In this document: positions 1-64,000 of the stretch, piece after piece
How the letters are laid out: every line of letters begins with the position of its first letter
Numbering within the stretch: position 1 is the first letter of the stretch
Assembly (NCBI RefSeq): GCF_988243305.1
Contig: NZ_OZ547136.1
Direction: 5' to 3' (one strand)
Length of the DNA: 64,000 nt
Notes under the pieces: generated by a model
Databases searched by the model: none
What the model was told of the DNA's origin: nothing
What the model saw: only the letters and a program-made list of their open reading frames with translations
Made by a program: the position numbers and the translations under genes

Positions 1-153
1 AAACTAATACGAAATTCTCAACACACTTATCCACTTGAATTTGGCTTGCATCCGCAAAAACCAGATCACCGCCATTAAAATAGCGATATTCACCATTAAC
101 CATGGTGAGAATATATTTATGTCTTGCGTACGCAATTAGACAATTACCATGTA
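1..153 (-). CDS. gadX: AraC-family acid-resistance regulator GadX, N-terminal fragment (gene runs off the left edge of the window)
   Basis: Reverse complement of 1..153 translates from ATG at 153 as MQPLHGNCLIAYARHKYILTMVNGEYRYFNGGDLVFADASQ..., recognised as the GadX N-terminus; lies directly downstream of gadA as in the gadAX operon. Confidence 0.8.
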
Positions 154-463
154 GTGGTTGCATAGTTGACTTAATATTACATAAACATATTACTGTTTAT
201 TAATGTAGCACGCCGCCCTCTTAAGTCAAATTGATTGATAAATAAATTTTAACGAAGCGGGAAAACAGGATGATAATCTACGGGCAGGATGACTGGATTT
301 ATAATACAAAAGGCGTGCTTAAGAACGCAGTGAAATTAATAGCAAGCAAATAATACCTTGTAGTGACATTAAAAATATCCGTTACATTGAATAAACATTC
401 ATACAACATATATCTTATCAACACGATGAATAGACAGCCAATATATTATTGCGATTAATAAGC

Positions 464-510
464 AACCGAATGCCCAACTGTTTTTTAAAGGTTGGGCATT
501 CGGTTTTTAC
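464..510. terminator. Hairpin immediately 3' of gadA (aaccgaatgcccaac / gttgggcattcggtt) flanked by A/T runs; candidate bidirectional intrinsic terminator
   Basis: Perfect 15-bp inverted repeat with 12-nt loop and T-run on the plus side, 13 bp beyond the gadA stop. Confidence 0.6.
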
Positions 511-522
511 AACGTTATGTTA

Positions 523-1923
523 TCAGGTGTGTTTAAAGCTGTTCTGCTGGGCAATACCCTGCAGTTTCGGGTGATCGCTGAGATATTTCAGGGAGGCTTT
601 GTAGTCTTCCAGCAACAGTTCAGCAAAGTCCATTTCGAAGCCGCGACGACACATAATGCGCATCACCACGATGTCGGTGGCTTCACCGCCGAGAGTGAAG
701 GCCGGAACCTGCCAGCCGCGCAGACGCAGACGTTCAGAGAGGTCGTACAGGGTGTATCCCGGATCTTCACCCTCTTTCAGTTTGAAGCAAACCGCCGGGA
801 TGCCTTCGTCCGGGCGACCGGTACAGATGAACTCATACGGCCCCAGTTTGGCGATTTCATCCGCCAGATAAGCGGCAACCTGGTAAGAGGCGTTCTGTAC
901 TTTGGTATAGCCTTCACGACCGAGGCGCAGGAATTCATAGTACTGTGCAATTACCTGACCCGCCGGGCGGGAGAAGTTGATGGCGAAAGTCCCAATCTGA
1001 CCACCGAGGTAGTCAACGTTGAACACCAGTTCCTGCGGCAGCGCTTCTTCATCACGCCAGATAACCCAGCCGCAGCCCAGCGGAGCCAGACCGAATTTAT
1101 GGCCTGAAGCACTGATCGATTTCACACGCGGCAGGCGGAAGTCCCAGACGATATCCGGGGCGACGAACGGTGCCAGGAAGCCACCGCTGGCGGCGTCGAT
1201 GTGCATGTCGATGTCGATACCGGTGTCGGCCTGGAATTTATCCAGCGCATCGTGCAGCGGCTGCGGGAACTCATAGTTACCGGTATAGGTCACGCCGAAA
1301 GTCGGCACCACGCCGATGGTATTTTCGTCGCAGGCTTCAATCATGCGTTTCGGGTCCATAAACAACTGACCGGGGCGCATAGGGATCTCACGCAGCTCCA
1401 CATCCCAGTAGCGGGCAAATTTATGCCAGCAGATTTGTACCGGACCGCACACCAGGTTTGGTTTGTTGGTCGGCTTACCTGCGGCTTCCATACGCTTGCG
1501 CCAACGCCATTTCATCGCCATCCCGCCGAGCATACAGGCCTCGGAAGAACCAATGGTGTTGGTGCCAACGGCCTGACCATTTTTCGGCGCAGGCGCATGC
1601 CACAGATCGGCAACCATGTTTACGCAACGCAGGTCGATGGCTGCAGATTGCGGATATTCTTCTTTGTCGATCCAGTTTTTATTGATCGACAAATCCATCA
1701 ATTTATGGACGTTTTCGTCGTCCCAGGTCTGGCAGAAAGTGGCCAGGTTCTGACGAGCGTTGCCATCAAGATATAATTCATCATTGATAATCTGGAATGC
1801 GACATCATCGCGCATTTCGTGCAGCGGAAATCGTTTTGACTCCGCGATAGTAGAAATGGCCTTTGCGCCAAAACGTGAATCGAGTAGTTCTGAGCGGAAA
1901 TCCGTTAACAGCTTCTGGTCCAT
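523..1923 (-). CDS. gadA: Glutamate decarboxylase alpha (PLP-dependent), 466 aa
   Basis: ORF track 523..1986; canonical start [19 protein letters not shown] at the internal ATG (1923); PLP-lysine motif [13 protein letters not shown]; flanked by gadX and ccp, which distinguishes gadA from gadB. Confidence 0.96.
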
Positions 1924-2002
1924 TTCGAACTCCTTAAATTTATTTGAAGGCAATAAAAAAGTAGGATTTATCCGCAATGGAAGCAAGGCATTACAGGCTT
2001 AA

Positions 2003-2022
2003 TTTAAATAACAAAATCCTAA
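2003..2022 (-). promoter_or_regulatory. GAD box (GadE/GadX-RcsB binding site) in the gadA promoter
   Basis: Minus-strand sequence TTAGGATTTTGTTATTTAAA is an exact match to the 20-bp GAD box consensus as I recall it, about 80 bp upstream of the gadA start. Confidence 0.8.
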
Positions 2023-2133
2023 GCAGAAAAACGACTTTTTATAATATAAACATTTAACATGATAATATTAAAAACAGACTTTATTATCGCAATAAAAATC
2101 ACCCGAACATTCCTGTTCGGGCGATTAAATTAA

Positions 2134-3531
2134 TTATTGTTTATCCTGCATATACGGCGTGTAAACCCCGTTCAGACTGTGCAGGAAAGCTACGATATCA
2201 TCCACATCCTCCTGCGGCAGCTCTTTGCCTACCTGATAGCGCAACATCAGTTTCACCGCCCCGTCCAGCGTCGGCACATCACCGCGATGGAAGTACGGTG
2301 CCGTTAGTGCAACGTTACGTAAACCGGGTACTTTCTGACGCAATTTATCGCGCTCTTCTTTAGTAACATTCATACGACCAATATCCGCCGCCGTAATTTC
2401 ACCAAAGTTAAAGTCTTTTTTCAGCCCCAACGGTTCGAAGGAACGTCCGCCGAGAATAATACCACCATGACAAGTTGCACATTTATTATCTTTAAATAAT
2501 TGATAGCCTTTTTTCTGTTGTGCCGTCAGCGCATTCTCATCTCCACGCAACCATTTATCAAATGGGGAATCCGGCGTAATTAATGTTTTCTCAAATTCAG
2601 CAATGGCATCAGTAATATTTTCGCCACTGAAACCTTGCGGATAGACTTCGAGGAACTGCGCTTTAAGCTGCGGATCTTTTTCCAGCTTAGCAATAATTTC
2701 GTCCCAGGATTTCGACGCCATTTCAATCGGATTCAACGGCGGTCCACCAGCCTGATCCTGCAATGTTGCCGCACGACCATCCCAGAACTGCTCAACGTTA
2801 AATACTGAGTTAAATACCGTCGGCGCGTTAATCGGCCCCACTGCGCCACCAACACCAATAGATGTTTTTCTGCCATCGACGCCCCCCGCATTCAACGCAT
2901 GGCAATGAGCGCATGAAATGGTGCTATCAGCCGATAAACGGGGATCGTGATACAGCGCAAAGCCCAACGCCACTTTTTGCGCATCGGTAGGCAGTTTTTG
3001 CGGGATGGGCTGCACCGGTTCATTGCGATGCTCCGGAGCAGTATCATTACTGGCGTAATATTCTGCGCGTTGTTTTGCAATCCAGGCGAGTATTTCCGCC
3101 CGCTCTTCATCACTTACCTTACCCGCCCAGTGTAGCGCGGTATAACGCGTTGGTGGCATGGTTTCATACTGCATCACCCATTCAATCTTATTCAGATCGC
3201 TTTGCGAAACGGGTTTATCAGCCAGCAGAGCCGCACGCACGGCCTCGAGGTTAAAAGATTTATATCCAAGCTTAATGTCGTAATCCATCAACTGTTTCGC
3301 GCCAGGAATATAATAATAGGCGGGTAATTCTGCCGAAGGCGTGTGGCAATAGTCGCATCCTTTTTCGCGGAGAAAGCCTAAAACCTTATTATTTTCACTG
3401 ACAGCAGATGCCTGAACATCAGCCTGTTTACTGCGTTTATTATCGTGGTACCACACATAACCAGATAACCCTAAATAGCAAATCGCGACGCCAGCCAGGC
3501 CGATCGCGGTAATACGTGAGACCATTTTCAT
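2134..3531 (-). CDS. ccp: Cytochrome c peroxidase (di-haem, periplasmic), 465 aa
   Basis: ORF track; two CxxCH haem motifs (CDYCH, CAHCH) and a third (CATCH); N-terminal signal anchor; recognised as YhjA/Ccp. Confidence 0.95.
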   Translation of the reverse strand: MKMVSRITAIGLAGVAICYLGLSGYVWYHDNKRSKQADVQASAVSENNKVLGFLREKGCDYCHTPSAELPAYYYIPGAKQLMDYDIKLGYKSFNLEAVRAALLADKPVSQSDLNKIEWVMQYETMPPTRYTALHWAGKVSDEERAEILAWIAKQRAEYYASNDTAPEHRNEPVQPIPQKLPTDAQKVALGFALYHDPRLSADSTISCAHCHALNAGGVDGRKTSIGVGGAVGPINAPTVFNSVFNVEQFWDGRAATLQDQAGGPPLNPIEMASKSWDEIIAKLEKDPQLKAQFLEVYPQGFSGENITDAIAEFEKTLITPDSPFDKWLRGDENALTAQQKKGYQLFKDNKCATCHGGIILGGRSFEPLGLKKDFNFGEITAADIGRMNVTKEERDKLRQKVPGLRNVALTAPYFHRGDVPTLDGAVKLMLRYQVGKELPQEDVDDIVAFLHSLNGVYTPYMQDKQ

Positions 3532-3905
3532 TATTCTTCCCTCACGGTGGTGAGTTATTGTGACCCAGAAAATTTTCCAGAATGCTGCAAACGTCTCTGC
3601 GAGACAAAGCCATCATAAAAAACAGGGAGATACGCTTTTTGATAGGAATCAATCAATTACATGAATATAAACTATCAATAAGATAGCCTGTGCCTATTAT
3701 CCAGATCAGGAATGGCATAACATGATTGCGGCGAGAGCAGGATTGAATGTTCTGAAAATGAAAAACAACACGAAATCTGTATTTTTATAAATTCCATGGA
3801 TATTAGTGCGTTATATTTTTTGACAGGTAAATAAACGTGATCCACCGCACGCTTTGTCGCCCACAAGGCGGAGCGAATGACTACCCTTAAAGAAAAGCCC
3901 GATAA

Positions 3906-5585
<1,680 letters not shown>

Positions 5586-5590
5586 TATTT

Positions 5591-5630
5591 TTACAGCCAG
5601 CCGCTAACTTCCTGCTGGCTGTAAAATTAT
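5591..5630. terminator. Hairpin between convergent treF and yhjB (acagccagc / gctggctgt)
   Basis: 9-bp inverted repeat with A/T-rich flanks in the 50-bp gap between the two stop codons. Confidence 0.55.
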
Positions 5631-5635
5631 CCTCT

Positions 5636-6238
5636 TCAGGAGGAGATATTTAACATCATTGCCGCCTGGGTGCGATTTTTCACTTCCAGACGGCGATACA
5701 GGGATTCCAGATGCGCTTTTACCGTTCCGGTACTGATATTCAGCGCCCTGCCGATCTCCTTATTTGATTCGCCCGCCGCTAACATGGTTAAAATCTCCCG
5801 CTGGCGGGCGCTTAACGATTTGAGATCTTTAATGTCCTTTTCCGGCGTCGTCCGCCAGTCTCCAGGCAGAAACATCATCCCCATCGCCGCACTATTTACC
5901 GCCAACGCAAATGTCTCGACGGTTGAATCACGAGGCACAATGGCCAGCACATTAAAATGGATAACTTCCTGTAACCACCGTTTATTGCAATCCGTCGCCG
6001 TAATTAACACCTTAACCTCAGGAAATTGCACCACGGTTTTTTGCAGTAACCAGTAGCAAAACTCACCATCCTGATCGCCATCGAGCATCACTAAGGCTTC
6101 AGGGTAACTTTCCAGCTTTTGCCATAACTCATCTGCCTGACTGGCCCCCTGAATACTCACTCCTGGAATACGTTGCTGTAAACTGATTTTCATTCCATGA
6201 ATAAATATTGACTGCCTGTCAAACATGACTATTTGCAT
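5636..6238 (-). CDS. yhjB: LuxR/FixJ-family transcriptional regulator (receiver-like N-terminus, C-terminal HTH), 200 aa
   Basis: ORF track; C-terminal LuxR-type HTH (LSARQREILTMLAAGESNKEIGRALNISTGTVKAHL). Confidence 0.93.
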   Translation of the reverse strand: MQIVMFDRQSIFIHGMKISLQQRIPGVSIQGASQADELWQKLESYPEALVMLDGDQDGEFCYWLLQKTVVQFPEVKVLITATDCNKRWLQEVIHFNVLAIVPRDSTVETFALAVNSAAMGMMFLPGDWRTTPEKDIKDLKSLSARQREILTMLAAGESNKEIGRALNISTGTVKAHLESLYRRLEVKNRTQAAMMLNISS

Positions 6239-6757
6239 AACTGAATCTCCACCTGAATACGTTAAAAAGACTTAAGTAGTGGAAGGGTATTACCCGCGAG
6301 AAAAAATAAGAATTCGCCATTTGGCGGTGGCCATTCTACAGAGATGACGCGTAGAAAATAGTTACCGATATAAATCGTTACAGCTAAACGCCTGAAATTA
6401 CATGTCAAGGGCACTATTTAAAACAATTTTGAGGATTTCCTTATATTGATGGTTAGTACGCATGCAATTAAAAATGAAATTCCGCGACCACAAGCAAAAA
6501 TAACAAATGGCAATGAGACAAAAATAAGCACAAATAGCCAACACGTCCTCTGTTCACTTTAAAGGGAATCGCTGAAAAAAACTCTCTGTTTAGGGAAATT
6601 CACCTTTCTCATAAAGCTATTCCGCCCTTTTCCTGCTGAGAAATCGCCACATTCGTCATGACAACATTGTGAAACCCGGCATTAGATGTTAGAAAAAACA
6701 ATAAACAATGCGATATGCGCGTTACTGTTTCGCTGTGAACAACAATCGGTCAAAGAA

Positions 6758-7657
6758 ATGGATAAAATTCACGCAATGCAGTTGTTCATCAAAGTCGCTG
6801 AGCTGGAAAGTTTTTCCCGCGCGGCGGATTTCTTTGCTTTGCCAAAGGGAAGTGTTTCGCGCCAGATACAGGCACTGGAACATCAACTTGGCACCCAGCT
6901 TCTCCAGCGCACCACGCGGCGGGTCAAACTCACGCCAGAAGGCATGACCTATTATCAACGGGCAAAAGATGTGTTGAGTAATCTCAACGAACTGGACGGT
7001 CTGTTTCAACAGGATGCCACCAGTATCAGCGGTAAATTACGCATCGACATCCCGCCAGGAATCGCGAAAAGCCTGTTACTGCCGCGTCTGTCAGAATTTC
7101 TCTATCTGCATCCGGGAATTGAGTTGGAGCTGAGTAGCCATGACCGTCCGGTAGATATTCTTCACGATGGTTTTGATTGCGTGATACGCACTGGCGCGTC
7201 ACCGGAAGATGGCGTTATCGCCCGTCCCCTCGGCAAACTGACCGTGGTCAATTGTGCCAGTCCACACTATCTGACGCGCTTTGGTTATCCTCAAAGCCCC
7301 GACGATCTGACTTCGCACGCAATAGTGCGTTACACACCGCACCTGGGTGTACATCCGTTAGGTTTTGAGGTTGCCAGCGTTAATGGCGTCCAGTGGTTTA
7401 AGTCTGGCGGCATGTTGACGGTAAACAGTCGCGAAAACTATCTCGCCGCCGGTCTTGCCGGTCTGGGGATTATTCAGATCCCGCGCATTGCCGTGCGCGA
7501 AGCCCTGCGTGCCGGGAGGCTTATTGAAGTATTACCTGGCTACCGTGCCGAGCCGCTCTCCCTTTCGCTGATTTATCCGCAGCGTCGGGAGCTTTCCCGG
7601 CGTGTAAACCTGTTTATGCAGTGGCTGGCTGGCGTAATGAAAGAGCACCTGGACTGA
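6758..7657 (+). CDS. yhjC: LysR-family transcriptional regulator, 299 aa
   Basis: ORF track 6686..7657; start placed at the internal ATG (MDKIHAMQLFIKVAELESFSRAA) so that the LysR HTH sits at the usual distance from the N-terminus; the upstream ATG at 6686 is an alternative. Confidence 0.88.
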   Translation: MDKIHAMQLFIKVAELESFSRAADFFALPKGSVSRQIQALEHQLGTQLLQRTTRRVKLTPEGMTYYQRAKDVLSNLNELDGLFQQDATSISGKLRIDIPPGIAKSLLLPRLSEFLYLHPGIELELSSHDRPVDILHDGFDCVIRTGASPEDGVIARPLGKLTVVNCASPHYLTRFGYPQSPDDLTSHAIVRYTPHLGVHPLGFEVASVNGVQWFKSGGMLTVNSRENYLAAGLAGLGIIQIPRIAVREALRAGRLIEVLPGYRAEPLSLSLIYPQRRELSRRVNLFMQWLAGVMKEHLD

Positions 7658-7705
7658 CCGACTATACTTTTTAAGAATGACCACGACAGAAGGACAAAAG
7701 AGCGG

Positions 7706-8719
7706 ATGACGCAGGAAAACGAGATCAAACGTCCCACCCAGGATCTGGAGCACGAGCCGATTAAGCAGTTGGATAATAGCGAGAAAGGCGGCAAAGTTAG
7801 CCAGGCGCTGGAAACCGTCACCACTACTGCCGAGAAAGTCCAACGCCAACCGGTTATTGCGCACCTGATTCGCGCAACAGAGCGCTTTAACGATCGGCTG
7901 GGTAACCAGTTTGGTGCGGCTATCACCTATTTCTCATTTTTGTCGATGATCCCGATTTTGATGGTGTCGTTTGCCGCAGGGGGCTTTGTGCTGGCCTCCC
8001 ATCCGATGTTGCTACAGGATATCTTCGACAAAATTCTGCAAAACATCAGCGATCCGACGCTAGCCGCCACGTTGAAAAACACCATCAACACCGCCGTTCA
8101 GCAGCGTACTACCGTAGGGCTTGTCGGCCTGGCGGTGGCGCTTTATTCCGGCATCAACTGGATGGGTAACCTGCGTGAAGCGATTCGCGCCCAGTCACGC
8201 GATGTCTGGGAACGCTCGCCGCAAGATCAGGAGAAGTTCTGGGTAAAATATCTGCGTGATTTTATTTCGCTGATTGGTTTGTTGATTGCACTGATTGTGA
8301 CGCTTTCGATCACCTCGGTTGCCGGTTCGGCGCAGCAAATGATTATTAGCGCCCTGCACCTGAACAGCATTGAGTGGCTGAAACCGACGTGGCGGTTGAT
8401 TGGCCTGGCGATTTCCATCTTCGCCAACTATCTGCTTTTCTTTTGGATCTTCTGGCGCTTGCCGCGCCACCGTCCGCGCAAAAAAGCCCTGATTCGCGGA
8501 ACATTTCTGGCTGCGATTGGTTTTGAAGTGATTAAAATCGTGATGACCTACACCCTGCCATCGCTGATGAAATCCCCCTCTGGCGCAGCATTTGGTTCCG
8601 TGCTGGGACTGATGGCGTTTTTCTACTTCTTCGCCCGTTTGACGCTGTTTTGCGCGGCGTGGATTGCCACCGCCGAATATAAAGACGACCCGCGAATGCC
8701 GGGGAAAACGCAGCGGTAA
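7706..8719 (+). CDS. yhjD: Inner-membrane protein of the YihY/RNase BN-like family, 337 aa
   Basis: ORF track; multiple hydrophobic segments; recognised as YhjD. Confidence 0.92.
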   Translation: MTQENEIKRPTQDLEHEPIKQLDNSEKGGKVSQALETVTTTAEKVQRQPVIAHLIRATERFNDRLGNQFGAAITYFSFLSMIPILMVSFAAGGFVLASHPMLLQDIFDKILQNISDPTLAATLKNTINTAVQQRTTVGLVGLAVALYSGINWMGNLREAIRAQSRDVWERSPQDQEKFWVKYLRDFISLIGLLIALIVTLSITSVAGSAQQMIISALHLNSIEWLKPTWRLIGLAISIFANYLLFFWIFWRLPRHRPRKKALIRGTFLAAIGFEVIKIVMTYTLPSLMKSPSGAAFGSVLGLMAFFYFFARLTLFCAAWIATAEYKDDPRMPGKTQR

Positions 8720-8754
8720 TTCATTGGTTTATAATGCCTGATAAACGCACGGTC

Positions 8755-8800
8755 GATCCCCTCGCCCCTTCGGGGAGAGGATTAGGGTGAGGGGGTACAA
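8755..8800. repeat. GC-rich palindromic intergenic element (cccctcgcccc ttcg gggagagg ... gggtgaggggg)
   Basis: Imperfect inverted repeats of C-rich and G-rich runs 36 bp after the yhjD stop; could serve as the yhjD terminator or be a small intergenic repeat. Confidence 0.4.
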
Positions 8801-9110
8801 GCCAGCCAGAGACCAGGCAATGACATACACATAACCACCTGAAACTACATCTCTTCAGGAGCAAACAATTTCATACCAACTCATAACCCCAGCATATAAA
8901 TCCAGTTGGTAACTTTTATTTAACCTGAAACCAGTTTTATCCACTATTTATAAAATTATGTGAAGCATTTCATAGAAGAAAAATCACTGGCCTAAACATT
9001 ATCCCCTTTTTGCCTGGTTTTTGACCATTTCCGCGATTTGTTACACATTGAAATATCACTTTTGCTGTGCGTAATATGGCTATTCGTTAGCCAAAAAATA
9101 AGAAAAGATT

Positions 9111-10433
9111 ATGCAAGCAACAGCCACAACACTCGACCACGAGCAAGAATACACGCCGATCAACTCGCGTAATAAAGTCCTTGTCGCCTCTCTCATTGGC
9201 ACGGCCATTGAGTTCTTCGACTTTTACATTTACGCCACTGCGGCCGTTATTGTGTTTCCGCATATCTTCTTCCCGCAGGGCGATCCTACGGCAGCAACGC
9301 TCCAGTCGCTCGCCACCTTCGCCATCGCCTTCGTCGCGCGCCCTATTGGCTCTGCCGTTTTTGGTCATTTTGGCGATCGCGTTGGGCGTAAAGCGACGCT
9401 GGTCGCCTCGTTGCTAACGATGGGGATTTCGACCGTGGTGATTGGTCTGCTGCCGGGCTATGCCACGATTGGTATTTTCGCCCCGCTGCTGCTGGCGCTG
9501 GCTCGATTTGGTCAGGGTCTGGGCTTAGGCGGTGAATGGGGCGGTGCGGCGCTGCTGGCGACTGAAAACGCCCCACCGCGCAAACGTGCTCTGTATGGCT
9601 CCTTCCCACAGCTGGGCGCACCGATTGGCTTCTTCTTTGCCAACGGCACTTTCTTGCTGCTTTCCTGGCTACTGACCGACGAGCAGTTTATGAGCTGGGG
9701 CTGGCGTGTGCCATTTATCTTCTCGGCGGTGCTGGTCATTATCGGCCTGTATGTTCGCGTGTCGCTGCATGAGTCGCCGGTGTTTGAGAAAGTCGCTAAA
9801 GCGAAAAAGCAGGTGAAGATCCCGCTGGGTACGCTGCTGACCAAACACGTACGCGTCACGGTGCTCGGTACCTTCATCATGCTGGCAACCTATACGCTGT
9901 TTTACATCATGACGGTCTACTCTATGACCTTTAGTACCGCCGCCGCGCCAGTTGGGCTTGGCCTGCCGCGTAACGAAGTGTTGTGGATGCTGATGATGGC
10001 AGTGATTGGTTTTGGCGTGATGGTACCAGTCGCCGGATTACTGGCTGATGCCTTTGGTCGCCGTAAAAGCATGGTAATCATCACCACGCTGATCATCCTG
10101 TTCGCGCTGTTCGCCTTTAACCCTCTGCTCGGTTCTGGCAACCCGATTCTGGTTTTTGCCTTCCTGCTGCTGGGGTTAAGTCTGATGGGACTGACCTTCG
10201 GGCCGATGGGCGCGCTGTTACCAGAGCTGTTCCCGACAGAAGTGCGTTACACCGGAGCATCGTTCTCTTACAACGTAGCGTCGATTCTCGGGGCTTCCGT
10301 TGCGCCGTATATCGCAGCCTGGTTGCAGACTAACTACGGGTTAGGTGCGGTGGGGTTATATCTGGCGGCGATGGCTGGCTTGACCTTAATCGCCCTACTG
10401 CTGACCCATGAGACGCGACATCAATCGTTGTAA
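9111..10433 (+). CDS. yhjE: MFS transporter (metabolite:H+ symporter family), 440 aa
   Basis: ORF track; 12-TM-like hydrophobicity; MFS motif GHFGDRVGRK. Confidence 0.94.
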   Translation: MQATATTLDHEQEYTPINSRNKVLVASLIGTAIEFFDFYIYATAAVIVFPHIFFPQGDPTAATLQSLATFAIAFVARPIGSAVFGHFGDRVGRKATLVASLLTMGISTVVIGLLPGYATIGIFAPLLLALARFGQGLGLGGEWGGAALLATENAPPRKRALYGSFPQLGAPIGFFFANGTFLLLSWLLTDEQFMSWGWRVPFIFSAVLVIIGLYVRVSLHESPVFEKVAKAKKQVKIPLGTLLTKHVRVTVLGTFIMLATYTLFYIMTVYSMTFSTAAAPVGLGLPRNEVLWMLMMAVIGFGVMVPVAGLLADAFGRRKSMVIITTLIILFALFAFNPLLGSGNPILVFAFLLLGLSLMGLTFGPMGALLPELFPTEVRYTGASFSYNVASILGASVAPYIAAWLQTNYGLGAVGLYLAAMAGLTLIALLLTHETRHQSL

Positions 10434-10445
10434 TAAGAGTGAAAA

Positions 10446-10543
10446 GCCTGATGCGCTACGCTTATCAGGCCTGAATTTCCATACAATATATTGAATTCGC
10501 AAAGATTTGTAGGACGGATAAGGCGTTCACGCCGCATCCGGCA
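10446..10543. repeat. Pair of REP (repetitive extragenic palindrome) units, BIME-like
   Basis: gcctgatgcgctacgcttatcaggcct and gtaggacggataaggcgttcacgccgcatccggca match the classical REP pattern. Confidence 0.8.
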
Positions 10544-10581
10544 TGAACAAAGCACACTTTGCCAACACTCTAAATCTGTTT

Positions 10582-10610
10582 AATTGCCGGATGTCAGACA
10601 TCCGGCAATT
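10582..10610 (-). terminator. Perfect hairpin (aattgccggatg tcaga catccggcaatt) just 3' of the yhjG stop
   Basis: 12-bp inverted repeat 5 bp beyond the yhjG stop codon. Confidence 0.5.
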
Positions 10611-10614
10611 ATCA

Positions 10615-12675
10615 TCACTTCTTCATCTGCGACAAAATTGTCCGGCACTGATTAGCCTCCCCTTCGGAAGGTGAGATCAGCGCCAGTAACGCCGCCGCTG
10701 GCGTAACCAGCGTTGCCAGTGCCGCCGCAACAGCACCACGGGCAATCAACGGCCCGGCTTTCACCCCAGCCTGCGGATTTTTAAATGTCCCACGCACATA
10801 CAGCGGCGAACGCAGCGTGATAATCCGAATCCCTTTACTTTCTGGATCGATAGTCAAATCCAGTTGCTCCGAAGCAAAACTTGCCGTGCCGGTAACATTG
10901 ATCAACGCATTCTCAGTATCAAAAGCAAAAATCTGCGGACGCGCCACACCGTTGGCAATATCCAGATTCGCCGCCGCGCAGTTCACCCGCACCTCATCGT
11001 CACCAAATATCGCACCGACAATGTAGTTGCCGACATTCAGCCCAACAATCTCCATCAGGTTGCGGCTCACCAGCCCGTCATTCATCAGCAGTTTCAGGTT
11101 GCCGTTACTGTTGCCTAAAAGCGCCGCCACCGAGTTACCGCTACCGCGTAGTTCCGCGTCACCGTTCATTTCCCCCAGCGTCTTCTGCATCAGTTCCACA
11201 TCGGGCATCAGTTCTTTCAGTTTCAGCCGACGAGCCTGAATATCTGCCCGCCCTTGCATCGGTTTTTTATCACCTTCCAGATGAATATTCGCCGCAATGC
11301 TGCCGCCCGCCATGCCAAATTTCAGCGGTTGCAGGCGCAGGTCAGCATTTTTGAGGATGATATGAGTAGAAAGATCGCTAATCGGCAGGCTACTGCCATG
11401 CTCAATGCGCCGCCCTTTGAAGCGAACATCGGCATCCATGACGTCCCATTTATCGGTTTCGAAGCGGTCATAAGGCAGCACTTTGCCCGCAGGCTGAACG
11501 CTTTTTTCACCCTTCTTCTGTTCAGACCGTTTCGACTTTTCAGCTCCTTTCCCGGAATCAACGCCAATCAACGGTCCCAAGTCCGCCAGCCGCAATTGCC
11601 GCGACTCGACATCACCTTCCAGTTTTGGCCGTGGCTTGCCGGTGGTATAGACCAGAGAACCGTGGATATCGCTATCGCCAATGCGCCCATTAAAGCCGCG
11701 ATAATCAAAGACCGACGATTTTTCAGTGTCGATTTTCGCTACCAGCCGACCATCCGTTTCAAACGGCGGGGTATCGGGCAGCAGAACGCCCGTCAGTTCA
11801 TAGAGATCACCCAGCGAATCGCCAGAAAATTTAAGCCGTAAATCGACACCACCCATCTTCATTGGGTCATTCACAACGCCATCAAAAGCAACACGGGTGT
11901 TACCAGAGCGGAAATCAGCCTGTACCGGAAACGGCGTCCCTTCGCCACGCAGCGCCAGCATACCGCCTATTTTTCCCGTACCAGTGAGCGGTTCACCGTT
12001 ATAACGTCCCTGCGCCTTCAGGCCAAAAACGTAATCGCCCACCTTTTCTTTATCCGCTTTACCTTTCGATCCAGTAACTTCGCTGAACGGCAGCGGCTTG
12101 CCTAACGGATCGACAAAAATTTCCAGATCCGCTTTGCTTACTTTGTCATCAATGGCGATCCGCCCTTGATCGAACAGAATATTATCCAGCCGAAACGACC
12201 ATGCCGACGGCTTTGCATTCGTGTCTTTGTTGTCATCGTTGGCGAGATTAAAGGTCCAGTTATTGTTCTTTTCAGAGAGGCGAATCAGGCGCGCGTCGGG
12301 CTTTTCCAGTTTGATCCACGGTAGCCAGACCGTTTTGGTCAGCAGCGCCAACGGTGCCAGCGTTGCCTCTACGCGTGGCAAATGCACCATTGTGACTTCG
12401 GGAATATCCGGTGGATTGCCAAGAATGATGTCTTCCGCGTGTATATGGGGCCACGGCACCCAGCTGCGCCAGCCAGTTTCTTGTTTTTGTCGCTCCCACA
12501 CCACGCCCAGATCGCCACGGATAGCGAACGGACGATTCAACTCCGCAGAGACTTTCTGGTTGATGGTCGGTTTGAGTCGATTCCAATCAAAAGTTGCAAT
12601 CAAAATGATCGCCACGACAATCAACAACAAGAAAGCCCCTGAAATCGCAGCGGTTATTTTGCCTGCCTTGCTCAT
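10615..12675 (-). CDS. yhjG: AsmA-family protein, about 686 aa
   Basis: ORF track 10615..12690; start placed at the second ATG (MSKAGKITAAISGAFLLL), which has AGGAAG 9 bp upstream; the ATG at 12690 is an alternative. Confidence 0.9.
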   Translation of the reverse strand: MSKAGKITAAISGAFLLLIVVAIILIATFDWNRLKPTINQKVSAELNRPFAIRGDLGVVWERQKQETGWRSWVPWPHIHAEDIILGNPPDIPEVTMVHLPRVEATLAPLALLTKTVWLPWIKLEKPDARLIRLSEKNNNWTFNLANDDNKDTNAKPSAWSFRLDNILFDQGRIAIDDKVSKADLEIFVDPLGKPLPFSEVTGSKGKADKEKVGDYVFGLKAQGRYNGEPLTGTGKIGGMLALRGEGTPFPVQADFRSGNTRVAFDGVVNDPMKMGGVDLRLKFSGDSLGDLYELTGVLLPDTPPFETDGRLVAKIDTEKSSVFDYRGFNGRIGDSDIHGSLVYTTGKPRPKLEGDVESRQLRLADLGPLIGVDSGKGAEKSKRSEQKKGEKSVQPAGKVLPYDRFETDKWDVMDADVRFKGRRIEHGSSLPISDLSTHIILKNADLRLQPLKFGMAGGSIAANIHLEGDKKPMQGRADIQARRLKLKELMPDVELMQKTLGEMNGDAELRGSGNSVAALLGNSNGNLKLLMNDGLVSRNLMEIVGLNVGNYIVGAIFGDDEVRVNCAAANLDIANGVARPQIFAFDTENALINVTGTASFASEQLDLTIDPESKGIRIITLRSPLYVRGTFKNPQAGVKAGPLIARGAVAAALATLVTPAAALLALISPSEGEANQCRTILSQMKK

Positions 12676-12744
12676 CGTTCGCTTCCTCATATTCTTCCTG
12701 TGCCAGTCCTAAAGATAGTCCAGCCAGGCGGAAAATGAGGCAGC

Positions 12745-13512
12745 TTATAGCGCCAGAACCGCCGTATTCAGCGTTTCTATCGGTGCCGGGCGTGAAAGAA
12801 ACCAGCCTTGTGCGGCGAATGCGGGCGAGTTCTGTACATCGCGCCACTCTTCCGGCGTTTCTACGCCCTCGACGATCACCCCGCGACAATAGCGATTCAT
12901 GAGATGTAAAAGCTGAGAAAAGAGTGTACGTCCTTCCGGCGACTGACGCAGCATCACAAACAGTTCTCGCGCGATTTTGATGTAGTCATAACGCACTTCA
13001 CTTAGCGCAGAGAAATTTGCCATCCCGGTGCCAAAATCATCCAGCCACAGCGGGCCAAATTCACACATCGAGGCAAAGGTTGAATCTTTCGGCAGACGGA
13101 TGTGTTCCACCAGTTCGAAACGCAGCCAGGGAAGACGCTCAATCTGGCGCAGGATTTTTGGTTGCTGACGCAGGGCGATGAGCGTAGGGCCGTCAATATT
13201 GACCGATGCCAGCAGGCCGTGCTCTATAAAGAAGTCGGCTTTTTGCGCCAGCAAATCAATCTGCTCTTTCACAACCTCCATCCGATGGCTGACGGTGATT
13301 TCAGTAAAATAGCGATCCGGCGGCAGGCGTTGCGAAGGGTTCAAGGGATGCGTGACCACCGTTAATAGCTCCACGGCCATTAACCGTCCGCATGTTTGAT
13401 AGATCGGCTGCCAGGTGTAAGCACGCTCACACTGCAACCAAAAACGCCGTTCCTGCAAGCTCTCGATGCTTGCTTCAGGGTTGCTTATTCGCTGGATAAC
13501 CTGCCTTATCAT
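12745..13512 (-). CDS. pdeH: c-di-GMP phosphodiesterase (stand-alone EAL domain), 255 aa
   Basis: ORF track 12745..13557; canonical start MIRQVIQRISNPEA at the internal ATG (13512); ELL variant of the EAL motif (RLMAVELLTVV). Confidence 0.94.
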   Translation of the reverse strand: MIRQVIQRISNPEASIESLQERRFWLQCERAYTWQPIYQTCGRLMAVELLTVVTHPLNPSQRLPPDRYFTEITVSHRMEVVKEQIDLLAQKADFFIEHGLLASVNIDGPTLIALRQQPKILRQIERLPWLRFELVEHIRLPKDSTFASMCEFGPLWLDDFGTGMANFSALSEVRYDYIKIARELFVMLRQSPEGRTLFSQLLHLMNRYCRGVIVEGVETPEEWRDVQNSPAFAAQGWFLSRPAPIETLNTAVLAL

Positions 13513-13655
13513 CAAAGATGTCCTGTGTTTAAAAGTGATGCTGCCCGGACTCGACAAAGATTATCGGCGCGCAAGGGCAGAACTTTACCGCCTGGCCGGG
13601 TTAAATTTCCCCACTCCACAACGGAATCTTTCAGGAATACGTTCTGGCTCAAAAA

Positions 13656-13678
13656 AATAATGGAACACTGTTTTAATA
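13656..13678 (+). promoter_or_regulatory. Putative KdgR operator upstream of kdgK
   Basis: AATAATGGAACACTGTTTTAATA resembles the palindromic KdgR box (core GAAACA-N-TGTTTC) as I recall it; about 70 bp upstream of the kdgK start. Confidence 0.5.
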
Positions 13679-13743
13679 TGGTTGACCAGCAAACCACCAC
13701 AGCGCAAACTAACGCTAATTTTTTACAGATCAGGTTCACGACT

Positions 13744-14673
13744 ATGTCCAAAAAGATTGCCGTGATTGGCGAATGCATGATTGAGCTTTCCGAGAAAGGC
13801 GCGGACGTTAAGCGCGGTTTCGGCGGCGATACCCTGAACACTTCCGTCTATATCGCCCGTCAGGTCGATCCTGCGGAATTAACCGTTCATTACGTAACGG
13901 CGCTGGGAACGGACAGTTTTAGCCAGCAGATGCTGGACGCCTGGCACGGCGAGAACGTTGATACTTCCCTGACCCAACGGATGGAAAACCGTCTGCCGGG
14001 CCTTTACTACATTGAAACCGACAGCACCGGCGAACGTACGTTCTACTACTGGCGTAACGAAGCCGCCGCCAAATTCTGGCTGGAGAGCGAGCAGTCTGCG
14101 GCGATTTGCGAAGAGCTGGCGAATTTCGATTATCTCTACCTGAGCGGGATTAGCCTGGCGATCTTAAGCCCGACCAGCCGCGAAAAGCTGCTTTCTCTGC
14201 TGCGCGAATGCCGCGCCAACGGCGGAAAAGTGATTTTCGACAATAACTATCGTCCGCGCCTGTGGGCCAGCAAAGAAGAGACACAGCAGGTGTACCAGCA
14301 AATGCTGGAATGCACGGATATCGCCTTCCTGACGCTGGACGACGAAGACGCGCTGTGGGGTCAACAGCCGGTGGAAGATGTCATTGCGCGCACCCATAAC
14401 GCGGGCGTGAAAGAAGTGGTGGTGAAACGCGGGGCGGATTCTTGCCTGGTGTCCATTGCTGGCGAAGGGTTAGTGGATGTTCCGGCGGTGAAACTGCCGA
14501 AAGAAAAAGTGATCGATACCACCGCAGCTGGCGACTCTTTCAGTGCAGGTTATCTGGCGGTACGTTTGACGGGCGGCAGTGCGGAAGACGCGGCGAAACG
14601 CGGGCACCTGACCGCAAGTACCGTTATTCAGTATCGCGGCGCGATTATCCCGCGTGAGGCGATGCCGGCGTAA
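13744..14673 (+). CDS. kdgK: 2-dehydro-3-deoxygluconokinase (PfkB family), 309 aa
   Basis: ORF track 13396..14673 is over-extended; canonical start MSKKIAVIGECMIE at the internal ATG (13744); PfkB motif DTTAAGD. Confidence 0.95.
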   Translation: MSKKIAVIGECMIELSEKGADVKRGFGGDTLNTSVYIARQVDPAELTVHYVTALGTDSFSQQMLDAWHGENVDTSLTQRMENRLPGLYYIETDSTGERTFYYWRNEAAAKFWLESEQSAAICEELANFDYLYLSGISLAILSPTSREKLLSLLRECRANGGKVIFDNNYRPRLWASKEETQQVYQQMLECTDIAFLTLDDEDALWGQQPVEDVIARTHNAGVKEVVVKRGADSCLVSIAGEGLVDVPAVKLPKEKVIDTTAAGDSFSAGYLAVRLTGGSAEDAAKRGHLTASTVIQYRGAIIPREAMPA

Positions 14674-14691
14674 AAGCAGCATATGCAAAAG

Positions 14692-14766
14692 GCTGGATAA
14701 AGTGTTACCCCTCTATCCAGCTCATCCATAAATACCTGATGGTTGTGCTAACTCATCACCATCAGG
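14692..14766. terminator. Two hairpins between convergent kdgK and yhjJ (gctggata/tatccagc and cctgatggt/accatcagg)
   Basis: Inverted repeats in the 95-bp gap between the stop codons. Confidence 0.45.
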
Positions 14767-14768
14767 CA

Positions 14769-16265
14769 TTACTGTGCAGGTGGAATATCCGTCACTTCAG
14801 GATGTACGTCATCCGTGGCGACAGAGGTGGTCGCAGCGGCGGTAGATGGGGCCATGATTTGATCCCAGGCCGCCTGCAACGCTTTCATGTTAAATTCCGG
14901 CTCGCCTTTCGGCTGCAGGAGTATTAACGCCATATCATTCGACAACTGCTGACGCAGATCCTGATTTAACATCTCCACCGTCAGGCTGTTAAGGAAGTCC
15001 TGGCGCAGTTTCTGATATTGCTCCGGCGCGATATCGACAACCTGATTTTGCAATGAACGCATCCGCTGCCCCATCAGAATATCGGTATCAGCTCGCGCAT
15101 AGGCGGCAAACAGTTTCTGCAGCTCCAGTTTCTTTTGCGCCACTAACGCATTGAACTCTTCTTCCGGCAGACCTTTATCGCGAACCTTCGCCAGCTCACG
15201 CGCCACCAGATTAAGGTTGCTGCTCAGCTTGTCGTTTGGTGATTCGATGTTAATGGCACACTGCGCACGCAGATACAGCACACGACAGTCAAATCCAAGA
15301 CCGATATCTTTGCTGTTACTGGCGCTTAACGCTTGCTGAACATGCCAGAACAGCGCCTCACGGGCCAGGTCCGCACGCCAGTAGCGCAGCAGTGCGGCTG
15401 ATTCACGAATCGGCTGCCACGGCGTATCCCACATGATTGATAACCGGTCCTGACGCACCGCGTCAGTCATAATACTCACCGCTTCCGCACGCAGCGGAGA
15501 AAGCGTCGGCACCGGAGCCGGTGTTTCACGTTTGCCTTTCAGTTCGCCAAACGTTTTATTGATTTGGTCGACGACCGAGCGCGCATCCACGTTTCCCACC
15601 ACCAGCAGCGTCATTGCATCCGGGGTGTACCATTTCTGATAGAAATCTTTAATCTTTTCCGCTTCAACGGGTTGTTTCAGCGGATCGGCAGGATCGTGAC
15701 CTAACAAGGTTGATCCTTTCAGACGATAGCGCCACCAGCCCTCTTTAGTATCGGCAGGCCAGGTTGCTACCATGTCCTGACTTTGCAGCGCGTGGTTGAT
15801 GGTTTCTGGCGTGATAGTCAGTTTGCCAGTGGCATTTGCCAGATAAGAGAGCGCTTCTTTCAGCAAGTCGTTACGGTTATTGGGCAAACTCAGATTAAAC
15901 AGCGTGGTGTCATAAGAGACAATTACCGGCGGCATCGGGCGTTTAGGGTCGATCCCCTGCTGCCACAATGAACGCGCCTGTGCTGCTTCAAGGCCACCGC
16001 TTTGCGTTAACGCAATACGAGGGATGGCGTGGCTGTAACCGCTCTGTTGTGTACTTTCGGCGAGCGAACCGGTATTAACCAGCAGGCGAATTTCAACACG
16101 ATCGCTGGGACGCTGGGGCGTGGTCAGCACTTGCCACTGTAAACCGTTGGAAAGCGTCCCCTGTTGCCACGCTGGATCAGGCTGGAGCGCATCTGCCTGC
16201 ACATAGCCAGCAGTGGCCATCATCAGCAAACCGCCCGCTAAAAGTCGAATTTTTGTGCCCTGCAT
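14769..16265 (-). CDS. yhjJ: Putative periplasmic zinc peptidase, M16 family, 498 aa
   Basis: ORF track; N-terminal signal peptide; recognised as YhjJ. Confidence 0.93.
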   Translation of the reverse strand: MQGTKIRLLAGGLLMMATAGYVQADALQPDPAWQQGTLSNGLQWQVLTTPQRPSDRVEIRLLVNTGSLAESTQQSGYSHAIPRIALTQSGGLEAAQARSLWQQGIDPKRPMPPVIVSYDTTLFNLSLPNNRNDLLKEALSYLANATGKLTITPETINHALQSQDMVATWPADTKEGWWRYRLKGSTLLGHDPADPLKQPVEAEKIKDFYQKWYTPDAMTLLVVGNVDARSVVDQINKTFGELKGKRETPAPVPTLSPLRAEAVSIMTDAVRQDRLSIMWDTPWQPIRESAALLRYWRADLAREALFWHVQQALSASNSKDIGLGFDCRVLYLRAQCAINIESPNDKLSSNLNLVARELAKVRDKGLPEEEFNALVAQKKLELQKLFAAYARADTDILMGQRMRSLQNQVVDIAPEQYQKLRQDFLNSLTVEMLNQDLRQQLSNDMALILLQPKGEPEFNMKALQAAWDQIMAPSTAAATTSVATDDVHPEVTDIPPAQ

Positions 16266-16444
16266 GTGAACCCCTGATCAACTATCCTGGTAATAAAAAA
16301 CTGCCCGTTGTCGGTCAGTCTAAATGACGTTAAAAACACTTCGTGTTAGACCGCAAGAACATGAAAATGTCACGGAAGAAGTGAAATAAACCTGAACTCA
16401 CCCAGGTGGTAAGTTCAGGCACAGGGGTCAATTATGCGCAAACA

Positions 16445-16470
16445 CCCGCACTCGGGGAAGGGAGTGCGGG
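16445..16470 (-). terminator. Hairpin 3' of dctA (cccgcactc / gagtgcggg)
   Basis: 9-bp inverted repeat 15 bp beyond the dctA stop. Confidence 0.5.
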
Positions 16471-16484
16471 CATAAGTGGTGAGA

Positions 16485-17807
<1,323 letters not shown>

Positions 17808-17953
17808 TTATGGGGTACCTGCGGCCTTAAAATAACACCCAGACAACATCACAGAAATGTACCTGGATCATAATTGAAACAAAAAGGTTAAAAAGTTTGA
17901 GCTGGCTCGCACAAACCAGCACTTTTTAAAGTTTTGTAATCAGTTTGGGGTAG

Positions 17954-19942
17954 CTACTTTTCTTCCAGGTAACTCTCTTCGAAGATTTCAATAGGGAGTG
18001 GGCGAGCAAAAAGGAAGCCCTGGGCAATACCAACGCCCGCTTTTGCCAGCCAGTCGCGTTGTGCTTCAGTCTCCACGCCTTCGGCAATCATTTGTAAGTT
18101 CAGGCTTTGCGCCAACATGATAATTGCAGCAATCATGCTGCTATCTTCCGGCAAGCCTTCAACAAACATTTTGTCGATTTTTAACACGTCGATTGGCAAC
18201 GATTTCATATGCTGCAGCTGACGCAGCCCTGCGTAGCCCATGCCGAAATCATCCAGCGCCACCCGAACTCCGGCATTGCGCAGCGGACGGAGGATTGCCA
18301 CCGCAGCATGAGGGTCGTCAATACGTCGGCTTTCTGTCACTTCCAGAATCAGTGTTCCCGGCTGAATGCGATAGCGGGTTAACAGTTCCAGCATATCCGC
18401 CACCATATTCGGGTGCATCAGTTGCAGCGCTGAGAGGTTTACCGACAAGGGCAGCATAATGCCGCGCTCTTGCCAGGCAGCCAGCAGTCGACAGGACTCT
18501 TCCAGCACCCAGTGACCAACGGTAACCATCAGCCCACAGCACTCAATGCGATCGATTAAGCCATCCGGCAGATCCCAACTGCCATCCGGTTGCTGGATAC
18601 GCAGTAACACTTCCGCACTGACCAGTTTACCGCTTGTCATCTCGACCTGTGGCTGTAACCAAATCGCAAACTGATGATTTTCCAGTGCATTAAGGATATC
18701 GCTCTCTTCCGTCAACCGCTGTTGGGCGGCTTCCATCTGCTGCGGATCAAAGAACTGAATCTGATTCTTGCCTTTATGGCGAGCGGTAAATGCCGCAGAA
18801 ATAGCGCGGCTATAAAGCTGTTCGGCGGTGAGATCGCCGTAGAACATCGCCACGCCAATGCTACAGTGCGGACGGAGTTGAATACGTTCAATCGGCAGGC
18901 GCTCGCTCATGATAGTGAGCACTTGCTGACCTAAAGTGATTGCGTGCCACGGTTCCTGTACACCATTGGCAATGACAGCAAAGTCATAACCACTAATCTG
19001 TGCGAGGATCATACGTGGCGACAGTACCGATTTGAGTTTTTCCACCAGCGTCAGCAGCAGAATTTCTCGTTGCGCCTCTTTCAGCACGCCCGCAGTATCA
19101 CGCAGGGTTTCACAGGTGATGATCATCAGCGCGGTGGTTTGTTTACGCGCGACAACCTGCTCCAGCATCTCCATCAGCAAGGCTTTATTCGGCAAATCCG
19201 ACACCGGGAAGCGCATCGCGTTTTCGTTCTGTTCTTCATAATGGCGCTGCAGCAATTGCTGGTTGAGGTTGTAACTGCGCACCAGCATACCGATTTCATC
19301 GTCCTGATGCAGACGTGGTAATGCCAGTTGGTGACCAACAAGCTCCTGGGCTGGAATGGCGTTAAGTTCACGAGCAATATTGCGTAACGGATGCAAAATC
19401 AGGCGGTTAATGCACCAGCTAATCGCCACCGTCAATATTAACGACAAAAGTAAGTAAATGGTCACTAACGTTGAGAGGGTGCTCATCACGAACTTATACA
19501 TGCGGAAGGAATCCGCCTGTAGCACCAGATAGGCAATTGGCTGCGGGTTTGCCGGACGTTCCAGCGAGTAGACACCCAGCGAGATTTGCACCGGTAGCTC
19601 AAACAGGCGAGTAACCATTACCGGCACCGGACGCTCTGGAATAAAACTTTTACGCAGCGCCTGGAACTGGTTGGGCAGCACCACATCGGCACGGCTGACC
19701 ACGCCTGCCGGTTTAATGCTGGCAAGAATAGCTTCCGCTTCGGGAATATCGCCTTTCAAAATAGCTGAAGATAAGGGTTCGCGGACAGAGCGAGCAATGC
19801 TTTCCAGTTGCGTAGCCGTGTTATAGCGATTCTGCTGGACCAGATGGAACAGCAAAACGGTGCAAAAAATAAAAACGAACACCAGGACAACGGCTGCCAC
19901 CATTGCCATCTGCTTGATTGTTAACGAGCGACTTACGCGCAA
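17954..19942 (-). CDS. pdeK: Membrane-bound c-di-GMP phosphodiesterase (HAMP, degenerate GGDEF-like and EAL domains), 662 aa
   Basis: ORF track; N-terminal TM segments; no intact GG(D/E)EF motif visible; EVL variant of EAL (SAEVLLR) and downstream EAL-domain residues. Confidence 0.92.
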
Positions 19943-20023
19943 ATTGTCTCCCCCCGGAAATCCCAGATTGCCGCCCGAGTATACCCGATCGCAGCGGCAT
20001 TAAGAGAGGCGCTATCTGAAAAC

Positions 20024-23000
20024 TTACCAGTCGGCGTAAGGTATCAGCGGCTGCGGCGGTAAATCCATGTCACCCTGCCATCCGGCGGCGGAATAACGTA
20101 CGTAGAGCAGGAAATGGCTGGGTGCGTAATCTTTTGCCTGCTGGATATCAATTGCCGTGCCGACAAACCAGTTGGAAGTAACACGTCGTTCAAGTAATGC
20201 CCGCGCCGTGTAGCCAAAGCCCTGACTGCTGCCGCCATCGTTCGATTGCCGCGCAGCTTCTTCCTGCCAGTCGGTCGGGATCAGACTCATCAGCGGATAA
20301 CGCGGCATGGTTTTGGTGCGTGAATGCGACCACGAGCCAGACGCCCCCAGCTCCCACGACCAGTTTTCCGTGCGCTCCCGCCACATCACCGGTATGGCAA
20401 ACGACAGGTATTCCTGCGGGCTGTAGTAACCGCCCTGACCGAGTGAGTAGCCACTCAGGTCTTTGTCGTAATGCCAGATCATGTTGTTCAGGCCGATTGT
20501 GACGCGGCGATTATTCTGGTTAATGACCTTATAGTAATAGCCCGTCATCCAGCGCACACGCCAGTTATCTTCGACATTTTTACCGGTTAACTGGTCACCG
20601 CTAAGCGATGCCCAGACGCCGTTTGCTTCACCTTTATCGTAGCTCAGGCTTAGCCCCACGCCGTCGGCACGCACGCCACCCCATTTTTTCCCGGTATTGC
20701 TCGGGGAGTCTTTTTGCCCGCCAAAGGCCAGCAAAGAACTGGAAATGGGCCGACGATGGGCGTTAACGGTGTAACCCAGCGGCCCGATATCATCGCTGTA
20801 ACTGATGCCGCCGACCACATCCACCACGTTGAAGCCCATCGGCGTGGTGCCGATATCCCAGCTCCAGACGTCATTTCGCCAACCGACCGCCACGCTGGCA
20901 CCGGAATCCGACTGGCTGCGGTTGCCGCTACAGTCCTGTAATGTACAGGTGCCCCAGTTGTCATCCCATTTGCCATCGGCATTAGTGGAGAAACTGCCGA
21001 CGTTCATATTGACGAAATCACTACGAAAGAACATCCGCCCGTCAGAATACGGCGCATCCACCTGCAACATAGTGGTGTGCGCTTTCAGATCGGAATAACC
21101 ACCGGTGCCGCTCGAACCCCAGTAATCATGCTCAAGGGTGACGTTAAGATCCTGCTGGCGATAGAGGTCCGCCGCATCGCTGCGCACGCCGCGTTTCAGC
21201 CAGTCATCTTTCTCGTCGTTACGGGTCAGTCGGGTAAAGGTGTCGTTATCCTGTGGACGCATCGTGGTCACACCGGATGCAACCATGGCGTCTTTGTAGG
21301 TTTCCAGCGCCTGCGTTGGATCGCCCGCCTGCGCTTCAAACTTCGCACCGTCGCGCAGTACCATCGCGCTTTCCATCGACGGCGGCTGAGATTTTGCCTG
21401 CGGGATCAACTGATTAAACGTCTGCTGCGCCGCTGCGGTATCGCCAAGCTGCGCCTGCGCCAGCGCCACGCGCCGCTGTGTGTTCAGCGAGGCGTTATCG
21501 GTAGCGGGCAGTTTCGCCAGCTGGCTACGTGCCGCCGCTTTGTCACCGGCAGCAATATCCACTTCCGTCAGACCAAGAATGGCATCGGCGTTAGTTGGCT
21601 CCCGCGTCAGGACATTCTTATATGCAGCGCGAGCGGCGGTGTAATCACGTCGTTGTTGCGCCCAGTCAGCCAGCGTGAGGTCTATGCGCGTGGAAGGTGG
21701 TTGCTGGCGCAGCATCGCTTCCGCTTCAGCTTCTTTGCCGCTTTCTCGCAGGCGATTAGCGGTTTCCAGTACCTGATCGCTTTGCAGTCGATTAACCAGC
21801 TCCTGAATATTGCTGCTCCACTGCGCGCGCGGCAGGCTGTTGATATGCGCCAGCGCCGCTCTGTCCTGGTCATGACCAGAGAGATACAGCCCGTAAGCGT
21901 AAACCTGCTCCGGGTCGTTCGGCTTCTGCTGCGCCAGATTACGCATTAACGTATCGGCCTGGCTGCGTTGTCCGGCCTGCCAGAGATCCTGCGAAAGTCG
22001 GTAAGTAATCCATACGCTGCCGGGATCCAGCGCCAGTCGTTGCCGCTGAAGTGCTGCCGCCTGCGCCCATTTGCCCTGCTTTTCCAGTGCCTCTGCCTGC
22101 TGTGCCAGACGGTCGTTTTGCAGGCTGCGTTCGATATCATCAATGCTACGCCGCTGACTGGCAGAGAGCGAGGCGATAAACGCTTCAGCTTTTTCTGGCG
22201 ATTGCTGGCGGTATATATTCGCCAGCCCGCGCACGGCGTTAGTGTTGCCGCTGTCCATACGCAAGGTCTGCTGATAATAACGTTCGGCGGCGGGATAATC
22301 TTTTCGCGCCATCGCCACATCGCCCAGCCCCAGCACTGCATAGCTGTCGGTGTTATCGACATTACGCGCCTGCTGGAACAGCCGTTCTGCCCGGTCAGGA
22401 TTATTGGCTTTCAGCGCAGCATCGCCCTGCTGGATCGCCAGCCAGTAGCGGTTTACTTTCAGGAGACTGTTCCATTTGTCGTTGTTGCTGCTGTGCGGAT
22501 CCAGGGCGAGGGCTTTTTCCAGATTCGCCACCGCATTGGCGCGATCGCCTTTCTGAGAATACGCCTGGCCCAGCGCCCCCAGAGCCTCACTGTCTTTCGG
22601 GTTCGCCCGCACTGCCTGTTGTAGTTCGGGAATGGCTTTACCCGCCATACCAGAGTCCACCGCCGCTAAACCTTGCGCACGAGCGCGGAAAGCAGGGTCG
22701 GCCAGCTGTTTTTGCTGTTCTGCCAGTTGCGATTGCGCCGCAGCTACGCTATCGCCATCACTAAAGATCGAGAGATATTTTTTCAGCGCCGACACACTGG
22801 CATCGCTGACGGGCATATCTTTAATCTGCCCGTACCAGATTTTAGAGGCTCCTTCGCGCCCGGCGTTCGATTTCGCCATCTGTTCCAGGACGGCAAAACC
22901 TTCGTCACGGCGATCGCTACTAAACAGCAATAGCGCCAGATTGTTTTGCAGGCCCGTATTGCCCGGCGTATCCGCATTAATGCGTTTTAGCTGATTAATC

Positions 23001-23497
23001 GCTTCGCCACGGCGAGCCGGAATTTTCGCCACCGTACTCCAGTACTCGACGGCAATGTCACCTTCCGGCGGCGCACCGTTGAACAGTTTGTTGTAACTCG
23101 CCACAGCTTCTTCTGCATGACCAGTCGTCGCCTGCAATCTTGCCTGTTGCAGTGCCTGACGACCATCCGGCGTGGAAAGCAACATTGTGGTCCGCGACGA
23201 TTTATACGCATTTGAACTCGGCGCTAACTGCGACAGCCGATCGAGCTGTTTTTGCGCGCCATCAATATCGCCCTGACGTAACAGAGAACGGAAACGGGCG
23301 GCAACGACGTCCGGGTTATTCGGATCAATAAGTTCCAGCCGATACAACGACTGTTGCACCAGGTCTTCACGATGGGTCGCTTCGCCTAACCGAACTTGCT
23401 CCAGCAACTGTTGCTGAGCGGTTGGTGCTGCCTCGACCATCGGCATGACGGCCAGCCCGAGGGAAAGCGTGAATATGTTTAGTGTGAATTTGCGCAT
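20024..23497 (-). CDS. bcsC: Cellulose synthase outer-membrane/TPR subunit BcsC, 1157 aa
   Basis: ORF track; signal peptide, long TPR-like Ala/Gln-rich repeats, C-terminal beta-barrel-like region; recognised as BcsC. Confidence 0.96.
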
Positions 23498-24585
23498 TCC
23501 TGGCCCCAGTCAGGTAATAACTCACCTTTTGTCGAGAAGCGGAAACGGTGTTGATCCCAGCCTTGTCCAAACAGGGTCAGCACATAGTTGTAATAGGCAT
23601 CGCTGCCGGGAAAGTTATCGGCCACGCGCTGGCGCTGAACGGCCTGCGCATCGCGGTTTTGTAAAAAGGGCAGCATGGCGGCAGAAAAACCGACCGGTCC
23701 TTTACCCTGCGCTTTCCCCGAAGCTACATCGACTTTTTCCGGCGGATAACCGTTTTTCTCGGTGAATGTCGCCATCGGTTTAAACCGGTTGAGCATCCGC
23801 GCTTTTTGCGGATCGCTGTCAGGCATCATGCCTACCCACATGTAAACGCGGATCGCGTCGTAGCTGCTGATCAATGTTTTTTCGGCTTTTAGCTGCCAGC
23901 CTTTGTCTTTCTCATAGCGCACCCAGTCTGGCGAAAAGCCTTTCGGGGCGGTTTCCAGCAATAAACGTTGATTGGTTTCGCGCAGCGTGGTCCACGGCGC
24001 GCCAAAGCGGGTGAAATACTGCGCCAGCGTCGGCGGCAGGTAGCTGGGGTTAAAACGCCAGCTGTTATCCTCTGCAAATCCCACTTTGCCCGGCAACAAC
24101 ATGGAACCCAGTCCAGGCACCGTCACCACTTCCTCCCGCGCAATACGTTTTAACAACGCGCTGCCGATGTCGGTATAACGCTGCTCTTTCCACAAACGCC
24201 CCGCCTCCAGCAACGACCAGGCCATCCAGACATCACCATCGGAGGCCGAATTGCTGTCCAGCACTTCCCACTTACTGTTCTCTTTCTTGCCCCACAGCCA
24301 TGCGGGCAAGCGTTCTTTTAAAGAACCCTGAGCGAGATTGTTCTGCGTCCAGTCGAGAATATTATCGAAAGCTGCACGGTCGTTAGCCGCCAGGGCAAAG
24401 AACATGCCGTAACTTTGTCCTTCGGAGGTGGTGATTTTGCGCGCGTCGCTGGGGTCGATGACGCGCCCTTCCTGACTGATGTAATCCTTTTTAAACTGCT
24501 CCCAGGCAGGCCAGGTACAGGCTGCCTGAACACTAAAGGCAGCCAGCAGCAGCATCGTCACGAGTCCACTACGCAACACATTCAT
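23479..24585 (-). CDS. bcsZ: Periplasmic endo-1,4-beta-glucanase (GH8), 368 aa
   Basis: ORF track 23479..24591; canonical start [17 protein letters not shown] at the internal ATG (24585); overlaps the bcsC start by 19 bp. Confidence 0.94.
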
Positions 24586-24591
24586 CTTCAA

Positions 24592-26931
24592 TTACTCGTT
24601 ATCCGGGTTAAGACGACGACGGCTGATAATACGCAGCAGACGCCACAGTACCCAGGCCAGCAGCACGACGCTGATTGCCGCCAGCACCGCCAGCAGAATC
24701 GGATGGTTTGCCAGGGCATACCATAAGCGTTCGAACCACGGCAGATGGCCAACGTAATAGACGTCGCCAACGCGTAGGCTATTGATACCGGACTCGCGGA
24801 TCACCGCGACCGAACCGAACATGGTGGCGCGTTTGCCGCTATCGTTCACCGCATCGTTAAGCATTTCATAACCGCGTGGGCTATCTGCCAGCAGCGCAAT
24901 CACGCTGCGCTGGTCGTTATACGGCGACTGGAAGCCAATCACCGCCGCCATCGCACCGGAAGAGGTCAGCGTTGACTGGGTTTCTGCCGCGCGATCGCTC
25001 TCGTCCGGAACAATGCCGGGGAACGGGGTCTGGCGCATCGGCGTTTTCACCCAGCTTTCGGTCGCCTGCACCAACAGGTCGATCTGCTTGTCGTCTTTCA
25101 GTTTGTCCGGGATACCACCGATGATCATGATGTCGGCATCTTTGCCCTGAATGGTGCTGCCATCATCGGTCACCGTCAGATTAATCGCCGGGAAGCCCGT
25201 CTGTGCGCCGATAAAACCAACAGTATTCAGCAACGTTTCCATCTGTGCTTCGTTAGGCGTTTTCGGCATCACGGTGATGGTTTGCGACAGATCCGCCATC
25301 CGGCTGAACGGGAAGCCCGCGTTAGCAAAAGCGCGTAGATCCGGCATCGGGATGAAGTGGTAATACTTCGAGAAGTCGATGGTGGAATCGTCACCAATCA
25401 CCACATGATTCTGCACCGGCTGGAAGGTAATACAGTTATCCACCGAACCGCCAGGCATCGGGTTCATATACTCAAAGTCAAAGCGCAGCTGGTTGGTCGC
25501 GCCCAGTTTCAGCGCCGGAATAGAGACATCCGTTTTGCCATCCAGCAAACCTTGTAATACCGGAATCCGCAGCAGCAGGCGGTTCGCCTCCTGTTTGCTG
25601 CTCAGATTGAATGATTGCAGGAACTGGTTATTCAGGCTGATATCCATCCGCGAACTGTCTTTCACCGGCGGCATGGTGTAGCGGTAATTAATATCCATAT
25701 CAATGCCGGTACTGCGCATCAGGTAGAGATCTGGCGGCAGGTTTAGCGAAACATTAATCGCTGCTGGCTCAAGACCGCTGGATTGCAACTGTTCTTCATA
25801 GGTTTTCAGTTCACCAAAGGTGACCGGACGATCGGTACGCACCCAGTTCGGCGCATCGTACGGCTTACGCGGTAGCAGCGGTTTCACTTCATTCACTACC
25901 ACGCTTTCACCACGGAACAGAATGTTACCCTGAGCGATACCTTTCGCTGCCTGCAACAGGTCTTTGTCGTCACGACCAAACACCACCAGCAGTTTGACGT
26001 AAGGATTCTGCGGATGGTTGATCATCTCAATCACCGGGGCTTTTACCGCCGGATGATCGCGCAGGAAATCCGGGCGTTTGTCATTGGTGGCAAAAACGAT
26101 GGCATTGCGATCCGGCAATTGGTTATAGAGCACCGGGAAGTTCTGCCCACGCCAGCCAGAACGCGAACCAAACCACGAGGCGACAATGGCAGATGCTTGT
26201 TGCAGCCCGACATCCGGCGCACCCGCAAAGACCATCGGCAAGGTGTTAGTACGGTTATCACGCGGGTCAAAGAATGGTACCGGGAAGTGTGACAGGTCAT
26301 TCTTCACATTCAGGGTCTGATAGGTCAGATCCAGTCCACTGCTCCGCCCAACATCCAGCCAAAGCGTGGTGCTGGCCGGGTTTTCGCACACGTCCTGATA
26401 ATGACCGACAAACTCCAGCCGCACACGGTTGAAGTCGGTAATAAACAGTGGGTTAATGGGCATTTGTGCCAGCGTTTTTTTACCCAACTGTTCTTTGGTC
26501 ACTGGCAGCACGCCCATCAGTTCATCATTGAGATAAACCTTTAACTGCGACTGGACAGGCAGTAACGATGGCGATGGCGTGTATTCGAGGTTGAGCATCG
26601 CCTTCGTCACCACTTCATCGCTGCGCATACCAAACTCAATGCTGCCGTTCGGGTTAATGCCACGTAGCACCATGCTGCCCGGCGGCGGCGCAATTTGCGC
26701 AAAGGTCAGCTTCACATCACGCGAAGGACCGTTCTGCGCCACGACTGGCGCATCAGCGCCCTGCACGCCCGGCATCACTTGCCCCACCTGCGGATTTTGT
26801 TCCGTCTGGGCGGCTACAGCTGGCTCAGCATTGATCAGTGGTTGCGTTGCTGGCGTCGCCTGCGTCATGAAAGAGGGGAACGCACTCATCCCCATAGCCA
26901 CTGCACAAATCCAGAATAGTTTTCTTTTCAT
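24592..26931 (-). CDS. bcsB: Cellulose synthase periplasmic subunit BcsB, 779 aa
   Basis: ORF track 24592..27018 is over-extended; canonical start MKRKLFWICAVAMGMSAF (signal peptide) at the internal ATG (26931); C-terminal TM anchor. Confidence 0.94.
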   Translation of the reverse strand: MKRKLFWICAVAMGMSAFPSFMTQATPATQPLINAEPAVAAQTEQNPQVGQVMPGVQGADAPVVAQNGPSRDVKLTFAQIAPPPGSMVLRGINPNGSIEFGMRSDEVVTKAMLNLEYTPSPSLLPVQSQLKVYLNDELMGVLPVTKEQLGKKTLAQMPINPLFITDFNRVRLEFVGHYQDVCENPASTTLWLDVGRSSGLDLTYQTLNVKNDLSHFPVPFFDPRDNRTNTLPMVFAGAPDVGLQQASAIVASWFGSRSGWRGQNFPVLYNQLPDRNAIVFATNDKRPDFLRDHPAVKAPVIEMINHPQNPYVKLLVVFGRDDKDLLQAAKGIAQGNILFRGESVVVNEVKPLLPRKPYDAPNWVRTDRPVTFGELKTYEEQLQSSGLEPAAINVSLNLPPDLYLMRSTGIDMDINYRYTMPPVKDSSRMDISLNNQFLQSFNLSSKQEANRLLLRIPVLQGLLDGKTDVSIPALKLGATNQLRFDFEYMNPMPGGSVDNCITFQPVQNHVVIGDDSTIDFSKYYHFIPMPDLRAFANAGFPFSRMADLSQTITVMPKTPNEAQMETLLNTVGFIGAQTGFPAINLTVTDDGSTIQGKDADIMIIGGIPDKLKDDKQIDLLVQATESWVKTPMRQTPFPGIVPDESDRAAETQSTLTSSGAMAAVIGFQSPYNDQRSVIALLADSPRGYEMLNDAVNDSGKRATMFGSVAVIRESGINSLRVGDVYYVGHLPWFERLWYALANHPILLAVLAAISVVLLAWVLWRLLRIISRRRLNPDNE

Positions 26932-26941
26932 CGCGTTATCA

Positions 26942-29560
26942 TCATTGTTGAGCCAAAGCCTGATCCGATGGTTGTGCCGTTTCGCTCCGCTCCGGGCGGC
27001 GCGGAATAAACGATACAACCCAGGAAACCAGAGAAGTCAGCACACGGAATATGCCCTTCACCGAAGAAGGCGCAAACTCCGCCAGATGGCGGTAGCCACG
27101 GAAGCCGAGCTTCAGAATATCCAGCAGACTTTCCAGCGGCTTATCTTCCGGATAGCTGTCCTGCCAGAGCGCCCATGTATCCGCACGGGCAAACGTACAC
27201 TGCACAAAATCGATATGTTGCTGGGTGGTGAGCGGCATTAATTTCAACCCAACTTCATTACCCATCACGCGCGCCACCTGGGTGGGGAAGACGTATTCCT
27301 GCTGACCGCGTTTAAGCAACAGATTCACTTTCTGCCCTTCCAGAATCTGCGCCTGACCGTTGATCTTGATCCCCAAACCACCATCGGAGAAATCCTGAAC
27401 GGTACACGAGAAGAGGTGACCATCTTCGCGGGCAATTGCCGCGGGCATCGTCATCTCCACGCGGTGCGATCGGCGCACCTGTTTGCTTTCTACCGATACC
27501 GCAACTGCGCCGCCAAGAACAATCAGGTTGTAGAATACCCACACCATACTGACGACCACGGTGAGCATCTCGGTTGGCGGGCCATAGAAGTAGCGCCAGA
27601 TGCCTACCGCAACGCCCACCAGGTTGAGCAGGACAAGGAAGATGTAGGGCCGCGAGATCACCCAGTCGACGTACTCTTCTTCCACCAGTCCACCTTTGGC
27701 GGTGACGTTAAATTTGCCTTTGTGCGGGTTAATCAGCGCCACCAGCGTCGGTGGTGCGATATACCACGCCAGCACCGTTTCGTAGATTTCACTCCAGAAA
27801 GAGTGGCGATATTTGCCCTGGATCTTGGAGTTGGTCAGGCTGGCATGGATCATATGCGGCAGCACGAAAAGGGCGATCATCAACGCTGGCGCATAGATGA
27901 TGTAGGCATGAAGCAGCAGGAACGCCAGCGGCGCAGTCAGGAAGATCAGCCGTGGAATGCCCGACAAGAAGTGGAACATGGCGTTGACGTAACATAGCCG
28001 CTGAGCAAACTTCAGCCCTTTACCGGTGAGCGGGTTATCGAGACGGAAGATTTGCACCATCCCGCGCGCCCAGCGAATACGCTGACCAATATGCGCCGAC
28101 AGACTTTCGGTCGCCAGCCCCGCCGCCTGCGGAATACGCATATATGCAGAGGTGTAGCCACGACGGTGCAGGCGCAAAGAGGTATGCGCATCTTCAGTCA
28201 CAGTTTCGACAGCAATGCCGCCAATTTCATCCAGCGGCTTACGGCGAATCACCGCACAGGAACCGCAGAAGAAAGTGGCGTCCCACATATCGTTGCCATC
28301 CTGCACCAGACCATAGAACAGCGTGCCTTCGTTCGGTGTTTTACGGAAACGTCCCAGGTTGCGTTCAAACGGGTCCGGTGAGAAGAAGTGGTGCGGCGTC
28401 TGCATCATCGCCAGTTGTTTTTCTTTCAGGAACCAGCCCATGGTCATTTGCAGGAACGATCGCGTTGGTACGTGGTCGCAGTCGAAAATCGACACGAACT
28501 CGCCTTTGGCATATTTCAGCGCATTGTTGATGTTGCCCGCTTTCGCATGTTCATGAGTGGTACGGGCGATATATTTCACCCCCACGTTTTGCGCAAACTG
28601 GCGAAACTCTTCCCTGCCGCCGTCATCAAGGATCCAGATGTTCAGTTTGTCTTTCGGCCAGTCGATACCCAGCGAGGCGTAAATGGTATTTTTCACCACG
28701 TTGAGATCTTCGTTGTAAGTCGGGACAAAGATATCCACCGACGGCCACAGCGACATATCTTTCGGCAATGGCACCGGCTGACGATTCAGCGGCCATACTA
28801 CCTGGAAGTAGCCGAGCACGAGCACAATCCACGCGTACGTTTCAGCGAAGAGCAGAATAAGCCCGCACACCAGGCTGACCGGATCGTCCCAGTTCAGCGT
28901 AGAGGTGTAGCGCCACCAGATATAACGGCAAGAAACGGTCAGCGACAGCACAATCAACATTAGCGCCGAGAAGCGCCCCGGCATCCGCCGTACGATCAGC
29001 GCTACACCCCACAGCAGCATCAGGAAGATAAACTGCGCCAGCGGGTTAAACGGCTGGGTAACGCAGATTAACGCCAGAATCAGCGAGAAGGTGACGATGA
29101 TACCGAGGATCAACCGCCGCGCCCCGGCGCTCAAATGACCGAGCTCTTTTTTCTCATCGAGATGCTGTGTTTTATGGCTAACGCGCTCAGGCAGCTCGTT
29201 CATCCATTGATGGTAACGTCCACGAATATTCTGCAGACCTGAAAATGTCCGCCTGTGCGGTTTCGGCGTTTCTTTGCGCGATGTACCGATCAGTAACCAG
29301 CATGTTTGAATGAGATAACGGACCGGGTCCAGCGGACGCGGACGCGAGGCGTTGATATGCGGATACAGGTTTTTATGTTCTGCGCGAATACGCTGCCAGC
29401 GCGGGTGCTCCAGCGGAATAAAAATCCAGGCCAGGATCAACCAAAAACAGCCGAGCGTCGCGCTGAAAGCCGACGCGCCGTGACGACGATAATCGCGATA
29501 ACGCCCGATAAGCCGCGCGTTGACCGGCGGGATAAGCAACCACCGGGTCAGGATACTCAT
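26942..29560 (-). CDS. bcsA: Cellulose synthase catalytic subunit BcsA (GT2 with C-terminal PilZ domain), 872 aa
   Basis: ORF track; GT2 motifs DCD, TED and QRIRW; PilZ motifs RRSHR and DFSDGG; start overlaps the bcsQ stop (ATGA). Confidence 0.96.
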   Translation of the reverse strand: MSILTRWLLIPPVNARLIGRYRDYRRHGASAFSATLGCFWLILAWIFIPLEHPRWQRIRAEHKNLYPHINASRPRPLDPVRYLIQTCWLLIGTSRKETPKPHRRTFSGLQNIRGRYHQWMNELPERVSHKTQHLDEKKELGHLSAGARRLILGIIVTFSLILALICVTQPFNPLAQFIFLMLLWGVALIVRRMPGRFSALMLIVLSLTVSCRYIWWRYTSTLNWDDPVSLVCGLILLFAETYAWIVLVLGYFQVVWPLNRQPVPLPKDMSLWPSVDIFVPTYNEDLNVVKNTIYASLGIDWPKDKLNIWILDDGGREEFRQFAQNVGVKYIARTTHEHAKAGNINNALKYAKGEFVSIFDCDHVPTRSFLQMTMGWFLKEKQLAMMQTPHHFFSPDPFERNLGRFRKTPNEGTLFYGLVQDGNDMWDATFFCGSCAVIRRKPLDEIGGIAVETVTEDAHTSLRLHRRGYTSAYMRIPQAAGLATESLSAHIGQRIRWARGMVQIFRLDNPLTGKGLKFAQRLCYVNAMFHFLSGIPRLIFLTAPLAFLLLHAYIIYAPALMIALFVLPHMIHASLTNSKIQGKYRHSFWSEIYETVLAWYIAPPTLVALINPHKGKFNVTAKGGLVEEEYVDWVISRPYIFLVLLNLVGVAVGIWRYFYGPPTEMLTVVVSMVWVFYNLIVLGGAVAVSVESKQVRRSHRVEMTMPAAIAREDGHLFSCTVQDFSDGGLGIKINGQAQILEGQKVNLLLKRGQQEYVFPTQVARVMGNEVGLKLMPLTTQQHIDFVQCTFARADTWALWQDSYPEDKPLESLLDILKLGFRGYRHLAEFAPSSVKGIFRVLTSLVSWVVSFIPRRPERSETAQPSDQALAQQ

Positions 29561-30309
29561 GATTTACTCCCGACTGGCGTTTTCAGCCCGGAATAGTTCA
29601 ACAGGCACCAGTTAGCCAGCGTCAGTATCTCTTCAGCCGCCAGCGCATCACTGCGATATTCACCGACTGGTTGCTTAGCCGCCAGGCATTCAGCCATCGC
29701 TTCATCACGATGAATGAGCATCGGCAGTAATCGGCGCTGGCTTTGCAACCAAAGCTGGTAAATATCGTCCTGAACTTGACTGCCGATACGGAAGTCATTA
29801 ATCAAAATATGCGCGCCATCCGGCAGCGCCTGCTGATGCAGCCGGATATGGCAGTTGGCATCCACATTGACGATTGCCAGCGAGTGATCGCACAAACTCA
29901 GCAGCTGGTGGGTTATCTGCGAGGAATCACGCGGTAAGTCGATTAAAATCCAATGGTAACGCCCGCTGGCTTTTAGTTGCTGTAAGCCGGAGCAAATATC
30001 GCTCAGCCGGGTTTGCCAGTGCTGTGGATTTTCTTGTTCTTCAATGGATAACTGACCAAAAGGCAGCAAATCGAGTTGCGAGGTATAGCGCAACCCAGCG
30101 TCACGCCAGTCCTGGCCATCCAGCATAGCTCTGGCCCAGCCCTGACGGTGGGTAAAATCAACGTTAAATGACAGGCGCAACAAGTTGTCCGGGCAGGCAT
30201 CGACCACCAGGACATTTTCTCCCAACATTTGTAATGACCAGGCTAATGCGGCGGTGATGGTTGTTGTCCCCACGCCTCCCCGCACCCCCTGCAATCCCAG
30301 TACGGCCAT
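29557..30309 (-). CDS. bcsQ: Cellulose biosynthesis protein BcsQ (MinD/ParA-like ATPase), 250 aa, apparently intact
   Basis: ORF track; deviant Walker A GVRGGVGTTT; codon 6 is TTG (Leu), with no premature stop. Confidence 0.93.
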   Translation of the reverse strand: MAVLGLQGVRGGVGTTTITAALAWSLQMLGENVLVVDACPDNLLRLSFNVDFTHRQGWARAMLDGQDWRDAGLRYTSQLDLLPFGQLSIEEQENPQHWQTRLSDICSGLQQLKASGRYHWILIDLPRDSSQITHQLLSLCDHSLAIVNVDANCHIRLHQQALPDGAHILINDFRIGSQVQDDIYQLWLQSQRRLLPMLIHRDEAMAECLAAKQPVGEYRSDALAAEEILTLANWCLLNYSGLKTPVGSKS

Positions 30310-30320
30310 TCACCAATCCC

Positions 30321-30509
30321 CTACTTTTGTTGCGCAAACTCTGCCAGCAACGGCCAGCGTTTTAATGCCGCGGCCAACTGTTCGCGTTGGGAAATATCGG
30401 CATAATCAATATCAGGCAGTGAAAATGCCTGCTTTAACGCCAAAATATCATTCTGGAAGATATAGCCTATCGCGGGATCAGGCAGAGTATCTGGTTCATT
30501 GTTATTCAT
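30321..30509 (-). CDS. bcsR: Small cellulose-biosynthesis protein BcsR, 62 aa
   Basis: ORF track 30321..30551; canonical start MNNNEPDTLPDPAIGYIF at the internal ATG (30509). Confidence 0.88.
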   Translation of the reverse strand: MNNNEPDTLPDPAIGYIFQNDILALKQAFSLPDIDYADISQREQLAAALKRWPLLAEFAQQK

Positions 30510-30780
30510 TTGCTTGATCCCTATGAAATAACCGTACCGTTCATGAGACAATTCTAACCGTGAGCATTTCGCCGGTTTATTGTTTACGGCGAGACGGGAA
30601 TTTGCTCACTTTTTGACTTTCCGTTACGCAACAAAAAAAGTTAAAAACGAAAAGACTAAAATCACACGTCTTGTGACCTGCTAAATTGATTCACATGCTA
30701 AATCTGATAAGTTTTAATTTCAATGGTAGGTTTATTTCTTAGCTTTCGCTAGTAAACTGATAATCAGACAAAATGATGAC
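30510..30780. promoter_or_regulatory. Divergent bcs promoter region (bcsRQABZC leftward, bcsEFG rightward)
   Basis: 271-bp AT-rich non-coding interval between divergently oriented first genes of the two bcs operons. Confidence 0.6.
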
Positions 30781-32352
30781 ATGAGGGACATTGTGGACCC
30801 TGTATTCTCTATCGGTATCTCATCATTATGGGATGAGCTGCGACATATGCCAGCAGGCGGCGTCTGGTGGTTTAACGTCGATCGCCATGAAGATGCTATC
30901 AGTCTGGCGAATCAAACAATTGCATCCCAGGCTGAAACCGCACACGTCGCGGTCATTAGCATGGACAGCGATCCGGCGAAAATCTTTCAATTAGATGATT
31001 CTCAAGGGCCGGAAAAAATAAAATTATTTTCAATGCTAAATCATGAAAAAGGTCTATACTATTTGGCCCGTGATTTGCAGTGTTCTATTGATCCCCATAA
31101 TTACCTTTTTATTCTTGTTTGCGCAAATAACGCATGGCAAAACATTCCTGCCGAGCGGCTTCGCTCATGGTTGGATAAAATGAATAAATGGAGCAGGTTA
31201 AACCATTGTTCGCTTTTGGTAATTAATCCCGGAAATAATAACGATAAACAATTTTCATTGTTGCTTGAGGAATACCGTTCACTTTTTGGTCTTGCCAGTT
31301 TGCGTTTTCAGGGCGACCAACATTTGCTGGATATTGCCTTCTGGTGCAACGAAAAAGGGGTCAGCGCCCGTCAGCAGCTTAGCGTTCAGCAACAAAATGG
31401 TATCTGGACATTAGTTCAAAGCGAAGAGGCGGAGATCCAACCACGCAGCGACGAAAAACGCATTCTGAGTAATGTTGCTGTACTGGAAGGTGCGCCGCCG
31501 CTATCGGAACACTGGCAACTGTTCAACAATAACGAAGTCCTGTTCAATGAAGCCCGTACCGCTCAGGCGGCGACGGTGGTCTTTTCTTTACATCAAAATG
31601 CGCAAATCGAGCCACTGGCCCGCAGCATTCATACTCTGCGTCGCCAGCGCGGTAGTGCGATGAAAATCCTCGTACGGGAAAATACCGCTAGCCTGCGCGC
31701 CACCGATGAACGTTTGTTATTGGCCTGCGGTGCAAATATGGTTATCCCATGGAATGCCCCACTCTCCCGCTGTCTGACGATGATCGAAAGCGTGCAAGGG
31801 CAGAAGTTTAGTCGCTATGTGCCGGAAGATATCACTACCTTGCTGTCAATGACCCAGCCGCTCAAACTGCGTGGTTTCCAGAAGTGGGATGTGTTCTGTA
31901 ATGCCGTCAACAACATGATGAATAACCCTCTATTACCTGCCCACGGTAAAGGCGTTCTGGTTGCCCTACGTCCGGTACCGGGTATCCGCGTTGAGCAAGC
32001 CCTGACGCTGTGTCGCCCTAACCGCACCGGCGATATCATGACTATTGGCGGTAATCGGCTGGTGCTGTTTCTCTCATTCTGTCGGATTAACGATCTGGAT
32101 ACCGCGTTGAATCATATTTTCCCATTGCCGACTGGCGACATTTTCTCAAACCGTATGGTCTGGTTTGAAGATGATCAAATCAGTGCCGAGCTGGTGCAGA
32201 TGCGCCTGCTTGCCCCAGAACAATGGGGCATGCCGCTGCCTTTAACGCAAAATTCTAAACCGGTCATTAATGCCGAGCACGATGGTCGCCACTGGCGACG
32301 AATACCAGAACCAATGCGACTGTTAGATGATGCTGTGGAGCGCTCATCATGA
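30781..32352 (+). CDS. bcsE: c-di-GMP-binding protein BcsE (GIL domain), 523 aa
   Basis: ORF track; recognised as BcsE/YhjS. Confidence 0.95.
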
Positions 32353-32540
32353 TGACCATCAGCGATATCATTGAAATTATTGTCGTTTGCGCACTGATAT
32401 TTTTCCCGCTGGGCTATCTGGCGCGGCACTCTTTGCGACGCATTCGCGACACCTTACGTTTGTTCTTTGCTAAACCTCGTTATGTTAAACCGGCCGGGAC
32501 GTTACGCCGCACGGAAAAAGCCAGGGCAACCAAAAAATGA
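32349..32540 (+). CDS. bcsF: Small membrane protein BcsF, 63 aa
   Basis: ORF track; single TM helix; start overlaps the bcsE stop. Confidence 0.9.
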
Positions 32541-34216
32541 CTCAATTTACGCAAAATACCGCCATGCCTTCTTCCCTCTGGCAATACTGGCGCGGCCTTT
32601 CCGGCTGGAACTTCTATTTTCTGGTTAAGTTCGGCCTGTTGTGGGCGGGATATCTTAACTTCCATCCGCTCCTCAATCTGGTGTTTGCCGCGTTTCTGCT
32701 GATGCCCATTCCGCGCTACAGCCTGCATCGCTTACGCCACTGGATTGCCCTGCCGATCGGCTTTGCTTTGTTCTGGCATGACACCTGGTTACCTGGCCCG
32801 GAAAGCATAATGAGCCAGGGTTCGCAGGTGGCGGGGTTCAGTACCGATTATTTAATCGACCTTGTCACACGCTTTATTAACTGGCAGATGATTGGGGCCA
32901 TTTTTGTTTTATTAGTGGCCTGGTTATTCCTGTCACAATGGATTCGCATTACCGTTTTTGTGGTTGCCATTCTGCTATGGCTGAACGTACTTACCCTGGC
33001 GGGACCAAGTTTCTCCTTGTGGCCAGCCGGTCAACCGACGACCACTGTAACAACGACGGGTGGTAACGCAGCGGCAACCGTTGCGGCGACGGGTGGCGCA
33101 CCGGTAGTGGGTGATATGCCCGCACAAACTGCACCGCCAACAACGGCGAACCTTAACGCCTGGCTGAATAATTTCTATAACGCGGAGGCGAAACGTAAAT
33201 CGACCTTCCCGTCTTCGCTGCCCGCTGATGCTCAGCCATTTGAACTACTGGTGATTAATATCTGTTCGCTTTCCTGGTCGGATATAGAAGCCGCCGGGTT
33301 GATGTCGCATCCGCTGTGGTCGCATTTCGATATTGAGTTCAAGAACTTTAACTCCGCCACCTCCTACAGTGGCCCGGCGGCGATCCGTTTACTGCGCGCC
33401 AGCTGCGGGCAGACTTCGCACACTAATCTGTATCAACCGGCAAATAATGACTGCTATCTGTTTGATAACCTGTCGAAACTGGGCTTTACCCAGCACCTGA
33501 TGATGGGACATAACGGCCAGTTCGGCGGTTTTTTGAAAGAAGTTCGCGAAAATGGCGGCATGCAGACCGAATTGATGGATCAAACAAATTTGCCGGTTAT
33601 TTTGCTGGGCTTTGATGGTTCGCCGGTTTATGACGATACCGCCGTGCTTAACCGCTGGCTGGACGTTACCGAAAAAGATAAAAACAGCCGTAGTGCCACG
33701 TTCTACAACACGCTTCCACTGCATGACGGCAACCATTATCCGGGCGTCAGCAAAACAGCGGATTACAAAGCGCGGGCGCAGAAATTCTTTGATGAACTGG
33801 ACGCCTTCTTTACTGAACTGGAGAAATCGGGTCGTAAAGTGATGGTGGTCGTGGTGCCGGAACACGGTGGCGCGCTGAAGGGCGACAGAATGCAGGTATC
33901 TGGCCTACGTGATATCCCTAGCCCGTCTATCACAGACGTCCCCGTTGGGGTGAAATTCTTCGGCATGAAGGCACCACATCAGGGGGCACCGATTGTCATC
34001 GACCAACCGAGCAGCTTCCTGGCTATCTCCGATCTGGTGGTTCGCGTTCTTGATGGCAAGATTTTCTCCGAAGACAATGTTGACTGGAAAAAACTCACCA
34101 GTGGGTTGCCACAAACAGCACCGGTCTCAGAGAACTCAAATGCAGTAGTTATTCAATACCAGGATAAACCGTACGTTCGCCTGAACGGCGGCGACTGGGT
34201 GCCTTACCCGCAATAA
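32537..34216 (+). CDS. bcsG: Cellulose phosphoethanolamine transferase BcsG, 559 aa
   Basis: ORF track; N-terminal TM segments plus alkaline-phosphatase-like periplasmic domain; start overlaps the bcsF stop. Confidence 0.95.
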
Positions 34217-34221
34217 GAACG

Positions 34222-34253
34222 AAAAAGGCCGCAGAGTTTCACCCCTGCGGCCT
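34222..34253 (-). terminator. Intrinsic terminator of ldr copy 1 (ggccgcag / ctgcggcc followed by U-run on the minus strand)
   Basis: 8-bp GC stem with a TTTTT run on the minus strand, about 50 bp 3' of the ldr stop. Confidence 0.7.
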
Positions 34254-34302
34254 GGTCCGGGCGCAAATTGCCATTACGGCAGCCTGACGCCCGCATGACA
34301 CG

Positions 34303-34410
34303 TTACTTCCGCTTATTCAGCGAGTTCACGATCAGACTGGCAAGAATGCCAGCAATGACCGGAGCCGCTAAATCATGCCAGAAGGCCATGCCCAGTTCTG
34401 CGAGCGTCAT
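34303..34410 (-). CDS. ldr: Type I toxin Ldr, 35 aa (copy 1, MTLAELGMAFWHDLAAPVIAGILASLIVNSLNKRK)
   Basis: Last 35 codons of ORF 34303..34545 from the internal ATG at 34410; matches the Ldr small membrane toxin family; carries Ser in place of Trp at residue 30. Confidence 0.85.
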   Translation of the reverse strand: MTLAELGMAFWHDLAAPVIAGILASLIVNSLNKRK

Positions 34411-34458
34411 ATAGCCGCCTCTGTTGTAATGACAACGTTTCGCGGCTATTCTTGAGTT

Positions 34459-34522
34459 GTTTGGGTTCAAGATTAGCCCCCGTGATGTTGTCAGGTGCAT
34501 ACCTGCAATATGCGGGGGTTTT
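34459..34522 (+). ncRNA. rdl: Rdl antisense RNA (antitoxin) of ldr copy 1, approximate ends
   Basis: Plus-strand stem-loop agcccccg...cgggggtttt (intrinsic terminator) antisense to the ldr leader; 5' end inferred from the recalled RdlD sequence. Confidence 0.5.
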
Positions 34523-34704
34523 CTCTCTCCAGCAACCAATGCCACTAGGGATTAAGCCCCCGCAACATTGCGCCTCACCGGAACCCTTCCGGCTTGCCGC
34601 TGATTCTACGGCCATTTTTGTTCGTCGAAATCCATCACTTCTTCACTCTGTGCTGCGCATTCCGCAGAATATTATCCGCTTGCAACCGTTGCATTTTTCT
34701 TACG

Positions 34705-34736
34705 AAAAAGGCCGCAGAGTTTTATCCCTGCGGCCT
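34705..34736 (-). terminator. Intrinsic terminator of ldr copy 2
   Basis: Same hairpin plus U-run as in unit 1, shifted by 483 bp. Confidence 0.7.
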
Positions 34737-34785
34737 GATCCGGGCGCAAATTGCCATTACGGCAGCCTGACGCCCGTCTGACACG

Positions 34786-34893
34786 TTACTTCCGCTTGTT
34801 CAGCCAGTTCACGATCAGACTGGCAAGAATGCCAGCAATGACCGGAGCCGCTAAATCATGCCAGAAGGCCATGCCCAGCTCTGCGAGCGTCAT
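34786..34893 (-). CDS. ldr: Type I toxin Ldr, 35 aa (copy 2, ...ILASLIVNWLNKRK)
   Basis: Last 35 codons of ORF 34786..35061 from the internal ATG at 34893. Confidence 0.85.
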   Translation of the reverse strand: MTLAELGMAFWHDLAAPVIAGILASLIVNWLNKRK

Positions 34894-34941
34894 ATAGCCG
34901 CCTGAGTTGTAATGACAACGTTTCGCGGCTATTCTTGTATT

Positions 34942-35005
34942 GTTTGGATGCAAGAATGGCCCCCGTGGTGTTGTCAGGTGCATACCTGCAACGTGCGGGG
35001 GTTTT
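34942..35005 (+). ncRNA. rdl: Rdl antisense RNA of ldr copy 2, approximate ends
   Basis: Plus-strand gcccccgtggtgttgtcaggtgcatacctgcaacgtgcgggggtttt stem-loop and terminator; the 5' part differs from copies 1 and 3. Confidence 0.45.
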
Positions 35006-35187
35006 CTCTCTCCAGCAACCAATGCCACCAGGGATAAAGCCCCCGCAACATTGCGCCTCACCGGAACCTTTCCGGCTTGCCGCTGATTCTACGACTGTTT
35101 TTCTGCTCCGGAATCCGTCACTTCTTCACTCTGTGCTGTGCATTCCGCAGAATATTATCCGCTTGCAACCGTTGCATTTTTCTTACG

Positions 35188-35219
35188 AAAAAGGCCGCAG
35201 AGTTTTATCCCTGCGGCCT
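35188..35219 (-). terminator. Intrinsic terminator of ldr copy 3
   Basis: Same hairpin plus U-run, shifted by 966 bp from unit 1. Confidence 0.7.
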
Positions 35220-35268
35220 GATCCGGACGCAACTTGCCATTACGGCAGCCTGACGCCCGTCTGACACG

Positions 35269-35376
35269 TTACTTCCGCTTATTCAGCCAATTCACGATCA
35301 TGCTGGCAAGAATGCCAGCAATGACCGGAGCCGCTAAATCATGCCAGAAGGCCATGCCCAGTTCTGCGAGCGTCAT
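35269..35376 (-). CDS. ldr: Type I toxin Ldr, 35 aa (copy 3, ...ILASMIVNWLNKRK)
   Basis: Last 35 codons of ORF 35269..35511 from the internal ATG at 35376. Confidence 0.85.
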   Translation of the reverse strand: MTLAELGMAFWHDLAAPVIAGILASMIVNWLNKRK

Positions 35377-35424
35377 ATAGCCGCCTGTGTTGTAATGACA
35401 ACGTTTCGCGGCTATTCTTGAGTG

Positions 35425-35488
35425 GTCTAGGTTCAAGATTAGCCCCCGTGATGTTGTCAGGTGCATACCTGCAACGTGCGGGGGTTTT
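35425..35488 (+). ncRNA. rdl: Rdl antisense RNA of ldr copy 3, approximate ends
   Basis: gtctaggttcaagattagcccccg...cgggggtttt on the plus strand; best match to the RdlD sequence as I recall it. Confidence 0.5.
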
Positions 35489-35851
35489 CTCTCTCCAGCA
35501 ACCAATGCCACCAGGGATTAAGCCCCCGCAACATTGCGCCTCACCGGAACCTTTCCGGCTTGCCGCTGATTTTACGATTGCTTTTTACCGTCAGCACCCG
35601 GCAATCTTCCTCATTGCGCGATGCCTTCCAGCTTAATTTCTTTATTTGCAATAGTTGCAGTTCATATCCGAGCTGACTCCAGACTGGTAGTGAAATGCGC
35701 AATTTTGTAGAATTGCGCCTCCTCGCGACCTCCCCAGTGAATCTGTTGCCTCATTTTTTACATACTGCGTATTCGACTTCTCCACCTGTTGCGCAAGAGA
35801 AACTGGGTTTATTCATTTTTGCGAGGCCGACTTCTTTCTGGACAGGACTTT

Positions 35852-37123
35852 ATGCAGCACAACACACTACCGAAACACAATCAGAAATTGCCGTTTACAC
35901 GCTACGACTTCGGCTGGGTTTTATTATGCATAGGCATGGCGATTGGTGCCGGAACCGTGCTGATGCCAGTACAAATTGGCTTGAAGGGAATTTGGGTATT
36001 TATTACCGCAGCGATCATTGCTTATCCTGCCACCTGGGTAGTGCAGGACATTTATTTAAAAACCCTTTCTGAAAGCGATTCCTGTAATGACTACACCGAT
36101 ATTATCAGTCATTACCTGGGGAAGAACTGGGGAATTTTCCTCGGGGTTATCTACTTTTTGATGATTATCCACGGGATTTTTATCTACTCTCTCTCCGTGG
36201 TTTTCGACAGCGCCTCGTACCTGAAAACCTTCGGTTTAACCGATGCCGATCTTTCACAATCTCTACTTTATAAAGTCGCCATTTTCGCCGTACTGGTGGC
36301 AATTGCGTCTGGTGGTGAACGATTACTGTTTAAGATTTCCGGGCCAATGGTGGTGGTCAAAGTAGGGATTATCGTCGTGTTCGGTTTTGCGATGATCCCG
36401 CACTGGAATTTCGCCAATATAACCGCCTTCCCGCAAGCCTCCGTCTTTTTCCGCGATGTCCTGCTTACCATTCCCTTTTGCTTCTTTTCTGCGGTATTTA
36501 TTCAGGTACTTAACCCAATGAATATTGCCTATCGTAAACGGGAAGCGGATAAAGTACTGGCAACCCGGCTCGCGCTGCGTACCCACCGAATTAGTTATAT
36601 CACGCTCATTGCGGTGATCCTGTTTTTTGCCTTTTCGTTTACCTTCTCAATTAGCCACGAAGAAGCCGTTTCTGCCTTTGAACAAAATATCTCGGCACTG
36701 GCACTGGCCGCGCAGGTGATCCCTGGGCATATCATTCATATCACCTCTACGGTGCTGAATATCTTTGCCGTACTGACCGCATTCTTTGGCATTTATCTCG
36801 GTTTCCACGAGGCCATTAAAGGCATTATTCTCAATCTGTTAAGCCGAATTATTGATACCAAGAAAATTAACTCACGCATGCTGACTCTGGCGATCTGCGC
36901 TTTTATCGTCATTACGTTGACGATTTGGGTTTCGTTTCGTGTATCGGTGCTGGTGTTCTTTCAGTTGGGAAGCCCGTTATATGGCATTGTGTCGTGCCTC
37001 ATTCCGTTTTTCCTGATCTATAAAGTCGCACAACTGGAAAAACTTCGCGGGTTTAAAGCCTGGCTGATTCTGCTGTACGGCATTTTGTTATGCTTGTCGC
37101 CACTGTTGAAGCTGATTGAGTAA
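35852..37123 (+). CDS. yhjV: Putative amino-acid transporter (HAAAP/STP-like inner-membrane protein), 423 aa
   Basis: ORF track 35789..37123; canonical start [15 protein letters not shown] at the internal ATG (35852); polytopic membrane protein. Confidence 0.92.
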
Positions 37124-37152
37124 ACCGGAGCGCATGGCCCCGGTTTTGTGAG

Positions 37153-38157
37153 TTACCGCTGCGGATTTTCATCCTGATCAACAGCAAAACAAGCTACCAG
37201 TTGACCGCCGTAGTCTTTTAGCTGCGGCTGCAACTGGGTGCAGGGGCCGAAGCGCCGACGACAGCGGGCGTTAAACGCGCAGCCCGGCGGTGGATTGAGC
37301 GGGCTTGGCAGTTCACCGGTGAGCTTGATGCGCTCGCGGCGATCGTCCGGGTTCAGGCGCGGCGTCGCGGAGAGTAGCGCCTGAGTGTACGGATGACGCG
37401 GATTATTGAAGATTTGGTCCTTCGTTCCCTTCTCCACGCAGCGGCCCAGGTACATCACCATCACTTCATCGGCAATGTGCTCAACCACTGACAGGTCGTG
37501 CGAGATAAAGACATAAGACAGCCCCAACTCCTGCTGCAAATCCATCATCAGATTCAGCACCTGCGCACGCACTGAAACGTCCAGCGCAGAAACCGGTTCA
37601 TCGGCAATCACCACATCCGGGTCGAGCATCAGACCACGGGCAATGGCGATACGCTGACGCTGACCGCCGGAGAACATATGCGGATAGCGGTCGTAATGCT
37701 CGGTTTTCAGGCCGACTTTCGCCATCATCGACAGGGCTTTTTCCCGACGCTGTTCTTTGCTTAAGCTGGTATTAATAAGCAGCGGCTCTTCAAGAATTTG
37801 CCCAACTTTTTTACGCGGATTTAGCGAACCATAGGGATTCTGAAAGACGATCTGGATTTTCTGCCGACGCAACTTCTGCGCCTGCGGATCGTGCTTGAGC
37901 AGATCCTGCCCCTGGTAATACAGCTCACCACCGGTGGGCATTTCGATCATCGTCAGCAACCGACCGAGGGTCGATTTACCGCAGCCAGATTCACCTACTA
38001 CTGCCAGCGTTTTGCCACGTTCAAGGTTAAACGAAACGCCGTCCAGCGCCTTCACCAGACGTTCCGGCGCGAACATACCTTTCTTCACCGGATAATGTTT
38101 TTTCAGGTCGATAGCCTGCAACAGCGGTTGTTGCGAGGTGGCCTCATGCGTACTCAT
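37153..38157 (-). CDS. dppF: Dipeptide ABC transporter ATP-binding subunit DppF, 334 aa
   Basis: ORF track; Walker [12 protein letters not shown] signature FSGGQRQR. Confidence 0.96.
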
Positions 38158-39137
38158 AGTGTCGGCCTCCCGGCATCATCAAGTGGGTAATGGCATTTGG
38201 ACTGACGCCCGTCAGCGAGCATATTCAGCGCCGGTTCTTCAGCGCGACATCTGTCAGTGGCATAGGGGCAGCGCGGGTTAAGCAGGCAGCCGTTCGGGCG
38301 GTCATACTTGCCGGGAACAACACCTGGCAACGACGCCAGACGTTCTTTGTCCTGAGCAAATTCCGGCAGCGCACGCAGCAATGCCTGAGTATATGGATGA
38401 CGCGGCGCATGGAAGATGGCGTGGGCATCGCCCGTTTCCACCACCTGGCCTGCATACATCACGATGATTTTATGTGCCGCTTCCGCCACCAGCGCCAGGT
38501 CATGGGTAATTAACACCAGCGCCATGTTCTCTTTCTGCTGTAGCTCCAGCAGTAGTTCAATGATTTGCGCCTGAATGGTCACGTCCAGCGCGGTGGTCGG
38601 CTCATCGGCAATCAGCAGCTTTGGCCGACAGGCAATCGCCATGGCGATCATCACGCGCTGGCTCATGCCGCCGGAAAGCTGATGCGGGTAAACATCCAGA
38701 CGCGAAGCCGGATCGGGAATACCGACCTGATTCAGCAGGTCAATCGCCCGCTGACGGCGGGTACTTTTGTTGCCGCCCTGATGCACCTTAATCGCTTCCA
38801 TAATCTGGAAACCCACGGTGTAGCACGGGTTAAGGCTGGTCATCGGGTCCTGGAAGATCATCGCCACTTCGGCACCCACCAGGTTGCGGCGCTCTTTTTC
38901 TGAGATACGCTGTAAATCCTGACCGTTAAACTCCAGCTTTTCCGCCATTACGCGGCCCGGATAATCAATCAGCCCCATAATCGCCAGCGAACTGACCGAT
39001 TTACCAGAGCCGGACTCACCCACAATCCCGACCACTTCGCCCTGTTTTACGCTGTAGCTGATGCGGTCTACGGCGCGGAACGGTGCGCTTTCGTCGCCGA
39101 AATGCACCGATAATTTATCTACATTTAATAACGCCAT
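38154..39137 (-). CDS. dppD: Dipeptide ABC transporter ATP-binding subunit DppD, 327 aa
   Basis: ORF track; Walker [12 protein letters not shown] signature LSGGMSQR; stop overlaps the dppF start. Confidence 0.96.
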
Positions 39138-39147
39138 CTCGAACCTC

Positions 39148-40050
39148 TTACTGCTTCAGTTTGGGATCGAGCGCGTCACGCAGACCGTCACCCATCAGGT
39201 TAAATGCCAGCACCGTCAGCAGGATCGCCAGACCCGGGAAGGTCACGACCCACCAGGCGCTTTGCGCGAACTGCAACACGTCGGAGAGCATGGTGCCCCA
39301 CTCCGGCGTTGGCGGCTGCGCCCCCATGCCGAGGAAACCAAGAGCAGCCATATCGAGAATGGCGTTAGAGAAACCGAGCGACGCCTGAACAATCAGAGGC
39401 GCAAGGCAGTTCGGGAAGATGTTAATAAACATCTGACGCATCGCCCCGGCACCTGCCACGCGAGACGCGGTAACGTAATCGCGATTCACCTCCACCAGCA
39501 CGGCGGCGCGGGTTAAGCGCACATAGTGCGGCAAGGCAACGAAGGTCAATGCCAGCGCGGCGTTACCAATCGACGGGCCGAAAATTGCCACCAGCACCAG
39601 TGCCAACAGCAAACTTGGCAGCGCCAGCATGATATCGACCACGCGCATGATGATGTTATCGACCAGGCCTCCGAAGTAACCGGCGATCAGGCCGAGAATA
39701 ACGCCCATAATCAGCGATAACACAACTACCAGACAGCCAACCAGCAGTGACAATCGCGCACCGTACATCAGACGCGACAGCACATCACGGCCTACGTCAT
39801 CGGTGCCCAGCAAGTGCGCCATGCTGCCGCCTTCCTGCCAGGCTGGCGGGGCGAGCAGTGCATCGCGGAACTGTTCCGCCGGGTTATAGGGTGCAATCCA
39901 GTTGGCAAAGATCGCGATAAACAGCACGATGACGACGTAAACCAGCCCGACGACCGCGCCTTTGTTGCGTTTAAAATAGTGCCAGAACTCCTGTAACGGG
40001 GTCATCGGCACCGGTGCGCTAATCACTTTATTTTCAGTAACCTGTGACAT
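39148..40050 (-). CDS. dppC: Dipeptide ABC transporter permease DppC, 300 aa
   Basis: ORF track; recognised as DppC. Confidence 0.96.
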
Positions 40051-40059
40051 GATGTCCCC

Positions 40060-41079
40060 TTACTTCTTATGACGAATACGCGGGTTCACCACGCCGTACA
40101 GCAGATCGACCAGCAAGTTGACGAGGATAATCATCGTCGCCACCAGCAATACGCCGCCCTGCACTACCGGATAGTCGCGGCGTTGCAGTGCGTCAATCAA
40201 CCAGCGCCCCAGACCGGGCCACGAGAAGATGGTTTCGGTCAGAATCGCCCCCGCCAGCAATGTTCCCACCTGGAGGCCGATAACGGTCACTACCGGCAGC
40301 ATCGCGTTACGCAGCGCATGGACGATAATCACCCGCATGCGGGTCAACCCTTTGGCGCGCGCGGTGCGGATATAATCTTCACCCAGCACTTCCAGCATCG
40401 AGGAGCGTGTCATACGCACAATGACCGCCAGCGGGATAGTACCCAGCACAATGGCGGGCAAGATCATATGGGCGACGGCATCGATAAAGTTACCGTCTTC
40501 ACCCCAGATGGCGGTGTCGATCAGCATAAAACCGGTTAACGGATTGGAATCATCGAGGAACACCATGTCGCTCACGCGACCGGAGACGGGCGTCAGGTTC
40601 CAGTGCACCGAAACCAGCATGATCAGCATCATGCCCCACCAGAAGATAGGCATTGAATAACCTGTCAGCGCCAGGCCAACCGCCGTGTGATCGAAAATGG
40701 AACCGCGTTTAACCGCAGCCAGCACACCAACCGGAATGCCGACCGCCGTCGCAAAAATCATCGCGCAGACACCAAGCTCCAGCGTGGCCTGAAAGCGCGG
40801 CACGAACTCTTCCCAAACCGGGATGCGGCTTTTCATTGAAATGCCTAGATCGCCATGCATAACGCCCCAAATGTAATGGAGATACTGCTGCCACATCGGT
40901 TTATCTAAGCCGAGTTCAGCCAGCAGCTGCGCGTGACGCTCTGGGGAGATCCCACGCTCGCCCGCCATGATCATCACCGGATCGCCCGGGATCATGTGGA
41001 CAAAGGCAAATGTGAGAAGGGTAATACCGATAAACGTGGGGATGACGAGTCCCAAACGTCGGAGAATAAACTGCAACAT
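40060..41079 (-). CDS. dppB: Dipeptide ABC transporter permease DppB, 339 aa
   Basis: ORF track 40060..41205 is over-extended; canonical start MLQFILRRLGLVIPTF at the internal ATG (41079). Confidence 0.94.
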   Translation of the reverse strand: MLQFILRRLGLVIPTFIGITLLTFAFVHMIPGDPVMIMAGERGISPERHAQLLAELGLDKPMWQQYLHYIWGVMHGDLGISMKSRIPVWEEFVPRFQATLELGVCAMIFATAVGIPVGVLAAVKRGSIFDHTAVGLALTGYSMPIFWWGMMLIMLVSVHWNLTPVSGRVSDMVFLDDSNPLTGFMLIDTAIWGEDGNFIDAVAHMILPAIVLGTIPLAVIVRMTRSSMLEVLGEDYIRTARAKGLTRMRVIIVHALRNAMLPVVTVIGLQVGTLLAGAILTETIFSWPGLGRWLIDALQRRDYPVVQGGVLLVATMIILVNLLVDLLYGVVNPRIRHKK

Positions 41080-41185
41080 AACCCGGATTCTCTGTAGTGA
41101 CCCGCAGCCTGGAACTGCGTGTCTGTATTGCTCACAAATCAATTCCCGCCCAGGTCGGGCAGGGAATGAAGTATTGCTGCCGGAT

Positions 41186-41212
41186 GGCGCTGCACGCAGA
41201 GGCACAGCGCCA
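41186..41212 (-). other. Intergenic stem-loop between dppA and dppB (ggcgctg...cagcgcc); candidate mRNA-stabilising or attenuating hairpin
   Basis: Inverted repeat in the 150-bp dppA-dppB spacer; no U-run follows on the coding strand. Confidence 0.35.
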
Positions 41213-41229
41213 CCGGGTATGGCTTTTAA

Positions 41230-42837
41230 TTATTCGATAGAGACGTTTTCGAAGTGATGTTTGCCTAATGGATCAACCACATAGCCTTTAACTTCTTTGC
41301 GTACCGGTTCAAACACGGTGGAGTGAGCGATGATCAGTGCCGGAGCCTGATCGTGCATCACCACCTGCGCTTGCTTGTACAGTTCAACGCGTTTGTTATG
41401 GTCGTCGGTAGCACGCGCCGGTTGAATCAGATCTTCAAACGGTTTGTAGCACCATTTTGAGTAGTTGGAGCCTTGTTCAGAGGCGGCGCAGCTGAACAGG
41501 GTGGCGAAGAAGTTATCCGGATCCCCGTTGTCGCCAGTCCAGCCCATCATTACCGTCTGATGCTCGCCATCTTTCGCACGCTTGAGATACTCACCCCATT
41601 CGTAGGTGACAATTTTGGCCTGCACGCCCACTTTCGCCCAGTCTGCCTGAATCATCTCTGCCATGCGGCGAGCATTCGGGTTATACGGACGTTGTACCGG
41701 CATTGCCCACAGGTCGATGGAGAAGCCTTTTTCCAGGCCCGCTTCTTTCAGCAAGGCTTTCGCTTTTTCGGGATCGTAGGTGTAGTCCTGAACGTCGTCG
41801 TTATAGCCCCACATGGTTGGCGGGATCAGGTTTTTCGCTGCCACGCCCGCGCCCTGATAAACCGCTTTGATGATCGCGTCTTTGTTCACCGCGTAGGTCA
41901 GAGCCTGGCGAACTTTCACATCATCGAGTGGTTTTTTCTGCACGTTATATGAAAGATAGCCGACGTTCAGCCCCGGCATTTCCATCAGGTTGATGGATTT
42001 ATCCTGCTTCATGCGAGCGATGTCTGCCGGGTTCGGGTACGGCATCACCTGGCATTCATTCTTCTGCAATTTCGCGTAACGCACGGAAGCATCAGGGGTA
42101 ATAGAGAAAACCAGCGTATCGATCTGCGGTTTGGTGCCCCAGTAGCCATCAAACGCTTTGTAGCGGATACGGGAATCTTTTTGGTACTGCTGTAACTGGA
42201 ACGGACCGGTGCCGATTGGGTTGAGGTCCAGTTTTTCCGGTGTACCGGCTTTCATCATCGCGTCAGCATATTCTTTTGACAGAATAGAGGCGAAGTCCAT
42301 TGCCAGATCCGCGAGGAACGGCGCTTCCGGGCGAGTCAGCACGAACTGAACGGTGTTATCGTCCACCTTTTTCACTTCGCTGATCAGCTCCGGCAAGCCC
42401 ATGCCTTCGAAGTATTCGTAGCTGCCGCCAGAGACTTTATGGTACGGGTTTTGCGCGTTTTTCTGACGATCGAACGAGAACACCACGTCATCGGCGTTCA
42501 GTTCGCGCGTCGGTTTGAATTCTTTGTTGTCGTGCCACTTCACACCTTTACGCAGATGGAAGGTATAGGTTTTTCCGTCTTCGCTGACTTCCCACTTTTC
42601 AGCGAGGCCCGGGATTACTTCGGTGGTGCCGATTTTAAATTCAACCAGGCGGTTATAAAGCGGCACGGAAGAGGCGTCATAGGTGGTACCGGAGGTAAAC
42701 AGCTGCGGGTTAAACCCTTCCGGAGATCCTTCTGAGCAATAAACCAGAGTTTTAGCCTGAACACTTGCTGCGACGGTCATAGCCACCAGGCTGAGACCAA
42801 GCTTCAGCATCCCTGACTTTTTCAAGGAAATACGCAT
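41230..42837 (-). CDS. dppA: Periplasmic dipeptide-binding protein DppA, 535 aa
   Basis: ORF track; signal peptide MRISLKKSGMLKLGLSLVAMTVAASVQA; recognised as DppA. Confidence 0.97.
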   Translation of the reverse strand: MRISLKKSGMLKLGLSLVAMTVAASVQAKTLVYCSEGSPEGFNPQLFTSGTTYDASSVPLYNRLVEFKIGTTEVIPGLAEKWEVSEDGKTYTFHLRKGVKWHDNKEFKPTRELNADDVVFSFDRQKNAQNPYHKVSGGSYEYFEGMGLPELISEVKKVDDNTVQFVLTRPEAPFLADLAMDFASILSKEYADAMMKAGTPEKLDLNPIGTGPFQLQQYQKDSRIRYKAFDGYWGTKPQIDTLVFSITPDASVRYAKLQKNECQVMPYPNPADIARMKQDKSINLMEMPGLNVGYLSYNVQKKPLDDVKVRQALTYAVNKDAIIKAVYQGAGVAAKNLIPPTMWGYNDDVQDYTYDPEKAKALLKEAGLEKGFSIDLWAMPVQRPYNPNARRMAEMIQADWAKVGVQAKIVTYEWGEYLKRAKDGEHQTVMMGWTGDNGDPDNFFATLFSCAASEQGSNYSKWCYKPFEDLIQPARATDDHNKRVELYKQAQVVMHDQAPALIIAHSTVFEPVRKEVKGYVVDPLGKHHFENVSIE

Positions 42838-42849
42838 TATTCTGCTCCA

Positions 42850-42872
42850 ATTGTGATGTTTGTTGTTTTAAC
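42850..42872 (-). promoter_or_regulatory. CA-rich element in the dppA 5' UTR (known GcvB sRNA target site)
   Basis: Minus-strand AAAACAACAAACATCACAA immediately upstream of the dppA Shine-Dalgarno (GGAG). Confidence 0.65.
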
Positions 42873-43460
42873 CCTTTGCAGTGGGTTGTCGCTGCCTGAC
42901 CTTTTTTGTTTTTTGCCCGGTCGGGTCAACGTTATGAGGTGGGGATGCCGTACTAATTAACATCAGTGTAACAGTGCGGATCCTCCATAAAATGCCCCTC
43001 GTGACCTACAATCTGTCAACAGAATGTGAAAACGTCAATACAGCCAACCGGGATTTACACCAACGGTGAGAATCCACAAACAAAGATTAAAAAAACTTCA
43101 AACAGCTATTTGCAGCAGAGAAATTTGTGCTACTCCAACATGACCAGAACAATCAGCTTAATATTTAGCAACAATTGGTGATTAAGTTTTATGCATTTTG
43201 TGAAAAAAATCTGAGGAAAAGGTGGATATCTGAGCGATTAATACCATGAACGCTAAAACGCACAGCGGAAAATGCCAGCGCCAGTCATAAGTAACGCAAA
43301 AAAAGATTTAAGCAAATATAAAAAAAGACAATGGTTTCTGTCACAAATCCGTTAATGGATAGTGAGATATGGGGCGCAAATTTGGCAGGGAAATGTGTGG
43401 TGTGTTGCCGTTTAGATCGGATAAGACGGATACGCTGTATCCCACAATGAGTGCGGTGCC

Positions 43461-43560
43461 GAATTTGGTCGGTGCCAGAGGATTACTCGCCACTTCGTGG
43501 CTCGCCCTGCGGGCCGTTGCTGGCGCAACGTTCTCTCGCTTCGCTCGAGTCGAACCTCCC
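43461..43560 (-). other. tRNA-Pro-like 3' fragment (pseudo-tRNA remnant) with an approximately 60-nt insertion
   Basis: In proK orientation the segment reads ...ggaggttcga-[about 63 nt]-atcctctggcaccgaccaaattc, matching the proK T-arm and acceptor 3' end plus 6 flanking bases (ggaggttcgaatcctctatcaccgaccaaattc). Confidence 0.4.
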
Positions 43561-43597
43561 TGCCCCCGGAGGTTCTCATCCTCATAGGCTACAAATG

Positions 43598-43630
43598 CAA
43601 AAAAGCCTGCTCGTTGAGCAGGCTTTTCGA
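43598..43630 (-). terminator. proK intrinsic terminator (agcctgctc gttg agcaggct, U-run on the minus strand)
   Basis: 9/8-bp GC-rich stem followed by TTTTTT directly 3' of the tRNA. Confidence 0.85.
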
Positions 43631-43633
43631 ATT

Positions 43634-43710
<77 letters not shown>

Positions 43711-43801
43711 AATGCGGGGCGCATCTTACTGCGCAGATACGCCCTCGTCAATCCCTTAATAGCAAAATGCCTTTTGATCGGCGAGAAAGTCAGCAGGCCT
43801 C

Positions 43802-45493
43802 TTAGTTAGCCGCCGCCTCTCTTGCCTGCGGGATGTGGCACCAGTTGTTGTTTTCGTTAATTCCACCATCCGGTGAAGTATAGCCAAGACAACCCATGAT
43901 GGTGTCGTACAGCTCTACATGACGGCGTGGCACTTTCATGTCGGCTTCTTTTTTCAGCTGCGCAAATGCCTGCGCATTGGCCGGATTTTCTAGATATTTA
44001 TCTGACATCCAGACCATCATCGGCACACGGAACTGCTCCGGCGGTGCCAGTTCACGCGGTGTGCCGTGCAGGTGCTCGCGTTCATTAATTGACTCACCGT
44101 GGTCAGCTGCGTAGAACACAATCGCTTTCTTATCGCGAACCTGATCAATCACGCTGGAGATAAAGTGATCCACATAGGTCACCGAGTTGTCATAGGAGTT
44201 GATCATCTGCGCTTTGGTACAGCCGCTATCAACACCAATACATTCCGGCTTCCACTGCGCAAAGCTGCGCGGGTAACGCTGGGTGTAGTTAAAGTGCGAA
44301 CCTTTGGTATGCAAAATGATCAGATGCTTGCCATCCGGGTTGCGCCCCAGCGATTGCTGCATTTCGTCTACCAGCAACATATCATCTACCGGCTTGCCAC
44401 GGTTACGTGGCTCCGCACCAATCTGCTCACGATAAGCAATGTTGTCTGCCATCGTGTTGCTGTAGAACCACATTTCGCTTTGCATAGCGTAGAGATCAGA
44501 ACTGAATCCTAACTGCTTCAGCACCGCGAAAATGTTCTGTTCTTTTAATGTGCGCTGCGGATTATCTTCCGCGCCCCCCTGACGTACAAACATGCAACGC
44601 AGTGAGAGTTTAGTTGCGGTATCACAGGAGTAACCACGGAACGCTGCCAGATTTTTCTCCTGGGCCAGCTTCGGCGTGGTATTACGCTCATAGCCAAAAA
44701 TGCCCATATGGTCCCAACGCGTGGTTTCACCGATGATAAACACGACATAAGTGTCATCAACGTTTTGCGGTGCCTGATAAGTGAATTTCTTCGCCGGGTT
44801 AAGCAATGAATTATTATCGGAAGATTCATCGACCCGCGCCCAGGCATACAGCCCCAACGCAGAAAGCCAGTTTGATGGCAGATAAGAGTTCGCTACGACA
44901 CCGCCATAGCTGGGCAAATCAACACCGGTCGCCCTCTCCACTTTCTTCTGCTGGATATCCAGCAAACGAATCGGTGCCCAAACCATAATACCCGCCAGTA
45001 CGACGACCGCCAGGCTGCGAATACGCTGCCCTGGGGTTCGCAGTTGTCGGAGCAAGGTGTAGCGACAGCGGTTATTCCAGATAAGGATAAGAGGCAATGC
45101 GCTAACGGCGATTAACCAGAGAATAAAGTTCAGACCAACAACTTCTTTTGACAGGTCGATATCGGTGGTCATGACGGAAGCGATGATGCCATAACCAATG
45201 ACCACATTAAGGAAGGTCATGTAATAGCTGGCACCTGCGGAAAAGAGCACCACCAGCGACGCCAGAATACGCCAGCTACGGCGGCCAAACAGCGAAAGAA
45301 GACGTAGTAAAAAGAAGGTCACCAGTACGGTGGCGGCCAGTTCAACAACAGCAGAAATGCCTTTCCAGACGGTAAAATCGTGCGCATAGCTGCCGAAGCG
45401 GCGGTAAAAAACCGCGCCATTCATAAAAAGGCCAATATAGATTGCAAGCAAAAAGCTCAGCTTCTGCTGTGTAATCGATTTGATGTATCTCAT
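43802..45493 (-). CDS. eptB: Kdo2-lipid A phosphoethanolamine transferase EptB, 563 aa
   Basis: ORF track 43802..45526; canonical start [16 protein letters not shown] at the internal ATG (45493); N-terminal TM segments plus sulfatase-like domain. Confidence 0.94.
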
Positions 45494-45816
45494 GCAAACA
45501 AACCCTGGACAAACAGGTGATAACACCCTGCTTAATGGCTTTTCAGGCCAGGCAGGGGAAAAGTGCGGAGGTAGTCAGATAAGTAAAATCTACACGCGCG
45601 AATAAGTAGACCACAGCAAAGGGAAAAAGTGTGGGGAAAGAGTGTGCACGAAGCACAAATTTACAAAAATGCAAGTTTGAAAAGAGACTTTAGCGTTACA
45701 AAAAGCAGTAAAAAGGGCCAGTTAACTGGCCCAAATTTTACGCGTCATTGTTTATACATTGCGTTGAAGCGTTTGATTCACACTAAGGCTAAAGCCCAGT
45801 AGCTCGCGGCAGATGA

Positions 45817-47025
45817 TTAAAGGGAGCCATGCGCCTCACGCAACATTTTCTGCTCTGGCTGACGAATCGTCGTAGAGAGCGCCAGTGACAGAATCAGCAG
45901 GGCGAAAATCACGTAGAAGGTCACATAGAAGCCGCCAAACAGTGAGGCGATAATCGACCCACAAATGCTGCCGATACCGAAACCGAGATAAATCACACCG
46001 TAGTTTTTCGCCAGGTTATTGAGGCCGAAGAACTCACTGACCAGTGACGGGAACACCGTGATAGTGCCGCCAAAGTTAAACGCCACGCAGGCAATCGCTG
46101 CAAAGAACGTCACTGCATTCAATGGTGCAAACAGCAGGGCCGCCATACCCACCAGCGAAATCACCTGACCAATGGTGATAACACGGATTCGGGCGATTTT
46201 GTCAGACAGTATCCCCAGAACCAGACGACCTGAAAGGTTGGCGATGGAAATAACAGTGACTGCATTGGCTGCGGAAACCACATCAAGGTGTGCCAGACTT
46301 TGGGCGATATCTTTCGCTACCCCAATCACGTACAGGCCGCTCATGCAGGCAGTCAGGAACATTACCGCTAACATCCAGTACTGCGGTTTACGCATCGACT
46401 CTGCCAGCGTGTAATCTTTCTCCACGACACCATTGCTGGTTTTCACTTCCTGTTTTGGTGCGTCTTTCATTAACGTTGCGCCGAAAACAATCATCACCAG
46501 CGCAATCGCTCCCCAAATCACAAATGTTTTTTCCAGACCCACCGTTTCCAGCAGCTGCGTGTCGATAAATTTGAAACCCAGGCTACCCAGACCATAAGAA
46601 CCGATAGCGAACGCGGAGATCAGACCTTTACGCTCCGGAAACCACTTCACGCAGTTAGAGAGCGTCAGCAGGTAACCCGCGCCATCCGCCAGACCGACCA
46701 GCACACCGGCGCTTAACCACAGCATCATCAGGTTGTCAGAATGCGCTGTCAGGAAGAAGCCTAATCCCAGCAAAATGCCGGAAGCCATAGTGACGCGTTT
46801 AACGCCAAAACGTTCCTGTAATTTCCCCGCAACAGAAGATGAAATTGCCAGCCCCAGACTTAACAAGCCGAAAGAGAAAGCGACCTGGCTTACCGGCGCA
46901 TCCAGCTTGGCAGAAAGCGCGCCGTTAAACAGGCTCCAGGTATAAACCGACCCCAGCGCAAACTGGGTAATGATAGTACCGATGAGTGTCAACCAGCGGG
47001 TACGCTGATAATTTGAAGGTGTCAT
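45817..47025 (-). CDS. yhjX: MFS transporter (oxalate/formate antiporter-like; pyruvate-responsive YpdAB target), 402 aa
   Basis: ORF track 45817..47070; canonical start MTPSNYQRTRWLTLIG at the internal ATG (47025). Confidence 0.93.
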   Translation of the reverse strand: MTPSNYQRTRWLTLIGTIITQFALGSVYTWSLFNGALSAKLDAPVSQVAFSFGLLSLGLAISSSVAGKLQERFGVKRVTMASGILLGLGFFLTAHSDNLMMLWLSAGVLVGLADGAGYLLTLSNCVKWFPERKGLISAFAIGSYGLGSLGFKFIDTQLLETVGLEKTFVIWGAIALVMIVFGATLMKDAPKQEVKTSNGVVEKDYTLAESMRKPQYWMLAVMFLTACMSGLYVIGVAKDIAQSLAHLDVVSAANAVTVISIANLSGRLVLGILSDKIARIRVITIGQVISLVGMAALLFAPLNAVTFFAAIACVAFNFGGTITVFPSLVSEFFGLNNLAKNYGVIYLGFGIGSICGSIIASLFGGFYVTFYVIFALLILSLALSTTIRQPEQKMLREAHGSL

Positions 47026-47108
47026 GGCAGTATTCCTGCAGTAATAAAAAGGAAAAATCTCTGCTGACAACCATAACGAAGTGCACTTTATGCCTGGGGA
47101 AAAACGGC

Positions 47109-47139
47109 ATGAAATGCCATCAGAACGGAATGAAATGCA
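47109..47139 (-). promoter_or_regulatory. YpdB (LytTR response regulator) binding site: direct repeat GGCATTTCAT-N11-tGCATTTCAT upstream of yhjX
   Basis: Minus strand contains two copies of the motif in direct orientation with an 11-bp spacer, about 85-115 bp upstream of the yhjX start. Confidence 0.75.
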
Positions 47140-47253
47140 TTAGTTCAGGAATGAATGACTCGACAATTATTCACTAAATTTATTATTTAGTAAGTTAGCA
47201 CCCACTATCGCCACAACTGTTGTTATCCAATGGTTTCAATTGTATCTATAACG

Positions 47254-47952
47254 TTAAAATCTGGCACTAACCCCCATCGTATACAGATAGTCGCTATTGT
47301 TAGTGGTATTTTCTGCCTGAGATAGCGCAGCATAGGCAGCAATATTTTGATTGAGCAACATATCAGCGCCTACGGTGACATCCAGCCAGTTGCCGTTCTG
47401 GTTTGTCGCCGTCATCCGGCTCAGGCCTGATTGCGCCTTCCAGATATTCTCGCCAAATTGCTGGTTATAGCTGATTTGCGCCCAGGGTCGGAGATCGCCA
47501 AGCCGGGAGTCAACACGCCAGCCTAAGGTACTCACGCTGGCATGCCATAACGGATCGGCCAGCGTGGTAGTACTGTCGCCAAACTCGTTATACATCGAGG
47601 TGGTTGTGCCATCGTAATGTAATGCCGCGACCGGGCCGGTTGTAACCTGCTCATATAAAGGAAAATTCCAGCCCATACTCATACTGCTGGTCACATCCAC
47701 AGGAGTTTCTTCCGCCAGATTGACTTCCAGTCCCAGCGCCCTTTGGCTACTTTGAATACGTTGCGACAAAATATCGTTGTAATCAGGTTGGTGATCACTA
47801 TCCCAGGTGTAACGCTCTGTGGAATGTCCGGGTTGCGTATCAACGATATATTCTTGTTGCCAGGCGTAAGCTGTGTTGAGAAAAAAGGCACTGATTACCA
47901 CACTCGCCAGCAGGCTTAGCTGCCAGCGACCACCGCTTTTTTTTATGATCAT
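47254..47952 (-). CDS. yhjY: Outer-membrane beta-barrel (autotransporter-like beta domain) protein, 232 aa
   Basis: ORF track 47254..47958 begins with GTG; start placed at the ATG two codons in (MIIKKSGGRWQLSLLASVV, signal peptide); C-terminal Phe as in outer-membrane proteins. Confidence 0.9.
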   Translation of the reverse strand: MIIKKSGGRWQLSLLASVVISAFFLNTAYAWQQEYIVDTQPGHSTERYTWDSDHQPDYNDILSQRIQSSQRALGLEVNLAEETPVDVTSSMSMGWNFPLYEQVTTGPVAALHYDGTTTSMYNEFGDSTTTLADPLWHASVSTLGWRVDSRLGDLRPWAQISYNQQFGENIWKAQSGLSRMTATNQNGNWLDVTVGADMLLNQNIAAYAALSQAENTTNNSDYLYTMGVSARF

Positions 47953-48109
47953 TAACACGACTCCAGGGAAGAGCCGAATTCGGCAATATTATTGTCATTG
48001 TATGAAGGATATCGGGCATAGTAGCCCTGTATTAAATATTGACTTTTTCACCGATGCGTCAAGAAAAGCGGCTGAAATTTTTACGATCGGGTACATAGCG
48101 AGGGAAAGT

Positions 48110-48673
48110 ATGGAACGTTGCGGCTGGGTGAGTCAGGACCCGCTTTATATTGCCTACCATGATAATGAGTGGGGCGTGCCTGAAACTGACAGTAAAAAAC
48201 TGTTCGAAATGATCTGCCTTGAAGGGCAGCAGGCTGGATTATCGTGGATCACCGTCCTCAAAAAACGCGAAAACTATCGCGCCAGCTTTCATCAGTTCGA
48301 TCCGGTGAAGGTGGCTGCAATGCAGGAAGAGGATGTCGAAAGACTGGTACAGTACGCCGGGATTATCCGCCATCGCGGGAAAATTCAGGCAATTATTGGT
48401 AATGCGCGGGCGTACCTGCAAATGGAACAGAACGGCGAACCGTTTGCCGACTTTGTCTGGTCGTTTGTCAATCATCAACCACAGGTGACACAAGCCACAA
48501 CGTTGAGCGAAATCCCTACATCTACGCCCGCCTCCGACGCTCTATCTAAAGCCCTGAAAAAGCGTGGTTTTAAGTTTGTTGGTACCACAATCTGTTACTC
48601 CTTTATGCAGGCATGTGGGCTGGTGAATGATCATGTGGTTGGCTGCTGTTGCTATCCGGGAAATAAACCATGA
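48110..48673 (+). CDS. tag: DNA-3-methyladenine glycosylase I, 187 aa
   Basis: ORF track 47873..48673 is over-extended; canonical start MERCGWVSQDPLYIAYHDNEWGVP at the internal ATG (48110), with AGGGAAAG upstream. Confidence 0.95.
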   Translation: MERCGWVSQDPLYIAYHDNEWGVPETDSKKLFEMICLEGQQAGLSWITVLKKRENYRASFHQFDPVKVAAMQEEDVERLVQYAGIIRHRGKIQAIIGNARAYLQMEQNGEPFADFVWSFVNHQPQVTQATTLSEIPTSTPASDALSKALKKRGFKFVGTTICYSFMQACGLVNDHVVGCCCYPGNKP

Positions 48674-49110
48674 TTCGGGAAGCGCAACGTTCAGAACTCC
48701 CCGCGATCCTCGAACTGTGGCTGGAAAGTACAACCTGGGGGCATCCCTTTATAAAAGCGAATTACTGGCGTGATTGCATTCCGCTGGTGCGGGATGCCTA
48801 TCTTGCCAACGCGCAAAACTGGGTCTGGGAAGAAGACGGTAAGCTTCTCGGTTTTGTCAGCATTATGGAAGGCCGATTTCTGGCTGCAATGTTTGTCGCA
48901 CCGAAGGCCGTCAGACGCGGTATTGGTAAGGCGCTAATGCAGTATGTGCAGCAGCGCCATCCCCATCTGATGCTGGAGGTTTATCAAAAAAATCAACCGG
49001 CGATAGATTTTTACCATGCGCAAGGTTTTCACATTGTCGACTGCGCATGGCAGGATGAAACCCAACTACCCACCTGGATTATGAGCTGGCCGGTGGTTCA
49101 AACGCTGTAA
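48670..49110 (+). CDS. yiaC: GNAT-family N-acetyltransferase (protein lysine acetyltransferase YiaC), 146 aa
   Basis: ORF track; start overlaps the tag stop (ATGA); GNAT motif RRGIGKALM. Confidence 0.93.
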
Positions 49111-51412
49111 GTGTCAGTTCCGGACCGTTGTATTTTTCCAGCCATGCCAGCGCCGTATTACCCGCACAGCCATTCCCTAGCCGCGAGCTGGGGAGATCTT
49201 TGGTCAGAACGTTCACCGCGCCGTTTTTACAAATACCGTCAGCGGTTAAATCCAGATCCGGCCATGCCCCTTCATGAATACAAATCACGCCAGGTTTAAT
49301 TCCCTCGCTAATGACCGCTCCGGCAAGAATTTGCCCGCGTGCGTTCCACAACCGAACAATATCGCCATCTTGTATGCCGCGCGCCTGGGCATCGTCAGGA
49401 TGAATGGTAACAGGCTCACGATTTGCCACCGCGTACAATTCGCGCAGAGAACTGTAATTCAGCTGGCTGTGCAGACGATGTGCCGGATGAGCAGAAAGTA
49501 CCTGCAACTGTTCCGGTTCGGCATTGCCCTGCCATTCGTCCGGTTCCAGCCACATTGGATGCCCAGGGCAATCCGGATAAGCGTAATCGGCAATACGCTG
49601 CGAGAAGATTTCAATCTTGCCGCTGGCGGTTTTTAATGGATGCGCCTGCGGATCGCGGCGAAAATCGGCGAAGCGAATAAACCGCTCGCTGTCCGGGTTT
49701 TCCGGTATCTCAATTAACTGGTTGGCTTGCCAGAACTCAGCAAATGGCGGCAATTCAACCTGCTGGCTTGCCCCGCGCTGCCGGGCAACGTTATAAAACG
49801 TTTCCAGCCATTGCAGCTCACTTTTTCCTTCCGTAAACCGCGCATAGCCGCCCTTCTCCCAACGTTCACTCAACTCGGCAAAGACATCAAAATCATTACG
49901 CGCTTCATAACGTGGCGGCACCACTTGTTTCATCGGCACCAGATGCTGATTGCTGTAATCGCCGGTCATGGTGAGATCATTACGCTCAAACGAAGTGGTC
50001 GCAGGCAGAACGATATCCGCGTGTTTCGCCGCCGCCGTCCAGAAGCATTCAGAGATCACCACCAGCTCCGGTTTTTGCCAGGCACGGATCAGGCGATTGG
50101 TATCCTGATGATGAGTAAAGTTGGCACCGCCCGCCCACCAGATAAAACGAATATCCGGGAAATGTCGGTTCATACCGTTGTGTTGATATGCGCCACCAGG
50201 GTTTTCCAGTGCTTCAACAATGCGGGCAACAGGGATTTTATCTACCGCATCGGTGCAGCCAGGCAAGCTGCCCTGCATGGAAGAGAGCACCGCAGCGCGG
50301 CGCGTGGGGTTACCACCATTGGCAAAATGGTAAGAAAGTCCAAAACCGCCGCCGGGTGTGCCGATTTGCCCCAACATTGCCGCCAGCGTGACGATCATCC
50401 AATGTTTTTGCTCACCAAACTGTTGACGCTGCATTCCCCAGCCAGCCATCAGCATGGTCGTGTTTTGGTGGAAAAGAGCCGCCAGCTCGCGGATTTTCTC
50501 TGCGTTAACCCCACAAATCCCTGCCGCCCATTCGGCGGTTTTGGCTATTCCGTCACTCTCGCCCAGCAAATAAGAGGCGAAGACGGCATAACCGGTGGTG
50601 CAACGCGCCAGAAACGCTTCGTCGTGCCAACCATTTTCCACCAGCGTATGGGCGATCCCCAGCATCAGCGCAACATCGGTGCCCATGTGCGGTGCCACCC
50701 ACTCCATTTTATCGCCAAAGAACTCAACGGTTTCCGATCGCATTGGATCAATGCAGATCAGCTTTTTCCCGCTGTCACGCAGTGCAGAAAAGTAAGAAAG
50801 CCCCTGCTCATCGGATGCATTCCACGCAATTTTCAGCGTATTGAGTGGGTTAGCACTCCACAGCACCACGACATCGCTATGTTCCAGCACCAACGGCCAA
50901 CTGGTTTGCTGTTGATAAACTTCGCTGCCACCCACGACATACGGCATGATCGCCTGTGCCGCGCCGGTCGAATAATCCCCCAGATGCCCGGTATAACCGC
51001 CTGCCAGCGCCATATAGCGTTGTAATAATGTCGAGGCCTTATGCAGCACGCCGTTTGAACGCCAGCCGTAGGAACCAGCAAAAATCGATGCCGGACCATA
51101 AGCCTCACGAATGCGTTTATGTTGTTGGTGAATAAGCTCCAGCGCCTCATCCCAACTCACACGAACAAATTCATCCTGCCCGCGAATGCCTTGCGGTTTT
51201 TCCGGTGACGCGAGAAAGCCTTTGCGCACCATTGGAAATCGTACCCGCGTATTGCTGTGAACCTGGTCGCGAACCGCGCTCTGCAAGGAGTTTTCCATTC
51301 CTGTGGTTAACGCGCCACGCGAGCTAAGCACGGTTTCGCCGTCAGTTTCAACCAGCATGGGCCCCCAGTGGGCGGCAGTCAGAACGGAATATCGTGAGGA
51401 TGAGTTGGCCAA
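49079..51412 (-). CDS. bisC: Biotin sulfoxide reductase (molybdopterin oxidoreductase), 777 aa
   Basis: ORF track; recognised as BisC ([26 protein letters not shown]...); the first codon at 51412 is TTG, not ATG. Confidence 0.92.
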
Positions 51413-51564
51413 ACCGAAGACTCCTGAAAGGTTAGATGTATTGAGCAGTTAAATATTACTTACAAATTTCCGAGTATTCCCAGGAATAATCTTCATGTTC
51501 ACGCGGCATAATCTCCCGCCACGGAACCCGTGGCAAAGAATAAAAAGGTTATTAAGGATTAACA

Positions 51565-52224
51565 ATGAAGAAACGTGTTTATCTTATTGCCGCCGTAGTG
51601 AGTGGCGCTCTGGCGGTATCTGGCTGCACAACTAACCCTTACACCGGCGAACGCGAAGCAGGTAAATCTGCTATCGGCGCAGGTCTGGGCTCTCTCGTTG
51701 GCGCGGGTATTGGTGCGCTCTCTTCTTCGAAGAAAGATCGCGGTAAAGGCGCGCTGATTGGCGCAGCAGCAGGCGCAGCTTTGGGCGGCGGCGTGGGTTA
51801 TTACATGGATGTGCAGGAAGCGAAGCTACGTGACAAAATGCGCGGCACTGGTGTTAGCGTAACCCGCAGCGGGGATAACATTATCCTCAATATGCCGAAC
51901 AATGTGACCTTCGACAGCAGCAGCGCGACCCTGAAACCGGCAGGCGCTAACACCCTGACCGGCGTGGCAATGGTGCTGAAAGAGTATCCGAAAACGGCGG
52001 TTAACGTGATTGGTTATACCGACAGCACGGGTGGTCACGACCTGAACATGCGTCTCTCCCAGCAGCGTGCGGATTCCGTTGCCAGCGCGTTGATCACCCA
52101 GGGCGTGGACGCCAGCCGCATCCGTACTCAGGGCCTTGGCCCGGCTAACCCAATCGCCAGCAACAGCACTGCAGAAGGTAAGGCGCAAAACCGCCGTGTA
52201 GAAATTACCTTAAGCCCGCTGTAA
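51565..52224 (+). CDS. yiaD: OmpA-family outer-membrane lipoprotein YiaD, 219 aa
   Basis: ORF track; lipobox LAVSGC; Gly-rich linker; OmpA-like C-terminal domain (NRRVEI). Confidence 0.94.
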   Translation: MKKRVYLIAAVVSGALAVSGCTTNPYTGEREAGKSAIGAGLGSLVGAGIGALSSSKKDRGKGALIGAAAGAALGGGVGYYMDVQEAKLRDKMRGTGVSVTRSGDNIILNMPNNVTFDSSSATLKPAGANTLTGVAMVLKEYPKTAVNVIGYTDSTGGHDLNMRLSQQRADSVASALITQGVDASRIRTQGLGPANPIASNSTAEGKAQNRRVEITLSPL

Positions 52225-52232
52225 TCCCTTTC

Positions 52233-52275
52233 ATGCCAGGTGATGCAGAAATCACCTGGCATTCTTCAGTTTTCC
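52233..52275 (+). terminator. yiaD intrinsic terminator (atgccaggtgat gcagaa atcacctggcat followed by T-rich tract)
   Basis: Perfect 12-bp inverted repeat beginning 9 bp after the yiaD stop. Confidence 0.8.
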
Positions 52276-52327
52276 TTCATCATATTTCAGGCTAAGGTGA
52301 TCGCCTTATCAGTGAATGGAGAGAAGC

Positions 52328-53302
52328 ATGAAGCCGTCCGTTATCCTCTACAAAGCCTTACCTGATGATTTACTGCAACGCCTGCAAGAGCATTTCACCG
52401 TTCACCAGGTGGCAAACCTCAGCCCACAAACCGTCGAACAAAATGCAGCAATTTTTGCCGAAGCTGAAGGTTTACTGGGTTCAAACGAGAATGTTGATGC
52501 CGCATTGCTGGAAAAAATGCCGAAACTGCGTGCCACATCAACGATCTCCGTCGGCTATGACAATTTTGATGTCGATGCGCTTACCGCCCGAAAAATTCTG
52601 CTGATGCACACGCCAACCGTATTAACAGAAACCGTCGCCGATACGCTGATGGCGCTGGTGTTGTCTACCGCTCGTCGGGTTGTGGAGGTAGCAGAACGGG
52701 TAAAAGCAGGCGAATGGACCGCGAGCATAGGCCCGGACTGGTACGGCACTGACGTTCACCATAAAACACTGGGCATTGTCGGGATGGGACGGATCGGTAT
52801 GGCGCTGGCACAACGTGCGCACTTTGGTTTCAACATGCCCATCCTCTATAACGCGCGCCGCCACCATAAAGAAGCAGAAGAACGCTTCAACGCCCGCTAC
52901 TGCGATTTGGATACACTGTTACAAGAGTCAGATTTCGTTTGCCTGATCCTGCCGTTAACTGATGAAACGCATCATCTGTTTGGCGCAGAACAATTCGCCA
53001 AAATGAAATCCTCCGCCATATTCATTAATGCCGGACGTGGCCCGGTGGTTGATGAAAATGCACTGATTGCTGCATTGCAGAAAGGGAAAATTCACGCTGC
53101 CGGGCTGGATGTCTTCGAACAAGAGCCACTGTCCGTAGATTCGCCGTTGCTCTCAATGGCCAACGTCGTCGCAGTACCGCATATTGGATCTGCCACCCAT
53201 GAGACGCGTTATGGCATGGCCGCCTGTGCCGTGGATAATTTGATTGATGCGTTACAAGGAAAGGTTGAGAAGAACTGTGTGAATCCGCACGTCGCGGACT
53301 AA
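52328..53302 (+). CDS. ghrB: Glyoxylate/hydroxypyruvate reductase B (D-2-hydroxyacid dehydrogenase), 324 aa
   Basis: ORF track 52316..53302; canonical start [14 protein letters not shown] at the internal ATG (52328); NAD-binding GIVGMGRIG. Confidence 0.95.
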
Positions 53303-53351
53303 GCCGCGACTGCGTGGAGTAAAGCCCGATAATCGCTCGGGCTTTTACTCT

Positions 53352-54062
53352 TTATTGGGTTGCAGTAACTGCTGTAGTCCAGGCCTGATTAAACGCCTGA
53401 TGCTGTGCCGGTAATGGCGCAATCAGTTTGTTATATTCACTTGCCTGTTGTGACGTCGGGAACTGGATGCCATTTGCGACAAAGCTCACCTGAGTACCTT
53501 GCTGAGCAATGTAGTCTCCAACCATCACCAGTTGTTGCGTGAAAGTTTGTGCCGCCGGAATCAACGGTTGCAATGCATCAGCTGGCGTCGTTACCACTTT
53601 GGTGAATGCCTGATCGAAGACCGGTTTCAGGTCATCGCTCTGTTTTAGCGCAGAGTGCGCAGCATCGGCCTGCAACTTCGCATTTTGCAGCTGTTGCGCC
53701 AGTACGCCCAGAGAACCGTTCATTTCACGCAGTGGGCCGCTTTGCGTAACGTAATCCTGCGGTACGCGAATTGCGTTAACGCTGTCTACGACCGGGCGCA
53801 GACCGGAATCCATCGCCTGATTCACCTGCTGAGAATAACCATACAGAATCGCGTAATCAGAGACAAAAGGACCAAACTGTTTTTTCTGATCGGCAGTCAG
53901 GGTTGGTAGACGTTCACCGCTACGCATCACTGTATTCTGCAGGAAGTCGATAAACGCTTTACGCTGATCGCCTTCTTTATCAAAACACCCACTCAGGCTA
54001 ACTACCATTAATAACGCCGCAAGAGGCGCAAACCAGCGAGAGCAGGACTTTCCTGTCGCCAT
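53352..54062 (-). CDS. yiaF: Lipoprotein YiaF (DUF3053), 236 aa
   Basis: ORF track 53352..54182; canonical start MATGKSCSRWFAPLAALLMVVSLSGC (lipobox) at the internal ATG (54062). Confidence 0.9.
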   Translation of the reverse strand: MATGKSCSRWFAPLAALLMVVSLSGCFDKEGDQRKAFIDFLQNTVMRSGERLPTLTADQKKQFGPFVSDYAILYGYSQQVNQAMDSGLRPVVDSVNAIRVPQDYVTQSGPLREMNGSLGVLAQQLQNAKLQADAAHSALKQSDDLKPVFDQAFTKVVTTPADALQPLIPAAQTFTQQLVMVGDYIAQQGTQVSFVANGIQFPTSQQASEYNKLIAPLPAQHQAFNQAWTTAVTATQ

Positions 54063-54495
54063 TTTCTTACTCCTTTCACCCAAAAAAAGCGCACAACGAC
54101 ACACGCGTGTCTGACGTGACAAGGATAGTCCAGGACAGGCTTGCAGGATACCCTTTCTACGTAATCTTCCTGGTAAAATCATGGAGAAAATGAAACAAGG
54201 TTAATTTGTTGTTTCATTGTTAAAAAATGATAGTGCCGTTGCTTTTTTTGTAGCCCGAGATTTACGCCTTCTCAGAACGTTAGATTTTCGAAATCTTTAC
54301 AAACCGGGAGTGGTAAGAGATATATCGGCATTTATCAGATCGTTAGGTGGCTATAAGTCACGCTAAATGACTGGCTGAATCGAATCATAGCCAGAGCATG
54401 CCCTGACTTCACCCCGCTGTGTCTGCTTTTCCCGACTATTCTTAATGAGCTTCGATGCAATTCACGATCCCGCAGTGTGATTTGAGGAGTTTTCA

Positions 54496-54786
54496 ATGGA
54501 ATATAAAGATCCAATGCATGAGCTGTTGAGCAGCCTGGAACAGATTGTTTTTAAAGATGAAACGCAGAAAATTACCCTGACGCACAGAACAACATCCTGT
54601 ACCGAAATTGAGCAGTTACGAAAAGGGACAGGATTAAAAATCGATGATTTCGCCCGGGTTTTGGGCGTATCAGTCGCCATGGTAAAGGAATGGGAATCCA
54701 GACGCGTGAAGCCTTCAAGTGCCGAACTAAAATTGATGCGTTTGATTCAAGCCAACCCGGCATTAAGTAAGCAGTTGATGGAATAG
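54496..54786 (+). CDS. yiaG: XRE-family HTH transcriptional regulator, 96 aa
   Basis: ORF track; HTH segment LRKGTGLKIDDFARVLGVSVAMVKEWE. Confidence 0.93.
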   Translation: MEYKDPMHELLSSLEQIVFKDETQKITLTHRTTSCTEIEQLRKGTGLKIDDFARVLGVSVAMVKEWESRRVKPSSAELKLMRLIQANPALSKQLME

Positions 54787-54870
54787 ACTTTTATCCACTT
54801 TATTGCTGTTTACGGTCCTGATGACAGGACCGTTTTCCAACCGATTAATCATAAATATGAAAAATAATTG

Positions 54871-54907
54871 TTGCATCACCCGCCAATGCGTGGCTTAATG
54901 CACATCA
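54871..54907 (+). promoter_or_regulatory. cspA promoter (-35 TTGCAT, -10 CTTAAT, AT-rich UP element upstream)
   Basis: Hexamers with 17-bp spacing ending about 8 bp before the inferred transcription start at 54908. Confidence 0.65.
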
Positions 54908-55066
54908 ACGGTTTGACGTACAGACCATTAAAGCAGTGTAGTAAGGCAAGTCCCTTCAAGAGTTATCGTTGATACCCCTCGTAGTGCACATTCCTTTAAC
55001 GCTTCAAAATCTGTAAAGCACGCCATATCGCCGAAAGGCACACTTAATTATTAAAGGTAATACACT
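54908..55066 (+). promoter_or_regulatory. cspA 159-nt 5' UTR (RNA thermosensor) including the cold box TGACGTACAGA at 54914..54924
   Basis: Cold-box sequence present near the 5' end of the leader; long untranslated leader before the cspA Shine-Dalgarno. Confidence 0.75.
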
Positions 55067-55279
55067 ATGTCCGGTAAAATGACTGGTATCGTAAAATGGT
55101 TCAACGCTGACAAAGGCTTCGGCTTCATCACTCCTGACGATGGCTCTAAAGACGTGTTCGTACACTTCTCTGCTATCCAGAACGATGGTTACAAATCTCT
55201 GGACGAAGGTCAGAAAGTGTCCTTCACCATCGAAAGCGGCGCTAAAGGCCCGGCAGCTGGTAACGTAACCAGCCTGTAA
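55067..55279 (+). CDS. cspA: Major cold-shock protein CspA, 70 aa
   Basis: ORF track; RNP1 KGFGFI and RNP2 VFVHF motifs; exact recognition of [34 protein letters not shown]... Confidence 0.98.
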
Positions 55280-55306
55280 TCTCTGCTTAAAAGCACAGAA
55301 TCTAAG

Positions 55307-55335
55307 ATCCCTGCCATTTGGCGGGGATTTTTTTA
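55307..55335 (+). terminator. cspA intrinsic terminator (atccctgcc attt ggcggggat followed by TTTTTTT)
   Basis: GC-rich hairpin plus T7 run 28 bp after the cspA stop. Confidence 0.9.
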
Positions 55336-55466
55336 TTTGTTTTTCAGGAAATAAATAATCGATCGCGTAATAAAATCTATTATTATTTTTGTGAAAAATA
55401 AATTTGGGTGCAATGAGAATGCGCAACGCCGTAAGAAAGGCGGGAATAACTTCCCGCCGAAGACTC

Positions 55467-55619
55467 TTACTCTTTCAAATTGCAGGCTAAAAATGCCGCC
55501 AGCTCATAACTCCCCTGTTTAATATGCAATTCACACAGTGAATCTCTTATCATCCAGGTGAAAAATAAAAGCGTGCAACAAATCACTATTAAAGAAAGTA
55601 ATCTATATTTCTGCGGCAT
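55467..55619 (-). CDS. hokA: Type I toxin HokA (Hok/Gef family small membrane toxin), 50 aa
   Basis: Internal ATG of ORF 55467..55679 with AGGAGG Shine-Dalgarno 6 nt upstream; MPQKYRLLSLIVICCTLLFFTWMIRDSLCELHIKQGSYELAAFLACNLKE. Confidence 0.88.
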   Translation of the reverse strand: MPQKYRLLSLIVICCTLLFFTWMIRDSLCELHIKQGSYELAAFLACNLKE

Positions 55620-55940
55620 TCCCAGCCTCCTGTGTTGATTTCCAACGAGTAAGAGGCTAACCTTATGGTGTTCAGGCATAGGGTAGCCTCACTTTGATTT
55701 ATAGTCAGGTGGGGCTTTTCTCTGTCTGCCTTTCGGTGAATACCTGAGACAAACAGTCTCAAGCACCCGCAGCTATTCTAGCTTAATAAGTTCGTTTCTT
55801 CTCCTTGATATAATCCTAAAAAAATCTCATAAAATTAATATATGAGACAATCTTTATTCAGCAGAAGATTATTAAAGGTTGCTCTATTATTTAGCGATAA
55901 AAAAGCCTGCCAGATGGCAGGCTTTTTAATAACGGCGTTA

Positions 55941-58010
55941 TTACTGCAACAGCGAAATATCCGCAACGCGCAGGAACAGTTCGCGCAGTTTCTCCAGCAT
56001 GGTCAAACGGTTAATACGCAATTCTTTGTCATCAACCATGACCATCACTTTATCGAAGAAGGCATCAACCGGTTCACGCAATTCAGCCAGTTCGACCAGC
56101 GCGTCCTGGTAACGACCTTCGGCGAAGTACGGCTCCAGTTTATCGCGCAGCACAACCACCTGCATCGCCAGTTTAATTTCTTCCGGCTCTTTCAGAGTAG
56201 AAGCATTCACGCGATCGCTCAGCACTTCGTCAGACTTCGCCAGAATGTTAGATACACGCTTGTTCGCCGCCGCCAGTGCTGCAGCTGCTTCCAGGGTACG
56301 GAAGTGCGATACCGCTTTCATTCGGGCATCGAAATCAGCCGGACGCGTCGGACGACGTGCCAGTACCGCCTGGATGGTGTCAACGGTGTAACCTTCGTCC
56401 TGATACCAGGCGCGGAAGCGACCGAGCATAAAGTCGATAACATCATCAACCACGTTGGCATTAGTCAGCTTATCGCCATACAGACGCACTGCTTCTTCGG
56501 TCAGCGTTTGCAGATCAAGGTTGAGGTTCTTCTCAACGATAATGCGCAGCACGCCAAGTGCGGCACGACGCAGCGCAAACGGGTCTTTATCGCCTTTCGG
56601 ATGCTGACCGATACCGAAAATACCCGCCAGGGTGTCCATCTTGTCAGCAATCGCCAGCGCACAAGCCACTGGGTTAGACGGCAGGTCATCACCGGCAAAA
56701 CGCGGCTGATACTGCTCGTTCAGCGCCACTGCCACATCTTCCGCTTCGCCATCGTGACGCGCGTAGTGCATCCCCATAACGCCCTGGGTGTCGGTGAACT
56801 CGAAGACCATGTTGGTCATCAGGTCACACTTAGACAGCAGGCCCGCACGGGTTGCGTGGTTAACGTCAGCGCCAATCTGTTCAGCAATCCAGCCAGCCAG
56901 CGCCTGGATGCGGTCAGTTTTGTCGCGCAGTGTACCCAGCTGTTGCTGAAACAACACGGTTTGCAGGCGCGGCAGGTTATCTTCCAGACGTTTTTTACGG
57001 TCGGTGTTGAAGAAGAACTCGGCATCCGCCAGACGTGGACGAACGACTTTCTCGTTACCAGAGATAATTTGCTGCGGATCTTTCGATTCGATGTTGGCAA
57101 CGAAGATAAAGTTCGGCAGCAGTTTGCCGTCGTTCGCATACACCGGGAAGTATTTCTGGTCACCTTTCATGGTGTAAACCAGCGCTTCAGACGGCACCGC
57201 GAGGAATTTCTCTTCGAATTTTGCGGTCAGCACAACCGGCCATTCCACCAGCGAAGCCACTTCTTCCAACAGGCTTTCGCTTAAGTCAGCGTTACCGCCA
57301 ATCTTACGTGCTGCTTCTTCGGCATCGGCTTTAATCTTCGCCTTACGTTCTTCGTAATCGGCGATGACTTTCCCGCGCTCACGCAGAATTTCCGGATACT
57401 GATCGGCGTTATCGATGGTGAATTCCGGCTCGCCCATAAAGCGGTGGCCGCGAATCACGCGATCGGACTGAATGCCCAGAATGGTAGCCGGAATAACTTT
57501 GTCGCCCAGCAGCAGGGTCACGGTGTGCACCGGACGCACGAAGTGCACGTCGCTTGCACCCCAGCGCATCAGTTTCGGGATCGGCAGTTTCGCCAGCGAA
57601 GTTGCAACCATATTCGGCAGCAGTGCTTCGGTGCTTTCGCCCTTCACGTGGGCGCGATACAGCAGCCATTCGCCTTTATCGGTAGTCAGACGCTCAGCCT
57701 GGTCAACGGTAATACCGCAACCACGCGCCCAACCTTCTGCCGCTTTGCTCGGTTTGCCTTCAGCGTCGAACGCCTGGGCAATCGCCGGGCCGCGTTTTTC
57801 GATTTCACGATCCGGTTGCGCTTCCGCCAGGTTAGCTACTTTCAGCGCCAGACGACGCGGAGCAGCAAACCATTGAACGGTGCCGTGTGCGAGGCCAGCG
57901 TTATCCAGCTCCACAGTAAAGTTCGCAGCAAAGGACTCAGCCAGGCTGCGCAGTGCTTTTGGTGGCAGCTCTTCAGTGCCGATTTCCACCAGAAAAGTTT
58001 TCTCAGACAT
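55941..58010 (-). CDS. glyS: Glycine--tRNA ligase beta subunit, 689 aa
   Basis: ORF track; recognised as GlyS. Confidence 0.97.
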
Positions 58011-58019
58011 AGCCGCCTC

Positions 58020-58931
58020 TTACTTATCTTTGTTGCACATCGGGAAGCCGAGGGCTTCACGGGAAGCGTAGTATGCTTCTGCCACTGCTTTGGTCAGGGT
58101 GCGAATGCGCAGAATGTAGCGCTGACGCTCAGTGACGGAGATGGCTTTACGCGCATCCAGCAGGTTGAAGCTGTGGGCGGCTTTCAGAATACGCTCGTAG
58201 GCTGGCAGCGGCAGCGGATTTTCCAGCGCCAGCAACTGCTGCGCTTCTTTCTCGTACTGCTCGAAGCAGGTGAACAGGAAGTCCACGTCCGCGTATTCGA
58301 AGTTGTAAGTGGACTGCTCCACTTCGTTCTGATGGAACACGTCGCCGTAGGTGGTTTTACCCAGCGGGCCGTCGCTCCAGACCAGGTCGTAAACGCTGTC
58401 TACGCCCTGAATGTACATGGCCAGACGTTCCAGACCGTAGGTGATCTCGCCGGTAACCGGTTTACACTCCAGACCACCAACCTGCTGGAAGTAAGTGAAC
58501 TGCGTCACTTCCATGCCGTTTAGCCACACTTCCCAGCCCAGTCCCCAGGCACCCAACGTCGGGTTTTCCCAGTTATCTTCCACGAAACGGATATCGTGGA
58601 TAGTCGGGTCCATGCCCAGCTCTTTCAGAGAACCAAGGTACAGCTCCTGAATATTGTCCGGCGATGGCTTAATGACCACCTGGAACTGATAGTAGTGCTG
58701 TAAACGGTTGGGGTTTTCGCCGTAGCGACCATCGGTCGGGCGACGAGAAGGCTGAACATAAGCAGCCGCCATCGGTTCTGGCCCCAGCGCGCGCAGACAG
58801 GTCATTGGGTGAGAGGTTCCCGCGCCGACTTCCATGTCCAATGGTTGAACAATGGTGCAGCCCTGGCGAGCCCAGTAATCCTGTAAGGTCAGGATCAAGC
58901 CCTGGAAGGTCCTGGTATCAAACTTTTGCAT
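58020..58931 (-). CDS. glyQ: Glycine--tRNA ligase alpha subunit, 303 aa
   Basis: ORF track; recognised as GlyQ; 9-bp spacer to glyS. Confidence 0.97.
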
Positions 58932-59025
58932 ATTATTTCGTGCTGGATACGTGTGGATTTAAAGGAAGGGATCAGTATACCCGCTGGATGGAAGATATAC
59001 AGTACGAAACGGGAAAAAGCAGGGC

Positions 59026-59334
59026 TTAACGCATGGAAAGATGCAAAAAATGGCCATCTGCGTCAAAAGAACAGACAAACTGCTCTTTACGGAAGGTATA
59101 ACCGCGCATTTCGTAGCTCCCCTGGAACTGTTCAAATGCGGTGACGTCGATTTTTTGCGCACCTGTATTATAGCGTTTTGCCGCCTGATCTTTGCATAGC
59201 CCTTCCATATTCAACGAACGCTGAGGATCAACCTTTACCCGTTGTGCTTTCTGCACGGGTGGCGGTGTAGAACAACCCACTAGCGCCATAAGCACCATAA
59301 GTGCCATTGCCGGAAAGAAAGAGTTCATCATCAT
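59026..59334 (-). CDS. ysaB: Small lipoprotein YsaB, about 99-102 aa
   Basis: ORF track; lipobox LVGC after three consecutive ATG codons; exact start among the three Met codons is uncertain. Confidence 0.85.
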   Translation of the reverse strand: MMMNSFFPAMALMVLMALVGCSTPPPVQKAQRVKVDPQRSLNMEGLCKDQAAKRYNTGAQKIDVTAFEQFQGSYEMRGYTFRKEQFVCSFDADGHFLHLSMR

Positions 59335-59508
59335 TAAATTACCGTCTGGTTTGCAGGTGAGTCTTATTATTTATATCGGTATAGTGGCTGATATCTTACG
59401 AATTTCCTTAAGCCTCTATAAGCTGTAGTGATAAAACTCAGATTATTCCAGTGCGCCAACCGAATGATTTATCGGTCAGACTTTTTTTAACCAGATACAG
59501 AGACACAG

Positions 59509-60504
59509 ATGCAGCCCAAAATTTACTGGATTGATAACCTGCGAGGGATAGCGTGTTTAATGGTGGTGATGATTCACACCACTACCTGGTATGTGACCAA
59601 TGCTCATAGTGTTAGCCCCGTCACATGGGATATCGCCAATGTTCTGAATTCTGCCTCTCGTGTCAGCGTGCCGCTATTTTTCATGATTTCCGGCTATCTC
59701 TTTTTTGGCGAACGCAGCGCCCAGCCGCGCCATTTCTTGCGTATCGGCTTATGTCTGCTTTTTTATAGCGCAATCGCACTGCTCTACATTGCGCTGTTTA
59801 CCTCCATCAATATGGAGTTAGCGCTGAAAAACCTGCTGCAAAAGCCAGTGTTTTACCACTTGTGGTTTTTCTTCGCGATTGCGGTGATTTATCTGGTTTC
59901 ACCACTGATTCAGGTGAAGAACGTCGGCGGAAAAATGTTGCTGGTGCTAATGGTGGTGATTGGTATTATCGCTAACCCAAACACAGTGCCGCAGAAAATT
60001 GACGGTTTTGAATGGCTGCCAATTAACTTATATATCAATGGCGATACTTTTTACTACATCCTTTATGGCATGTTGGGCCGCGCTATAGGGATGATGGACA
60101 CACAGCATAAAGCACTGTCGTGGGGGAGCGCCGCACTGTTTGCGACGGGGGTTTTTATTATCTCTCGCGGGACATTATATGAATTGCAGTGGCGCGGAAA
60201 TTTTGCCGATACCTGGTATCTTTACTGTGGGCCGATGGTTTTTATCTGCGCAATCACGCTATTGACTCTGGTTAAAAACACGCTGGATACGCGTACCGTT
60301 CGCGGACTTGGCTTAATCTCCCGCCATTCGTTGGGTATATACGGATTCCACGCCTTGATTATCCATGCACTGCGCACCCGGGGGATTGAGCTTAAAAACT
60401 GGCCAATACTCGATATTATTTGGATCTTTTGCGCGACGTTGGCAGCGAGTTTGTTACTTTCTATGCTGGTACAACGAATCGACAGAAACAGACTAGTGAG
60501 TTAA
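59509..60504 (+). CDS. wecH: Membrane O-acetyltransferase for enterobacterial common antigen (acyltransferase-3 family), 331 aa
   Basis: ORF track; polytopic membrane protein; recognised as WecH/YiaH. Confidence 0.93.
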
Positions 60505-60545
60505 ATAAAGGCCCGGTCACATTGGACTGACCGGGCTTATGTGAA

Positions 60546-60983
60546 TTATTCGCTGTATTCTTCCTGGGTAACCTGTGTTTCTTTTGGTGGGTTTATTCCG
60601 GCATCACGAATATTCTTCTGCACCGCTACTGCACCAAACAAGCTTAAGAAGAAAGCTAGTCCATAAAAACCTTTCTCGCTGAGTAATAATGTCGCATTCC
60701 ACAGACCTACCATCAGTAATGCAACAGAGATAATAAAGACAGTCAGGCAGGTCATATAATAAATGGAAGTGGTCGGTATGCCTTCATACTTGTCCCGAAC
60801 GGTCTTTTGATAAGACGCCGCAGAAAACAGTCCTAATACCAGTACGGCAAAATAATATCCTTTTTCATTTAACTGCATCTCTGCATTCCATAGCCCTAAC
60901 AGATAGGTAACGATACCACCAACGAGAGCTATCCATGACACAATACTGAATGCCGGAGAATAGGTTGATATTTTGTTGTCCAT
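60546..60983 (-). CDS. yiaA: Inner-membrane protein YiaA (YiaAB two-helix repeat family), 145 aa
   Basis: ORF track 60546..60986 begins with GTG; start placed at the adjacent ATG ([17 protein letters not shown]). Confidence 0.9.
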
Positions 60984-61028
60984 CACAGTATTCCTTTCAT
61001 TCCTGAATGTGTAAGAGTTTTATGTTGC

Positions 61029-61370
61029 TCATGCCGGGCGAAACAAACGCATTTGACCAAACAAGCAGACAAAAAAGGCGATAGGGTAGATCACCATTTC
61101 ATAAGCATTGATAGGTGCGTTTAAAACACCGATAAACAAGAGACCGATAGTGATTAACGCAACTAACTGGCAGATGTGGGTAAAAAAATCATCCAGTTGC
61201 CCGAGTTTTTCTGCGCGAAGATATGCATAGTTGCCAAAAGTTGCCGTCATTAACACGCCAAGAAAATAGCCTTTTCCACTTAACAATGGGCATGAGATCC
61301 ATAGCCCAAGCAGATAAACCAGCGCCCCGACAACAAATAATATTTTTGCCACAGTCTTTGAGGTTTTCAT
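61029..61370 (-). CDS. yiaB: Inner-membrane protein YiaB (YiaAB family), 113 aa
   Basis: ORF track 61029..61412 begins with TTG; start placed at the internal ATG (MKTSKTVAKILFVVGALVYLLGLW). Confidence 0.88.
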   Translation of the reverse strand: MKTSKTVAKILFVVGALVYLLGLWISCPLLSGKGYFLGVLMTATFGNYAYLRAEKLGQLDDFFTHICQLVALITIGLLFIGVLNAPINAYEMVIYPIAFFVCLFGQMRLFRPA

Positions 61371-61537
61371 AACGAGCTCCATATCTACCAGTGATACATT
61401 ACGAGTAACCAACGAAAGACAAAACTGAAAAATGCCATTAACAAATGATTTCAGAATAAATTCATACTAAATATTAATTAATTACTGATATATATAGATG
61501 TGAATTATCCCCCACCCGGTCAGGCAGGGGATAACGT

Positions 61538-62992
61538 TTACGCCATTAATGGCAGAAGTTGCTGATAGAGGCGACGGAACGTTTCTCGTCGTGGCTGATA
61601 AGCGGCATAACGCTGCGCATCTGGTAGATGCGACTGTTCTAACGGCAGTTGCGGCAACAACTCAATGAGCGATTTCTCTGGATTCGCCGCAATCTGCGCC
61701 AGCCTTGCTGCGCCCAGTGCTGGCCCCACATCCCCCCCCGTACGGTAATCGAGCCGCTGACCGCTGATATCCGCCAGCATCTGACGCCAGTACTCACTAC
61801 GCGCCCCGCCACCAATCAACGTAACACTTTGCGGTTTAATGCCGCAGGCATGCACGACATCCATGCCATCTGCCAGCGCATAACCCACGCCTTCCAGCAC
61901 TGCTCGCGCCAGTTCCTTGGGACCATGTTGATGAGTCAAACCAAAGAAAACCCCCTTCGCCTGGGGATTATTGTGTGGTGTACGCTCGCCGGAAAGATAA
62001 GGCAGAAACCAAACTGGCTCGGCACTTTCATCAGCCTGTTGAGCAGCCGCGATTAAAGCTGGGACATTGTTCAGGCCCGTTAATTTCGCAGCCCAATCCA
62101 GACACGACGCTGCACTCAGCATCACAGACATTAAATGCCAACGCTGCGGTAGCGCATGGCAAAAGCTGTGTACGGCGCTTTCTGGCTTGCTTAAGAACCC
62201 TTCGCTGACAGCAAAATAGACCCCCGACGTCCCCAGCGATAACATTGCCTGATTAGCATCAACCATTCCTACACCAACCGCACCAGCTGCATTATCACCA
62301 CCGCCTGCGACAACTGGCACCGCCGCCATACCCCACGCTTTCGCAACTTCAGGTAACAAAGCACCAGTAATTTCGCTGCCTTCGTATAATGCGGGCATCT
62401 GGTCACGAGATAAGTGGCAAGCCTGCAGCATGACGTCACTCCAGTCACGCTTTGCGACATCCAGCCACATGGTGCCAGCTGCGTCAGACATATCGCTGGC
62501 AAACTCCCCCGTCATACGCAGACGCAAGTAATCTTTCGGTAACAATACTTTGTCGATTTGACGGAATATCTCCGGCTCATGCCGCTGAACCCATAGCAAT
62601 TTAGGCGCAGTAAATCCGGGCATCATCAGGTTACCGGTAATCACCCGCGATTGCGGAACTCGCGCTTCCAGCAAAGCGCACTCTTGCGCACAGCGCCCGT
62701 CGTTCCACAAAATGGCAGGGCGTAATAACCGTTGCTGGGCATCCAGTAAGGTTGCACCGTGCATCTGGCCGGCAATACCCAATGCTTTAACGTCCTGCAG
62801 AGAATGCTGATCGCCCAGGGCTTTCATTGCGCGATCAGTTGCCTGCCACCACTGTTCCGGGTCTTGTTCCGACCAGAGTGGATGCGGGCGCGAAACGGTC
62901 AGCTTTTCCGTTTGCGAAGCAACCACCTCGCCCTGCTCGTTGAGCAAAATAACTTTTACGCCCGAGGTGCCAAGATCTATCCCGATATACAT
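61538..62992 (-). CDS. xylB: Xylulokinase (FGGY family), 484 aa
   Basis: ORF track; recognised as XylB (MYIGIDLGTSGVKVILLNEQGEVVASQ...). Confidence 0.97.
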   Translation of the reverse strand: MYIGIDLGTSGVKVILLNEQGEVVASQTEKLTVSRPHPLWSEQDPEQWWQATDRAMKALGDQHSLQDVKALGIAGQMHGATLLDAQQRLLRPAILWNDGRCAQECALLEARVPQSRVITGNLMMPGFTAPKLLWVQRHEPEIFRQIDKVLLPKDYLRLRMTGEFASDMSDAAGTMWLDVAKRDWSDVMLQACHLSRDQMPALYEGSEITGALLPEVAKAWGMAAVPVVAGGGDNAAGAVGVGMVDANQAMLSLGTSGVYFAVSEGFLSKPESAVHSFCHALPQRWHLMSVMLSAASCLDWAAKLTGLNNVPALIAAAQQADESAEPVWFLPYLSGERTPHNNPQAKGVFFGLTHQHGPKELARAVLEGVGYALADGMDVVHACGIKPQSVTLIGGGARSEYWRQMLADISGQRLDYRTGGDVGPALGAARLAQIAANPEKSLIELLPQLPLEQSHLPDAQRYAAYQPRRETFRRLYQQLLPLMA

Positions 62993-63015
62993 ATCGATCG
63001 TTCCTTAAAAAAATG

Positions 63016-63040
63016 CCCGGTATCGCTACCGATAACCGGG
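63016..63040 (-). terminator. Intra-operon hairpin between xylA and xylB (cccggttatcg guag cgataccggg plus U7 on the minus strand)
   Basis: Stem-loop followed by TTTTTTT in the 71-bp xylA-xylB spacer; candidate partial terminator or mRNA-stabilising element. Confidence 0.55.
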
Positions 63041-63063
63041 CCAACGGACTGCACAGTTAGCCG

Positions 63064-64000
63064 TTATTTGTCGAACAGATAATGGTTTACCAGATTTTCC
63101 AGTTGCTCCTGGCGACCACTCTGATGCACCGGAGACAAATTGTGTTCCTGAGCATATTTGGCTAAATCTGCCAGTGACATTTGGCCTTTCAGGATTTGCT
63201 GGCCTAATTCGCTATTCCAGCCGGAATAACGCTGCGCGATGCGTTTATCCAGCTCACCATCTTCAATCATGCGTGCTGCAATTTTCAGCGCCAACGCCAT
63301 CGTATCCATCGCGCCGATATGACCGTAAAACAGATCATATTTATCAGTACTTTGACGACGTACTTTGGCATCGAAGTTCAGACCGCCGGTGGTGAAACCG
63401 CCTGCTTTGAGAATTTCATACATCACCAGCGCATTCTCTTCCACACTGTTCGGGAACTGGTCGGTATCCCAGCCCAGTTGTGCATCGCCACGGTTAGCGT
63501 CGACAGAACCGAACAGGCCAAGCGCAATGGCGGTGGCTATTTCATGATGGAAAGAGTGACCTGCCAGCGTCGCGTGGTTAGCTTCAATGTTCAGTTTAAT
63601 CTCTTTTTCCAGACCAAACTGTTTCAGGAAGCCATAGACTGTCGCAGCATCGTAATCATATTGATGTTTGGTCGGTTCTTGCGGTTTCGGTTCGATAAGC
63701 AACGTACCCTGGAAGCCGATTTTATGTTTATGCTCAACCACCATCTGCATAAAGCGGCCCAGTTGTTCACGCTCCTGACGCAGGTCGGTATTTAACAGCG
63801 TTTCGTAACCTTCACGACCGCCCCACAGGACATAGTTTTCACCACCCAATTTATGGGTTGCTTCCATCGCTGTAACAACTTGCGTTGCCGCCCAGCTGAA
63901 GACTTCAGGATCTGGGTTCGTCGCAGCACCCGCACCGTAGCGAGGGTTTGTAAAGCAGTTAGCGGTTCCCCACAGCAGCTTCACGCCGCTCTCTTCTTGC
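63064..64000 (-). CDS. xylA: Xylose isomerase, C-terminal about 312 codons (gene continues beyond the right edge of the window)
   Basis: ORF track 63064..63984 is truncated by the window edge; the reading frame stays open to 64000; WGGREG motif; recognised as XylA. Confidence 0.95.

Follow-up and report, generated by a model that had tools for sequence, protein, structure and literature searches.

What does the long, perfect hairpin between gadA and gadX do, given that its U-run lies on the strand opposite to gadA? We addressed this question in a window of 64,000 nucleotides, the whole stretch of DNA analysed here, whose first 6 kb hold part of gadX, gadA and ccp (yhjA) on the minus strand, followed by treF on the plus strand (Table 1). 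Window position 1 corresponds to about position 3665648 of K-12. Sequence comparison of the first 2.7 kb with K-12 MG1655 revealed 97% identity and an unchanged gene order, and at least 80% of the same 2.7 kb finds a match in 5389 complete E. coli genomes, which annotate the same genes. Judged by its sequence, the window strain is an E. coli strain other than K-12. The order gadX-gadA-ccp-treF is also that of K-12 MG1655, in keeping with the original prediction that the boundary of the acid-resistance island follows the reference arrangement. The region is a standard E. coli gadA locus with nothing out of the ordinary, and the GAD box, the promoter layout, the gene order and the co-transcription of gadA and gadX have all been published already. 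The significance of the locus as such is small, these being textbook acid-resistance elements that are unchanged in the window strain.

Table 1. Positions of the features of the gadX-gadA-ccp region in the window.
Feature	Position	Strand	Basis and remarks
gadX, 5' part (AraC-family activator; the window begins inside the gene)	1..163	-	ATG at 163; translation MQPLHGNCLIAYARHKYILTMVNGEYRYF...; RefSeq annotation of matching genomes
gadA-gadX spacer, 359 bp, 32% G+C	164..522	-	gadX ATG at 163
Candidate gadX promoter (TTGACT, 16-nt spacer, TG, TACATT)	202..229	-	consensus scan
Perfect 15-bp hairpin with a 12-nt loop, starting 18 nt past the gadA stop codon	464..505	.	inverted-repeat search, folding
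T5 run, canonical terminator tail on the plus strand only, antisense to gadA	504..508	+	sequence and terminator score
gadA (glutamate decarboxylase A, 466 aa)	523..1923	-	ATG at 1923
gadA core promoter (-35 TTGCTT, 1986..1981; -10 TACTTT, 1963..1958)	1958..1986	-	17-nt spacer between the two hexamers
RcsB box GCGGATAAATCCTA, adjoining the -10	1962..1975	-	description in PMC2887963
GAD box, GadE/RcsB heterodimer binding site	2003..2022	-	exact 20-mer TTAGGATTTTGTTATTTAAA
GadX/GadW-type site AAGTCTGTTTTTAATATTAT	2062..2081	-	17/20 to the published 20-mer
ccp (yhjA) intrinsic terminator (13-pair stem, GGAA loop, UUUUUAUU tail)	2088..2126	-	terminator scan, inverted repeats, folding
ccp (yhjA), cytochrome c peroxidase	2134..3531	-	ORF and RefSeq annotation of matching genomes

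The GAD box of the gadA and gadBC promoters was reportedly described by Castanie-Cornet and Foster in 2001. A perfect 20-bp copy had been predicted in the gadA upstream region of the window, and the 20-mer TTAGGATTTTGTTATTTAAA is indeed present there with all 20 positions matching (2022..2003, minus strand), as the sole match in the 64-kb window at up to three mismatches and with no match in any of 100 shuffles of the sequence. The asymmetric GadE site quoted by Seo et al. is this very sequence (Seo et al., 2015, PMC4918353). In K-12, 16 bp separate the box from the gadA -35 downstream of it, and the RcsB/GadE heterodimer that binds it leaves a footprint spanning -50 to -76; the binding of GadE and RcsB and their need for activation are experimental results obtained on the identical K-12 sequence (Castanie-Cornet et al., 2010, PMC2887963). 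In the window, the same 16 bp lie between the end of the box (2003) and the first base of the -35 (1986), and with a start site near 1950 the box fits the published footprint, such that the comparison with the published gadA promoter map finds it at its literature position. The exact box recurs in all 11 promoters of gadA or gadB contained in the fetched loci (K-12 gadB and 10 gadA promoters), even in the divergent strain E69, whose GadX is only 76% identical. Compared with the published K-12 element, the 20-mer, the distance to the -35, the RcsB box and the upstream GadX/GadW-type site are all alike and no difference was found: the window carries a published element in another strain.

The remainder of the gadA promoter conforms to the same layout, and positions 1796-2089 are base-for-base identical to K-12. 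A second RcsB box has been described directly upstream of the gadA -10 in K-12 (PMC2887963), and its counterpart in the window contains the left half of the GAD box in inverted orientation, a relation that we also found independently as an inverted repeat. The GadX/GadW-type site, scored against the 20-mer consensus quoted in PMC4918353, is the sole match of its type in the window, with none in shuffled sequence. Along the gadA strand in its 5'-to-3' direction, the order is thus ccp terminator, GadX/GadW site, GAD box, -35, RcsB box and -10. The ccp terminator, whose stem occupies 2126..2097 and is followed by a U-run, reached +6 to +28 in a d'Aubenton-Carafa-style score, which was computed with modern energy parameters and serves as a rough guide only. 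The ccp terminator differs from that of K-12 at 2101 and 2105, and each of the two strains has one G-U pair on the minus-strand RNA where the plus strand would have an A-C mismatch. These differences pair on minus-strand RNA only, which fits a function on the ccp mRNA strand alone.

At the other end of gadA, the spacer that separates it from gadX is 10 bp shorter than in K-12 (369 bp), the K-12 stretch TGTGTGATGT (K-12 3665924-3665933) being absent from the window strain at 276/277. The original prediction had given the spacer as 154..522 and 370 bp, which is the K-12 value; that start and that length do not hold for the window strain, and the placement of the hairpin inside the spacer does. 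The stretch from 312 to 404 is the most diverged of the region relative to K-12. Closer to gadX, we infer from consensus matching that the TTGACT...TACATT block may serve as the gadX promoter; the block is kept in four other Escherichia lineages. A perfect 9-nt inverted repeat, TTGACTTAA / TTAAGTCAA at 166-174 and 221-229, has one copy overlapping the candidate gadX -35 and the other adjoining the gadX start codon. Inside the gadX coding sequence, a little to the left of window position 1, two strong 3' ends have been catalogued, at K-12 3665222 and 3665532 on the minus strand, with about 90,000 reads each, in a list that contains no 3' end for gadA (Adams et al., 2021).

The hairpin proved to be the perfect 15-bp structure that had been predicted: its arms, AACCGAATGCCCAAC at 464-478 and GTTGGGCATTCGGTT at 491-505, are 15 nt each and 100% complementary. 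No other perfect hairpin in the 64-kb window is as long, and 30 first-order Markov simulations yielded a mean of 0.1 stems of at least 12 bp and none of at least 15 bp. The predicted energy is -27.3 kcal/mol on the gadA-sense strand (z = -5.8) and -29.4 kcal/mol on the plus strand (z = -4.7). The U-run lies on the non-coding side, likewise as predicted, since on the plus strand the stem runs directly into GGUUUUUAC (T at 504-508, UUUUUAC in the RNA), whereas the tail on the gadA-sense strand is GCUUAUUAAUCGC. As in a terminator, a G+C-rich stem-loop is located shortly 3' of the gadA stop codon; the sense tail that follows it (GCUUAUUAAU) is not a U-rich tract. With the same rough score as above, the plus strand reached d = +11.9, comparable to the neighbouring ccp terminator, whereas the gadA strand failed in both registers (d = -43.5 in the 15-bp register and -16.5 in the 13-bp register). 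The 100 nt downstream of the hairpin on the sense strand contain 10% C and 17% G; a Rho-loading site downstream of the hairpin was rejected on account of this C-poor composition. A small open reading frame over the hairpin (449-574, 41 aa, TTG start) was without support. An Rfam search of window positions 1-4000 in E-value mode returned only noise, the best match overlapping the hairpin being 'sar' at 437-505, with E = 4.2 and 18 bits against a gathering score of 43.

To which RNA could such a hairpin belong? The original prediction had tied it to the 3' end of gadA mRNA, and this is answered in part: the curated Term-seq catalogue of Adams et al. (2021), a single data set that covers three growth conditions, lists no 3' end on either strand and no Rho region at the hairpin (K-12 36661xx), and the hairpin is therefore not shown to be the gadA 3' end. 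Our literature search found no mapped gadA 3' end and no named gadA terminator. On the opposite strand, no gene or RNA is annotated at the hairpin in K-12, and the main text and supplements of a dsRNA-capture study hold nothing at this locus. The genes on either side are known to be connected: gadA and gadX are described as an operon (PMC2887963), and gadAX and gadAXW transcription units are widely cited in the literature. Since gadA and gadX are co-transcribed, polymerase must read through the hairpin in at least some cases, in accord with the lack of a U-tail on the sense strand. In E. coli, stable stem-loops without U-rich tails mark mRNA 3' ends and protect them against PNPase and RNase II (Dar and Sorek, 2018, PMC6061677), and intercistronic stem-loops raise the transcript abundance or the expression of the upstream gene (PMC10667835).

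A scan for GadX with one genome per species returned five Escherichia loci, which allowed us to compare what follows gadA in other lineages. Locus L010 has the same type of hairpin, with further compensated two-sided changes and one bulge. In Escherichia sp. E1V33 and E. whittamii the spacer differs and starts with an unrelated 10-bp ACCUGCAUGC hairpin, and strain E69 has yet another unrelated hairpin, with a 14-bp UCUCAGCCCCGGCU stem and -30 kcal/mol. At the paralogous position in K-12, an 11-bp GUCCCGAAACG stem stands between gadB and gadC. The hairpins of these lineages and of gadB start 15-25 nt past the stop codon, and for E69, E1V33, E. whittamii and gadB the sense strand lacks a U-rich tail and scores as a non-terminator. 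Unrelated hairpins without a sense U-tail at the same position identify a strong, U-less hairpin 3' of the decarboxylase gene as the recurring property. The U-run on the opposite strand is confined to the E. coli type among the hairpins compared, so that the conserved property is the hairpin and not an antisense terminator. In E1V33 (L011, about 985-1015) and at the equivalent place in E. whittamii (L012), a canonical sense terminator, GATCAGAAT-GCTA-ATTCTGGTC followed by T7, is located about 70 nt past gadA.

For E. coli itself, we searched 5426 complete genomes with 91 nt spanning the hairpin and found them in 5409, at a median of one place per genome; a repeat of the REP/BIME or MITE type was rejected, the hairpin being single-copy per genome. 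Pair 477:492 is A:T in the window type and G:C in the K-12 type, which is the majority, and this amounts to a two-sided compensatory change. In the D10 type, seen in 4 of 60 evenly sampled rows (a share from which we estimate about 7% of genomes), the same pair is G with T, so that the plus-strand RNA has a G-U pair and the sense RNA a C-A mismatch. The B2-like type has three changes in the gadX-side arm, owing to which the stem of each strand contains a mismatch, a wobble and a bulge, one of each, with energies of about -24 and -26 kcal/mol, and it probably accounts for the roughly 1088 genomes (about 20%) in the 90-95% identity band. Imperfect stems are perhaps present in about a quarter of genomes. 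In strain M1, a G-to-T change makes the stem shorter and extends the T-run to 6; apart from M1, the gadA-side arm and the T-run are invariant in all sampled E. coli haplotypes, and the T-run is also present in L010. A count over ten E. coli-type sequences gave 94% paired cells and two pairs with two-sided changes, and the covariation score was reached by 11 of 500 shuffles, a weak signal from ten sequences that are too close to one another. As an indicator of the strand on which the hairpin acts, the G-U wobble is uninformative, with D10 favouring the plus strand and the B2-like type having one wobble per strand. In E. coli EF7-18-51 (L009, 1088-1860), an IS1 has entered at the base of the gadA hairpin on its gadX side, and the adjoining AraC-family gene (gadX) is annotated as truncated.

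From these observed sequence features, positions, conservation and recurrence we infer a protective or leaky-barrier role, and we favour, with moderate confidence, the reading that the hairpin is a U-less protective 3' stem-loop of gadA mRNA and a leaky barrier within the gadAX unit. On the gadA-sense RNA it would form a stable 3' stem-loop that has no U-tail. Lacking that tail, it would stop RNA polymerase inefficiently, so that a single gadAX transcript would still be made, and it would block 3'-to-5' exonucleases following termination or cleavage further downstream. Such protection may favour a stable monocistronic gadA mRNA and thereby a high ratio of decarboxylase to regulator. The status of the hairpin as a stability outlier, its near-universal presence in E. 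coli, the A:T to G:C pair change and the unrelated hairpins of other lineages argue for the protective role; the empty Term-seq catalogue, the weak covariation, the frequency of imperfect stems and the C-poor downstream sequence argue against it, and the invariant T-run on the plus strand is unexplained by a protective stem-loop. The hairpin resembles the U-less 3' stem-loops (PMC6061677) and the intercistronic stabilisers (PMC10667835) in being very stable, just past the stop codon and free of a U-tail on the mRNA strand, and in standing between partly co-transcribed genes, in several lineages and after gadB. It differs from them in having no 3' end in the catalogue of Adams et al. (2021), in not being C-rich just downstream and, in E. 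coli, in its opposite-strand U-run. The recurrence after gadA and gadB suggests that a 3' structure helps to set a high ratio of decarboxylase to GadX or GadC. The odd orientation of the hairpin and its recurrence are small observations that should not surprise specialists.

The invariant T-run points to the alternative that the E. coli hairpin is mainly, or additionally, an intrinsic terminator on the plus strand, which would stop antisense transcripts before they enter gadA or form the 3' end of a small unannotated plus-strand RNA; we regard this as unlikely. Its anatomy is canonical, with a stem of 13-16 bp followed by UUUUU, and its score of +12 compares with -16 to -43 on the sense strand and falls within the range of the ccp terminator. 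The right arm and the T-run are kept in every E. coli haplotype and in L010, M1 even having six T residues, and the common D10 type keeps a pair on the plus-strand RNA that is lost on the sense RNA. The antisense transcripts would start in the AT-rich spacer upstream of gadX or inside gadX, and promoter-like sites on the plus strand do occur upstream, at 137-166, 249-277 and 418-447, the last of them kept in L010, but these are consensus matches in DNA of 32% G+C. Adams et al. (2021) list neither a plus-strand 3' end nor a Rho region, K-12 has no annotated plus-strand gene or RNA, Rfam gave no match above noise and the dsRNA-capture study, main text and supplements, is silent on the locus. Moreover, the B2-like haplotype weakens both strands equally, and the hairpins of other Escherichia lineages and of gadB lack the antisense U-run. 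We consider it quite doubtful that the E. coli-type hairpin is a working antisense-facing terminator that insulates gadA from the AT-rich, H-NS-type spacer, or that it is the 3' end of a small unannotated plus-strand RNA; in the latter case, the gadXW region would have a second antisense RNA beside GadY.

A conventional but weak Rho-independent gadA terminator, at which transcription would stop at an imperfect U-rich tail, UUGCUUAUU, and read-through would give gadAX, is an improbable reading of the hairpin and scores poorly. The stable G+C-rich stem does begin 18 nt past the stop codon and is preceded by an A-run, opening the two basal A-U pairs exposes the tail UUGCUUAUU with 6 U in 9, and the corresponding tail in L010, UUUCUGAUU, is more U-rich. 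Yet the score falls below zero in either register (d = -16.5 and -43.5), a simple terminator scan did not call the structure (partly owing to its 8-nt loop limit), no 3' end is catalogued at the hairpin (Adams et al., 2021), and a U-rich tail is wholly absent from the counterparts in E69 and after gadB. A palindrome without any role at the RNA level, be it a neutral relic or a feature of the DNA itself (for example a cruciform, a mobile-element remnant or a palindrome bound by a protein), could accommodate the common and apparently tolerated imperfect variants, the IS1 at the hairpin edge in one strain and the missing 3' end (Adams et al., 2021), but it is very unlikely, as the hairpin is single-copy and hence not a REP, BIME or MITE and has undergone compensatory A:T to G:C changes, and as other lineages and gadB have independent, unrelated hairpins at the corresponding site, which argues for selection on structure.

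The hairpin also invites comparison with bidirectional intrinsic terminators, in which an A-run, a hairpin and a U-run follow one another. The gadA hairpin is like them in that an A-run precedes it on the gadA strand and so provides the U-run of the opposite strand, but its flanking genes are co-directional and not convergent, and it has one proper U-run only, on the side without a known transcript. Other perfect hairpins of 12-14 bp are present in the window at 5589-5626, 10581-10611, 43601-43627, 52233-52262 and 55900-55927. Three of these, at 5589-5626 (between the convergent treF and yhjB), 43601-43627 and 55900-55927, are flanked by A-runs and T-runs on either side in the manner of bidirectional terminators.

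Follow-up and report, generated by a model that had tools for sequence, protein, structure and literature searches.

What is the short GC-rich element that lies just downstream of yhjD in this stretch of Escherichia coli DNA, and does it do anything for that gene? A preliminary description of the whole 64,000-nucleotide stretch (hereafter the window) had noted a segment of imperfect inverted C/G-rich runs in this position and had offered two readings of it, membership of a small intergenic repeat family or a terminator for yhjD. Here we conclude that the segment is very probably a singleton 'type A, one-mismatch' copy of the repeat called BoxC, PIT or TMECO, carried as a passenger structural repeat at the 3′ flank of a gene. 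The family is already known, and the yhjD copy is real but ordinary and of low interest.

BoxC is a dispersed intergenic repeat of E. coli, known since the 1990s (Bachellier et al.). Holder et al. (2015; NAR 43:10126, PMC4666352) renamed a motif 'earlier described as BoxC' as TMECO, and according to their account Hoyne et al. 2000 had meanwhile re-discovered it under the name of PIT element. They give the consensus 5′-CCCTCNCCC-N3-6-GGGNGAGGG-N3-GGGNGAGGG and 23 copies in MG1655. Subtypes are distinguished by the second loop (TTA in type A, CCG in type B), each with or without one mismatched triplet ('mm'), and type A mm is the commonest subtype in K-12 (13 of 23). An independent survey counts 22 members of E. 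coli BoxC with a 50-nt consensus, and the earlier literature gives 56 bp and 32 copies. The boxC of lambda nut and rrn sites and the boxC of the pneumococcal BOX element share the name only; their sequences and functions differ from those of E. coli BoxC.

Identity of the element downstream of yhjD

The organism of the window is E. coli: positions 8000–9600 are 100% identical to strain TUM1886 and are matched in 5422 of 5426 complete E. coli genomes. The element contains a 39-mer, CCCCTCGCCCCTTCGGGGAGAGGATTAGGGTGAGGGGGT, on the + strand at 8758–8796, in the intergenic region between yhjD (inner membrane protein; 7706–8719, + strand) and the downstream gene yhjE (MFS transporter; 9111–10433, + strand). 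This core begins 39 nt past the yhjD stop codon and the conserved unit that surrounds it 26 nt past the same codon; the yhjE start codon is ~300 nt beyond the element. The preliminary description had located the segment downstream of yhjD at 8755–8800, which is correct for the 39-mer but too narrow for the conserved unit, which extends over about 8746–8807.

Little else at the locus coincides with the repeat. A 47-aa open reading frame with a TTG start (8721–8864, minus strand) overlaps it on the opposite strand and is presumably spurious. The promoter scan returned promoter-like sites only far from the element, and a sigma-70-like site at 9048–9077 (+ strand; TTGAAA, 18 nt, and a TATAAT-like TAATAT), ~35 nt 5′ of the yhjE start, may from its sequence be the yhjE promoter, well apart from the BoxC element. 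An Rfam scan of 8000–9600 gave chance-level matches only; the best one overlapping the element was Antizyme_FSE, which scored 18.6 bits (E = 0.85) where the gathering score is 40.

Within the 64-kb window the element occurs once. In whole genomes it is not single-copy, the finding that had been named as contrary to a repeat family: a 61-mer around the element is found in 5425 of 5426 complete E. coli genomes, at a median of 18 places per genome (range 1–33), and at 19 places in K-12 strains, versus the 23 published. The proposal of a small intergenic repeat family was therefore right, the family being BoxC/PIT/TMECO with about 20–30 copies per E. coli genome. Paralogs from strains without a copy at the yhjD locus align to window positions 8747–8805 with 86–88% identity over 56–58 nt. 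The best K-12 paralog found by BLAST is the alx-sstT copy, which corresponds to the published TMECO nos. 12 and 13 and thus ties the BLAST family to TMECO.

Direct comparison with the published motif leads to the same assignment. The window copy matches the TMECO consensus at 23 of 24 specified positions, with loop lengths of 5 and 3 in that numbering, and its sole miss is a G>A at 8781; K-12 TMECO no. 7 and the window copy differ at 2 of 36 positions. When the three-block pattern was relaxed at one base, it matched once in the window versus not at all in 100 dinucleotide shuffles. With TTA at 8782–8784 and G at 8764, the copy is of the type A mm subtype. Given the paralogous copies, we regard the BoxC identity of the segment as effectively settled on sequence grounds. 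A chance GC-rich palindrome that belongs to no family was considered and rejected: its single occurrence in the window and a plain DNA hairpin indistinguishable from shuffles (z = +0.5) would suit such an origin, but the genome copy number, the consensus match and the absence of the pattern from the shuffles refute it, and we give it practically no credence.

At the yhjD locus K-12 has REP elements, which is why this locus does not figure in the list of 23 K-12 copies. The part of the PMC4666352 supplement that was searched names neither yhjD nor yhjE. The same part, which includes a table of 823 sites, has no match to the sequence with A at 8781 and 43 occurrences, at various loci, of the form with G.

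Architecture of the repeat unit

The whole BoxC unit is ~60 nt long (about 8746–8807, + strand), as delimited by the paralog alignment and by flank conservation, which in alignments of 5 and 15 copies extends about 13 nt to either side of the core. The copies retrieved were those at alx-sstT (K-12), recA-recX, flgG-flgH and ybdD-cstA, plus ten K-12 copies taken by coordinate. Column conservation in the 15 copies defines the left flank, CGCACGGTCGATC (8746–8758, + strand; family consensus GCACGGwCrGTC), and the right flank, GTACAAGCCAGCC (8795–8807, + strand; family consensus GAACAGGCCAGCA), is partly conserved, more weakly than the left. The core between them is invariant in the copy alignments.

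This core is built of three blocks and two loops, all given here on the + strand. Block 1, the pyrimidine strand CCCTCGCCCC (8759–8768), was placed by pattern match and triad register, and the G at 8764 is the usual 'mm'. Loop 1, TTC (8769–8771, from the register analysis), varies among copies. Block 2, the central purine strand GGGGAGAGGA (8772–8781), can make 8 of 10 Watson-Crick pairs with block 1, and is followed by loop 2, TTA (8782–8784), which defines type A as set out in PMC4666352. Block 3, GGGTGAGGGG (8785–8794), is a mirror repeat of block 2 and has the place of the third strand of a purine-motif triplex: in the register analysis it is reverse-Hoogsteen-compatible at 9 of 10 positions. 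Block 3 also complements block 1, with one G.T/G.U wobble.

The inverted C/G runs that first drew attention to the segment are real, the arms at 8758–8767 and 8785–8794 being 90% complementary; the imperfect inverted runs are nevertheless only part of the design, and the three-block, triplex-type architecture that defines the element had been overlooked. If only Watson-Crick pairing in DNA is considered, the segment makes a hairpin of −9.2 kcal/mol, which is not more stable than those of shuffles (z = +0.5), and a strong palindrome is therefore rejected as its defining property. The special feature of the segment is its third block, the mirror repeat of the second.

The derived substitution at 8781

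The yhjD copy shares with the BoxC/PIT/TMECO family its three-block core, the type A loop 2 (TTA) and the 'mismatch' G of block 1, as well as conserved flanks, a unit of about 56–60 nt, an intergenic position and strain-variable loci. It differs by the G>A substitution at 8781 (+ strand), the lone departure from the TMECO consensus, because of which it misses the strict published pattern. Block 2 ends in GGA in the window versus GGG in 14 of 14 paralogs, and the orthologous copy at the yhjD locus of strain E28 has G at 8781. The exact G form is present in 95 genomes and the A form in 469; orthologous copies with G match the consensus exactly. Because paralogs and orthologous copies (E28; the 95 genomes) have G, the sequence comparison identifies G8781A as a derived polymorphism in the lineage of the yhjD locus.

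This substitution removes a terminal triad, leaving 8 of 10 complete triads in the window copy versus 9 of 10 with G at 8781; the remaining miss is the G.A 'mm' at 8764/8776. It also explains the lack of a canonical G-quadruplex motif (four runs of at least three G, loops of 1–7 nt) in the window copy, which has three such runs where the G form has four. The energy of the sense RNA hairpin is unchanged by G8781A.

Potential for an intrastrand triplex

In the class II register, block 1 forms Watson-Crick pairs with block 2, and block 3 lies antiparallel on block 2 through G.G, A.A or T.A contacts. This succession of pyrimidine, purine and mirror purine, with G.G-C, A.A-T and T.A-T triads, is also that of H-DNA and other purine-motif class II triplexes; the BoxC family differs from these in that no triplex has been detected for it in vivo, and the yhjD copy in that it is short of one terminal triad. 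Type A mm oligonucleotides form an intrastrand triplex in vitro with a Tm of 74 °C, as judged by CD and NMR, and consensus copies stop polymerases in vitro (PMC4666352). In the same study, DMS footprinting gave no sign that the triplex guanines are protected in vivo, and when the complement was present in vitro the duplex won and no triplex signal was seen. For these two reasons the triplex in cells is only a candidate. An intrastrand triplex of the yhjD variant is likewise a candidate, which comes from the computed register and from analogy with the consensus oligonucleotides studied by CD and NMR.

GC skew on the + strand stays negative from one end of the window to the other, which makes the triplex-capable strand the leading-strand template; it is also the non-template strand of yhjD. 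Were this + strand to become transiently single-stranded, it could fold back into a purine-motif intrastrand triplex with 8 of 10 triads intact. That the leading-strand template is less exposed during replication we count against a structure-driven reading.

A strain-variable slot occupied by BoxC or REP

The region that holds the repeat differs between strains. Alignments delimit a variable block at about 8715–8827 that contains BoxC in the window and REP alleles in other strains. At yhjD-yhjE the BoxC allele is found in 642 of 5426 genomes (11.8%), and about 88% of E. coli strains have REP elements instead. Specifically, K-12 and O157:H7 have a REP pair (BIME) in this slot, strain 536 has a truncated first REP plus a REP, and YZ22PE68 has a single REP.

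Two details of the block edges were observed. The block begins inside the last sense codon of yhjD (window 8714–8719), which reads CGG (Arg) here and CCT (Pro) in K-12, and for this reason the C-terminal residue of YhjD differs between WP_000191259.1 and WP_000191257.1 (K-12). On the other side, a 20-nt indel at 8846/8847, some 50 nt past the end of the BoxC unit, sets the window apart from K-12, O157, 536 and YZ22PE68, all of which carry CTCKTYCCCAGAGCCTCTTYAG-like sequence there; this indel is part of the same variable patch.

Outside this patch, the window and K-12 are close. Divergence is confined to about 8715–8860: counted in 200-nt bins, differences from K-12 number 66 and 40 in 8601–9000 and 0–14 elsewhere in 5001–12700. 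Since the differences pile up only in 8601–9000, they point to a local replacement and not to a large recombination tract. This is the kind of 'intergenic change' that Holder et al. report around their motifs (PMC4666352), where sequence variability was raised in 56 strains. The likeliest cause of such sharply local replacement and indel variation would be a transient non-B structure on the displaced + strand. This link between motif and instability is correlative, and a mobile repeat that inserts and excises would account for it equally well, as would relaxed constraint; the last is conceivable in such intergenic slots because REP sites vary too.

REP elements and BoxC are alike in being GC-rich imperfect palindromes dispersed in gene 3′ flanks, in their local variability, and in occupying the same slot at yhjD. 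Their sequences are unrelated, and BoxC alone has a third, mirror-repeat block. A REP is a two-arm palindrome that makes a strong DNA hairpin, with z = −4.35 for the K-12 REP pair versus +0.5 for BoxC. REPs have known binding proteins and a known associated transposase (RAYT); for BoxC we know of neither a binding protein nor an associated transposase. The preliminary description had seen no classical REP pattern in the segment and had contrasted it with the one after yhjE, and on both points it was accurate: with up to two substitutions allowed, the REP consensus (GCCGGATGCGGCG/GCCTGATGCGACG type) is absent from 8700–8900, and an exact GCCGGATGCGGCG lies on the minus strand at 10530–10542, between yhjE and yhjG.

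Orientation of copies, termination and RNA structure

The 15 type A copies examined all lie between genes, each of them next to at least one gene 3′ end. In this partial sample, restricted to type A, 6 loci lie between convergent genes, 9 are co-directional and none is divergent, and the co-directional singletons of the same sample are oriented sense to the upstream gene in 4 cases and antisense in 3. Antisense copies are found inside operons at pstA-pstB and yihS-yihR. Published analyses found no orientation bias of BoxC/TMECO copies (PMC4666352), with which this mixed orientation agrees; it is therefore evidence against a strand-specific RNA signal.

These observations bear on the second of the original readings, that the element is an intrinsic (Rho-independent) terminator of yhjD. 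The likeness lies in a GC-rich stem-loop that starts soon after the stop codon, at a distance of 39 nt, and no other terminator-like site is present between yhjD and yhjE. The BoxC element differs from Rho-independent terminators in having no U tract: no clean U-run follows it, as had been remarked from the start, and the stem is followed by the tail GUACAAGCCAGCC. Moreover, the consensus scan found no terminator-like site in 8600–9200, copies stand antisense inside the operons just named, and PIT elements tested with reporters acted neither as promoters nor as terminators (Hoyne & Maher 2002, as cited in PMC4666352). We consider a terminator role very improbable, and with the missing U tract, the empty scan and the negative PIT assays the proposal of a terminator for yhjD loses its footing.

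As RNA in the yhjD sense the element folds with −30.1 kcal/mol (z = −2.2), block 1 pairing with block 3 and the 'mm' G forming G.U, and the antisense RNA fold is weaker (−24.6 kcal/mol, z = −0.7); blocks 1 and 3 are partners in the minimum-free-energy folds of RNA and DNA alike. The family 'mismatch' G forms a G.U with block 3 in 14 of 15 copies. Consensus folding of the 15 copies gave invariant pairs, no covariation and no conserved outer stem; because the pairs never vary in these copies, covariation gives no support for or against RNA structure. Read-through of yhjD would thus yield an RNA with a predicted hairpin of −30 kcal/mol (block 1 with block 3, one G.U), which would not terminate transcription because it has no U tract. 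By analogy with REP hairpins it could shield the 3′ end.

The main rival to a passenger repeat builds on this hairpin and takes the element to be a stabiliser of the mRNA 3′ end, a REP-equivalent that would block 3′–5′ exonucleases and lengthen the half-life of yhjD mRNA. The stability of the sense RNA fold (z = −2.2) relative to the weaker antisense fold, the G.U retained by the 'mismatch' G in 14 of 15 copies, the REP hairpins that fill the same slot in about 88% of strains, and the gene 3′ end that adjoins each of the 15 copies examined are all consistent with such a role. The mixed co-directional orientation (4 sense versus 3 antisense) and the lack of published orientation bias speak against it; invariant pairs lend it no covariation support, and a hairpin alone does not account for the conservation of block 2 or of the mirror symmetry between blocks 2 and 3. 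On this modelled structure and these counts, we consider a stabiliser possible but unlikely. The element would instead be a genomic passenger tolerated at gene 3′ ends, and not a dedicated signal of yhjD.

Distribution beyond E. coli chromosomes

The core is not peculiar to E. coli. The arrangement CCCTC(T/G)CCC, loop, GGGAGAGGG, loop, GGGTGAGGG is repeated in unrelated lineages, each time with flanks of its own. In our scan of species-representative genomes with the core pattern, the matches listed come from a few MAGs that precede the Enterobacteriaceae, and they serve as examples and not as a taxonomic census. An Archangium MAG supplies more than 70 of these copies, an unclassified MAG (GL140) at least 28 and a Polaromonas MAG at least 20; further matches come from Contendobacter, from a Pseudomonadota MAG and from one Bacteroidaceae contig. 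The three free core positions in the matches listed are almost always T/A/T or G/A/T, so that the 'mismatch' form G/A/T recurs across lineages. The flanks in Archangium read gatc-core-agcacatcc; in GL140 there are two subfamilies inside a longer repeat, and in Polaromonas some copies lie in an element with acgacagtgaattgg...ctgtcatga ends. Because 3610 copies in 262 proteobacterial genomes had already been published (PMC4666352), these cross-lineage matches are an extension and not a discovery.

No TMECO motifs on plasmids were reported in 2015 (PMC4666352). The 61-mer matches 419 PLSDB records, from Klebsiella, Sinorhizobium, Rhizobium, Azospirillum, Escherichia, Aeromonas and others. Several multi-megabase 'plasmid' records among these are evidently mislabelled chromosomes, and others are small genuine plasmids, for example NZ_CP083871.1 (18 kb), CP088538.1 (22 kb) and NZ_AP023208.1 (70 kb). 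The phage collection is essentially free of the repeat, with only three matches (89.8% over 49 nt): MG065686.1 and MG065691.1 (Campylobacter phages A18a and A11a) and OR845188.1. The repeat is odd in the two AT-rich Campylobacter phage genomes, where it may be contamination or misassembly.

Does the repeat move?

Another reading is that BoxC is a mobile, non-autonomous element of the MITE or REPIN kind, whose units, singly or as inverted A+B pairs, would be moved by a trans-acting enzyme; the yhjD copy would then be a fairly recent insertion over a REP. Several features fit such mobility: the copies are dispersed and near-identical, they occur on plasmids, their presence varies between strains at both yhjD-yhjE and recA-recX, and the same core is found inside lineage-specific longer repeats in Polaromonas and the unclassified MAG. 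In addition, type A and type B units form inverted doublets, which are arranged tail-to-tail at alx-sstT and head-to-head at flgG-flgH. At recA-recX the copy is accompanied by a decayed type B partner (ACTCTCACCTCGATCCTCT). An origin of the singletons as truncated A+B doublets was considered and dropped, because doublets exist in both arrangements and each unit has flanks of its own.

Against mobility, most copies were assigned to stable homologous loci across 56 strains (PMC4666352), and folding and alignment of our 15 copies detected no terminal inverted repeats beyond the core. The filled and empty states compared at two loci had neither a clean insertion junction nor a target-site duplication: at yhjD-yhjE a whole block has been replaced, and at recA-recX the comparison shows about 174 additional nt, the edges of which are fuzzy. 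These comparisons therefore provide no evidence for clean transposition. Nor is an associated transposase known to us for BoxC. Taken as a whole we judge a mobile element of this kind improbable, and keep to the passenger repeat.

A related idea is that the core itself is a recognition structure for a widespread enzyme or binding protein, for example in a REP/RAYT-like mobilisation or for a structure-specific nuclease. We think this slightly less probable again than mobility. If it were true, the yhjD slot would record an exchange between competing BoxC and REP repeat systems and not passive decay.

Implications

To our knowledge, no function has been assigned to BoxC in about 30 years, and our search of the literature after 2015 found no work on the function of BoxC/TMECO. 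For annotation of the window, the segment downstream of yhjD should be labelled as a BoxC/TMECO repeat and as neither a terminator nor an unclassified palindrome. Beyond this label, the use of the locus lies in its variation. The yhjD-yhjE slot is a natural allelic series, comprising BoxC with G, BoxC with G8781A, a REP pair, a truncated REP and a single REP, set between flanks that are about 97–98% identical to K-12. This series could test the effects of the repeats on mRNA 3′ ends, on the expression of neighbouring genes and on local mutation and deletion rates. Within it, because G8781A loses a triad and the G-quadruplex motif and leaves the energy of the RNA hairpin unchanged, the substitution could help to separate the effects of hairpin, triplex and G-quadruplex.

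Follow-up and report, generated by a model that had tools for sequence, protein, structure and literature searches.

An intact bcsQ with TTG at codon 6 predicts a cellulose-competent bcs locus in a natural Escherichia coli lineage

The bcsQ gene of the window (the whole stretch of DNA that was analysed, 64,000 nucleotides) is intact. With a probability of roughly 90%, we regard it as the normal wild-type bcsQ of a naturally occurring E. coli lineage, set in a complete and undamaged type II locus composed of bcsRQABZC and bcsEFG. A preliminary description had predicted a cellulose-competent bcs locus from the intact bcsQ, and this prediction is supported at the sequence level: because of the TTG codon, the nine intact genes and the conservation of known motifs, the locus is genetically competent. 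The features of bcsQ on which this reading is based are the following.

29557..30309, minus strand: bcsQ, intact, encoding a MinD/ParA-like (SIMIBI class) nucleotide-binding protein of 250 aa (open reading frame, NF007460, match to 6YBU)
30292..30294, minus strand: codon 6 of bcsQ, TTG (Leu) here and TAG in K-12; the plus strand reads CAA
30259..30288, minus strand: BcsQ residues 8-17, GVRGGVGTTT, the N-terminal P-loop (deviant Walker A), from the translation; the same residues are found in PDB 6YBU
29557..29560, minus strand: ATGA, in which the bcsQ stop (TGA) overlaps the bcsA start (ATG), with AAA TCA TGA over ATG AGT

The reading frame begins with ATG and is open for 250 codons before the stop. 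Its 5' codons are ATG GCC GTA CTG GGA TTG CAG GGG GTG CGG GGA GGC GTG GGG ACA ACA ACC, and the translated N-terminus of BcsQ is MAVLGLQGVRGGVGTTT. The position of the TTG codon, the length of the open frame and the deviant Walker A motif are all as the preliminary description had given them. The gene lies between bcsR (30321..30509) and bcsA (26942..29560), all three on the minus strand, and its four-nucleotide overlap with bcsA is consistent with translational coupling of the two genes.

The assignment of the protein is well supported. BcsQ scores 541.2 bits against the NCBIfam equivalog NF007460 (cut-off 399) over residues 1-249 of 250, and 297.8 bits against TIGR03371 (cut-off 157.85). Furthermore, the Pfam entry for this protein on locus L003, which is essentially identical to the one studied here, is PF06564 (CBP_BcsQ). 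Of its 250 residues, 247 match the solved structure of E. coli BcsQ, 6YBU (E 6e-168), and the MinD structures 4V02 and 4V03 give a weaker match to the N-terminal region, residues 6-151. The exact protein sequence is present on at least 1000 public contigs.

Among the closest known systems is BcsQ of E. coli 1094, solved in BcsRQ and BcsRQE complexes (PDB 6YBU, 6YAR, 6YBB). It also has 250 residues and an identical P-loop, GVRGGVGTTT, and its gene is likewise located between bcsR and bcsA; the three substitutions that separate the two proteins, Q119H, A129S and N172D, are conservative. This 98.8%-identical protein is known to bind ATP, to form complexes with its partners BcsR and BcsE and to be required for cellulose secretion (PDB entries above; reviewed in PMC8461298), and BcsQ in the window would be expected to behave likewise. 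Published structures and genetics place BcsQ together with BcsR and BcsE in a regulatory assembly of the cytosol, docked on the BcsA PilZ domain, and show that cellulose secretion requires BcsQ.

MG1655 bcsQ (NC_000913.3) carries a pseudogene annotation. Compared base by base over 753 nt, it differs from the window gene at 17 positions. Among these is gene position 17, where the window has T and MG1655 has A (17T>A), which accounts for TTG versus TAG at codon 6; the pairwise alignment proposed in the preliminary description thus gave the outcome it had anticipated, and the window does not carry the K-12-type null allele. The K-12 pseudogene (b3534 in MG1655/W3110) is the same gene, of the same length and in the same position, with a DNA identity of 97.7%, and besides codon 6 it differs from the window by three amino acids, Q119H, A129S and A249K. 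The K-12 stop was reportedly described by Serra et al. in 2013 as polar on bcsA. The TAG codon of K-12 is documented (PMC5944007, PMC7397504, PMC5014196), as is its cellulose-negative phenotype (PMC5944007, PMC5014196), and the change from TAG to TTG at codon 6 of W3110, which yields strain AR3110, restores cellulose (PMC7397504, PMC5014196). The earlier claims that K-12 has TAG at this codon and that the codon abolishes cellulose synthesis therefore stand. The further claim of polarity on bcsA is one of two explanations for the K-12 defect, since the literature leaves open whether it results from the loss of BcsQ itself or from polarity on downstream genes (PMC5944007).

AR3110, a documented producer of pEtN-cellulose (PMC7397504), shares with the window both TTG at codon 6 and an intact nine-gene locus. 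It has an engineered K-12 background, whereas the window belongs to a natural lineage that is 1-4% divergent across the locus. Since AR3110 differs from W3110 solely at codon 6 (PMC7397504), the eight remaining bcs genes must be functional in their K-12 form.

The remaining genes of the locus and the adjoining pdeK are arranged as follows.

30321..30509, minus strand: bcsR (yhjR), 62 aa, at the head of the bcsRQABZC operon, gap-free to K-12; NF040717
26942..29560, minus strand: bcsA, 872 aa, catalytic subunit of cellulose synthase with a GT2 core and a PilZ domain; NF008558
24592..26931, minus strand: bcsB, 779 aa, periplasmic co-catalytic subunit; NF008325, 1388 bits versus a cut-off of 922
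23479..24585, minus strand: bcsZ, 368 aa, GH8 periplasmic endoglucanase (K-12 alignment, NCBIfam)
20024..23497, minus strand: bcsC, 1157 aa, TPR region and outer-membrane channel; NF008520, 2197 bits versus a cut-off of 858
30781..32352, plus strand: bcsE, 523 aa, c-di-GMP-binding regulator, divergent from bcsR; NF011619, 1189 bits versus a cut-off of 929
32349..32540, plus strand: bcsF, 63 aa, DNA identical to K-12; TIGR03493, above the cut-off
32537..34216, plus strand: bcsG, 559 aa, cellulose-modifying phosphoethanolamine transferase (K-12 alignment, NCBIfam)
17954..19942, minus strand: pdeK (hmsP/yhjK), 662 aa, c-di-GMP phosphodiesterase adjoining the operon, gap-free to K-12

All nine bcs genes (bcsC, bcsZ, bcsB, bcsA, bcsQ, bcsR, bcsE, bcsF and bcsG) align end to end with MG1655 without gaps and encode proteins of the K-12 lengths, and the alignments contain no internal stop in any of them. 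No indels, stops, altered starts or lost motifs were found in these genes or in pdeK. The NCBIfam cut-offs are passed by 9 of 9 Bcs proteins, eight of them with equivalog models and BcsR with an exception-type model, and the Pfam families recorded on L003 agree with the assignments. These alignments and model matches bear out the statement that the other eight genes are full length; a lesion elsewhere in the bcs genes and a TTG at this codon in K-12, which the preliminary description had named as evidence against itself, were both looked for, and neither was found.

Type II (E. coli-like) clusters consist of the divergent bcsRQABZC and bcsEFG operons, with all nine genes present and pdeK/hmsP adjoining. 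The window has this same organization and shows no structural difference from such clusters, only allelic variation. The classification is that of Romling and Galperin from 2015.

BcsA scores 1792 bits against NF008558 (cut-off 992), and its four substitutions relative to K-12 are all N-terminal (M41L, A93T, R102H and A105T). The motifs listed in the preliminary description are all present: DCD360 (DxD), TED455 and QRIRW493 (QxxRW) as GT2 catalytic motifs, and RRSHR696 (RxxxR) and DFSDGG723 (DxSxxG) as the PilZ c-di-GMP motifs. The protein also carries a further GT2 motif, FNVTAK617 (FxVTxK gating loop), as well as HAKAGN338 and FFCGS430. BcsR differs from K-12 by one substitution, V23L, and scores 75.8 bits against the exception-type model NF040717 (cut-off 46) over residues 20-61. 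The accessory catalytic and ligand-binding residues occupy their expected positions as well. BcsZ contains E55 and D243, BcsG contains C243, Y277, S278, H396, E442 and H443, with S278 and the Zn site among them, and BcsE contains the RxGD motif as R415TGD.

The nine Bcs proteins carry 35 amino-acid substitutions relative to K-12, codon 6 excluded, with 10 in BcsC. Public data contain all ten exact protein sequences (nine Bcs and PdeK), on 53 to at least 1000 contigs: 53 for BcsC, 99 for BcsE, 543 for BcsA and at least 1000 for BcsB. There are no private Bcs alleles of the kind that could indicate recent damage; since every allele recurs in public data, none of them is a private lesion.

We also considered the neighbouring regulators and the promoter. 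PdeK shows three substitutions relative to K-12, and its exact allele is found on at least 1000 contigs; the pdeK product locally counteracts the activation of cellulose synthase (PMC7397504). An EAL-domain gene adjoining kdgK (ORF 12745..13557; its call on the near-identical L003 is 255 aa long) is taken to be pdeH/yhjH. In the divergent promoter region between bcsR and bcsE, the run of T immediately before the bcsR ATG has 1 nt fewer than in K-12, and there are three SNPs. A regulatory lesion was considered here and rejected: all four differences are common to the natural isolate NY1601 and represent ordinary polymorphism. No sequence features pointing to an altered amount or regulation of cellulose were seen.

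Complete E. coli genomes place the codon in context. An exact 61-mer around codon 6 with TTG occurs in 3,551 of 5,247 such genomes, and the corresponding 61-mer with the K-12 TAG in 349 of 5,247. TAG carriers look like K-12 laboratory derivatives in 60 of 60 cases among the matches listed. WCHEC035053S1G0, a candidate natural carrier of TAG, proved to be K-12-derived and 100% identical to MG1655 over 14 kb. TTG at codon 6 is the wild-type, common state, and the TAG of K-12 is the odd one out. With an 804-nt query covering bcsQ and the 3' end of bcsR, all 30 records among the matches listed show 100% identity, and 467 complete genomes match at 99% or more. With such conservation, bcsQ is a full-length orthologue, and a chance resemblance can be set aside. 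Across this region, none of 5,426 complete genomes exceeds 99.2% identity to the window, whereas natural draft assemblies come within 1 SNP per 23.5 kb of it.

With TTG at codon 6, full-length BcsQ would be made. Translation would run to the ATGA junction with bcsA, and, unlike in K-12, neither BcsQ function nor downstream expression would be lost. Phosphoethanolamine-cellulose would then be possible, given transcription of the locus and activation of BcsA by c-di-GMP. From the sequence we infer that the Bcs proteins are probably active and that the strain may actually make cellulose. A competent locus is not the same as a cellulose-positive strain: the phenotype is also determined by regulators that lie outside the window, namely CsgD, DgcC (adrA), RpoS and mlrA.

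The alternative that survives best is an intact locus in a strain that is cellulose-negative, or only conditionally positive, for a cause outside the window (lesions in csgD, dgcC, rpoS or mlrA, or strong PdeH/PdeK); we consider it unlikely, though a serious contender. BL21 and H10407 provide a precedent, with full-length bcs genes and yet no calcofluor signal (PMC5944007), and cellulose/rdar expression varies widely among isolates, depending on CsgD, DgcC and PdeK (PMC5635171, PMC7397504). The window itself holds two negative regulators, the intact pdeK and the presumed pdeH/yhjH. However, no lesion of any kind is seen anywhere in its 64 kb, and in natural isolates an intact bcs locus usually goes together with cellulose production under at least one condition.

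A cryptic loss-of-function missense change, by which a locus that looks intact is inactive, is improbable. Such changes have been offered as speculation for negative strains (PMC5944007), and the 35 substitutions relative to K-12, with BcsC and BcsE as the least common alleles, leave some room for one. Nevertheless, no substitution hits the known catalytic or ligand-binding residues that were checked, the alleles recur in many independent assemblies, and the scores lie far above the equivalog cut-offs. It is more doubtful still that, in this sparsely sampled lineage, the rarer BcsC and BcsE alleles or the variant bcsR-bcsE promoter might alter the amount or regulation of cellulose. Finally, a laboratory strain similar to AR3110, in which TTG arose by secondary reversion or engineered repair of the K-12 TAG, is scarcely credible: it has the codon itself in its favor and nothing more, and it is refuted by the 1-4% divergence from MG1655 of every gene compared except the identical bcsF, with further contrary evidence in the three ldr/rdl copies of the window versus one in K-12, in the close match to natural draft assemblies and in the 100% identity of genuine K-12 derivatives to MG1655 in this region.

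The preferred reading, an ordinary wild-type bcsQ in an undamaged locus, describes an already known state with nothing unusual about it. An intact bcs locus is ancestral and expected, and it raises no new question. The observation is mildly useful because loss of bcs function is common in some pathogenic clones: of 76 common sequence types, 74 include loss-of-function mutations in bcs genes, 14 of the 76 have them in over 80% of their strains, and ST167, ST617 and ST744 carry a bcsQ nonsense mutation (PMC10881479). Its value lies mainly in annotation: unlike K-12, this strain has the genetic capacity for a cellulose-based biofilm matrix.

The bcsQ gene of the window is a minus-strand open reading frame (29557..30309) that opens with ATG and runs for 250 codons before its stop. 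Translation of its 5' end, ATG GCC GTA CTG GGA TTG CAG GGG GTG CGG GGA GGC GTG GGG ACA ACA ACC, gives the BcsQ N-terminus MAVLGLQGVRGGVGTTT. Codon 6 is TTG (plus strand CAA, 30292..30294), and the frame and this codon together bear out the intact bcsQ proposed in the preliminary description. In the product, 247 of 250 residues agree with the crystallised E. coli BcsQ (PDB 6YBU). At 29557..29560 the stop codon of bcsQ and the start codon of bcsA share bases in an ATGA, an overlap that would fit translational coupling.

Base-by-base comparison with MG1655 (NC_000913.3:3680000-3705000) revealed 17 differences over the 753 nt of bcsQ. At gene position 17 the window has T and MG1655 has A, resulting in TTG versus TAG at codon 6. 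Polarity of this stop on bcsA was reportedly argued by Serra et al. in 2013. In the NC_000913.3 annotation, bcsQ (b3534) is a pseudogene. The K-12 gene is given as 'TTG/TAG (17 T > A)' in PMC5944007, and TAG at this codon is likewise stated in PMC7397504 and PMC5014196. The K-12 stop given in the preliminary description is right, because the MG1655 comparison and the three papers agree. As to its effect, PMC5944007 leaves both loss of BcsQ and polarity on bcsA possible.

In K-12-type RefSeq genomes, the PGAP annotation of bcsQ is a 242-aa CDS (WP_011310329.1) beginning anew at GTG codon 9, 3' of the TAG; in the K-12 derivative NZ_CP034595.1 it lies at 7039..7767, corresponding to codon 9 onward of the window gene. 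Since this protein is named 'cellulose biosynthesis protein BcsQ' without a pseudogene flag, the K-12 lesion is masked in annotation text alone, and only the curated MG1655 record carries the pseudogene mark.

The frequency of the two codons was surveyed in 5,247 complete E. coli genomes with a 61-base query centred on the SNP. The TTG version has an exact match in 3,551 of them and the K-12 TAG version in 349; genomes matching neither have another SNP inside the 61 bases. The 60 TAG carriers listed of the 349 are K-12 laboratory derivatives by name, among them MG1655 lines, C600, DH5alpha, DH1, J53, RR1, HMS174 and NCM3722. The single doubtful name among those listed, WCHEC035053S1G0, matches MG1655 over 14 kb with 100% identity. 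TTG is thus the wild type and normal state of codon 6, and TAG a K-12 peculiarity.

Over 16-20 kb of the window (region 1..36000), identity to the best of 5,426 complete RefSeq E. coli genomes reaches at most 99.2%, with evenly distributed differences, while the draft assemblies GCA_021701955.1 and GCA_029362355.1 each differ by 1 base over 23,474 bp. The sole difference from GCA_021701955.1 lies at the third position of bcsA codon 491 and is synonymous. These comparisons point to a genuine natural lineage with few finished genomes, and rule out the window as a K-12 derivative.

The remaining bcs genes are full length, as had been described. In BLAST searches with the MG1655 genes, bcsC, bcsZ, bcsB, bcsA, bcsQ, bcsR, bcsE, bcsF and bcsG each gave one gapless end-to-end alignment, as did pdeK, dctA, yhjJ, yhjV and dppF, with identities from 95.6% to 100%. 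The translated bcs genes are as long as their K-12 counterparts and free of internal stops.

Amino-acid differences between the Bcs proteins of the window and K-12
BcsA: 4
BcsB: 7
BcsZ: 3
BcsC: 10
BcsQ: 3, plus codon 6
BcsR: 1
BcsE: 3
BcsF: 0
BcsG: 4

All four BcsA substitutions fall within the N-terminal 105 residues. The GT2 and PilZ motifs noted earlier in BcsA are all present (DCD360, TED455, QRIRW493, RRSHR696, DFSDGG723), together with HAKAGN338, FFCGS430 and the gating-loop FNVTAK617. Residues considered functionally important are also all present: C243, Y277, S278, H396, E442 and H443 of BcsG, E55 and D243 of BcsZ, and R415TGD of BcsE. All nine Bcs proteins pass NCBIfam curated cut-offs, eight with equivalog models and BcsR with an exception-type model (residues 20-61). 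AR3110, identical to W3110 except at codon 6, produces pEtN-cellulose (PMC7397504). It follows that the remaining eight genes work in their K-12 form, and few changes, mostly conservative, separate the window proteins from that form.

Exact-sequence look-up found 10 of 10 proteins (the nine Bcs proteins and PdeK) already in public data: BcsQ, BcsB, BcsZ, BcsR, BcsF, BcsG and PdeK on at least 1000 contigs each, BcsA on 543, BcsE on 99 and BcsC on 53. Unusual bcs alleles are absent from the window.

Several further elements were observed around the locus.

34219..35586, bcsG-yhjV interval: ldr/rdl type I toxin-antitoxin (toxin ldr with antisense RNA rdl), repeated 2.8 times in tandem at a 483-bp period with 93% matches
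34303..34410, 34786..34893 and 35269..35376, minus strand: three ldr ORFs
34459..34524, 34942..35007 and 35425..35490, plus strand: three rdlD (Rfam)
43466..43601, minus strand: RtT-family element (Rfam, 98.7 bits), between dppA and an eptB-like ORF
43637..43710, minus strand: tRNA, with the RtT element immediately downstream
54907..55334, plus strand: cspA 5'-UTR thermoregulator (Rfam, 501 bits)
55617..55768, minus strand: sok antisense RNA of a hok/sok module

MG1655 has one ldrD/rdlD at the bcsG-yhjV position, whereas the window and the natural isolate NY1601 have three, so the ldr/rdl number is a natural copy-number polymorphism. The divergent bcsR-bcsE intergenic region (30510..30780) has 3 SNPs relative to MG1655 and one T fewer in the run immediately before bcsR, which shortens the spacer to the ATG; NY1601 has the same sequence. 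The cspA thermoregulator and sok are both expected at this E. coli chromosomal position.

Codon 6 alone predicts little, since bcs lesions are frequent elsewhere in the locus and an O157:H7 strain carries the TTG 61-mer. Loss-of-function mutations in bcs occur in 74 of 76 common E. coli sequence types, affect >80% of strains in 14 of the 76 (PMC10881479), and reach 100% of sampled ST11 strains (PMC10881479 source data). An O157:H7 strain is among the best 5 of the 3,551 TTG matches. This serotype is associated with ST11. The case for competence is instead carried by the nine-gene check, which is clean here, and the locus is very probably (about 0.9) genetically competent for cellulose synthesis.

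An intact locus is necessary for cellulose but not sufficient: BL21 and H10407 have full-length bcs genes, yet lack a calcofluor signal (PMC5944007). Production needs RpoS, CsgD and DgcC acting as a cascade, and PdeK counteracts it (PMC7397504, PMC5014196). Of this wider control, the window holds only intact pdeK and an EAL-domain gene read as pdeH. Both c-di-GMP phosphodiesterases, putative pdeH/yhjH (12745..13557, 255 aa as called on a near-identical locus) and pdeK/hmsP (17954..19942, 662 aa), lie in the flanking region and appear intact. Of the earlier prediction of cellulose competence, the genetic part holds, while the phenotype is a reasonable expectation from sequence, detectable cellulose under standard inducing conditions being likely, if less so than competence itself. 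An intact bcs locus with TTG is the wild-type state already known for this well-studied locus, and the two phosphodiesterases, as negative inputs to matrix production, bear on its being switched on.

Follow-up and report, generated by a model that had tools for sequence, protein, structure and literature searches.

Results and Discussion

Three tandem LDR-D units between bcsG and yhjV

The region between bcsG and yhjV in the window analyzed here (the whole stretch of 64,000 nucleotides) can be described with high confidence as a three-unit tandem array of LDR-D type, each unit being a complete type I toxin-antitoxin (TA) module, at an old polymorphic locus. Tandem Repeats Finder (TRF) returned a single array at positions 34219-35586 (period 483, 2.8 copies, 93% matches, 0% indels, score 2433), and a repeat search of the window gave three in-register copies starting at 34219, 34702 and 35185. 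Together with alignment to K-12 LDR-D, these analyses define unit 1 (34219..34701, 483 bp), which comprises the ldr terminator, the ldr ORF, rdl, the ldr 5' UTR, the -10 box and a 114-bp inter-unit spacer (34588-34701), and unit 2 (34702..35184, 483 bp). Unit 3 (35185..35586), delimited by TRF and the K-12 LDR-D alignment, has ~400 bp of repeat homology; past ~35580 the sequence continues into the yhjV-proximal flank that is common to K-12 LDR-D. The array is preceded by bcsG (32537..34216, plus strand) and followed by yhjV (35852..37123, plus strand), a 1272-nt CDS as annotated in strain NY1601 and in K-12. With three units, 1,635 bp separate the bcsG stop from the yhjV start, whereas a single unit would leave ~669 bp. 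The units correspond to long direct repeats in the sense of Kawano 2002, that is, head-to-tail repeats of ~0.45-0.5 kb with one ldr/rdl pair each.

The original prediction, made from the sequence alone, had proposed a 483-bp head-to-tail repeat in three copies. That repeat is present, with the proposed starts (34221, 34704 and 35187) shifted in phase by 2 nt and the proposed end (35576) lying within 10 nt of the point where homology decays. Every element assigned to a unit (ldr ORF, Rdl, terminators) was found at the proposed coordinates or 2-10 nt away, and bcsG and yhjV were confirmed as flanks both by position and by comparison with NY1601. The identification of the repeats as LdrD-type Ldr/Rdl type I TA units was likewise correct according to Pfam, Rfam and the locus.

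The Ldr peptides

Each unit carries a minus-strand ORF, located at 34303..34410 in unit 1 (35 aa, MTLAELGMAFWHDLAAPVIAGILASLIVNSLNKRK; Pfam PF13940; identical to WP_000170736.1 in NY1601), 34786..34893 in unit 2 (35 aa, ...ASLIVNWLNKRK; WP_000170738.1) and 35269..35376 in unit 3 (35 aa, ...ASMIVNWLNKRK; WP_001295224.1, more frequent in the sampled arrays than any other LdrD-type peptide). The unit 1 peptide matched the Pfam family PF13940 (Ldr_toxin) over its full length (1-35/35; E 1.2e-23, 83.3 bits), and 1-2 residues separate it from the peptides of units 2 and 3; an NCBIfam scan of the three peptides reported no family. Identity among the three, and of each to K-12 LdrD, is 91-97%, as against 57% to LdrA/B/C, which, along with their location at the LDR-D locus between bcsG and yhjV, places them in the LdrD group.

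The signature of the Ldr/Fst superfamily consists of a hydrophobic helix, a conserved Trp and a charged C-terminus (Fozo 2010, PMC2887945). The Trp is kept in units 2 and 3, which end in IVNWLNKRK, and is missing in unit 1 alone, where the peptide ends in IVNSLNKRK (W30S). The PxxxG motif (PVIAG) is found in all three peptides.

Rdl RNAs, terminators and predicted promoters

A plus-strand stem-loop fitting the Rdl antisense RNA had been proposed for each unit, and three matches to the rdlD family RF01813 were indeed obtained, all of them full length (model 1-66/66) and well above the gathering score of 50, at 82-90 bits. They correspond to positions 34459..34524 in unit 1 (86.2 bits; fold -30.2 kcal/mol, z -4.2; 5' tail type A), 34942..35007 in unit 2 (81.7 bits; -30.1 kcal/mol, z -3.2; type B) and 35425..35490 in unit 3 (90.4 bits; -31.7 kcal/mol, z -4.9; type C), and the predicted folds leave the 5' tail unpaired. 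The 5' end of rdl lies 48 nt from the ldr ATG on the opposite strand (e.g., ATG at 34410 and rdl from 34459). This spacing equals that of K-12 ldrD/rdlD, with whose annotation the general layout also agrees, rdl being antisense to the ldr 5' UTR and clear of the start codon.

The minus-strand intrinsic terminator expected for the ldr mRNA was located in all three units, at 34226..34253 (11-bp stem with 8 GC pairs, followed by a T run), 34709..34736 and 35192..35219 (both with an 11-bp stem and 8 GC pairs). With the plus-strand terminator hairpins of Rdl, one per unit, this makes six terminators, compared to 1.9 +/- 1.2 in shuffled sequences.

A consensus scan of positions 34100-35900 found no sigma-70 site, its threshold being too high for the rdl and ldr promoters, and these were therefore placed by eye, with the RNA ends given by Rfam and K-12 as reference points. 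The putative ldr -10 boxes, read from the sequence on the minus strand, are TAGAAT at 34603..34608 in unit 1, TAGAAT at 35086-35091 in unit 2 and TAAAAT at 35569-35574 in unit 3, and from these positions an ldr mRNA of ~372 nt would be implied. The predicted rdl promoter of unit 1 (34424..34452, plus strand; TTGTAA, 17 nt, TATTCT), also read from the sequence, matches the consensus at 8 of 12 positions, which is under the scan threshold; the 5' end defined by Rfam is 6 nt downstream, and the same arrangement recurs 483 and 966 nt further on. The -35 region of ldr is made of spacer sequence in the internal units and of the yhjV flank in the last one, so expression may differ between units.

Proposed working of each unit

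According to the model that we favor, the minus strand of each unit would give rise to the ~372-nt ldr mRNA, with a long 5' UTR, the 35-codon ORF and the intrinsic terminator, and the product of the ORF would be a small hydrophobic toxin of the inner membrane. From the plus strand would come a 66-nt Rdl RNA, in which the 5' tail is unpaired and the terminator forms a long hairpin. Rdl is perfectly complementary to its own ldr 5' UTR, over the stretch that precedes the start codon by 49-114 nt; by analogy with the K-12 literature, the Rdl-ldr duplex would leave the toxin untranslated and then be cut by RNase III. In K-12, Rdl is an unstable ~60-nt RNA that represses ldr translation (PMC4147584, PMC7373196), and cleavage of the ldrD-rdlD duplex by RNase III takes place in vivo (PMC7373196). 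We infer expression from each of the three units in this strain.

It has been proposed that Rdl blocks a leader ORF, ldrX, whose translation is coupled to that of ldr (PMC4147584, PMC8167048). Two candidates for ldrX can be read here, i.e. an ATG within the region targeted by Rdl, in frame with ldr and open for 30 codons into it, and a 20-codon ORF starting with TTG in another frame and overlapping the ldr start. K-12 and each of the three units retain both, although 30 open codons are not significant on their own.

Copy number in E. coli

The single copy attributed to K-12 at this locus was borne out in MG1655, which has one ldrD/rdlD at bcsG-yhjV, and so was the location of its only triple array elsewhere, as ldrABC/rdlABC at kdsA-chaA. 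The unusual character that the original prediction implied for a triple array did not hold. Of 5,426 complete E. coli genomes, 3,304 contain the inter-unit spacer that K-12 lacks, with a median of 2 per genome, so no fewer than 61% carry at least two units at bcsG-yhjV. In a sample of 59 evenly spaced complete chromosomes, three units were found in 21 (~36%), one in 23 (39%), two in 5 (8%) and four or more in 10 (17%); O157:H7 EDL933 has one copy at this locus. LdrD/RdlD arrays are already annotated in RefSeq, Kim et al. (2017, PMC5435950) described a bcsG-yhjV interval with three ldrD/rdlD pairs in BL21(DE3), with transcriptome support, and lineage-specific duplications of the LdrD and LdrB groups have been reported (PMC2887945). 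The three-unit allele is thus common, already published and ordinary.

Origin of the array and alternative explanations

Two-unit arrays with a homologous spacer (82-91%) exist in representatives of two other Escherichia species. The search in other species used an exact 24-nt pattern on one-genome-per-species contigs and yielded 6 loci; it was too strict for Salmonella, E. fergusonii and E. albertii. As for K-12, the MG1655 unit equals unit 1 of the B-strain array without mismatches up to unit position 393, and the right part of unit 3, also with 0 mismatches, from position 268. Being an exact fusion of units 1 and 3, K-12 is the derived state, produced by a 966-bp deletion with the crossover within unit positions 268-393. 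Copy number, which ranges from 1 to at least 4, shifts by homologous unequal recombination between units, and the single K-12 unit is one outcome of this process. Positional orthology of the units was considered and discarded, since a neighbor-joining (NJ) tree and the informative sites show mosaic units whose order changes.

Tandem repeats of ~0.5 kb can be mis-assembled from short reads, and the apparent lack of one ldr copy in a different strain has been speculated to be an assembly error (PMC7232551), so the three copies could be imagined as the mis-expanded repeat of a true single copy. However, whole unit 1 and whole unit 2 are only 93.4% identical, comparison of any two units over the 372-nt core gives 19-22 differences, and the three Rdl tails are of different types; the independent assembly of strain NY1601 contains the matching A-B-C array with 99.9% identity, and three units are found at the locus in over a third of the sampled complete genomes. 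The units are diverged paralogues and not an assembly duplication, and an artefact is extremely improbable. Nearly as hard to sustain is the idea that one ancestral unit, like that of K-12 ldrD/rdlD, was amplified recently and in this strain alone. Both K-12 and O157:H7 EDL933 are single-copy, and recent duplications of the same tail type do occur in some strains (G-G, I-I-F), but the units in the window have diverged and belong to distinct ancient types, and their A-B-C order appears in unrelated strains, also nested within A-D-B-C and A-F-B-C. Furthermore, single-copy loci contain nothing equivalent to the spacer, which is nevertheless kept in the two other Escherichia representatives mentioned above, the K-12 unit is itself a precise recombinant of units 1 and 3 of the B-strain array, and the NJ tree is opposite to the three units of the window being mutual closest relatives. 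All this indicates that the array is an old polymorphic locus and not a recent amplification.

The array could also be real with one or more units functionally decayed, leaving fewer than three active modules, a situation that we consider unlikely. The unit 1 peptide lacks the conserved Trp30, where it has Ser, and its toxin may be attenuated; frameshifted ldr copies are found in some arrays, such as unit 4 of O104:H4, and internal and terminal units do not have the same -35 region. On the other hand, no ORF, rdl gene, -10 box or terminator is disrupted in any of the three units, and the W30S allele occurs in ~6% of complete genomes, in one copy per genome, so it is not a private lesion. In PMC4147584 and PMC7472228, which cite Kawano 2002, toxicity upon overexpression (cell killing and nucleoid condensation) is described for K-12 LdrD and LdrA only, while the Fst prototype is toxic despite having no Trp (PMC7472228). 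Three complete modules remain our preferred reading of the array.

Variation in the Rdl 5' tail

Diversity is concentrated in the 5' tail of Rdl, for which 11 exact 22-nt variants were found in 25 loci, with types A, B, C, D and F present also in other Escherichia species. Types A, B and C are told apart by 3-8 differences in these 22 nt. The A-B-C order of the window recurs in unrelated strains and is contained in A-D-B-C and A-F-B-C arrays, and there are orders with a repeated type, G-G in strain 2015-01-2097 and I-I-F in an ST131 strain. A rule by which no tail type would appear twice in an array held in the first 11 multi-unit arrays and was broken by G-G and I-I-F once eight more E. coli loci were added. 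As a tentative and rather doubtful idea, the 19-nt unpaired Rdl tail and the complementary ldr 5' UTR might act as a specificity determinant that exists in a few ancient, discrete types. If so, tandem units would mostly be insulated TA pairs that do not cross-react, and arrays like A-B-C would represent repertoires shuffled by unequal recombination, with non-redundant copies. The diversity of the Rdl tail offers in any case a cheap and testable handle on the insulation of tandem type I TA paralogues.

Comparison with known systems

At bcsG-yhjV it is K-12 that is atypical, considering that 61% or more of the complete E. coli genomes hold two or more LdrD/RdlD units there, and consequently Ldr/Rdl studies, knock-outs and qPCR or Northern probes based on K-12 under-represent the system in most strains. 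The impact on annotation is small, given that RefSeq and Rfam already recognize the array and that a BL21(DE3) study has reported it.

The array of E. coli B and BL21(DE3) (PMC5435950; NEBExpress locus L010) resembles the one described here in locus, number of units, 483-bp period, spacer and architecture, and RdlD transcripts have been detected in the BL21 transcriptome (PMC5435950). Overall identity is 96.8%, with tail types G-B-A in B strains versus A-B-C here, and unit 1 of the B array encodes K-12 LdrD (F3), whereas unit 1 of the window encodes the L3/L26/W30S variant. K-12 MG1655 LDR-D (ldrD b4453/rdlD b4454) shares the locus, the LdrD-group peptide and the rdlD Rfam family, and it is 96% identical to unit 3 of the window plus flank, but it is a single unit without inter-unit spacer, in contrast with the three units of the window. 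The K-12 LDR-A/B/C region (ldrABC/rdlABC, kdsA-chaA) is also a tandem triple with the same order of terminator, ldr, rdl and 5' UTR; however, it is located elsewhere, its period is 535 bp instead of 483, its spacers are unrelated, and identity is ~64-65% at the nucleotide level and 57% between peptides, which belong to the LdrB group as opposed to the LdrD group. A candidate plasmid-borne Ldr module was set aside, the match inspected being a chromosomal prfA-kdsA-ldr-chaA segment on a 195-kb plasmid.

Beyond this family, ibs/sib and zorO/orzO likewise combine a small hydrophobic toxin with a cis-encoded, cognate-specific antisense RNA, in tandem paralogues within one intergenic region, and hok/sok is the parallel for the leader-ORF mechanism, ldrX being the mok-like ORF proposed in the literature for ldr; ibs/sib, zorO/orzO and hok/sok are nonetheless sequence families other than Ldr/Rdl.

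Structure and expression signals of the array

The array located between bcsG (32537-34216) and yhjV (35852-37123) belongs to a well-known type I toxin-antitoxin locus, of which it is a common allele that has been both annotated and published. Tandem Repeats Finder returned one array (34219-35586) with a period of 483 bp and 2.8 copies that match at 93% without indels, and in a separate repeat search the in-register copies started at 34219, 34702 and 35185 (n=3). Both bear out the three-unit, 483-bp tandem repeat of the original prediction, whose unit starts describe the same array with the phase off by 2 nt. The proposed 35-codon ldr ORF was present in every unit, on the minus strand: at 34303-34410 in unit 1 (peptide MTLAELGMAFWHDLAAPVIAGILASLIVNSLNKRK), at 34786-34893 in unit 2 (peptide ending in ...LIVNWLNKRK) and at 35269-35376 in unit 3 (ending in ...MIVNWLNKRK), with Pfam Ldr_toxin (PF13940) matching the unit 1 peptide over its full length (E 1.2e-23). 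An Rdl antisense RNA had also been expected on the plus strand of each unit, and the Rfam rdlD model RF01813 (gathering score 50) was matched in full three times, at 34459-34524 (86.2 bits), 34942-35007 (81.7 bits) and 35425-35490 (90.4 bits). When folded, each of these RNAs leaves at least 11 nt of its 5' tail unpaired, followed by a long hairpin (-30 to -32 kcal/mol, z -3.2 to -4.9). The terminator scan gave 6 sites vs 1.9 +/- 1.2 in shuffles, accounting for all the terminators predicted: three strong ones on the minus strand, each directly 3' of an ldr ORF, and three hairpins with a T run on the plus strand, each at an rdl 3' end.

Nothing in the single-copy K-12 locus corresponds to the inter-unit spacer (114 bp, 34588-34701). 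Units 1 and 2 share 93.4% identity as a whole and the cores (372 nt) show 19-22 differing positions per pair, so that the units are not duplicates of one copy, as had been noted. Given this divergence, and since the independent assembly of NY1601 contains the same array with 99.9% identity, an assembly artefact is very unlikely.

In K-12, LdrD overproduction causes cell killing and nucleoid condensation, and is counteracted by RdlD (~60 nt), even though this RNA targets the 5' UTR rather than the ribosome binding site (PMC4147584). LdrA is located in the inner membrane (PMC7472228), and among the dsRNAs captured with p19 an ldrD-rdlD duplex cleaved by RNase III is one of the most abundant (PMC7373196). 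Each unit of the window has the full parts list, with 48 nt between the ldr ATG and the 5' end of rdl on the opposite strand, and all three would be expressed and regulated as in K-12. A predicted -10 element is conserved on the minus strand (TAGAAT at 34603, TAGAAT at 35086 and TAAAAT at 35569, in units 1, 2 and 3, respectively), from which the predicted ldr mRNA would span ~372 nt to the terminator. The strength of this promoter may be unequal between units, since its -35 region is supplied by the spacer in units 1 and 2 but by the yhjV flank in unit 3. For rdl, a promoter-like TTGTAA-17-TATTCT ends 6 nt 5' of the Rfam-defined 5' end. A mok-like leader ORF, ldrX, exists as a proposal only (PMC4147584, PMC8167048). 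In the three units and in K-12, the ldr reading frame stays open upstream of the gene over at least 45 codons (minus strand; 34410-34545 in unit 1). An ATG in this frame, within the stretch complementary to Rdl, is conserved in all of them, as is a TTG ORF of 20 codons that runs in a different frame and overlaps the start of ldr. Both upstream ORFs are candidates for the proposed ldrX.

Codon 30 of the unit 1 ORF (34321-34323) encodes Ser in place of the Trp of the Ldr/Fst signature (W30S). This allele, searched as an exact 41-mer, has a single occurrence in each of 316-320 genomes among the 5,426 complete ones and is therefore not a private lesion; a spacer at least 99% identical is present in 316 genomes, and the equal numbers suggest that W30S is one lineage haplotype. 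The Fst prototype is toxic though it lacks the Trp (PMC7472228).

Two other RNA loci were observed in the window. The hokA/mokA/sokA type I locus (55467-55768, minus strand; neighbours cspA, 54907-55334, and glyS, 55941-58010) is intact by appearance: Rfam sok is matched over its full length (124 bits, 1-157/157), mokA-hokA forms a reading frame of 70 aa, and the stretch up to glyS is free of insertion sequences. In K-12 MG1655 the locus is split by IS150, with mokA and sokA annotated as pseudogenes. A tRNA-Pro(CGG) gene (43634-43710, minus strand) is directly followed by an RtT RNA element (43466-43601; Rfam RF00391, 98.7 bits).

Distribution among E. coli genomes

Of 5,426 complete E. coli genomes, 3,304 contained the spacer by megablast; the median was 2 per genome, which corresponds to three units, and no genome had more than 4. 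The corresponding 61% with two or more units is a lower bound, because megablast can overlook diverged spacers. Among 59 chromosomes evenly spaced down the ranking of a whole-locus search, 23 (39%) had one unit, 5 (8%) two, 21 (36%) three and 10 (17%) four or more, in agreement with the picture from a 40-row sample. Three-unit carriers comprise B/BL21 derivatives, ST131 and many others, four units are found e.g. in O104:H4, and the ORFs of all these arrays are annotated in RefSeq as Ldr family toxins. Three units at this site are not unusual, and the arrangement was already in print for BL21(DE3) (Kim et al., 2017; PMC5435950). LdrD- and LdrB-groups, lineage-specific duplications and wide differences in Ldr number between genomes had been reported previously (Fozo et al., 2010; PMC2887945).

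Decayed parts occur in some arrays, or beside them: the fourth ldr in O104:H4 FWSEC0009 is annotated as frameshifted, and the adjoining bcsG of KOr021 has an internal stop. Plasmid p23AR0151A (NZ_CP195449.1, 195 kb), the one plasmid match inspected, carries a prfA-prmC-sirB2-sirB1-kdsA-ldr-chaA-chaB-chaC-ychN block at 119138-125501, its ldr copy being captured chromosomal DNA. An E. coli-type unit junction (core, spacer, core; 91-96% identity) on a 503-bp contig with coverage 0.66 in 'Bacillus sp. EB106-08-02-XG196' (NZ_JABWSY010000055.1) is almost certainly contamination.

Origin of the array and variation of the Rdl 5' tail

Two-unit arrays with a homologous spacer are present at bcsG-yhjV in SCPM-O-B-8794 (labelled E. 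coli; spacer 91% identical, bcsG tail only 87%) and in Escherichia sp. E1V33 (spacer 82% identical), taken as representatives of two other Escherichia species; E. whittamii has one unit. The tandem structure is therefore older than the diversification of E. coli. From bcsG through unit 1 to unit position 393, MG1655 and the B strain NEBExpress show 0 mismatches in 693 nt, while from the right MG1655 equals NEBExpress unit 3, starting at unit position 268, and the adjoining yhjV flank, with one mismatch far out in yhjV. The two stretches overlap: K-12 ldrD/rdlD joins unit 1 of the B strain exactly to the right part of its unit 3. This pattern marks a 966-bp deletion via homologous recombination between both units, the crossover lying somewhere in unit positions 268-393. 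The reverse process, duplication of a K-12-like single copy, was rejected, as it could yield neither the spacer nor the diverged middle unit; the K-12 single unit is thus the derived state. Its exact derivation from a three-unit array by deletion is a mildly new by-product of this work. Positional orthology of the units was also discarded, since they are mosaic and their order varies.

Nucleotide diversity, computed over 37 units from 14 loci, peaks in the Rdl 5' tail (19 nt; 34459-34477, 34942-34960 and 35425-35443 in the window), with a pi of 0.174 vs 0.039 for the whole core, 0.025 for the ldr CDS and 0.010 for the distal 5' UTR. The tails fall into discrete types, 11 exact 22-nt variants in 25 loci. 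Their order is A-B-C in the window, NY1601 and RM10042, A-D-B-C in EL361, 2018-166 and O104:H4, A-F-B-C in MFDS1019527 and A-C in 2014C-3599 and PBP8, with C alone in EDL933; these related arrays look like additions and deletions within one series. A second series consists of G-B-A (B strain), G-F-B and G alone (K-12). Tail types are common to several E. coli lineages in shuffled order, and A, B, C, D and F occur too in other Escherichia species. A rule that no type appears twice per array fell with a larger sample, where G-G and I-I-F exist. Non-cognate Rdl/ldr pairs in the window have 4-7 mismatches per 66 nt, mostly in the tail, which may be a specificity determinant that insulates the units; Sib/Ibs and OrzO/ZorO are known to discriminate cognate from non-cognate partners, which is not known for Rdl. 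The tail as a hot spot of ancient, trans-specific and discrete variation is likewise mildly new.

Comparison with the K-12 ldr loci

MG1655 has one ldrD (b4453) and one rdlD (b4454) between bcsG and yhjV, and its triple array, ldrABC/rdlABC, only at kdsA-chaA, which is the K-12 state given in the original prediction. The assignment to Ldr/Rdl type I toxin-antitoxin units was also correct, and peptide and DNA identity indicate that the units are LdrD-type. Their arrangement of parts is that of K-12, and they share 91-97% peptide identity with K-12 LdrD and ~87-96% DNA identity with its locus. In contrast, identity to LdrA/B/C is 57% at the peptide level and ~64-65% at the DNA level, and the K-12 triple array has a period of 535 bp and spacers unrelated to those of the array described here.

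What the first reader, a model, noticed from the sequence alone, without database searches (positions are those of the whole stretch)
34303..35376. The three Ldr toxin copies are not identical (W30S in copy 1, L/M at residue 26)
Copy 1 reads ...ILASLIVNSLNKRK, copy 2 ...ILASLIVNWLNKRK and copy 3 ...ILASMIVNWLNKRK. Trp30 lies in the C-terminal part of the predicted single transmembrane helix, so the Ser substitution in copy 1 could change toxicity. The Rdl region of copy 2 also diverges in its 5' part (ggatgcaagaatggcccccgtggtg versus ggttcaagattagcccccgtgatg), which could alter antisense pairing.
Basis: seen in the sequence. Interest (0 to 1): 0.35.

Follow-up and report, generated by a model that had tools for sequence, protein, structure and literature searches.

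The report
Three-copy ldrD/rdlD toxin-antitoxin array
This is an ordinary, already-annotated E. coli tandem array of three LdrD toxin / RdlD antisense-RNA modules whose copy-to-copy differences are common natural alleles, although one copy lacks the tryptophan that is otherwise the hallmark of this toxin family and nobody has tested what that does.

Summary
Three 35-aa Ldr ORFs on the minus strand (34303-34410, 34786-34893, 35269-35376) differ exactly as described: S30/L26, W30/L26 and W30/M26. Each has its own RdlD antisense gene, and Rdl2 differs in its 5' tail.

The array lies between bcsG and yhjV. It is therefore an expanded version of the K-12 single-copy ldrD/rdlD locus, not ldrABC. About 61% of 5,426 complete E. 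coli genomes carry 2-5 copies here.

None of the differences is private:
- The S30 allele (RefSeq WP_000170736.1) occurs once per genome in at least 320 genomes, including 042, IAI39 and SMS-3-5. It was the bcsG-proximal edge unit in 10 of 10 arrays checked.
- The Rdl2-type tail occurs in 1,825 genomes.
- L/M26 is conservative variation.

W30 is the signature Trp of the Fst/Ldr superfamily (48 of 50 family representatives). However, Fst-pAD1 has Val there and is still toxic, and the S30 gene shows no sign of decay. Its effect on toxicity is untested.

The Rdl 5' tail pairs with a predicted exposed mRNA hairpin loop, which is the variation hotspot of the unit. Predicted energies favour cognate pairs, with module 2 the most insulated. 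Relaxed constraint explains the hotspot as well as selection for specificity does.

Verdict: known system, low novelty, modest interest.

The parts
34219..35586 (-). Tandem LDR-D array: three 483-bp units (unit 1 34219-34701, unit 2 34702-35184, unit 3 35185-~35667) between bcsG and yhjV
   Evidence: TRF period 483, 2.8 copies, 93% matches. Three-way alignment shows 94% mean column identity. Unit 3's 5' flank and unit 1's 3' end match the edges of the K-12 single-copy LDR-D.
34303..34410 (-). ldr copy 1 CDS (35 aa; L26, S30); identical to RefSeq WP_000170736.1
   Evidence: ORF and translation. Pfam Ldr_toxin 83.4 bits. Annotated in NY1601, 042, IAI39, SMS-3-5 and others.
34321..34323 (-). Codon 30 of copy 1, TCG (Ser) instead of TGG (Trp); the variant base is at 34322
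   Evidence: Alignment column 380 of the units. A 41-mer centred on this base is found in 320 of 5,426 complete genomes, once per genome.
34786..34893 (-). ldr copy 2 CDS (L26, W30); WP_000170738.1
35269..35376 (-). ldr copy 3 CDS (M26, W30); WP_001295224.1. Differs from K-12 LdrD only by L3 versus F3.
34459..34524 (+). Rdl1 antisense RNA gene (tail GUUUGGGUUCAAGAUUAG; CG>UA at nt 51-52 keeps the stem paired)
   Evidence: Rfam RF01813 86.2 bits, model positions 1-66 of 66. Fold shows a free 5' tail plus stem-loop, -30.2 kcal/mol.
34942..35007 (+). Rdl2 antisense RNA gene (divergent tail GUUUGGAUGCAAGAAUGG)
   Evidence: Rfam 81.7 bits. The exact 34-mer covering all five variant positions is present in 1,825 of 5,426 genomes.
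35425..35490 (+). Rdl3 antisense RNA gene (tail GUCUAGGUUCAAGAUUAG)
   Evidence: Rfam 90.4 bits. The start coincides with the K-12 rdlD annotation offset, 49 nt from the ldrD AUG.
34226..34253 (-). Intrinsic terminator of ldr mRNA 1 (equivalents at 34709-34736 and 35192-35219)
   Evidence: 11-bp GC-rich stem followed by a T-run, three sites on the minus strand.
34456..34466 (-). Predicted apical loop of a small 5'-UTR hairpin in ldr mRNA 1, complementary to Rdl nt 1-8; the variation hotspot of the unit (equivalents near 34939-34949 and 35422-35432)
   Evidence: P(unpaired) about 1.0 in all three mRNA folds. The stem is invariant in 27 units, and 9 of 13 loop sites vary against 37 of 363 elsewhere, p=1.4e-6.
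34401..34434 (-). SD/AUG region of ldr mRNA 1, predicted to pair with the 3' UTR (34269-34293) in a hok-like fold-back that sequesters the translation initiation region
   Evidence: MFE and consensus folds; 25 pairs are kept in all 27 units, including K-12 ldrABC, but they are invariant so there is no covariation. The mRNA fold has z = -8.54.
34603..34608 (-). Putative -10 box (TAGAAT) of the ldr copy 1 promoter (equivalents: 35086-35091 TAGAAT, 35569-35574 TAAAAT)
   Evidence: Read from the alignment. Its position fits a long 5' UTR. The consensus promoter scan found nothing at its threshold, so this is an inference.
32537..34216 (+). bcsG (flanking gene that defines the locus)
   Evidence: Pfam CBP_BcsG 784 bits; RefSeq annotation in matching genomes.
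35852..37123 (+). yhjV (flanking gene on the other side)
   Evidence: Trp_Tyr_perm match; annotated as yhjV in matching genomes.

Best explanation
The region is a three-unit tandem expansion of the chromosomal ldrD/rdlD type I toxin-antitoxin locus of E. coli, between bcsG and yhjV.

How each unit works. Each 483-bp unit is a self-contained module. On the minus strand it encodes a highly structured mRNA of about 370 nt: a long 5' UTR, a 35-aa membrane toxin ORF, and a 3' UTR with a terminator. On the plus strand it encodes a ~66-nt Rdl antisense RNA complementary to mRNA positions -114 to -49 relative to the AUG. According to the literature on K-12, Rdl represses LdrD synthesis post-transcriptionally and forms an RNase III-sensitive duplex with the mRNA in vivo; the exact step that is blocked is unknown.

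What I infer here. The translation initiation region is locked by a long-range helix with the 3' UTR. The free 5' tail of Rdl nucleates on an exposed hairpin loop in the 5' UTR.

Where the copy differences come from. They are standing natural polymorphism, not new events. Array size changes by unequal recombination between units (1 to 5 copies across strains), and internal units are mosaics. The W30S change lies only ~100 bp from the bcsG-proximal edge of the array, so it stays locked in the terminal unit and is inherited vertically in a subset of lineages.

Likely consequences:
- L/M26 is a conservative hydrophobic swap.
- W30S removes the interfacial signature Trp. It most likely weakens membrane anchoring or toxicity rather than abolishing it (inference, untested).
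- The Rdl tail differences leave cognate pairing perfect and lower predicted cross-pairing, most strongly for module 2.
For: Identity and locus:
- Pfam Ldr_toxin matches for all three ORFs, plus BcsG and a YhjV-like permease as flanks.
- Three full-length Rfam rdlD matches.
- The K-12 reference has a single ldrD/rdlD between bcsG and yhjV with the same offsets.
- Unit edges match the K-12 LDR-D edges.
- LdrD is a solved structure, PDB 5LBJ.

Population data:
- The window is 99.9% identical to E. coli NY1601, which has the same three alleles.
- The inter-unit junction occurs in 3,304 of 5,426 genomes, with a median of 2 and a maximum of 4 junctions per genome.
- Arrays of 1 to at least 5 units were seen directly.
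- The S30 41-mer occurs in 320 genomes, always once. The S30 unit is terminal in 10 of 10 arrays.
- The S30 peptide is seen on at least 1000 contigs.
- The Rdl2-type tail occurs in 1,825 genomes.
- Rdl tails are mosaic across units.

S30 is not decaying:
- There are 0 CDS differences against 7-9 flank differences between S30 units of diverged strains.
- The -10 box, SD, Rdl and terminators are intact.
- It is the sole copy in the ST648 record.

W30 is the signature residue:
- 48 of 50 representatives have W.
- W30S costs 7.3 bits against the Pfam model.
- PMC2887945 and PMC7472228 describe it as the superfamily signature.

RNA:
- Full-duplex energies are -137 to -145 kcal/mol for cognate pairs and -111 to -130 for non-cognate pairs. 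Tail-only energies are -29 to -31 against -9 to -26.
- The mRNA fold has z = -8.54.
- The fold-back and the loop hairpin are present in all 27 units.
- An RNase III-cleaved ldrD-rdlD duplex forms in vivo (PMC7373196).
Against: - No experiment on any of these alleles exists in the searchable literature. The 2021 review states that LdrD mutagenesis had not been done and that the RdlD mechanism is unknown (PMC8309996).
- The predicted RNA helices are invariant, so they have no covariation support.
- The edge-locking explanation for S30 is an inference from position and from one-copy-per-genome counts.
- The 320-genome count is a lower bound, because the 28-base seed also spans neighbouring variable codons.
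- The single-copy ST648 record could be a collapsed assembly.
- ldr promoters were placed by eye; the consensus scan found none.
Confidence: 0.85

Rival explanations
1. Copy 1 is a dead or dying toxin gene. Loss of the signature Trp inactivates LdrD, and the terminal unit is drifting toward a pseudogene.
For: W is nearly invariant at this position (48 of 50 representatives). W30S costs 7.3 bits against the Pfam model. The Trp is the superfamily signature (PMC2887945, PMC7472228). Terminal units also carry other private substitutions (V28M in CFSAN018748, F3 in K-12).
Against: The S30 CDS is identical in diverged lineages, while its flanks differ at 7-9 sites. No frameshift or stop was seen in 10 S30 loci, and 316 of 320 genomes match the 41-mer perfectly. 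The promoter -10 box, SD, Rdl and terminators are intact. It is the only D-type copy in the ST648 record. Fst-pAD1 has Val at the equivalent position and is toxic (PMC7472228).
Confidence: 0.2
2. The hypervariable Rdl tail and mRNA loop are under diversifying selection, so that each module in an array is repressed only by its own antitoxin. This would parallel the target-recognition domains of Sib RNAs.
For: The hotspot coincides with the single-stranded Rdl tail and an exposed mRNA loop flanked by an invariant stem. 9 of 13 loop sites vary against 5 of 35 third codon positions (p=5e-4) and 37 of 363 elsewhere (p=1.4e-6). Cognate pairs are predicted to be the most stable. In Sib/Ibs the discrimination domains lie in the variable regions (PMC2943612). 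7 of 10 multi-copy arrays have all tails distinct.
Against: The part of the loop that lies outside Rdl (alignment columns 147-150) is as variable (3 of 4 sites) as the part inside it (6 of 9). Relaxed constraint in the one unpaired segment of a tightly structured RNA therefore explains the hotspot equally well. Within-array tail sharing is not significantly below chance (3 identical pairs against 5.3-5.9 expected, p=0.12-0.18). Some arrays have identical adjacent tails. Rdl1 is predicted to pair well with ldr3 (-25.8 against -28.7 for the cognate pair). Non-cognate full duplexes are still below -110 kcal/mol.
Confidence: 0.3
3. The differences are sequencing or assembly artefacts of a repeat region.
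For: Tandem 483-bp repeats are prone to collapse and consensus errors. One base in copy 1 (34546) is private to this window relative to its 99.9% relative.
Against: Every allele discussed recurs exactly in hundreds to thousands of independent complete genomes and in the protein collection. NY1601 has the same three-allele arrangement.
Confidence: 0.02

Closest known systems
E. coli K-12 ldrD/rdlD (LDR-D) type I toxin-antitoxin locus
   Same: The flanking genes are the same (bcsG, yhjV). The unit architecture and offsets are the same. Copy 3 differs from K-12 LdrD (PDB 5LBJ) by one residue (L3 versus F3). The rdlD covariance-model matches are full length.
   Different: There are three tandem units instead of one. 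Internal units have a different upstream (promoter-side) sequence from the K-12 unit. The terminal unit encodes S30 instead of W30. The Rdl tails differ from K-12 RdlD (GUCUAGAGUC...).
E. coli K-12 ldrA-rdlA / ldrB-rdlB / ldrC-rdlC tandem array (kdsA-chaA locus)
   Same: It is also a three-unit tandem array of Ldr/Rdl modules. The UTR elements are shared (fold-back helix, hairpin stem), and W30 is conserved.
   Different: It lies at a different chromosomal locus, has a 535-bp period and encodes an LdrB-group peptide (MTLAQFAM...SWWRNRK). The window's junction sequence has no 28-mer in common with it.
hok/sok (and mok) of plasmid R1 and chromosomal homologues
   Same: The antisense RNA targets the 5' UTR rather than the toxin RBS. 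The stable, highly folded mRNA is predicted to have 5'/3' fold-back pairing that sequesters the initiation region. A leader ORF (ldrX) has been hypothesised by analogy with mok (PMC4147584, PMC8167048). The sok model gives weak sub-threshold matches to the ldr 5' UTRs (26-30 bits against a gathering score of 59).
   Different: The toxins are unrelated. No conserved leader ORF could be confirmed here: the 25-aa upstream ORF loses its AUG in some units and is truncated in copy 1. 3' processing and activation have not been shown for ldr.
Ibs/Sib multi-copy type I systems
   Same: They are multi-copy cis-antisense modules with small sequence differences. In Sib, the variable regions are the target-recognition domains that enforce cognate-only repression (PMC2943612). 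Here the variable region coincides with the predicted recognition tail and loop.
   Different: Sib overlaps the whole ibs ORF and has two recognition domains. Discrimination among Rdl RNAs has not been tested, and my within-array test was not significant.
Fst (par locus of pAD1) and the Fst/Ldr superfamily
   Same: It is a small single-helix membrane toxin with a PxxxG motif, a Trp at the helix end and a charged C-terminus (PMC7472228, PMC2887945).
   Different: Fst-pAD1 naturally has Val at the Trp position and is toxic, which is the best available precedent that S30 need not be inactive. Fst regulation uses 3'-overlapping RNAs.

Membership tests
Ldr toxin family (Pfam PF13940; LdrD group) | 35-aa peptide matching the Ldr_toxin profile end to end | tested here: met
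   All three ORFs match positions 1-35 of 35 at 83.4-93.2 bits against a cut-off of 27. The phmmer match to PDB 5LBJ LdrD has E=1e-16.
Ldr toxin family (Pfam PF13940; LdrD group) | Superfamily signature: conserved Trp after the TM helix, followed by a cluster of charged residues | tested here: not met
   The feature is met by copies 2 and 3 (W30 followed by LNKRK). It is not met by copy 1, which has S30; its KRK tail is retained. The literature notes that the signature Trp is not essential, since Fst-pAD1 has Val (PMC7472228). Copy 1 therefore remains a family member by overall sequence.
Ldr toxin family (Pfam PF13940; LdrD group) | PxxxG motif within the transmembrane segment | tested here: met
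   P17-V-I-A-G21 is present in all three copies. The motif is described in PMC7472228.
Ldr toxin family (Pfam PF13940; LdrD group) | Toxicity on overexpression (growth arrest, nucleoid condensation) | not testable with these tools
   This has been shown only for K-12 LdrD and LdrA in the literature (PMC8309996). No data exist for the S30 or L26 alleles.
RdlD antitoxin RNA (Rfam RF01813) | ~66-nt RNA with a single-stranded 5' tail and a long terminator stem-loop, scoring above the family's gathering score | tested here: met
   Scores are 81.7-90.4 bits against a gathering score of 50, all covering model positions 1-66. The MFE folds show a free tail plus stem-loop at about -30 kcal/mol. The substitutions at nt 17 and 51-52 keep pairing.
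RdlD antitoxin RNA (Rfam RF01813) | Encoded in cis, antisense to the ldr 5' UTR and not overlapping the RBS | tested here: met
   Each Rdl lies on the + strand, 49-114 nt upstream of the AUG of its minus-strand ldr, the same offset as K-12 rdlD.
RdlD antitoxin RNA (Rfam RF01813) | Expression, and repression of the cognate ldr | not testable with these tools
   A putative Rdl promoter (TTGTAA, 17-nt spacer, TATTCT) was read by eye. The promoter scan threshold was not reached.
Type I toxin-antitoxin tandem array at the ldrD (bcsG-yhjV) locus | Location between bcsG and yhjV with head-to-tail LDR-D units | tested here: met
   The same layout is annotated by PGAP in many complete genomes.
hok/sok-like regulation through a leader ORF (ldrX hypothesis) | A conserved small ORF in the 5' UTR whose initiation region is covered by the antisense RNA and which is coupled to toxin translation | tested here: inconclusive
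   An in-frame AUG inside the Rdl-loop complement is open into ldr in the D-type units, but this is not conserved in K-12 ldrB/C. The 25-aa upstream ORF loses its AUG in some units and is truncated in copy 1.

The most novel reading that the evidence does not exclude
The LDR-D array is a set of partly orthogonal toxin-antitoxin modules. The hypervariable Rdl 5' tail and mRNA loop act as a specificity code that is diversified and reshuffled by recombination, as in Sib/Ibs recognition domains or plasmid incompatibility loops. The edge-locked S30 allele is a naturally attenuated toxin that lacks the superfamily's signature Trp yet is kept intact by selection.
Probability: 0.2. Interest if true: 0.45.

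Novelty: already known. Interest (0 to 1): 0.2.

Why it matters
It matters little for discovery. The system, its multi-copy nature and the exact protein alleles are already in RefSeq and in the type I toxin-antitoxin literature.

Its modest value is as a set of ready-made natural experiments:
- A common E. coli allele lacks the one residue used to define the Fst/Ldr superfamily. Comparing it with its W30 neighbours would be a cheap first structure-function test for LdrD, for which no mutagenesis has been reported.
- Seven natural Rdl tail haplotypes were seen among the 12 strains compared. These offer a direct way to test whether Rdl RNAs discriminate between cognate and non-cognate ldr mRNAs, and where the still-unknown RdlD-ldrD interaction begins.
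- K-12's single copy is the minority state at this locus, which is relevant when K-12 results are generalised.

Tried and rejected
1. Nonsense mutation in an upstream ORF. Copy 1 has TGG>TAG in a 25-aa ORF upstream of ldr, which I considered as a possible ldrX or second sign of decay. I rejected this. The change is private to this window (NY1601 has TGG). The ORF's AUG is lost through a 1-nt G-run difference in IAI39, SMS-3-5, ECCNB12-2 and IMT16316 units. The G>A simply converts a G.U pair to A-U in a conserved stem.

2. Stronger SD linked to S30. Copy 1 has GAGG where other units have CAGG, and I asked whether this compensates for a weaker toxin. I rejected this because the same SD variant occurs with W30 units in CFSAN018748, 042, IAI39 and others.

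3. W30S as an RNA-level change. I rejected this. The base is unpaired in the consensus fold. In-silico reversion changes the MFE by only 2.2 kcal/mol and leaves SD/AUG accessibility unchanged.

4. Covariation support for the fold-back and the hairpin. There is none, because all 39 tested pairs are essentially invariant.

5. Within-array orthogonality test. The result was not significant.

7. Kawano 2012 review. It is not held in the library, so mapped transcript ends and the original ldrX definition could not be checked.

8. Promoter scan. The consensus scan found no site at its threshold, so promoter positions are by eye only.

9. Correction. The codon-position classes were mis-framed by one base. 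One search corrects them.
Full report
**Observation**

The window carries three minus-strand 35-codon ORFs at 34303-34410, 34786-34893 and 35269-35376. Their products are:
- copy 1: MTLAELGMAFWHDLAAPVIAGILASLIVNSLNKRK
- copy 2: ...ASLIVNWLNKRK
- copy 3: ...ASMIVNWLNKRK

All three match Pfam Ldr_toxin over its full length, at 83.4, 90.7 and 93.2 bits. On the plus strand, 49 nt beyond each AUG, lies a full-length Rfam rdlD match: 34459-34524, 34942-35007 and 35425-35490, at 81.7-90.4 bits against a gathering score of 50.

The units form a 483-bp tandem repeat at 34219-35586. Each has its own ldr terminator and its own Rdl terminator.

Rdl2 differs from Rdl1 at nt 7, 9, 15, 17, 27, 51 and 52, and from Rdl3 at nt 3, 5, 7, 9, 15, 17 and 27. 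Rdl1 and Rdl3 differ at four positions.

**What the locus is**

The array lies between bcsG (32537-34216) and yhjV (35852-37123). In K-12 MG1655 that intergenic region holds the single ldrD/rdlD module, while ldrABC sits elsewhere, between kdsA and chaA. Unit 3's upstream flank and unit 1's 3' end match the two edges of the K-12 LDR-D. The array is therefore an internal expansion of the ldrD locus.

The window is E. coli. It is 99.9% identical over this region to strains NY1601 and Z1323HEC0462. PGAP annotates three 'Ldr family' genes there, and NY1601 carries the same three alleles.

**Population context**

The inter-unit junction sequence is absent from both K-12 Ldr loci. It occurs in 3,304 of 5,426 complete E. 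coli genomes, with a median of two and a maximum of four junctions per genome. Multi-copy arrays of 2-5 units are therefore the majority state, and K-12's single copy is the minority state. Arrays of 1, 2, 3, 4 and at least 5 units were seen directly. Fozo et al. 2010 (PMC2887945) had already described lineage-specific duplication of Ldr loci.

**The S30 allele**

I used a 41-base query centred on the variant base, so that every 28-base seed must contain it. It matches 320 of 5,426 genomes, always once per genome. These include reference strains 042, IAI39, SMS-3-5 and CE10. The count is a lower bound, because the seed also spans neighbouring variable codons.

The peptide is RefSeq WP_000170736.1, and it is recorded on at least 1000 contigs in the protein collection.

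In all ten arrays inspected, the S30 gene is the bcsG-proximal terminal unit, whatever the array size. In the ST648 record it is the only copy.

The variant base lies about 100 bp from the array edge. My inference is that unequal crossovers between units almost always fall upstream of it, so the variant stays locked at the edge and is inherited vertically. Other terminal units also carry private substitutions (V28M in CFSAN018748, F3 in K-12).

**Is the S30 copy decaying?**

The evidence says no:
- S30 units from diverged strains differ at 7-9 sites in their flanks but at none in the CDS.
- The putative -10 box, SD, Rdl gene and terminators are intact.

Two apparent signs of decay or compensation did not hold up:
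- The TGG>TAG change that truncates a 25-aa upstream ORF is private to this window. It lies in an ORF that is not conserved, and it converts a G.U pair to A-U in a conserved stem.
- The GAGG SD variant also accompanies W30 units.

**How unusual is Ser at position 30?**

A phmmer search of 1.84 billion cluster representatives returned 64 family members. Of the 50 that cover position 30, 48 have Trp and 2 have Arg. The W30S change alone costs 7.3 bits against the Pfam model.

Fozo 2010 (PMC2887945) and Weaver 2020 (PMC7472228) name this Trp, located between the TM helix and the charged C-terminus, as the signature of the Fst/Ldr superfamily. Weaver also points out that the Fst-pAD1 prototype has Val there and is toxic, so the Trp is not essential.

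LdrD has an NMR structure (5LBJ). The 2021 review states that no LdrD mutagenesis had been done (PMC8309996), and I found none since.

From general membrane-protein knowledge, an interfacial Trp-to-Ser change should weaken anchoring at the cytoplasmic interface. I therefore consider attenuation the most likely effect, but this is an inference.

Position 26 varies among M, A, L, I and V across the family, so L/M26 is ordinary variation.

**The RNA side**

Each predicted ldr mRNA is exceptionally structured: MFE -178.9 kcal/mol for 375 nt, z = -8.54.

I built a consensus fold of 27 distinct units from 12 strains plus K-12 ldrABC. In every sequence it retains three elements:
- a 25-bp helix between the SD/AUG region and the 3' UTR;
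- a 5'/3' helix;
- a small hairpin with an invariant stem (UCUUG/CAAGA).

These pairs are invariant. The support is therefore conservation, with the UTRs more conserved than the CDS between D-type and ABC-type units, and not covariation.

The hairpin's 11-13-nt loop is predicted to be fully unpaired and is complementary to Rdl nt 1-8. This suggests tail-to-loop nucleation, as in Sok/hok. In vivo formation of an RNase III-cleaved ldrD-rdlD duplex has been published (PMC7373196). The step that is blocked is unknown (PMC8309996), and the ldrX leader-ORF idea is unconfirmed (PMC4147584). I could not identify a conserved leader ORF.

**The variation hotspot**

That loop is the variation hotspot of the whole unit. 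9 of 13 sites vary, against 5 of 35 third codon positions (p=5e-4) and 37 of 363 sites elsewhere (p=1.4e-6) (one search gave a similar result for the Rdl tail). Tails are mosaics of a few variable blocks, giving seven haplotypes among the strains examined. The Rdl2-type tail of this window is a common allele, present in 1,825 genomes.

Predicted energies favour cognate pairs:
- Full duplex: -137 to -145 kcal/mol for cognate pairs, against -111 to -130 for non-cognate pairs.
- Tail only: -29 to -31 for cognate pairs, against -9 to -17 for pairs involving module 2.
- Rdl1 on ldr3 still reaches -25.8, against -28.7 for the cognate pair.

This resembles Sib/Ibs, where the variable regions are the discrimination domains (PMC2943612). 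Two results keep me from endorsing that reading:
- The part of the loop that lies outside Rdl is just as variable as the part inside it (3 of 4 sites against 6 of 9). Relaxed constraint in the one unpaired segment is an equally good explanation.
- Co-resident units do not share tails significantly less often than chance predicts (3 identical pairs against 5.3-5.9 expected, p=0.12-0.18).

**Verdict**

The finding is real but ordinary. It is a three-unit ldrD/rdlD array, and its copy-to-copy differences are common, already-annotated natural alleles.

Cognate antisense pairing cannot be altered, because each Rdl is cis-encoded; only cross-talk between copies can be.

The most interesting residue of the finding is twofold. 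A widespread E. coli allele lacks the superfamily's signature Trp while staying intact. In addition, the natural tail haplotypes provide material to test Rdl specificity. Novelty: already known. Interest: 0.2.

Noticed in passing
window 55617-55768 (-), next to 54907-55334 (+): A second type I toxin-antitoxin element lies in the same window. There is a strong Rfam sok match (124 bits against a gathering score of 59) immediately downstream of the cspA thermoregulator 5' UTR (501 bits). By position it is presumably a chromosomal hok/sok homologue.
   Followed up: no
window 34891-35044, 34408-34561, 35374-35527 (-): The sok covariance model gives weak, sub-threshold, full-length matches (26-30 bits, E 4e-4 to 3e-3) to each ldr 5' UTR. 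This may reflect a structural resemblance between the ldr and hok leader regions, in line with the 'regulated like hok/sok' view.
   Followed up: partly
window 34546 (copy 1 5' UTR): A G>A change is private to this window relative to its 99.9% relative NY1601. It creates a TAG in a non-conserved 25-aa upstream ORF and converts a G.U pair to A-U in a conserved predicted stem.
   Followed up: yes
window 34401-34434 with 34269-34293 (and equivalents in units 2 and 3): The UTR segments predicted to pair across the CDS are more conserved between LdrD-type and LdrA/B/C-type units than the coding sequence itself. This points to strong RNA-level constraint, namely a hok-like fold-back that sequesters the SD/AUG.
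   Followed up: partly
E. coli genome searches: A few LDR-D matches are on records labelled as plasmids: 29 places for the 2.2-kb query, 3 for the junction and 1 for the Rdl2 tail. Ldr loci are generally described as chromosomal, and these hits were not examined. They could be mislabelled replicons or real mobilisation.
   Followed up: no
L010 (E. coli ST648, NZ_CP008697.1) versus L009 (IMT16316): Two strains have identical BcsG and YhjV proteins but carry 1 and 4 LDR-D units respectively. The single unit in ST648 encodes S30 and has a first-unit-type upstream region. This is what recombination between the first and last units, or an assembly collapse, would produce.
   Followed up: partly
L005 (E. 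coli IAI39) 2127-4041: bcsG next to the Ldr array is truncated by an IS4-family insertion in IAI39.
   Followed up: no
RefSeq records matched: PGAP annotates the Ldr CDSs in these arrays but no Rdl ncRNA genes ('annotated features under the match: none'), whereas the K-12 record annotates rdlA-D. The antitoxin genes of multi-copy arrays are therefore systematically unannotated.
   Followed up: no
window 43466-43601 (-) and 43637-43710 (-): An RtT RNA element (98.7 bits) lies adjacent to a tRNA gene. It is unrelated to the finding.
   Followed up: no
L004 (E. coli 042) units at 1 and 967; L012 (EcPF15) unit at 2050: A further natural LdrD allele, R34Q (…NWLNKQK, WP_000170743.1), reduces the positive charge of the C-terminal tail. 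It recurs in internal units of two strains.
   Followed up: no

Follow-up and report, generated by a model that had tools for sequence, protein, structure and literature searches.

The window is a 64,000-nucleotide stretch of DNA from a non-K-12 E. coli strain. Within it, the dipeptide-binding protein gene dppA and the tRNA gene proK both lie on the minus strand, and the gap between them covers 796 bp (42838..43633). The first-pass annotation had described some 800 bp of spacing between these genes with no credible open reading frame, and the dppA and proK coordinates reproduce that extent exactly. The A of the dppA ATG is at 42837; negative positions below count upstream from this codon. proK is the sole tRNA that ARAGORN finds in the window, and eptB follows beyond it. 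The features of the interval are listed here, with the basis of each in brackets.

41230..42837, minus strand: dppA coding sequence, periplasmic dipeptide-binding protein of 535 aa (open reading frame; annotated in the 99.9%-identical O169:H41 record)
42838..43002, minus strand: dppA 5′ untranslated leader, 165 nt (RegulonDB and EHEC Cappable-seq transcription starts; fusion cloned from -165)
42845..42848 (-11..-8), minus strand: Shine-Dalgarno sequence GGAG (sequence; GGAGCAG near-invariant in 80 loci)
42851..42869 (-32..-14), minus strand: C/A-rich element AAAACAACAAACATCACAA, GcvB R1 target and translation enhancer (sequence, pairing, conservation, literature)
42871..42886, minus strand: small leader hairpin ACCCACUGCAAAGGGU (minimum free energy (MFE) fold; alignments)
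42902..42914 (-77..-65), minus strand: A-rich tract AAAAAACAAAAAA, candidate (ARN)n Hfq distal-face site (conservation, MFE fold)
43010..43038, minus strand: dppA core promoter P1, with TTGACG at 43033..43038, a 17-nt spacer, TGn-CAGATT (-10 at 43010..43015) and an A at 43002 (sequence against the mapped start)
43051..43350 (-214..-513), no strand assigned: conserved AT-rich upstream block, taken as cis-regulatory DNA (identity to 73 species)
43315..43344, minus strand: promoter-like GTGACA-18-TATATT inside the upstream block (consensus scan, 10/12)
43410..43446, no strand assigned: diverged REP-like palindromic element (aligns with the K-12 and O157 REP copies at the same position)
43460..43484, no strand assigned: 25-nt copy of the proK 3′ end plus 6 nt, which closes the 168-bp RtT unit (direct repeat of 43628..43652, 92% identity, spacing 168)
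43466..43601, minus strand: RtT repeat, tRNA-operon-associated, Rfam RF00391 (cmscan 98.7 bits against a gathering score of 45; model positions 1-130 of 130)
43599..43628, minus strand: proK intrinsic terminator, 13-bp stem, loop AAC, U6 (fold -18.2 kcal/mol, z = -4.6; perfect 12-nt inverted repeat)
43634..43710, minus strand: proK, tRNA-Pro(CGG) (ARAGORN; Rfam tRNA 60.7 bits)
43802..45526, minus strand: eptB (open reading frame; annotation in the closest genome)

The gap sequence is 99.9% identical to that of E. coli O169:H41 Res13-Lact-PER13-34, and a match to it is present in 5422 of 5426 complete E. coli genomes. Published dppA experiments were done in K-12, EHEC and Salmonella. The 570 bp adjacent to dppA, which include the whole leader, are nearly identical in the window, K-12 and O157:H7, so that the published E. 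coli results transfer directly. Beyond the leader, the gap had been described as AT-rich, promoter-like sequence plus a tRNA-like fragment. This is roughly right and incomplete: the AT-richness holds, with 33-43% GC in 43000..43400 against 53-54% inside the dppA coding sequence, the fragment is an RtT repeat unit, and about 300 bp of the AT-rich part prove to be conserved across genera. Taken as a whole, the gap very probably combines known elements along the dppA strand, with leader, promoter, upstream block and proK-side repeats. The dppA-proximal ∼515 bp, conserved across the Enterobacteriaceae, would comprise the AT-rich block, a sigma-70-type promoter and the leader. On the other side of dppA, the dppA-dppB spacer (window 41206..41229) differs in length between strains, at ∼150 bp for O157 and the closest genome but 307 bp for K-12, and repeat elements are suspected to account for the difference.

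The proK-proximal part of the gap reads as an intrinsic terminator, one 168-bp RtT unit and then the REP-like element. A terminator scan of 42700..43900 reported none despite the clear proK terminator at 43599..43628, whose 13-bp stem and U6 make that negative untrustworthy. The RtT repeat lies 33 nt downstream of proK as a tRNA-adjacent repeat unit that exceeds the gathering score over the full model; a copy of the T-arm sequence is also found within the unit. In the closest genome 43466..43601 is annotated as ‘RtT sRNA’, and the segment is alignable with K-12 rttR downstream of tyrV. With the RtT/rttR of the tyrT operon it shares the full-length model match, the position next to a tRNA, the tRNA 3′-end copy that closes the unit and a variable copy number. 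However, the window copy follows proK rather than tyrV, comes after an intrinsic terminator and does not preserve the Tpr frame. The strong terminator between proK and the RtT body makes transcription of the proK-linked copy uncertain, and this copy may be poorly transcribed. The number of RtT units at proK is 1.5 in K-12 (a 910-bp gap) and one in the window, and the repeat is truncated in O157:H7 (a 744-bp gap); among the sampled E. coli genomes, the common class with 83% coverage has the truncated form, as in O157.

The REP-like element matches REP/BIME copies of other E. coli strains in position and alignment, but it has diverged more from the REP consensus than its K-12 and O157 counterparts and is REP-like by alignment. 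IS621 has inserted at about this element in O103:H2 strain 12009. In that strain similarity to the gap ends at query position 568 (window ∼43405), near the REP-like element, with the IS110-family IS621 transposase gene beyond and different downstream genes (yiiF, yiiE). The same genome carries a 167-aa ‘hypothetical protein’ annotated across the dppA upstream block, which looks like an annotation artefact. The distal 230 bp of the gap, RtT and REP together, is strain-variable repeat material that apparently plays no part in dppA control.

The transcription start of dppA has been placed 165 nt before the start codon in MG1655 (RegulonDB v10.5) and 165 and 166 nt before it in E. coli O157:H7 EDL933 by Cappable-seq (PMC10469882 Table S5, a start-site table that covers the 250 bp before each start codon). 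The E. coli dppA::gfp fusion of Urban and Vogel begins at -165, in keeping with their rule of cloning from +1 where this was known (PMC1807950). Given the near-identity of the dppA-adjacent 570 bp to K-12 and O157:H7, the start maps to window position 43002/43003. The Shigella M90T start-site tables list no dppA entry. A start mapped downstream of the C/A-rich element would have told against a GcvB target there; the published starts lie upstream, at -165/-166 (window 43002), and the element is within the transcribed leader. 

Upstream of the start, 7 nt separate CAGATT from the A at 43002. This -10 hexamer matches the consensus at 3/6 positions, and the consensus promoter scan did not call P1. 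The 10-nt bins over both hexamers (43040..43031 and 43020..43011) have a majority identity of 0.98-1.00 across 76 species. The arrangement fits a sigma-70 promoter with an extended -10, with hexamers putatively assigned from the sequence. A promoter of this sigma-70 type would start transcription 165 nt before the ATG, the start itself having been shown elsewhere (RegulonDB, Cappable-seq).

Two further leader features stand out. The small hairpin ACCCACUGCAAAGGGU is kept in the Escherichia, Salmonella, Citrobacter and Kluyvera lineages, where alignments contain paired changes such as CCCCG..CGGGG variants, and is absent from the Klebsiella and Enterobacter lineages. The A-rich tract AAAAAACAAAAAA has a conservation of 0.87-0.88 and is unpaired in the MFE fold. 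Hfq binds the 5′ 166 nt of dppA ∼10-fold more tightly than it binds sRNAs, and distal-face ARN binding has been proposed (PMC4104026); the tract at -77..-65 is a likely distal-face site, although the assignment to this exact tract is ours. RNAalifold on the whole leader gave no strongly supported consensus structure. A candidate upstream open reading frame at the leader start (AUGGAGGAUCC...) was rejected because its AUG is not conserved across genera, where CAGGG, CAAGG or CACGG occurs instead.

Conservation was surveyed with one genome per species, which yielded 80 Enterobacteriaceae loci from Escherichia, Salmonella, Citrobacter, Klebsiella, Enterobacter, Kluyvera, Kosakonia, Buttiauxella, Cedecea and other genera. 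Mean identities to the window, averaged over 73 species, are as follows.

dppA coding DNA: 0.85
Four-fold degenerate dppA sites: 0.57
C/A element and Shine-Dalgarno: 0.78
Middle of the leader: 0.59
Core promoter and leader start (-213..-143): 0.87
AT-rich upstream block (-214..-513): 0.70

Cross-genus conservation ends at the REP-like element (43410..43446). The upstream block is almost free of indels in alignments across >70 enterobacterial species. In E. coli it is a single-copy segment that 5422 of 5426 genomes carry, nearly always without annotation, and no paralogous copies were found elsewhere in E. coli. Its K-12 counterpart is 3,707,919..3,708,218. Islands in it such as GCA(C/T)AAATTTC(C/T)CTGCTG and TTTTTTTAATCTTTG reach a conservation of 0.93-0.96. 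Invariant islands are spaced ∼30 bp apart, and the variability is strongest at periods near 29-35 bp. The AT-rich block most likely holds protein-binding sites and is most simply read as cis-regulatory DNA whose proteins are as yet unassigned. Scans for familiar regulators returned little: three weak Lrp consensus hits in the block with 3 mismatches each, no IHF consensus hit in the gap, and one 2-mismatch CRP hit (43199..43214) that is not conserved in other genera. A literature search on the E. coli dppA promoter or upstream binding sites found nothing relevant; the dppA of the EGRIN paper is a Halobacterium gene, not E. coli dppA. Expression of dppA is reported to depend strongly on cAMP and to be repressed by glucose, a 2007 study knew of no CRP site for it, and control by amino acids, glucose/cAMP and growth phase has been reported, again with no binding sites reported as of that paper (PMC4512719, PMC1905917). 

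A more specific proposal, which we hold tentatively and regard as somewhat short of an even bet, is that the block is a conserved, uncharacterised control module of the dpp operon, either a docking site for a regulator or nucleoprotein complex or a distal promoter. Inside it, GTGACA-18-TATATT is a possible second promoter or protein site. This sequence also underlies a different and improbable account, in which the block encodes an unannotated transcript, either an sRNA or a longer dppA leader initiated at 43315..43344. Such a transcript would draw on a 10/12 sigma-70-like match on the dppA strand that is conserved in most genera, and on an invariant T7 run at ∼43087..43093, some 215 nt downstream. 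Moreover, because the published start-site table was limited to 250 bp upstream of start codons (PMC10469882), a dppA start near -470 would go unlisted. However, Salmonella has GC-rich sequence at the -10-like part, the T7 run in E. coli lacks a stable G+C-rich hairpin in front of it, and no transcript evidence for the block was found. RNAalifold assigns the block -7.7 kcal/mol over 300 nt, with almost no consensus structure and no compensatory pairs, and an Rfam search gave no match even at E<=1.

The central claim of the first-pass annotation concerned the leader itself, where CA-rich sequence just 5′ of the dppA Shine-Dalgarno, on the coding strand, was taken for a GcvB target. The sequence is there: AAAACAACAAACATCACAA occupies -32..-14 and is followed directly by UU and then GGAG. 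Its four ACA triplets all fall within the 15-nt segment ACAACAAACAUCACA, and ACAUCACAA within it comes close to the CACAACA-type motif of the literature. When both strands (128 kb) are scanned blind, however, the element is statistically unexceptional. Stretches of 19 nt with at least 18 A or C occur at four loci in the 64 kb window, both strands counted, and at least one turns up in 94% of 64 kb simulations; 10-nt Watson-Crick matches to GcvB R1 are likewise expected by chance in a scan of the window. Neither raw RNAduplex energies of R1 with every 40-nt segment of either strand nor a longest-helix scan allowing G-U pairs discriminated the site: many 40-mers had lower energies than the dppA site, and hundreds of window sites form helices of at least 11 bp with R1, whose G/U-richness lets it pair with very many sequences. 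The final chance tests were accordingly A/C content, Watson-Crick-only matches and a ranking restricted to initiation regions. Among the 39 translation-initiation regions of long open reading frames in the window, dppA comes top by each of three measures: its A/C content is 18/19 (runner-up 15/19), it has 4 ACA motifs per 15 nt (runner-up 3) and its R1 duplex energy is -29.6 kcal/mol (runner-up -20.3 kcal/mol). Since sequence statistics alone do not single out the site when the window is scanned blind, the GcvB claim rests on position, conservation and published experiments.

Other R1 complements occur in the window. The longest exact one is the 11-nt ACAACATCACA within ACACCCAGACAACATCACA (17834..17853, plus strand), a length expected by chance in 64 kb. 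Three tandem matches to the rdlD antitoxin RNA (RF01813) lie at 34459..35490 on the plus strand, spaced 483 bp apart, and within each repeat the minus strand carries ACAACATCAC, which matches the R1 complement over 10 nt, probably by chance. The triplet implies three ldr/rdl toxin-antitoxin repeats; K-12 presumably has a single ldrD/rdlD copy at the corresponding locus. Further along, a cspA thermoregulator leader (54907..55334, plus strand; Rfam 501 bits) and a sok-type antitoxin RNA (55617..55768, minus strand) fit a cspA-hokA neighbourhood.

Pairing predictions used the K-12 gcvB sequence, and only the R1 duplex result was retained; the full-length GcvB duplex with the leader paired end to end and was discarded as meaningless. 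In the R1 prediction, the 20 nt of the leader at -30..-11 (AACAACAAACAUCACAAUUG) form a duplex with GcvB nt 62-82 that has one bulged G and a hybrid energy of -22.2 kcal/mol. Opening costs of 0.5 kcal/mol for the target and 7.6 kcal/mol for GcvB leave a net of about -14 kcal/mol. Both the MFE and the centroid fold of the 195-nt leader leave the element unpaired, with a mean unpaired probability of 0.93. It thus has the properties of a GcvB R1 target, being C/A-rich, predicted to be single-stranded and complementary to R1 at or just upstream of the ribosome-binding site. The site has also been retained in evolution. A C/A-rich stretch lies directly 5′ of GGAGCAG in 80 of 80 loci, despite an upstream flank that is replaced or deleted in many lineages, and identity over the element and Shine-Dalgarno exceeds that at four-fold degenerate sites (0.78 vs 0.57).

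Published experiments carry the remainder of the case. An E. coli dppA::gfp fusion beginning at -165 was repressed 3.2-fold by GcvB, and 1.6-fold in a delta-hfq strain (PMC1807950), and deletion of gcvB raised E. coli dppA::lacZ expression ∼5-fold (PMC1557403). According to Tree et al., a direct interaction of GcvB R1 with dppA has been ‘rigorously demonstrated’ by means of a deltaR1 mutant and footprinting (PMC4104026). dppA is listed as a verified R1 target in E. coli and Salmonella, and independent interactome data sets place it among the top targets (PMC9299463). For Salmonella, Yang et al. (2014) defined the GcvB target in dppA as four ACA motifs in 15 nt near the Shine-Dalgarno that act as a translation enhancer; deleting the 15-nt ACA segment lowered dppA expression by 96% (PMC3879156). 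The window has the corresponding ACAACAAACAUCACA, with its four ACA motifs beside the Shine-Dalgarno, one base off the Salmonella sequence ACAACAUACAUCACA for which enhancer activity was shown. With the GcvB-dppA system as described, the window shares the gene, a leader identical to that of K-12 and O157, the Shine-Dalgarno-adjacent site, the four ACA motifs, the start at -165 and the predicted R1 pairing; there is no substantive difference beyond the strain, which is a non-K-12 E. coli. With mapped starts upstream of it and repression, footprinting and deltaR1 data behind it, the proposed GcvB target in the dppA leader stands, and no finding speaks against it.

The mechanism that these observations suggest is a simple one. 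The single-stranded C/A stretch at -32..-14, with its four ACA motifs, would raise translation initiation, as shown in Salmonella. The G/U-rich R1 of GcvB would pair with this stretch with the assistance of Hfq and mask both the enhancer and the adjacent Shine-Dalgarno, so that less DppA is made when GcvB is abundant. Repression has been shown in E. coli and Salmonella, and we infer its placement at the window coordinates from sequence identity. It is very unlikely that the stretch does no more than enhance translation or act as a low-complexity spacer, with merely incidental complementarity to GcvB. The promiscuity of R1 seen in the G-U-tolerant helix and raw-energy scans would allow for such a coincidence, as would the finding that ACA motifs alone enhance translation (PMC3879156). 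However, GcvB-dependent repression of dppA fusions has been published in E. coli, Salmonella and Yersinia (PMC1807950, PMC1557403, PMC4104026, PMC3879156), and the high rank of dppA in the interactome data (PMC9299463) points the same way. The two roles are also compatible, as the published model has GcvB silencing the enhancer. The identification of the C/A element as a GcvB R1 target is thus supported, and it is already known, textbook biology.

The gap was also considered as protein-coding DNA, a reading that was rejected. Mechanical open reading frames in it reach at most 136 aa, the longest running through the tRNA, and eight of them searched against Pfam and NCBIfam gave no match at E<=1. 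Substitutions across 76 species lack a period-3 signal, the period-3 power ranking 163 of 175. A hidden small protein gene, such as the Arg-rich 57-aa frame at 43412..43585 (minus strand) inside the RtT repeat, is hardly credible: K-12 annotation does place Tpr, a 29-aa ‘protamine-like protein’, inside rttR, and the window RtT has an ATG at the homologous position and a basic translation, but indels between the tyrT and proK RtT copies shift the frame, the part of the gap that carries the 57-aa frame is missing or truncated in most E. coli strains, no Pfam or NCBIfam family matches, and the conserved part of the gap lacks period-3 conservation.

Control of dppA by GcvB through the C/A-rich R1 sites of ABC-transporter mRNAs was reportedly described by Urbanowski (2000), Sharma (2007) and Pulvermacher (2008). 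The GcvB-dppA pair is among the founding examples of an sRNA that represses many transporter mRNAs through C/A-rich sites. Here the C/A site was recognisable from sequence alone, and the analysis adds no new biology to the pair. Its practical yield is a precise map of the proK-dppA gap, in which the conserved upstream block is the only element worth modest follow-up. If the control-module reading of that block is true, docking of a regulator there could explain the amino-acid, glucose/cAMP and growth-phase control of dppA.
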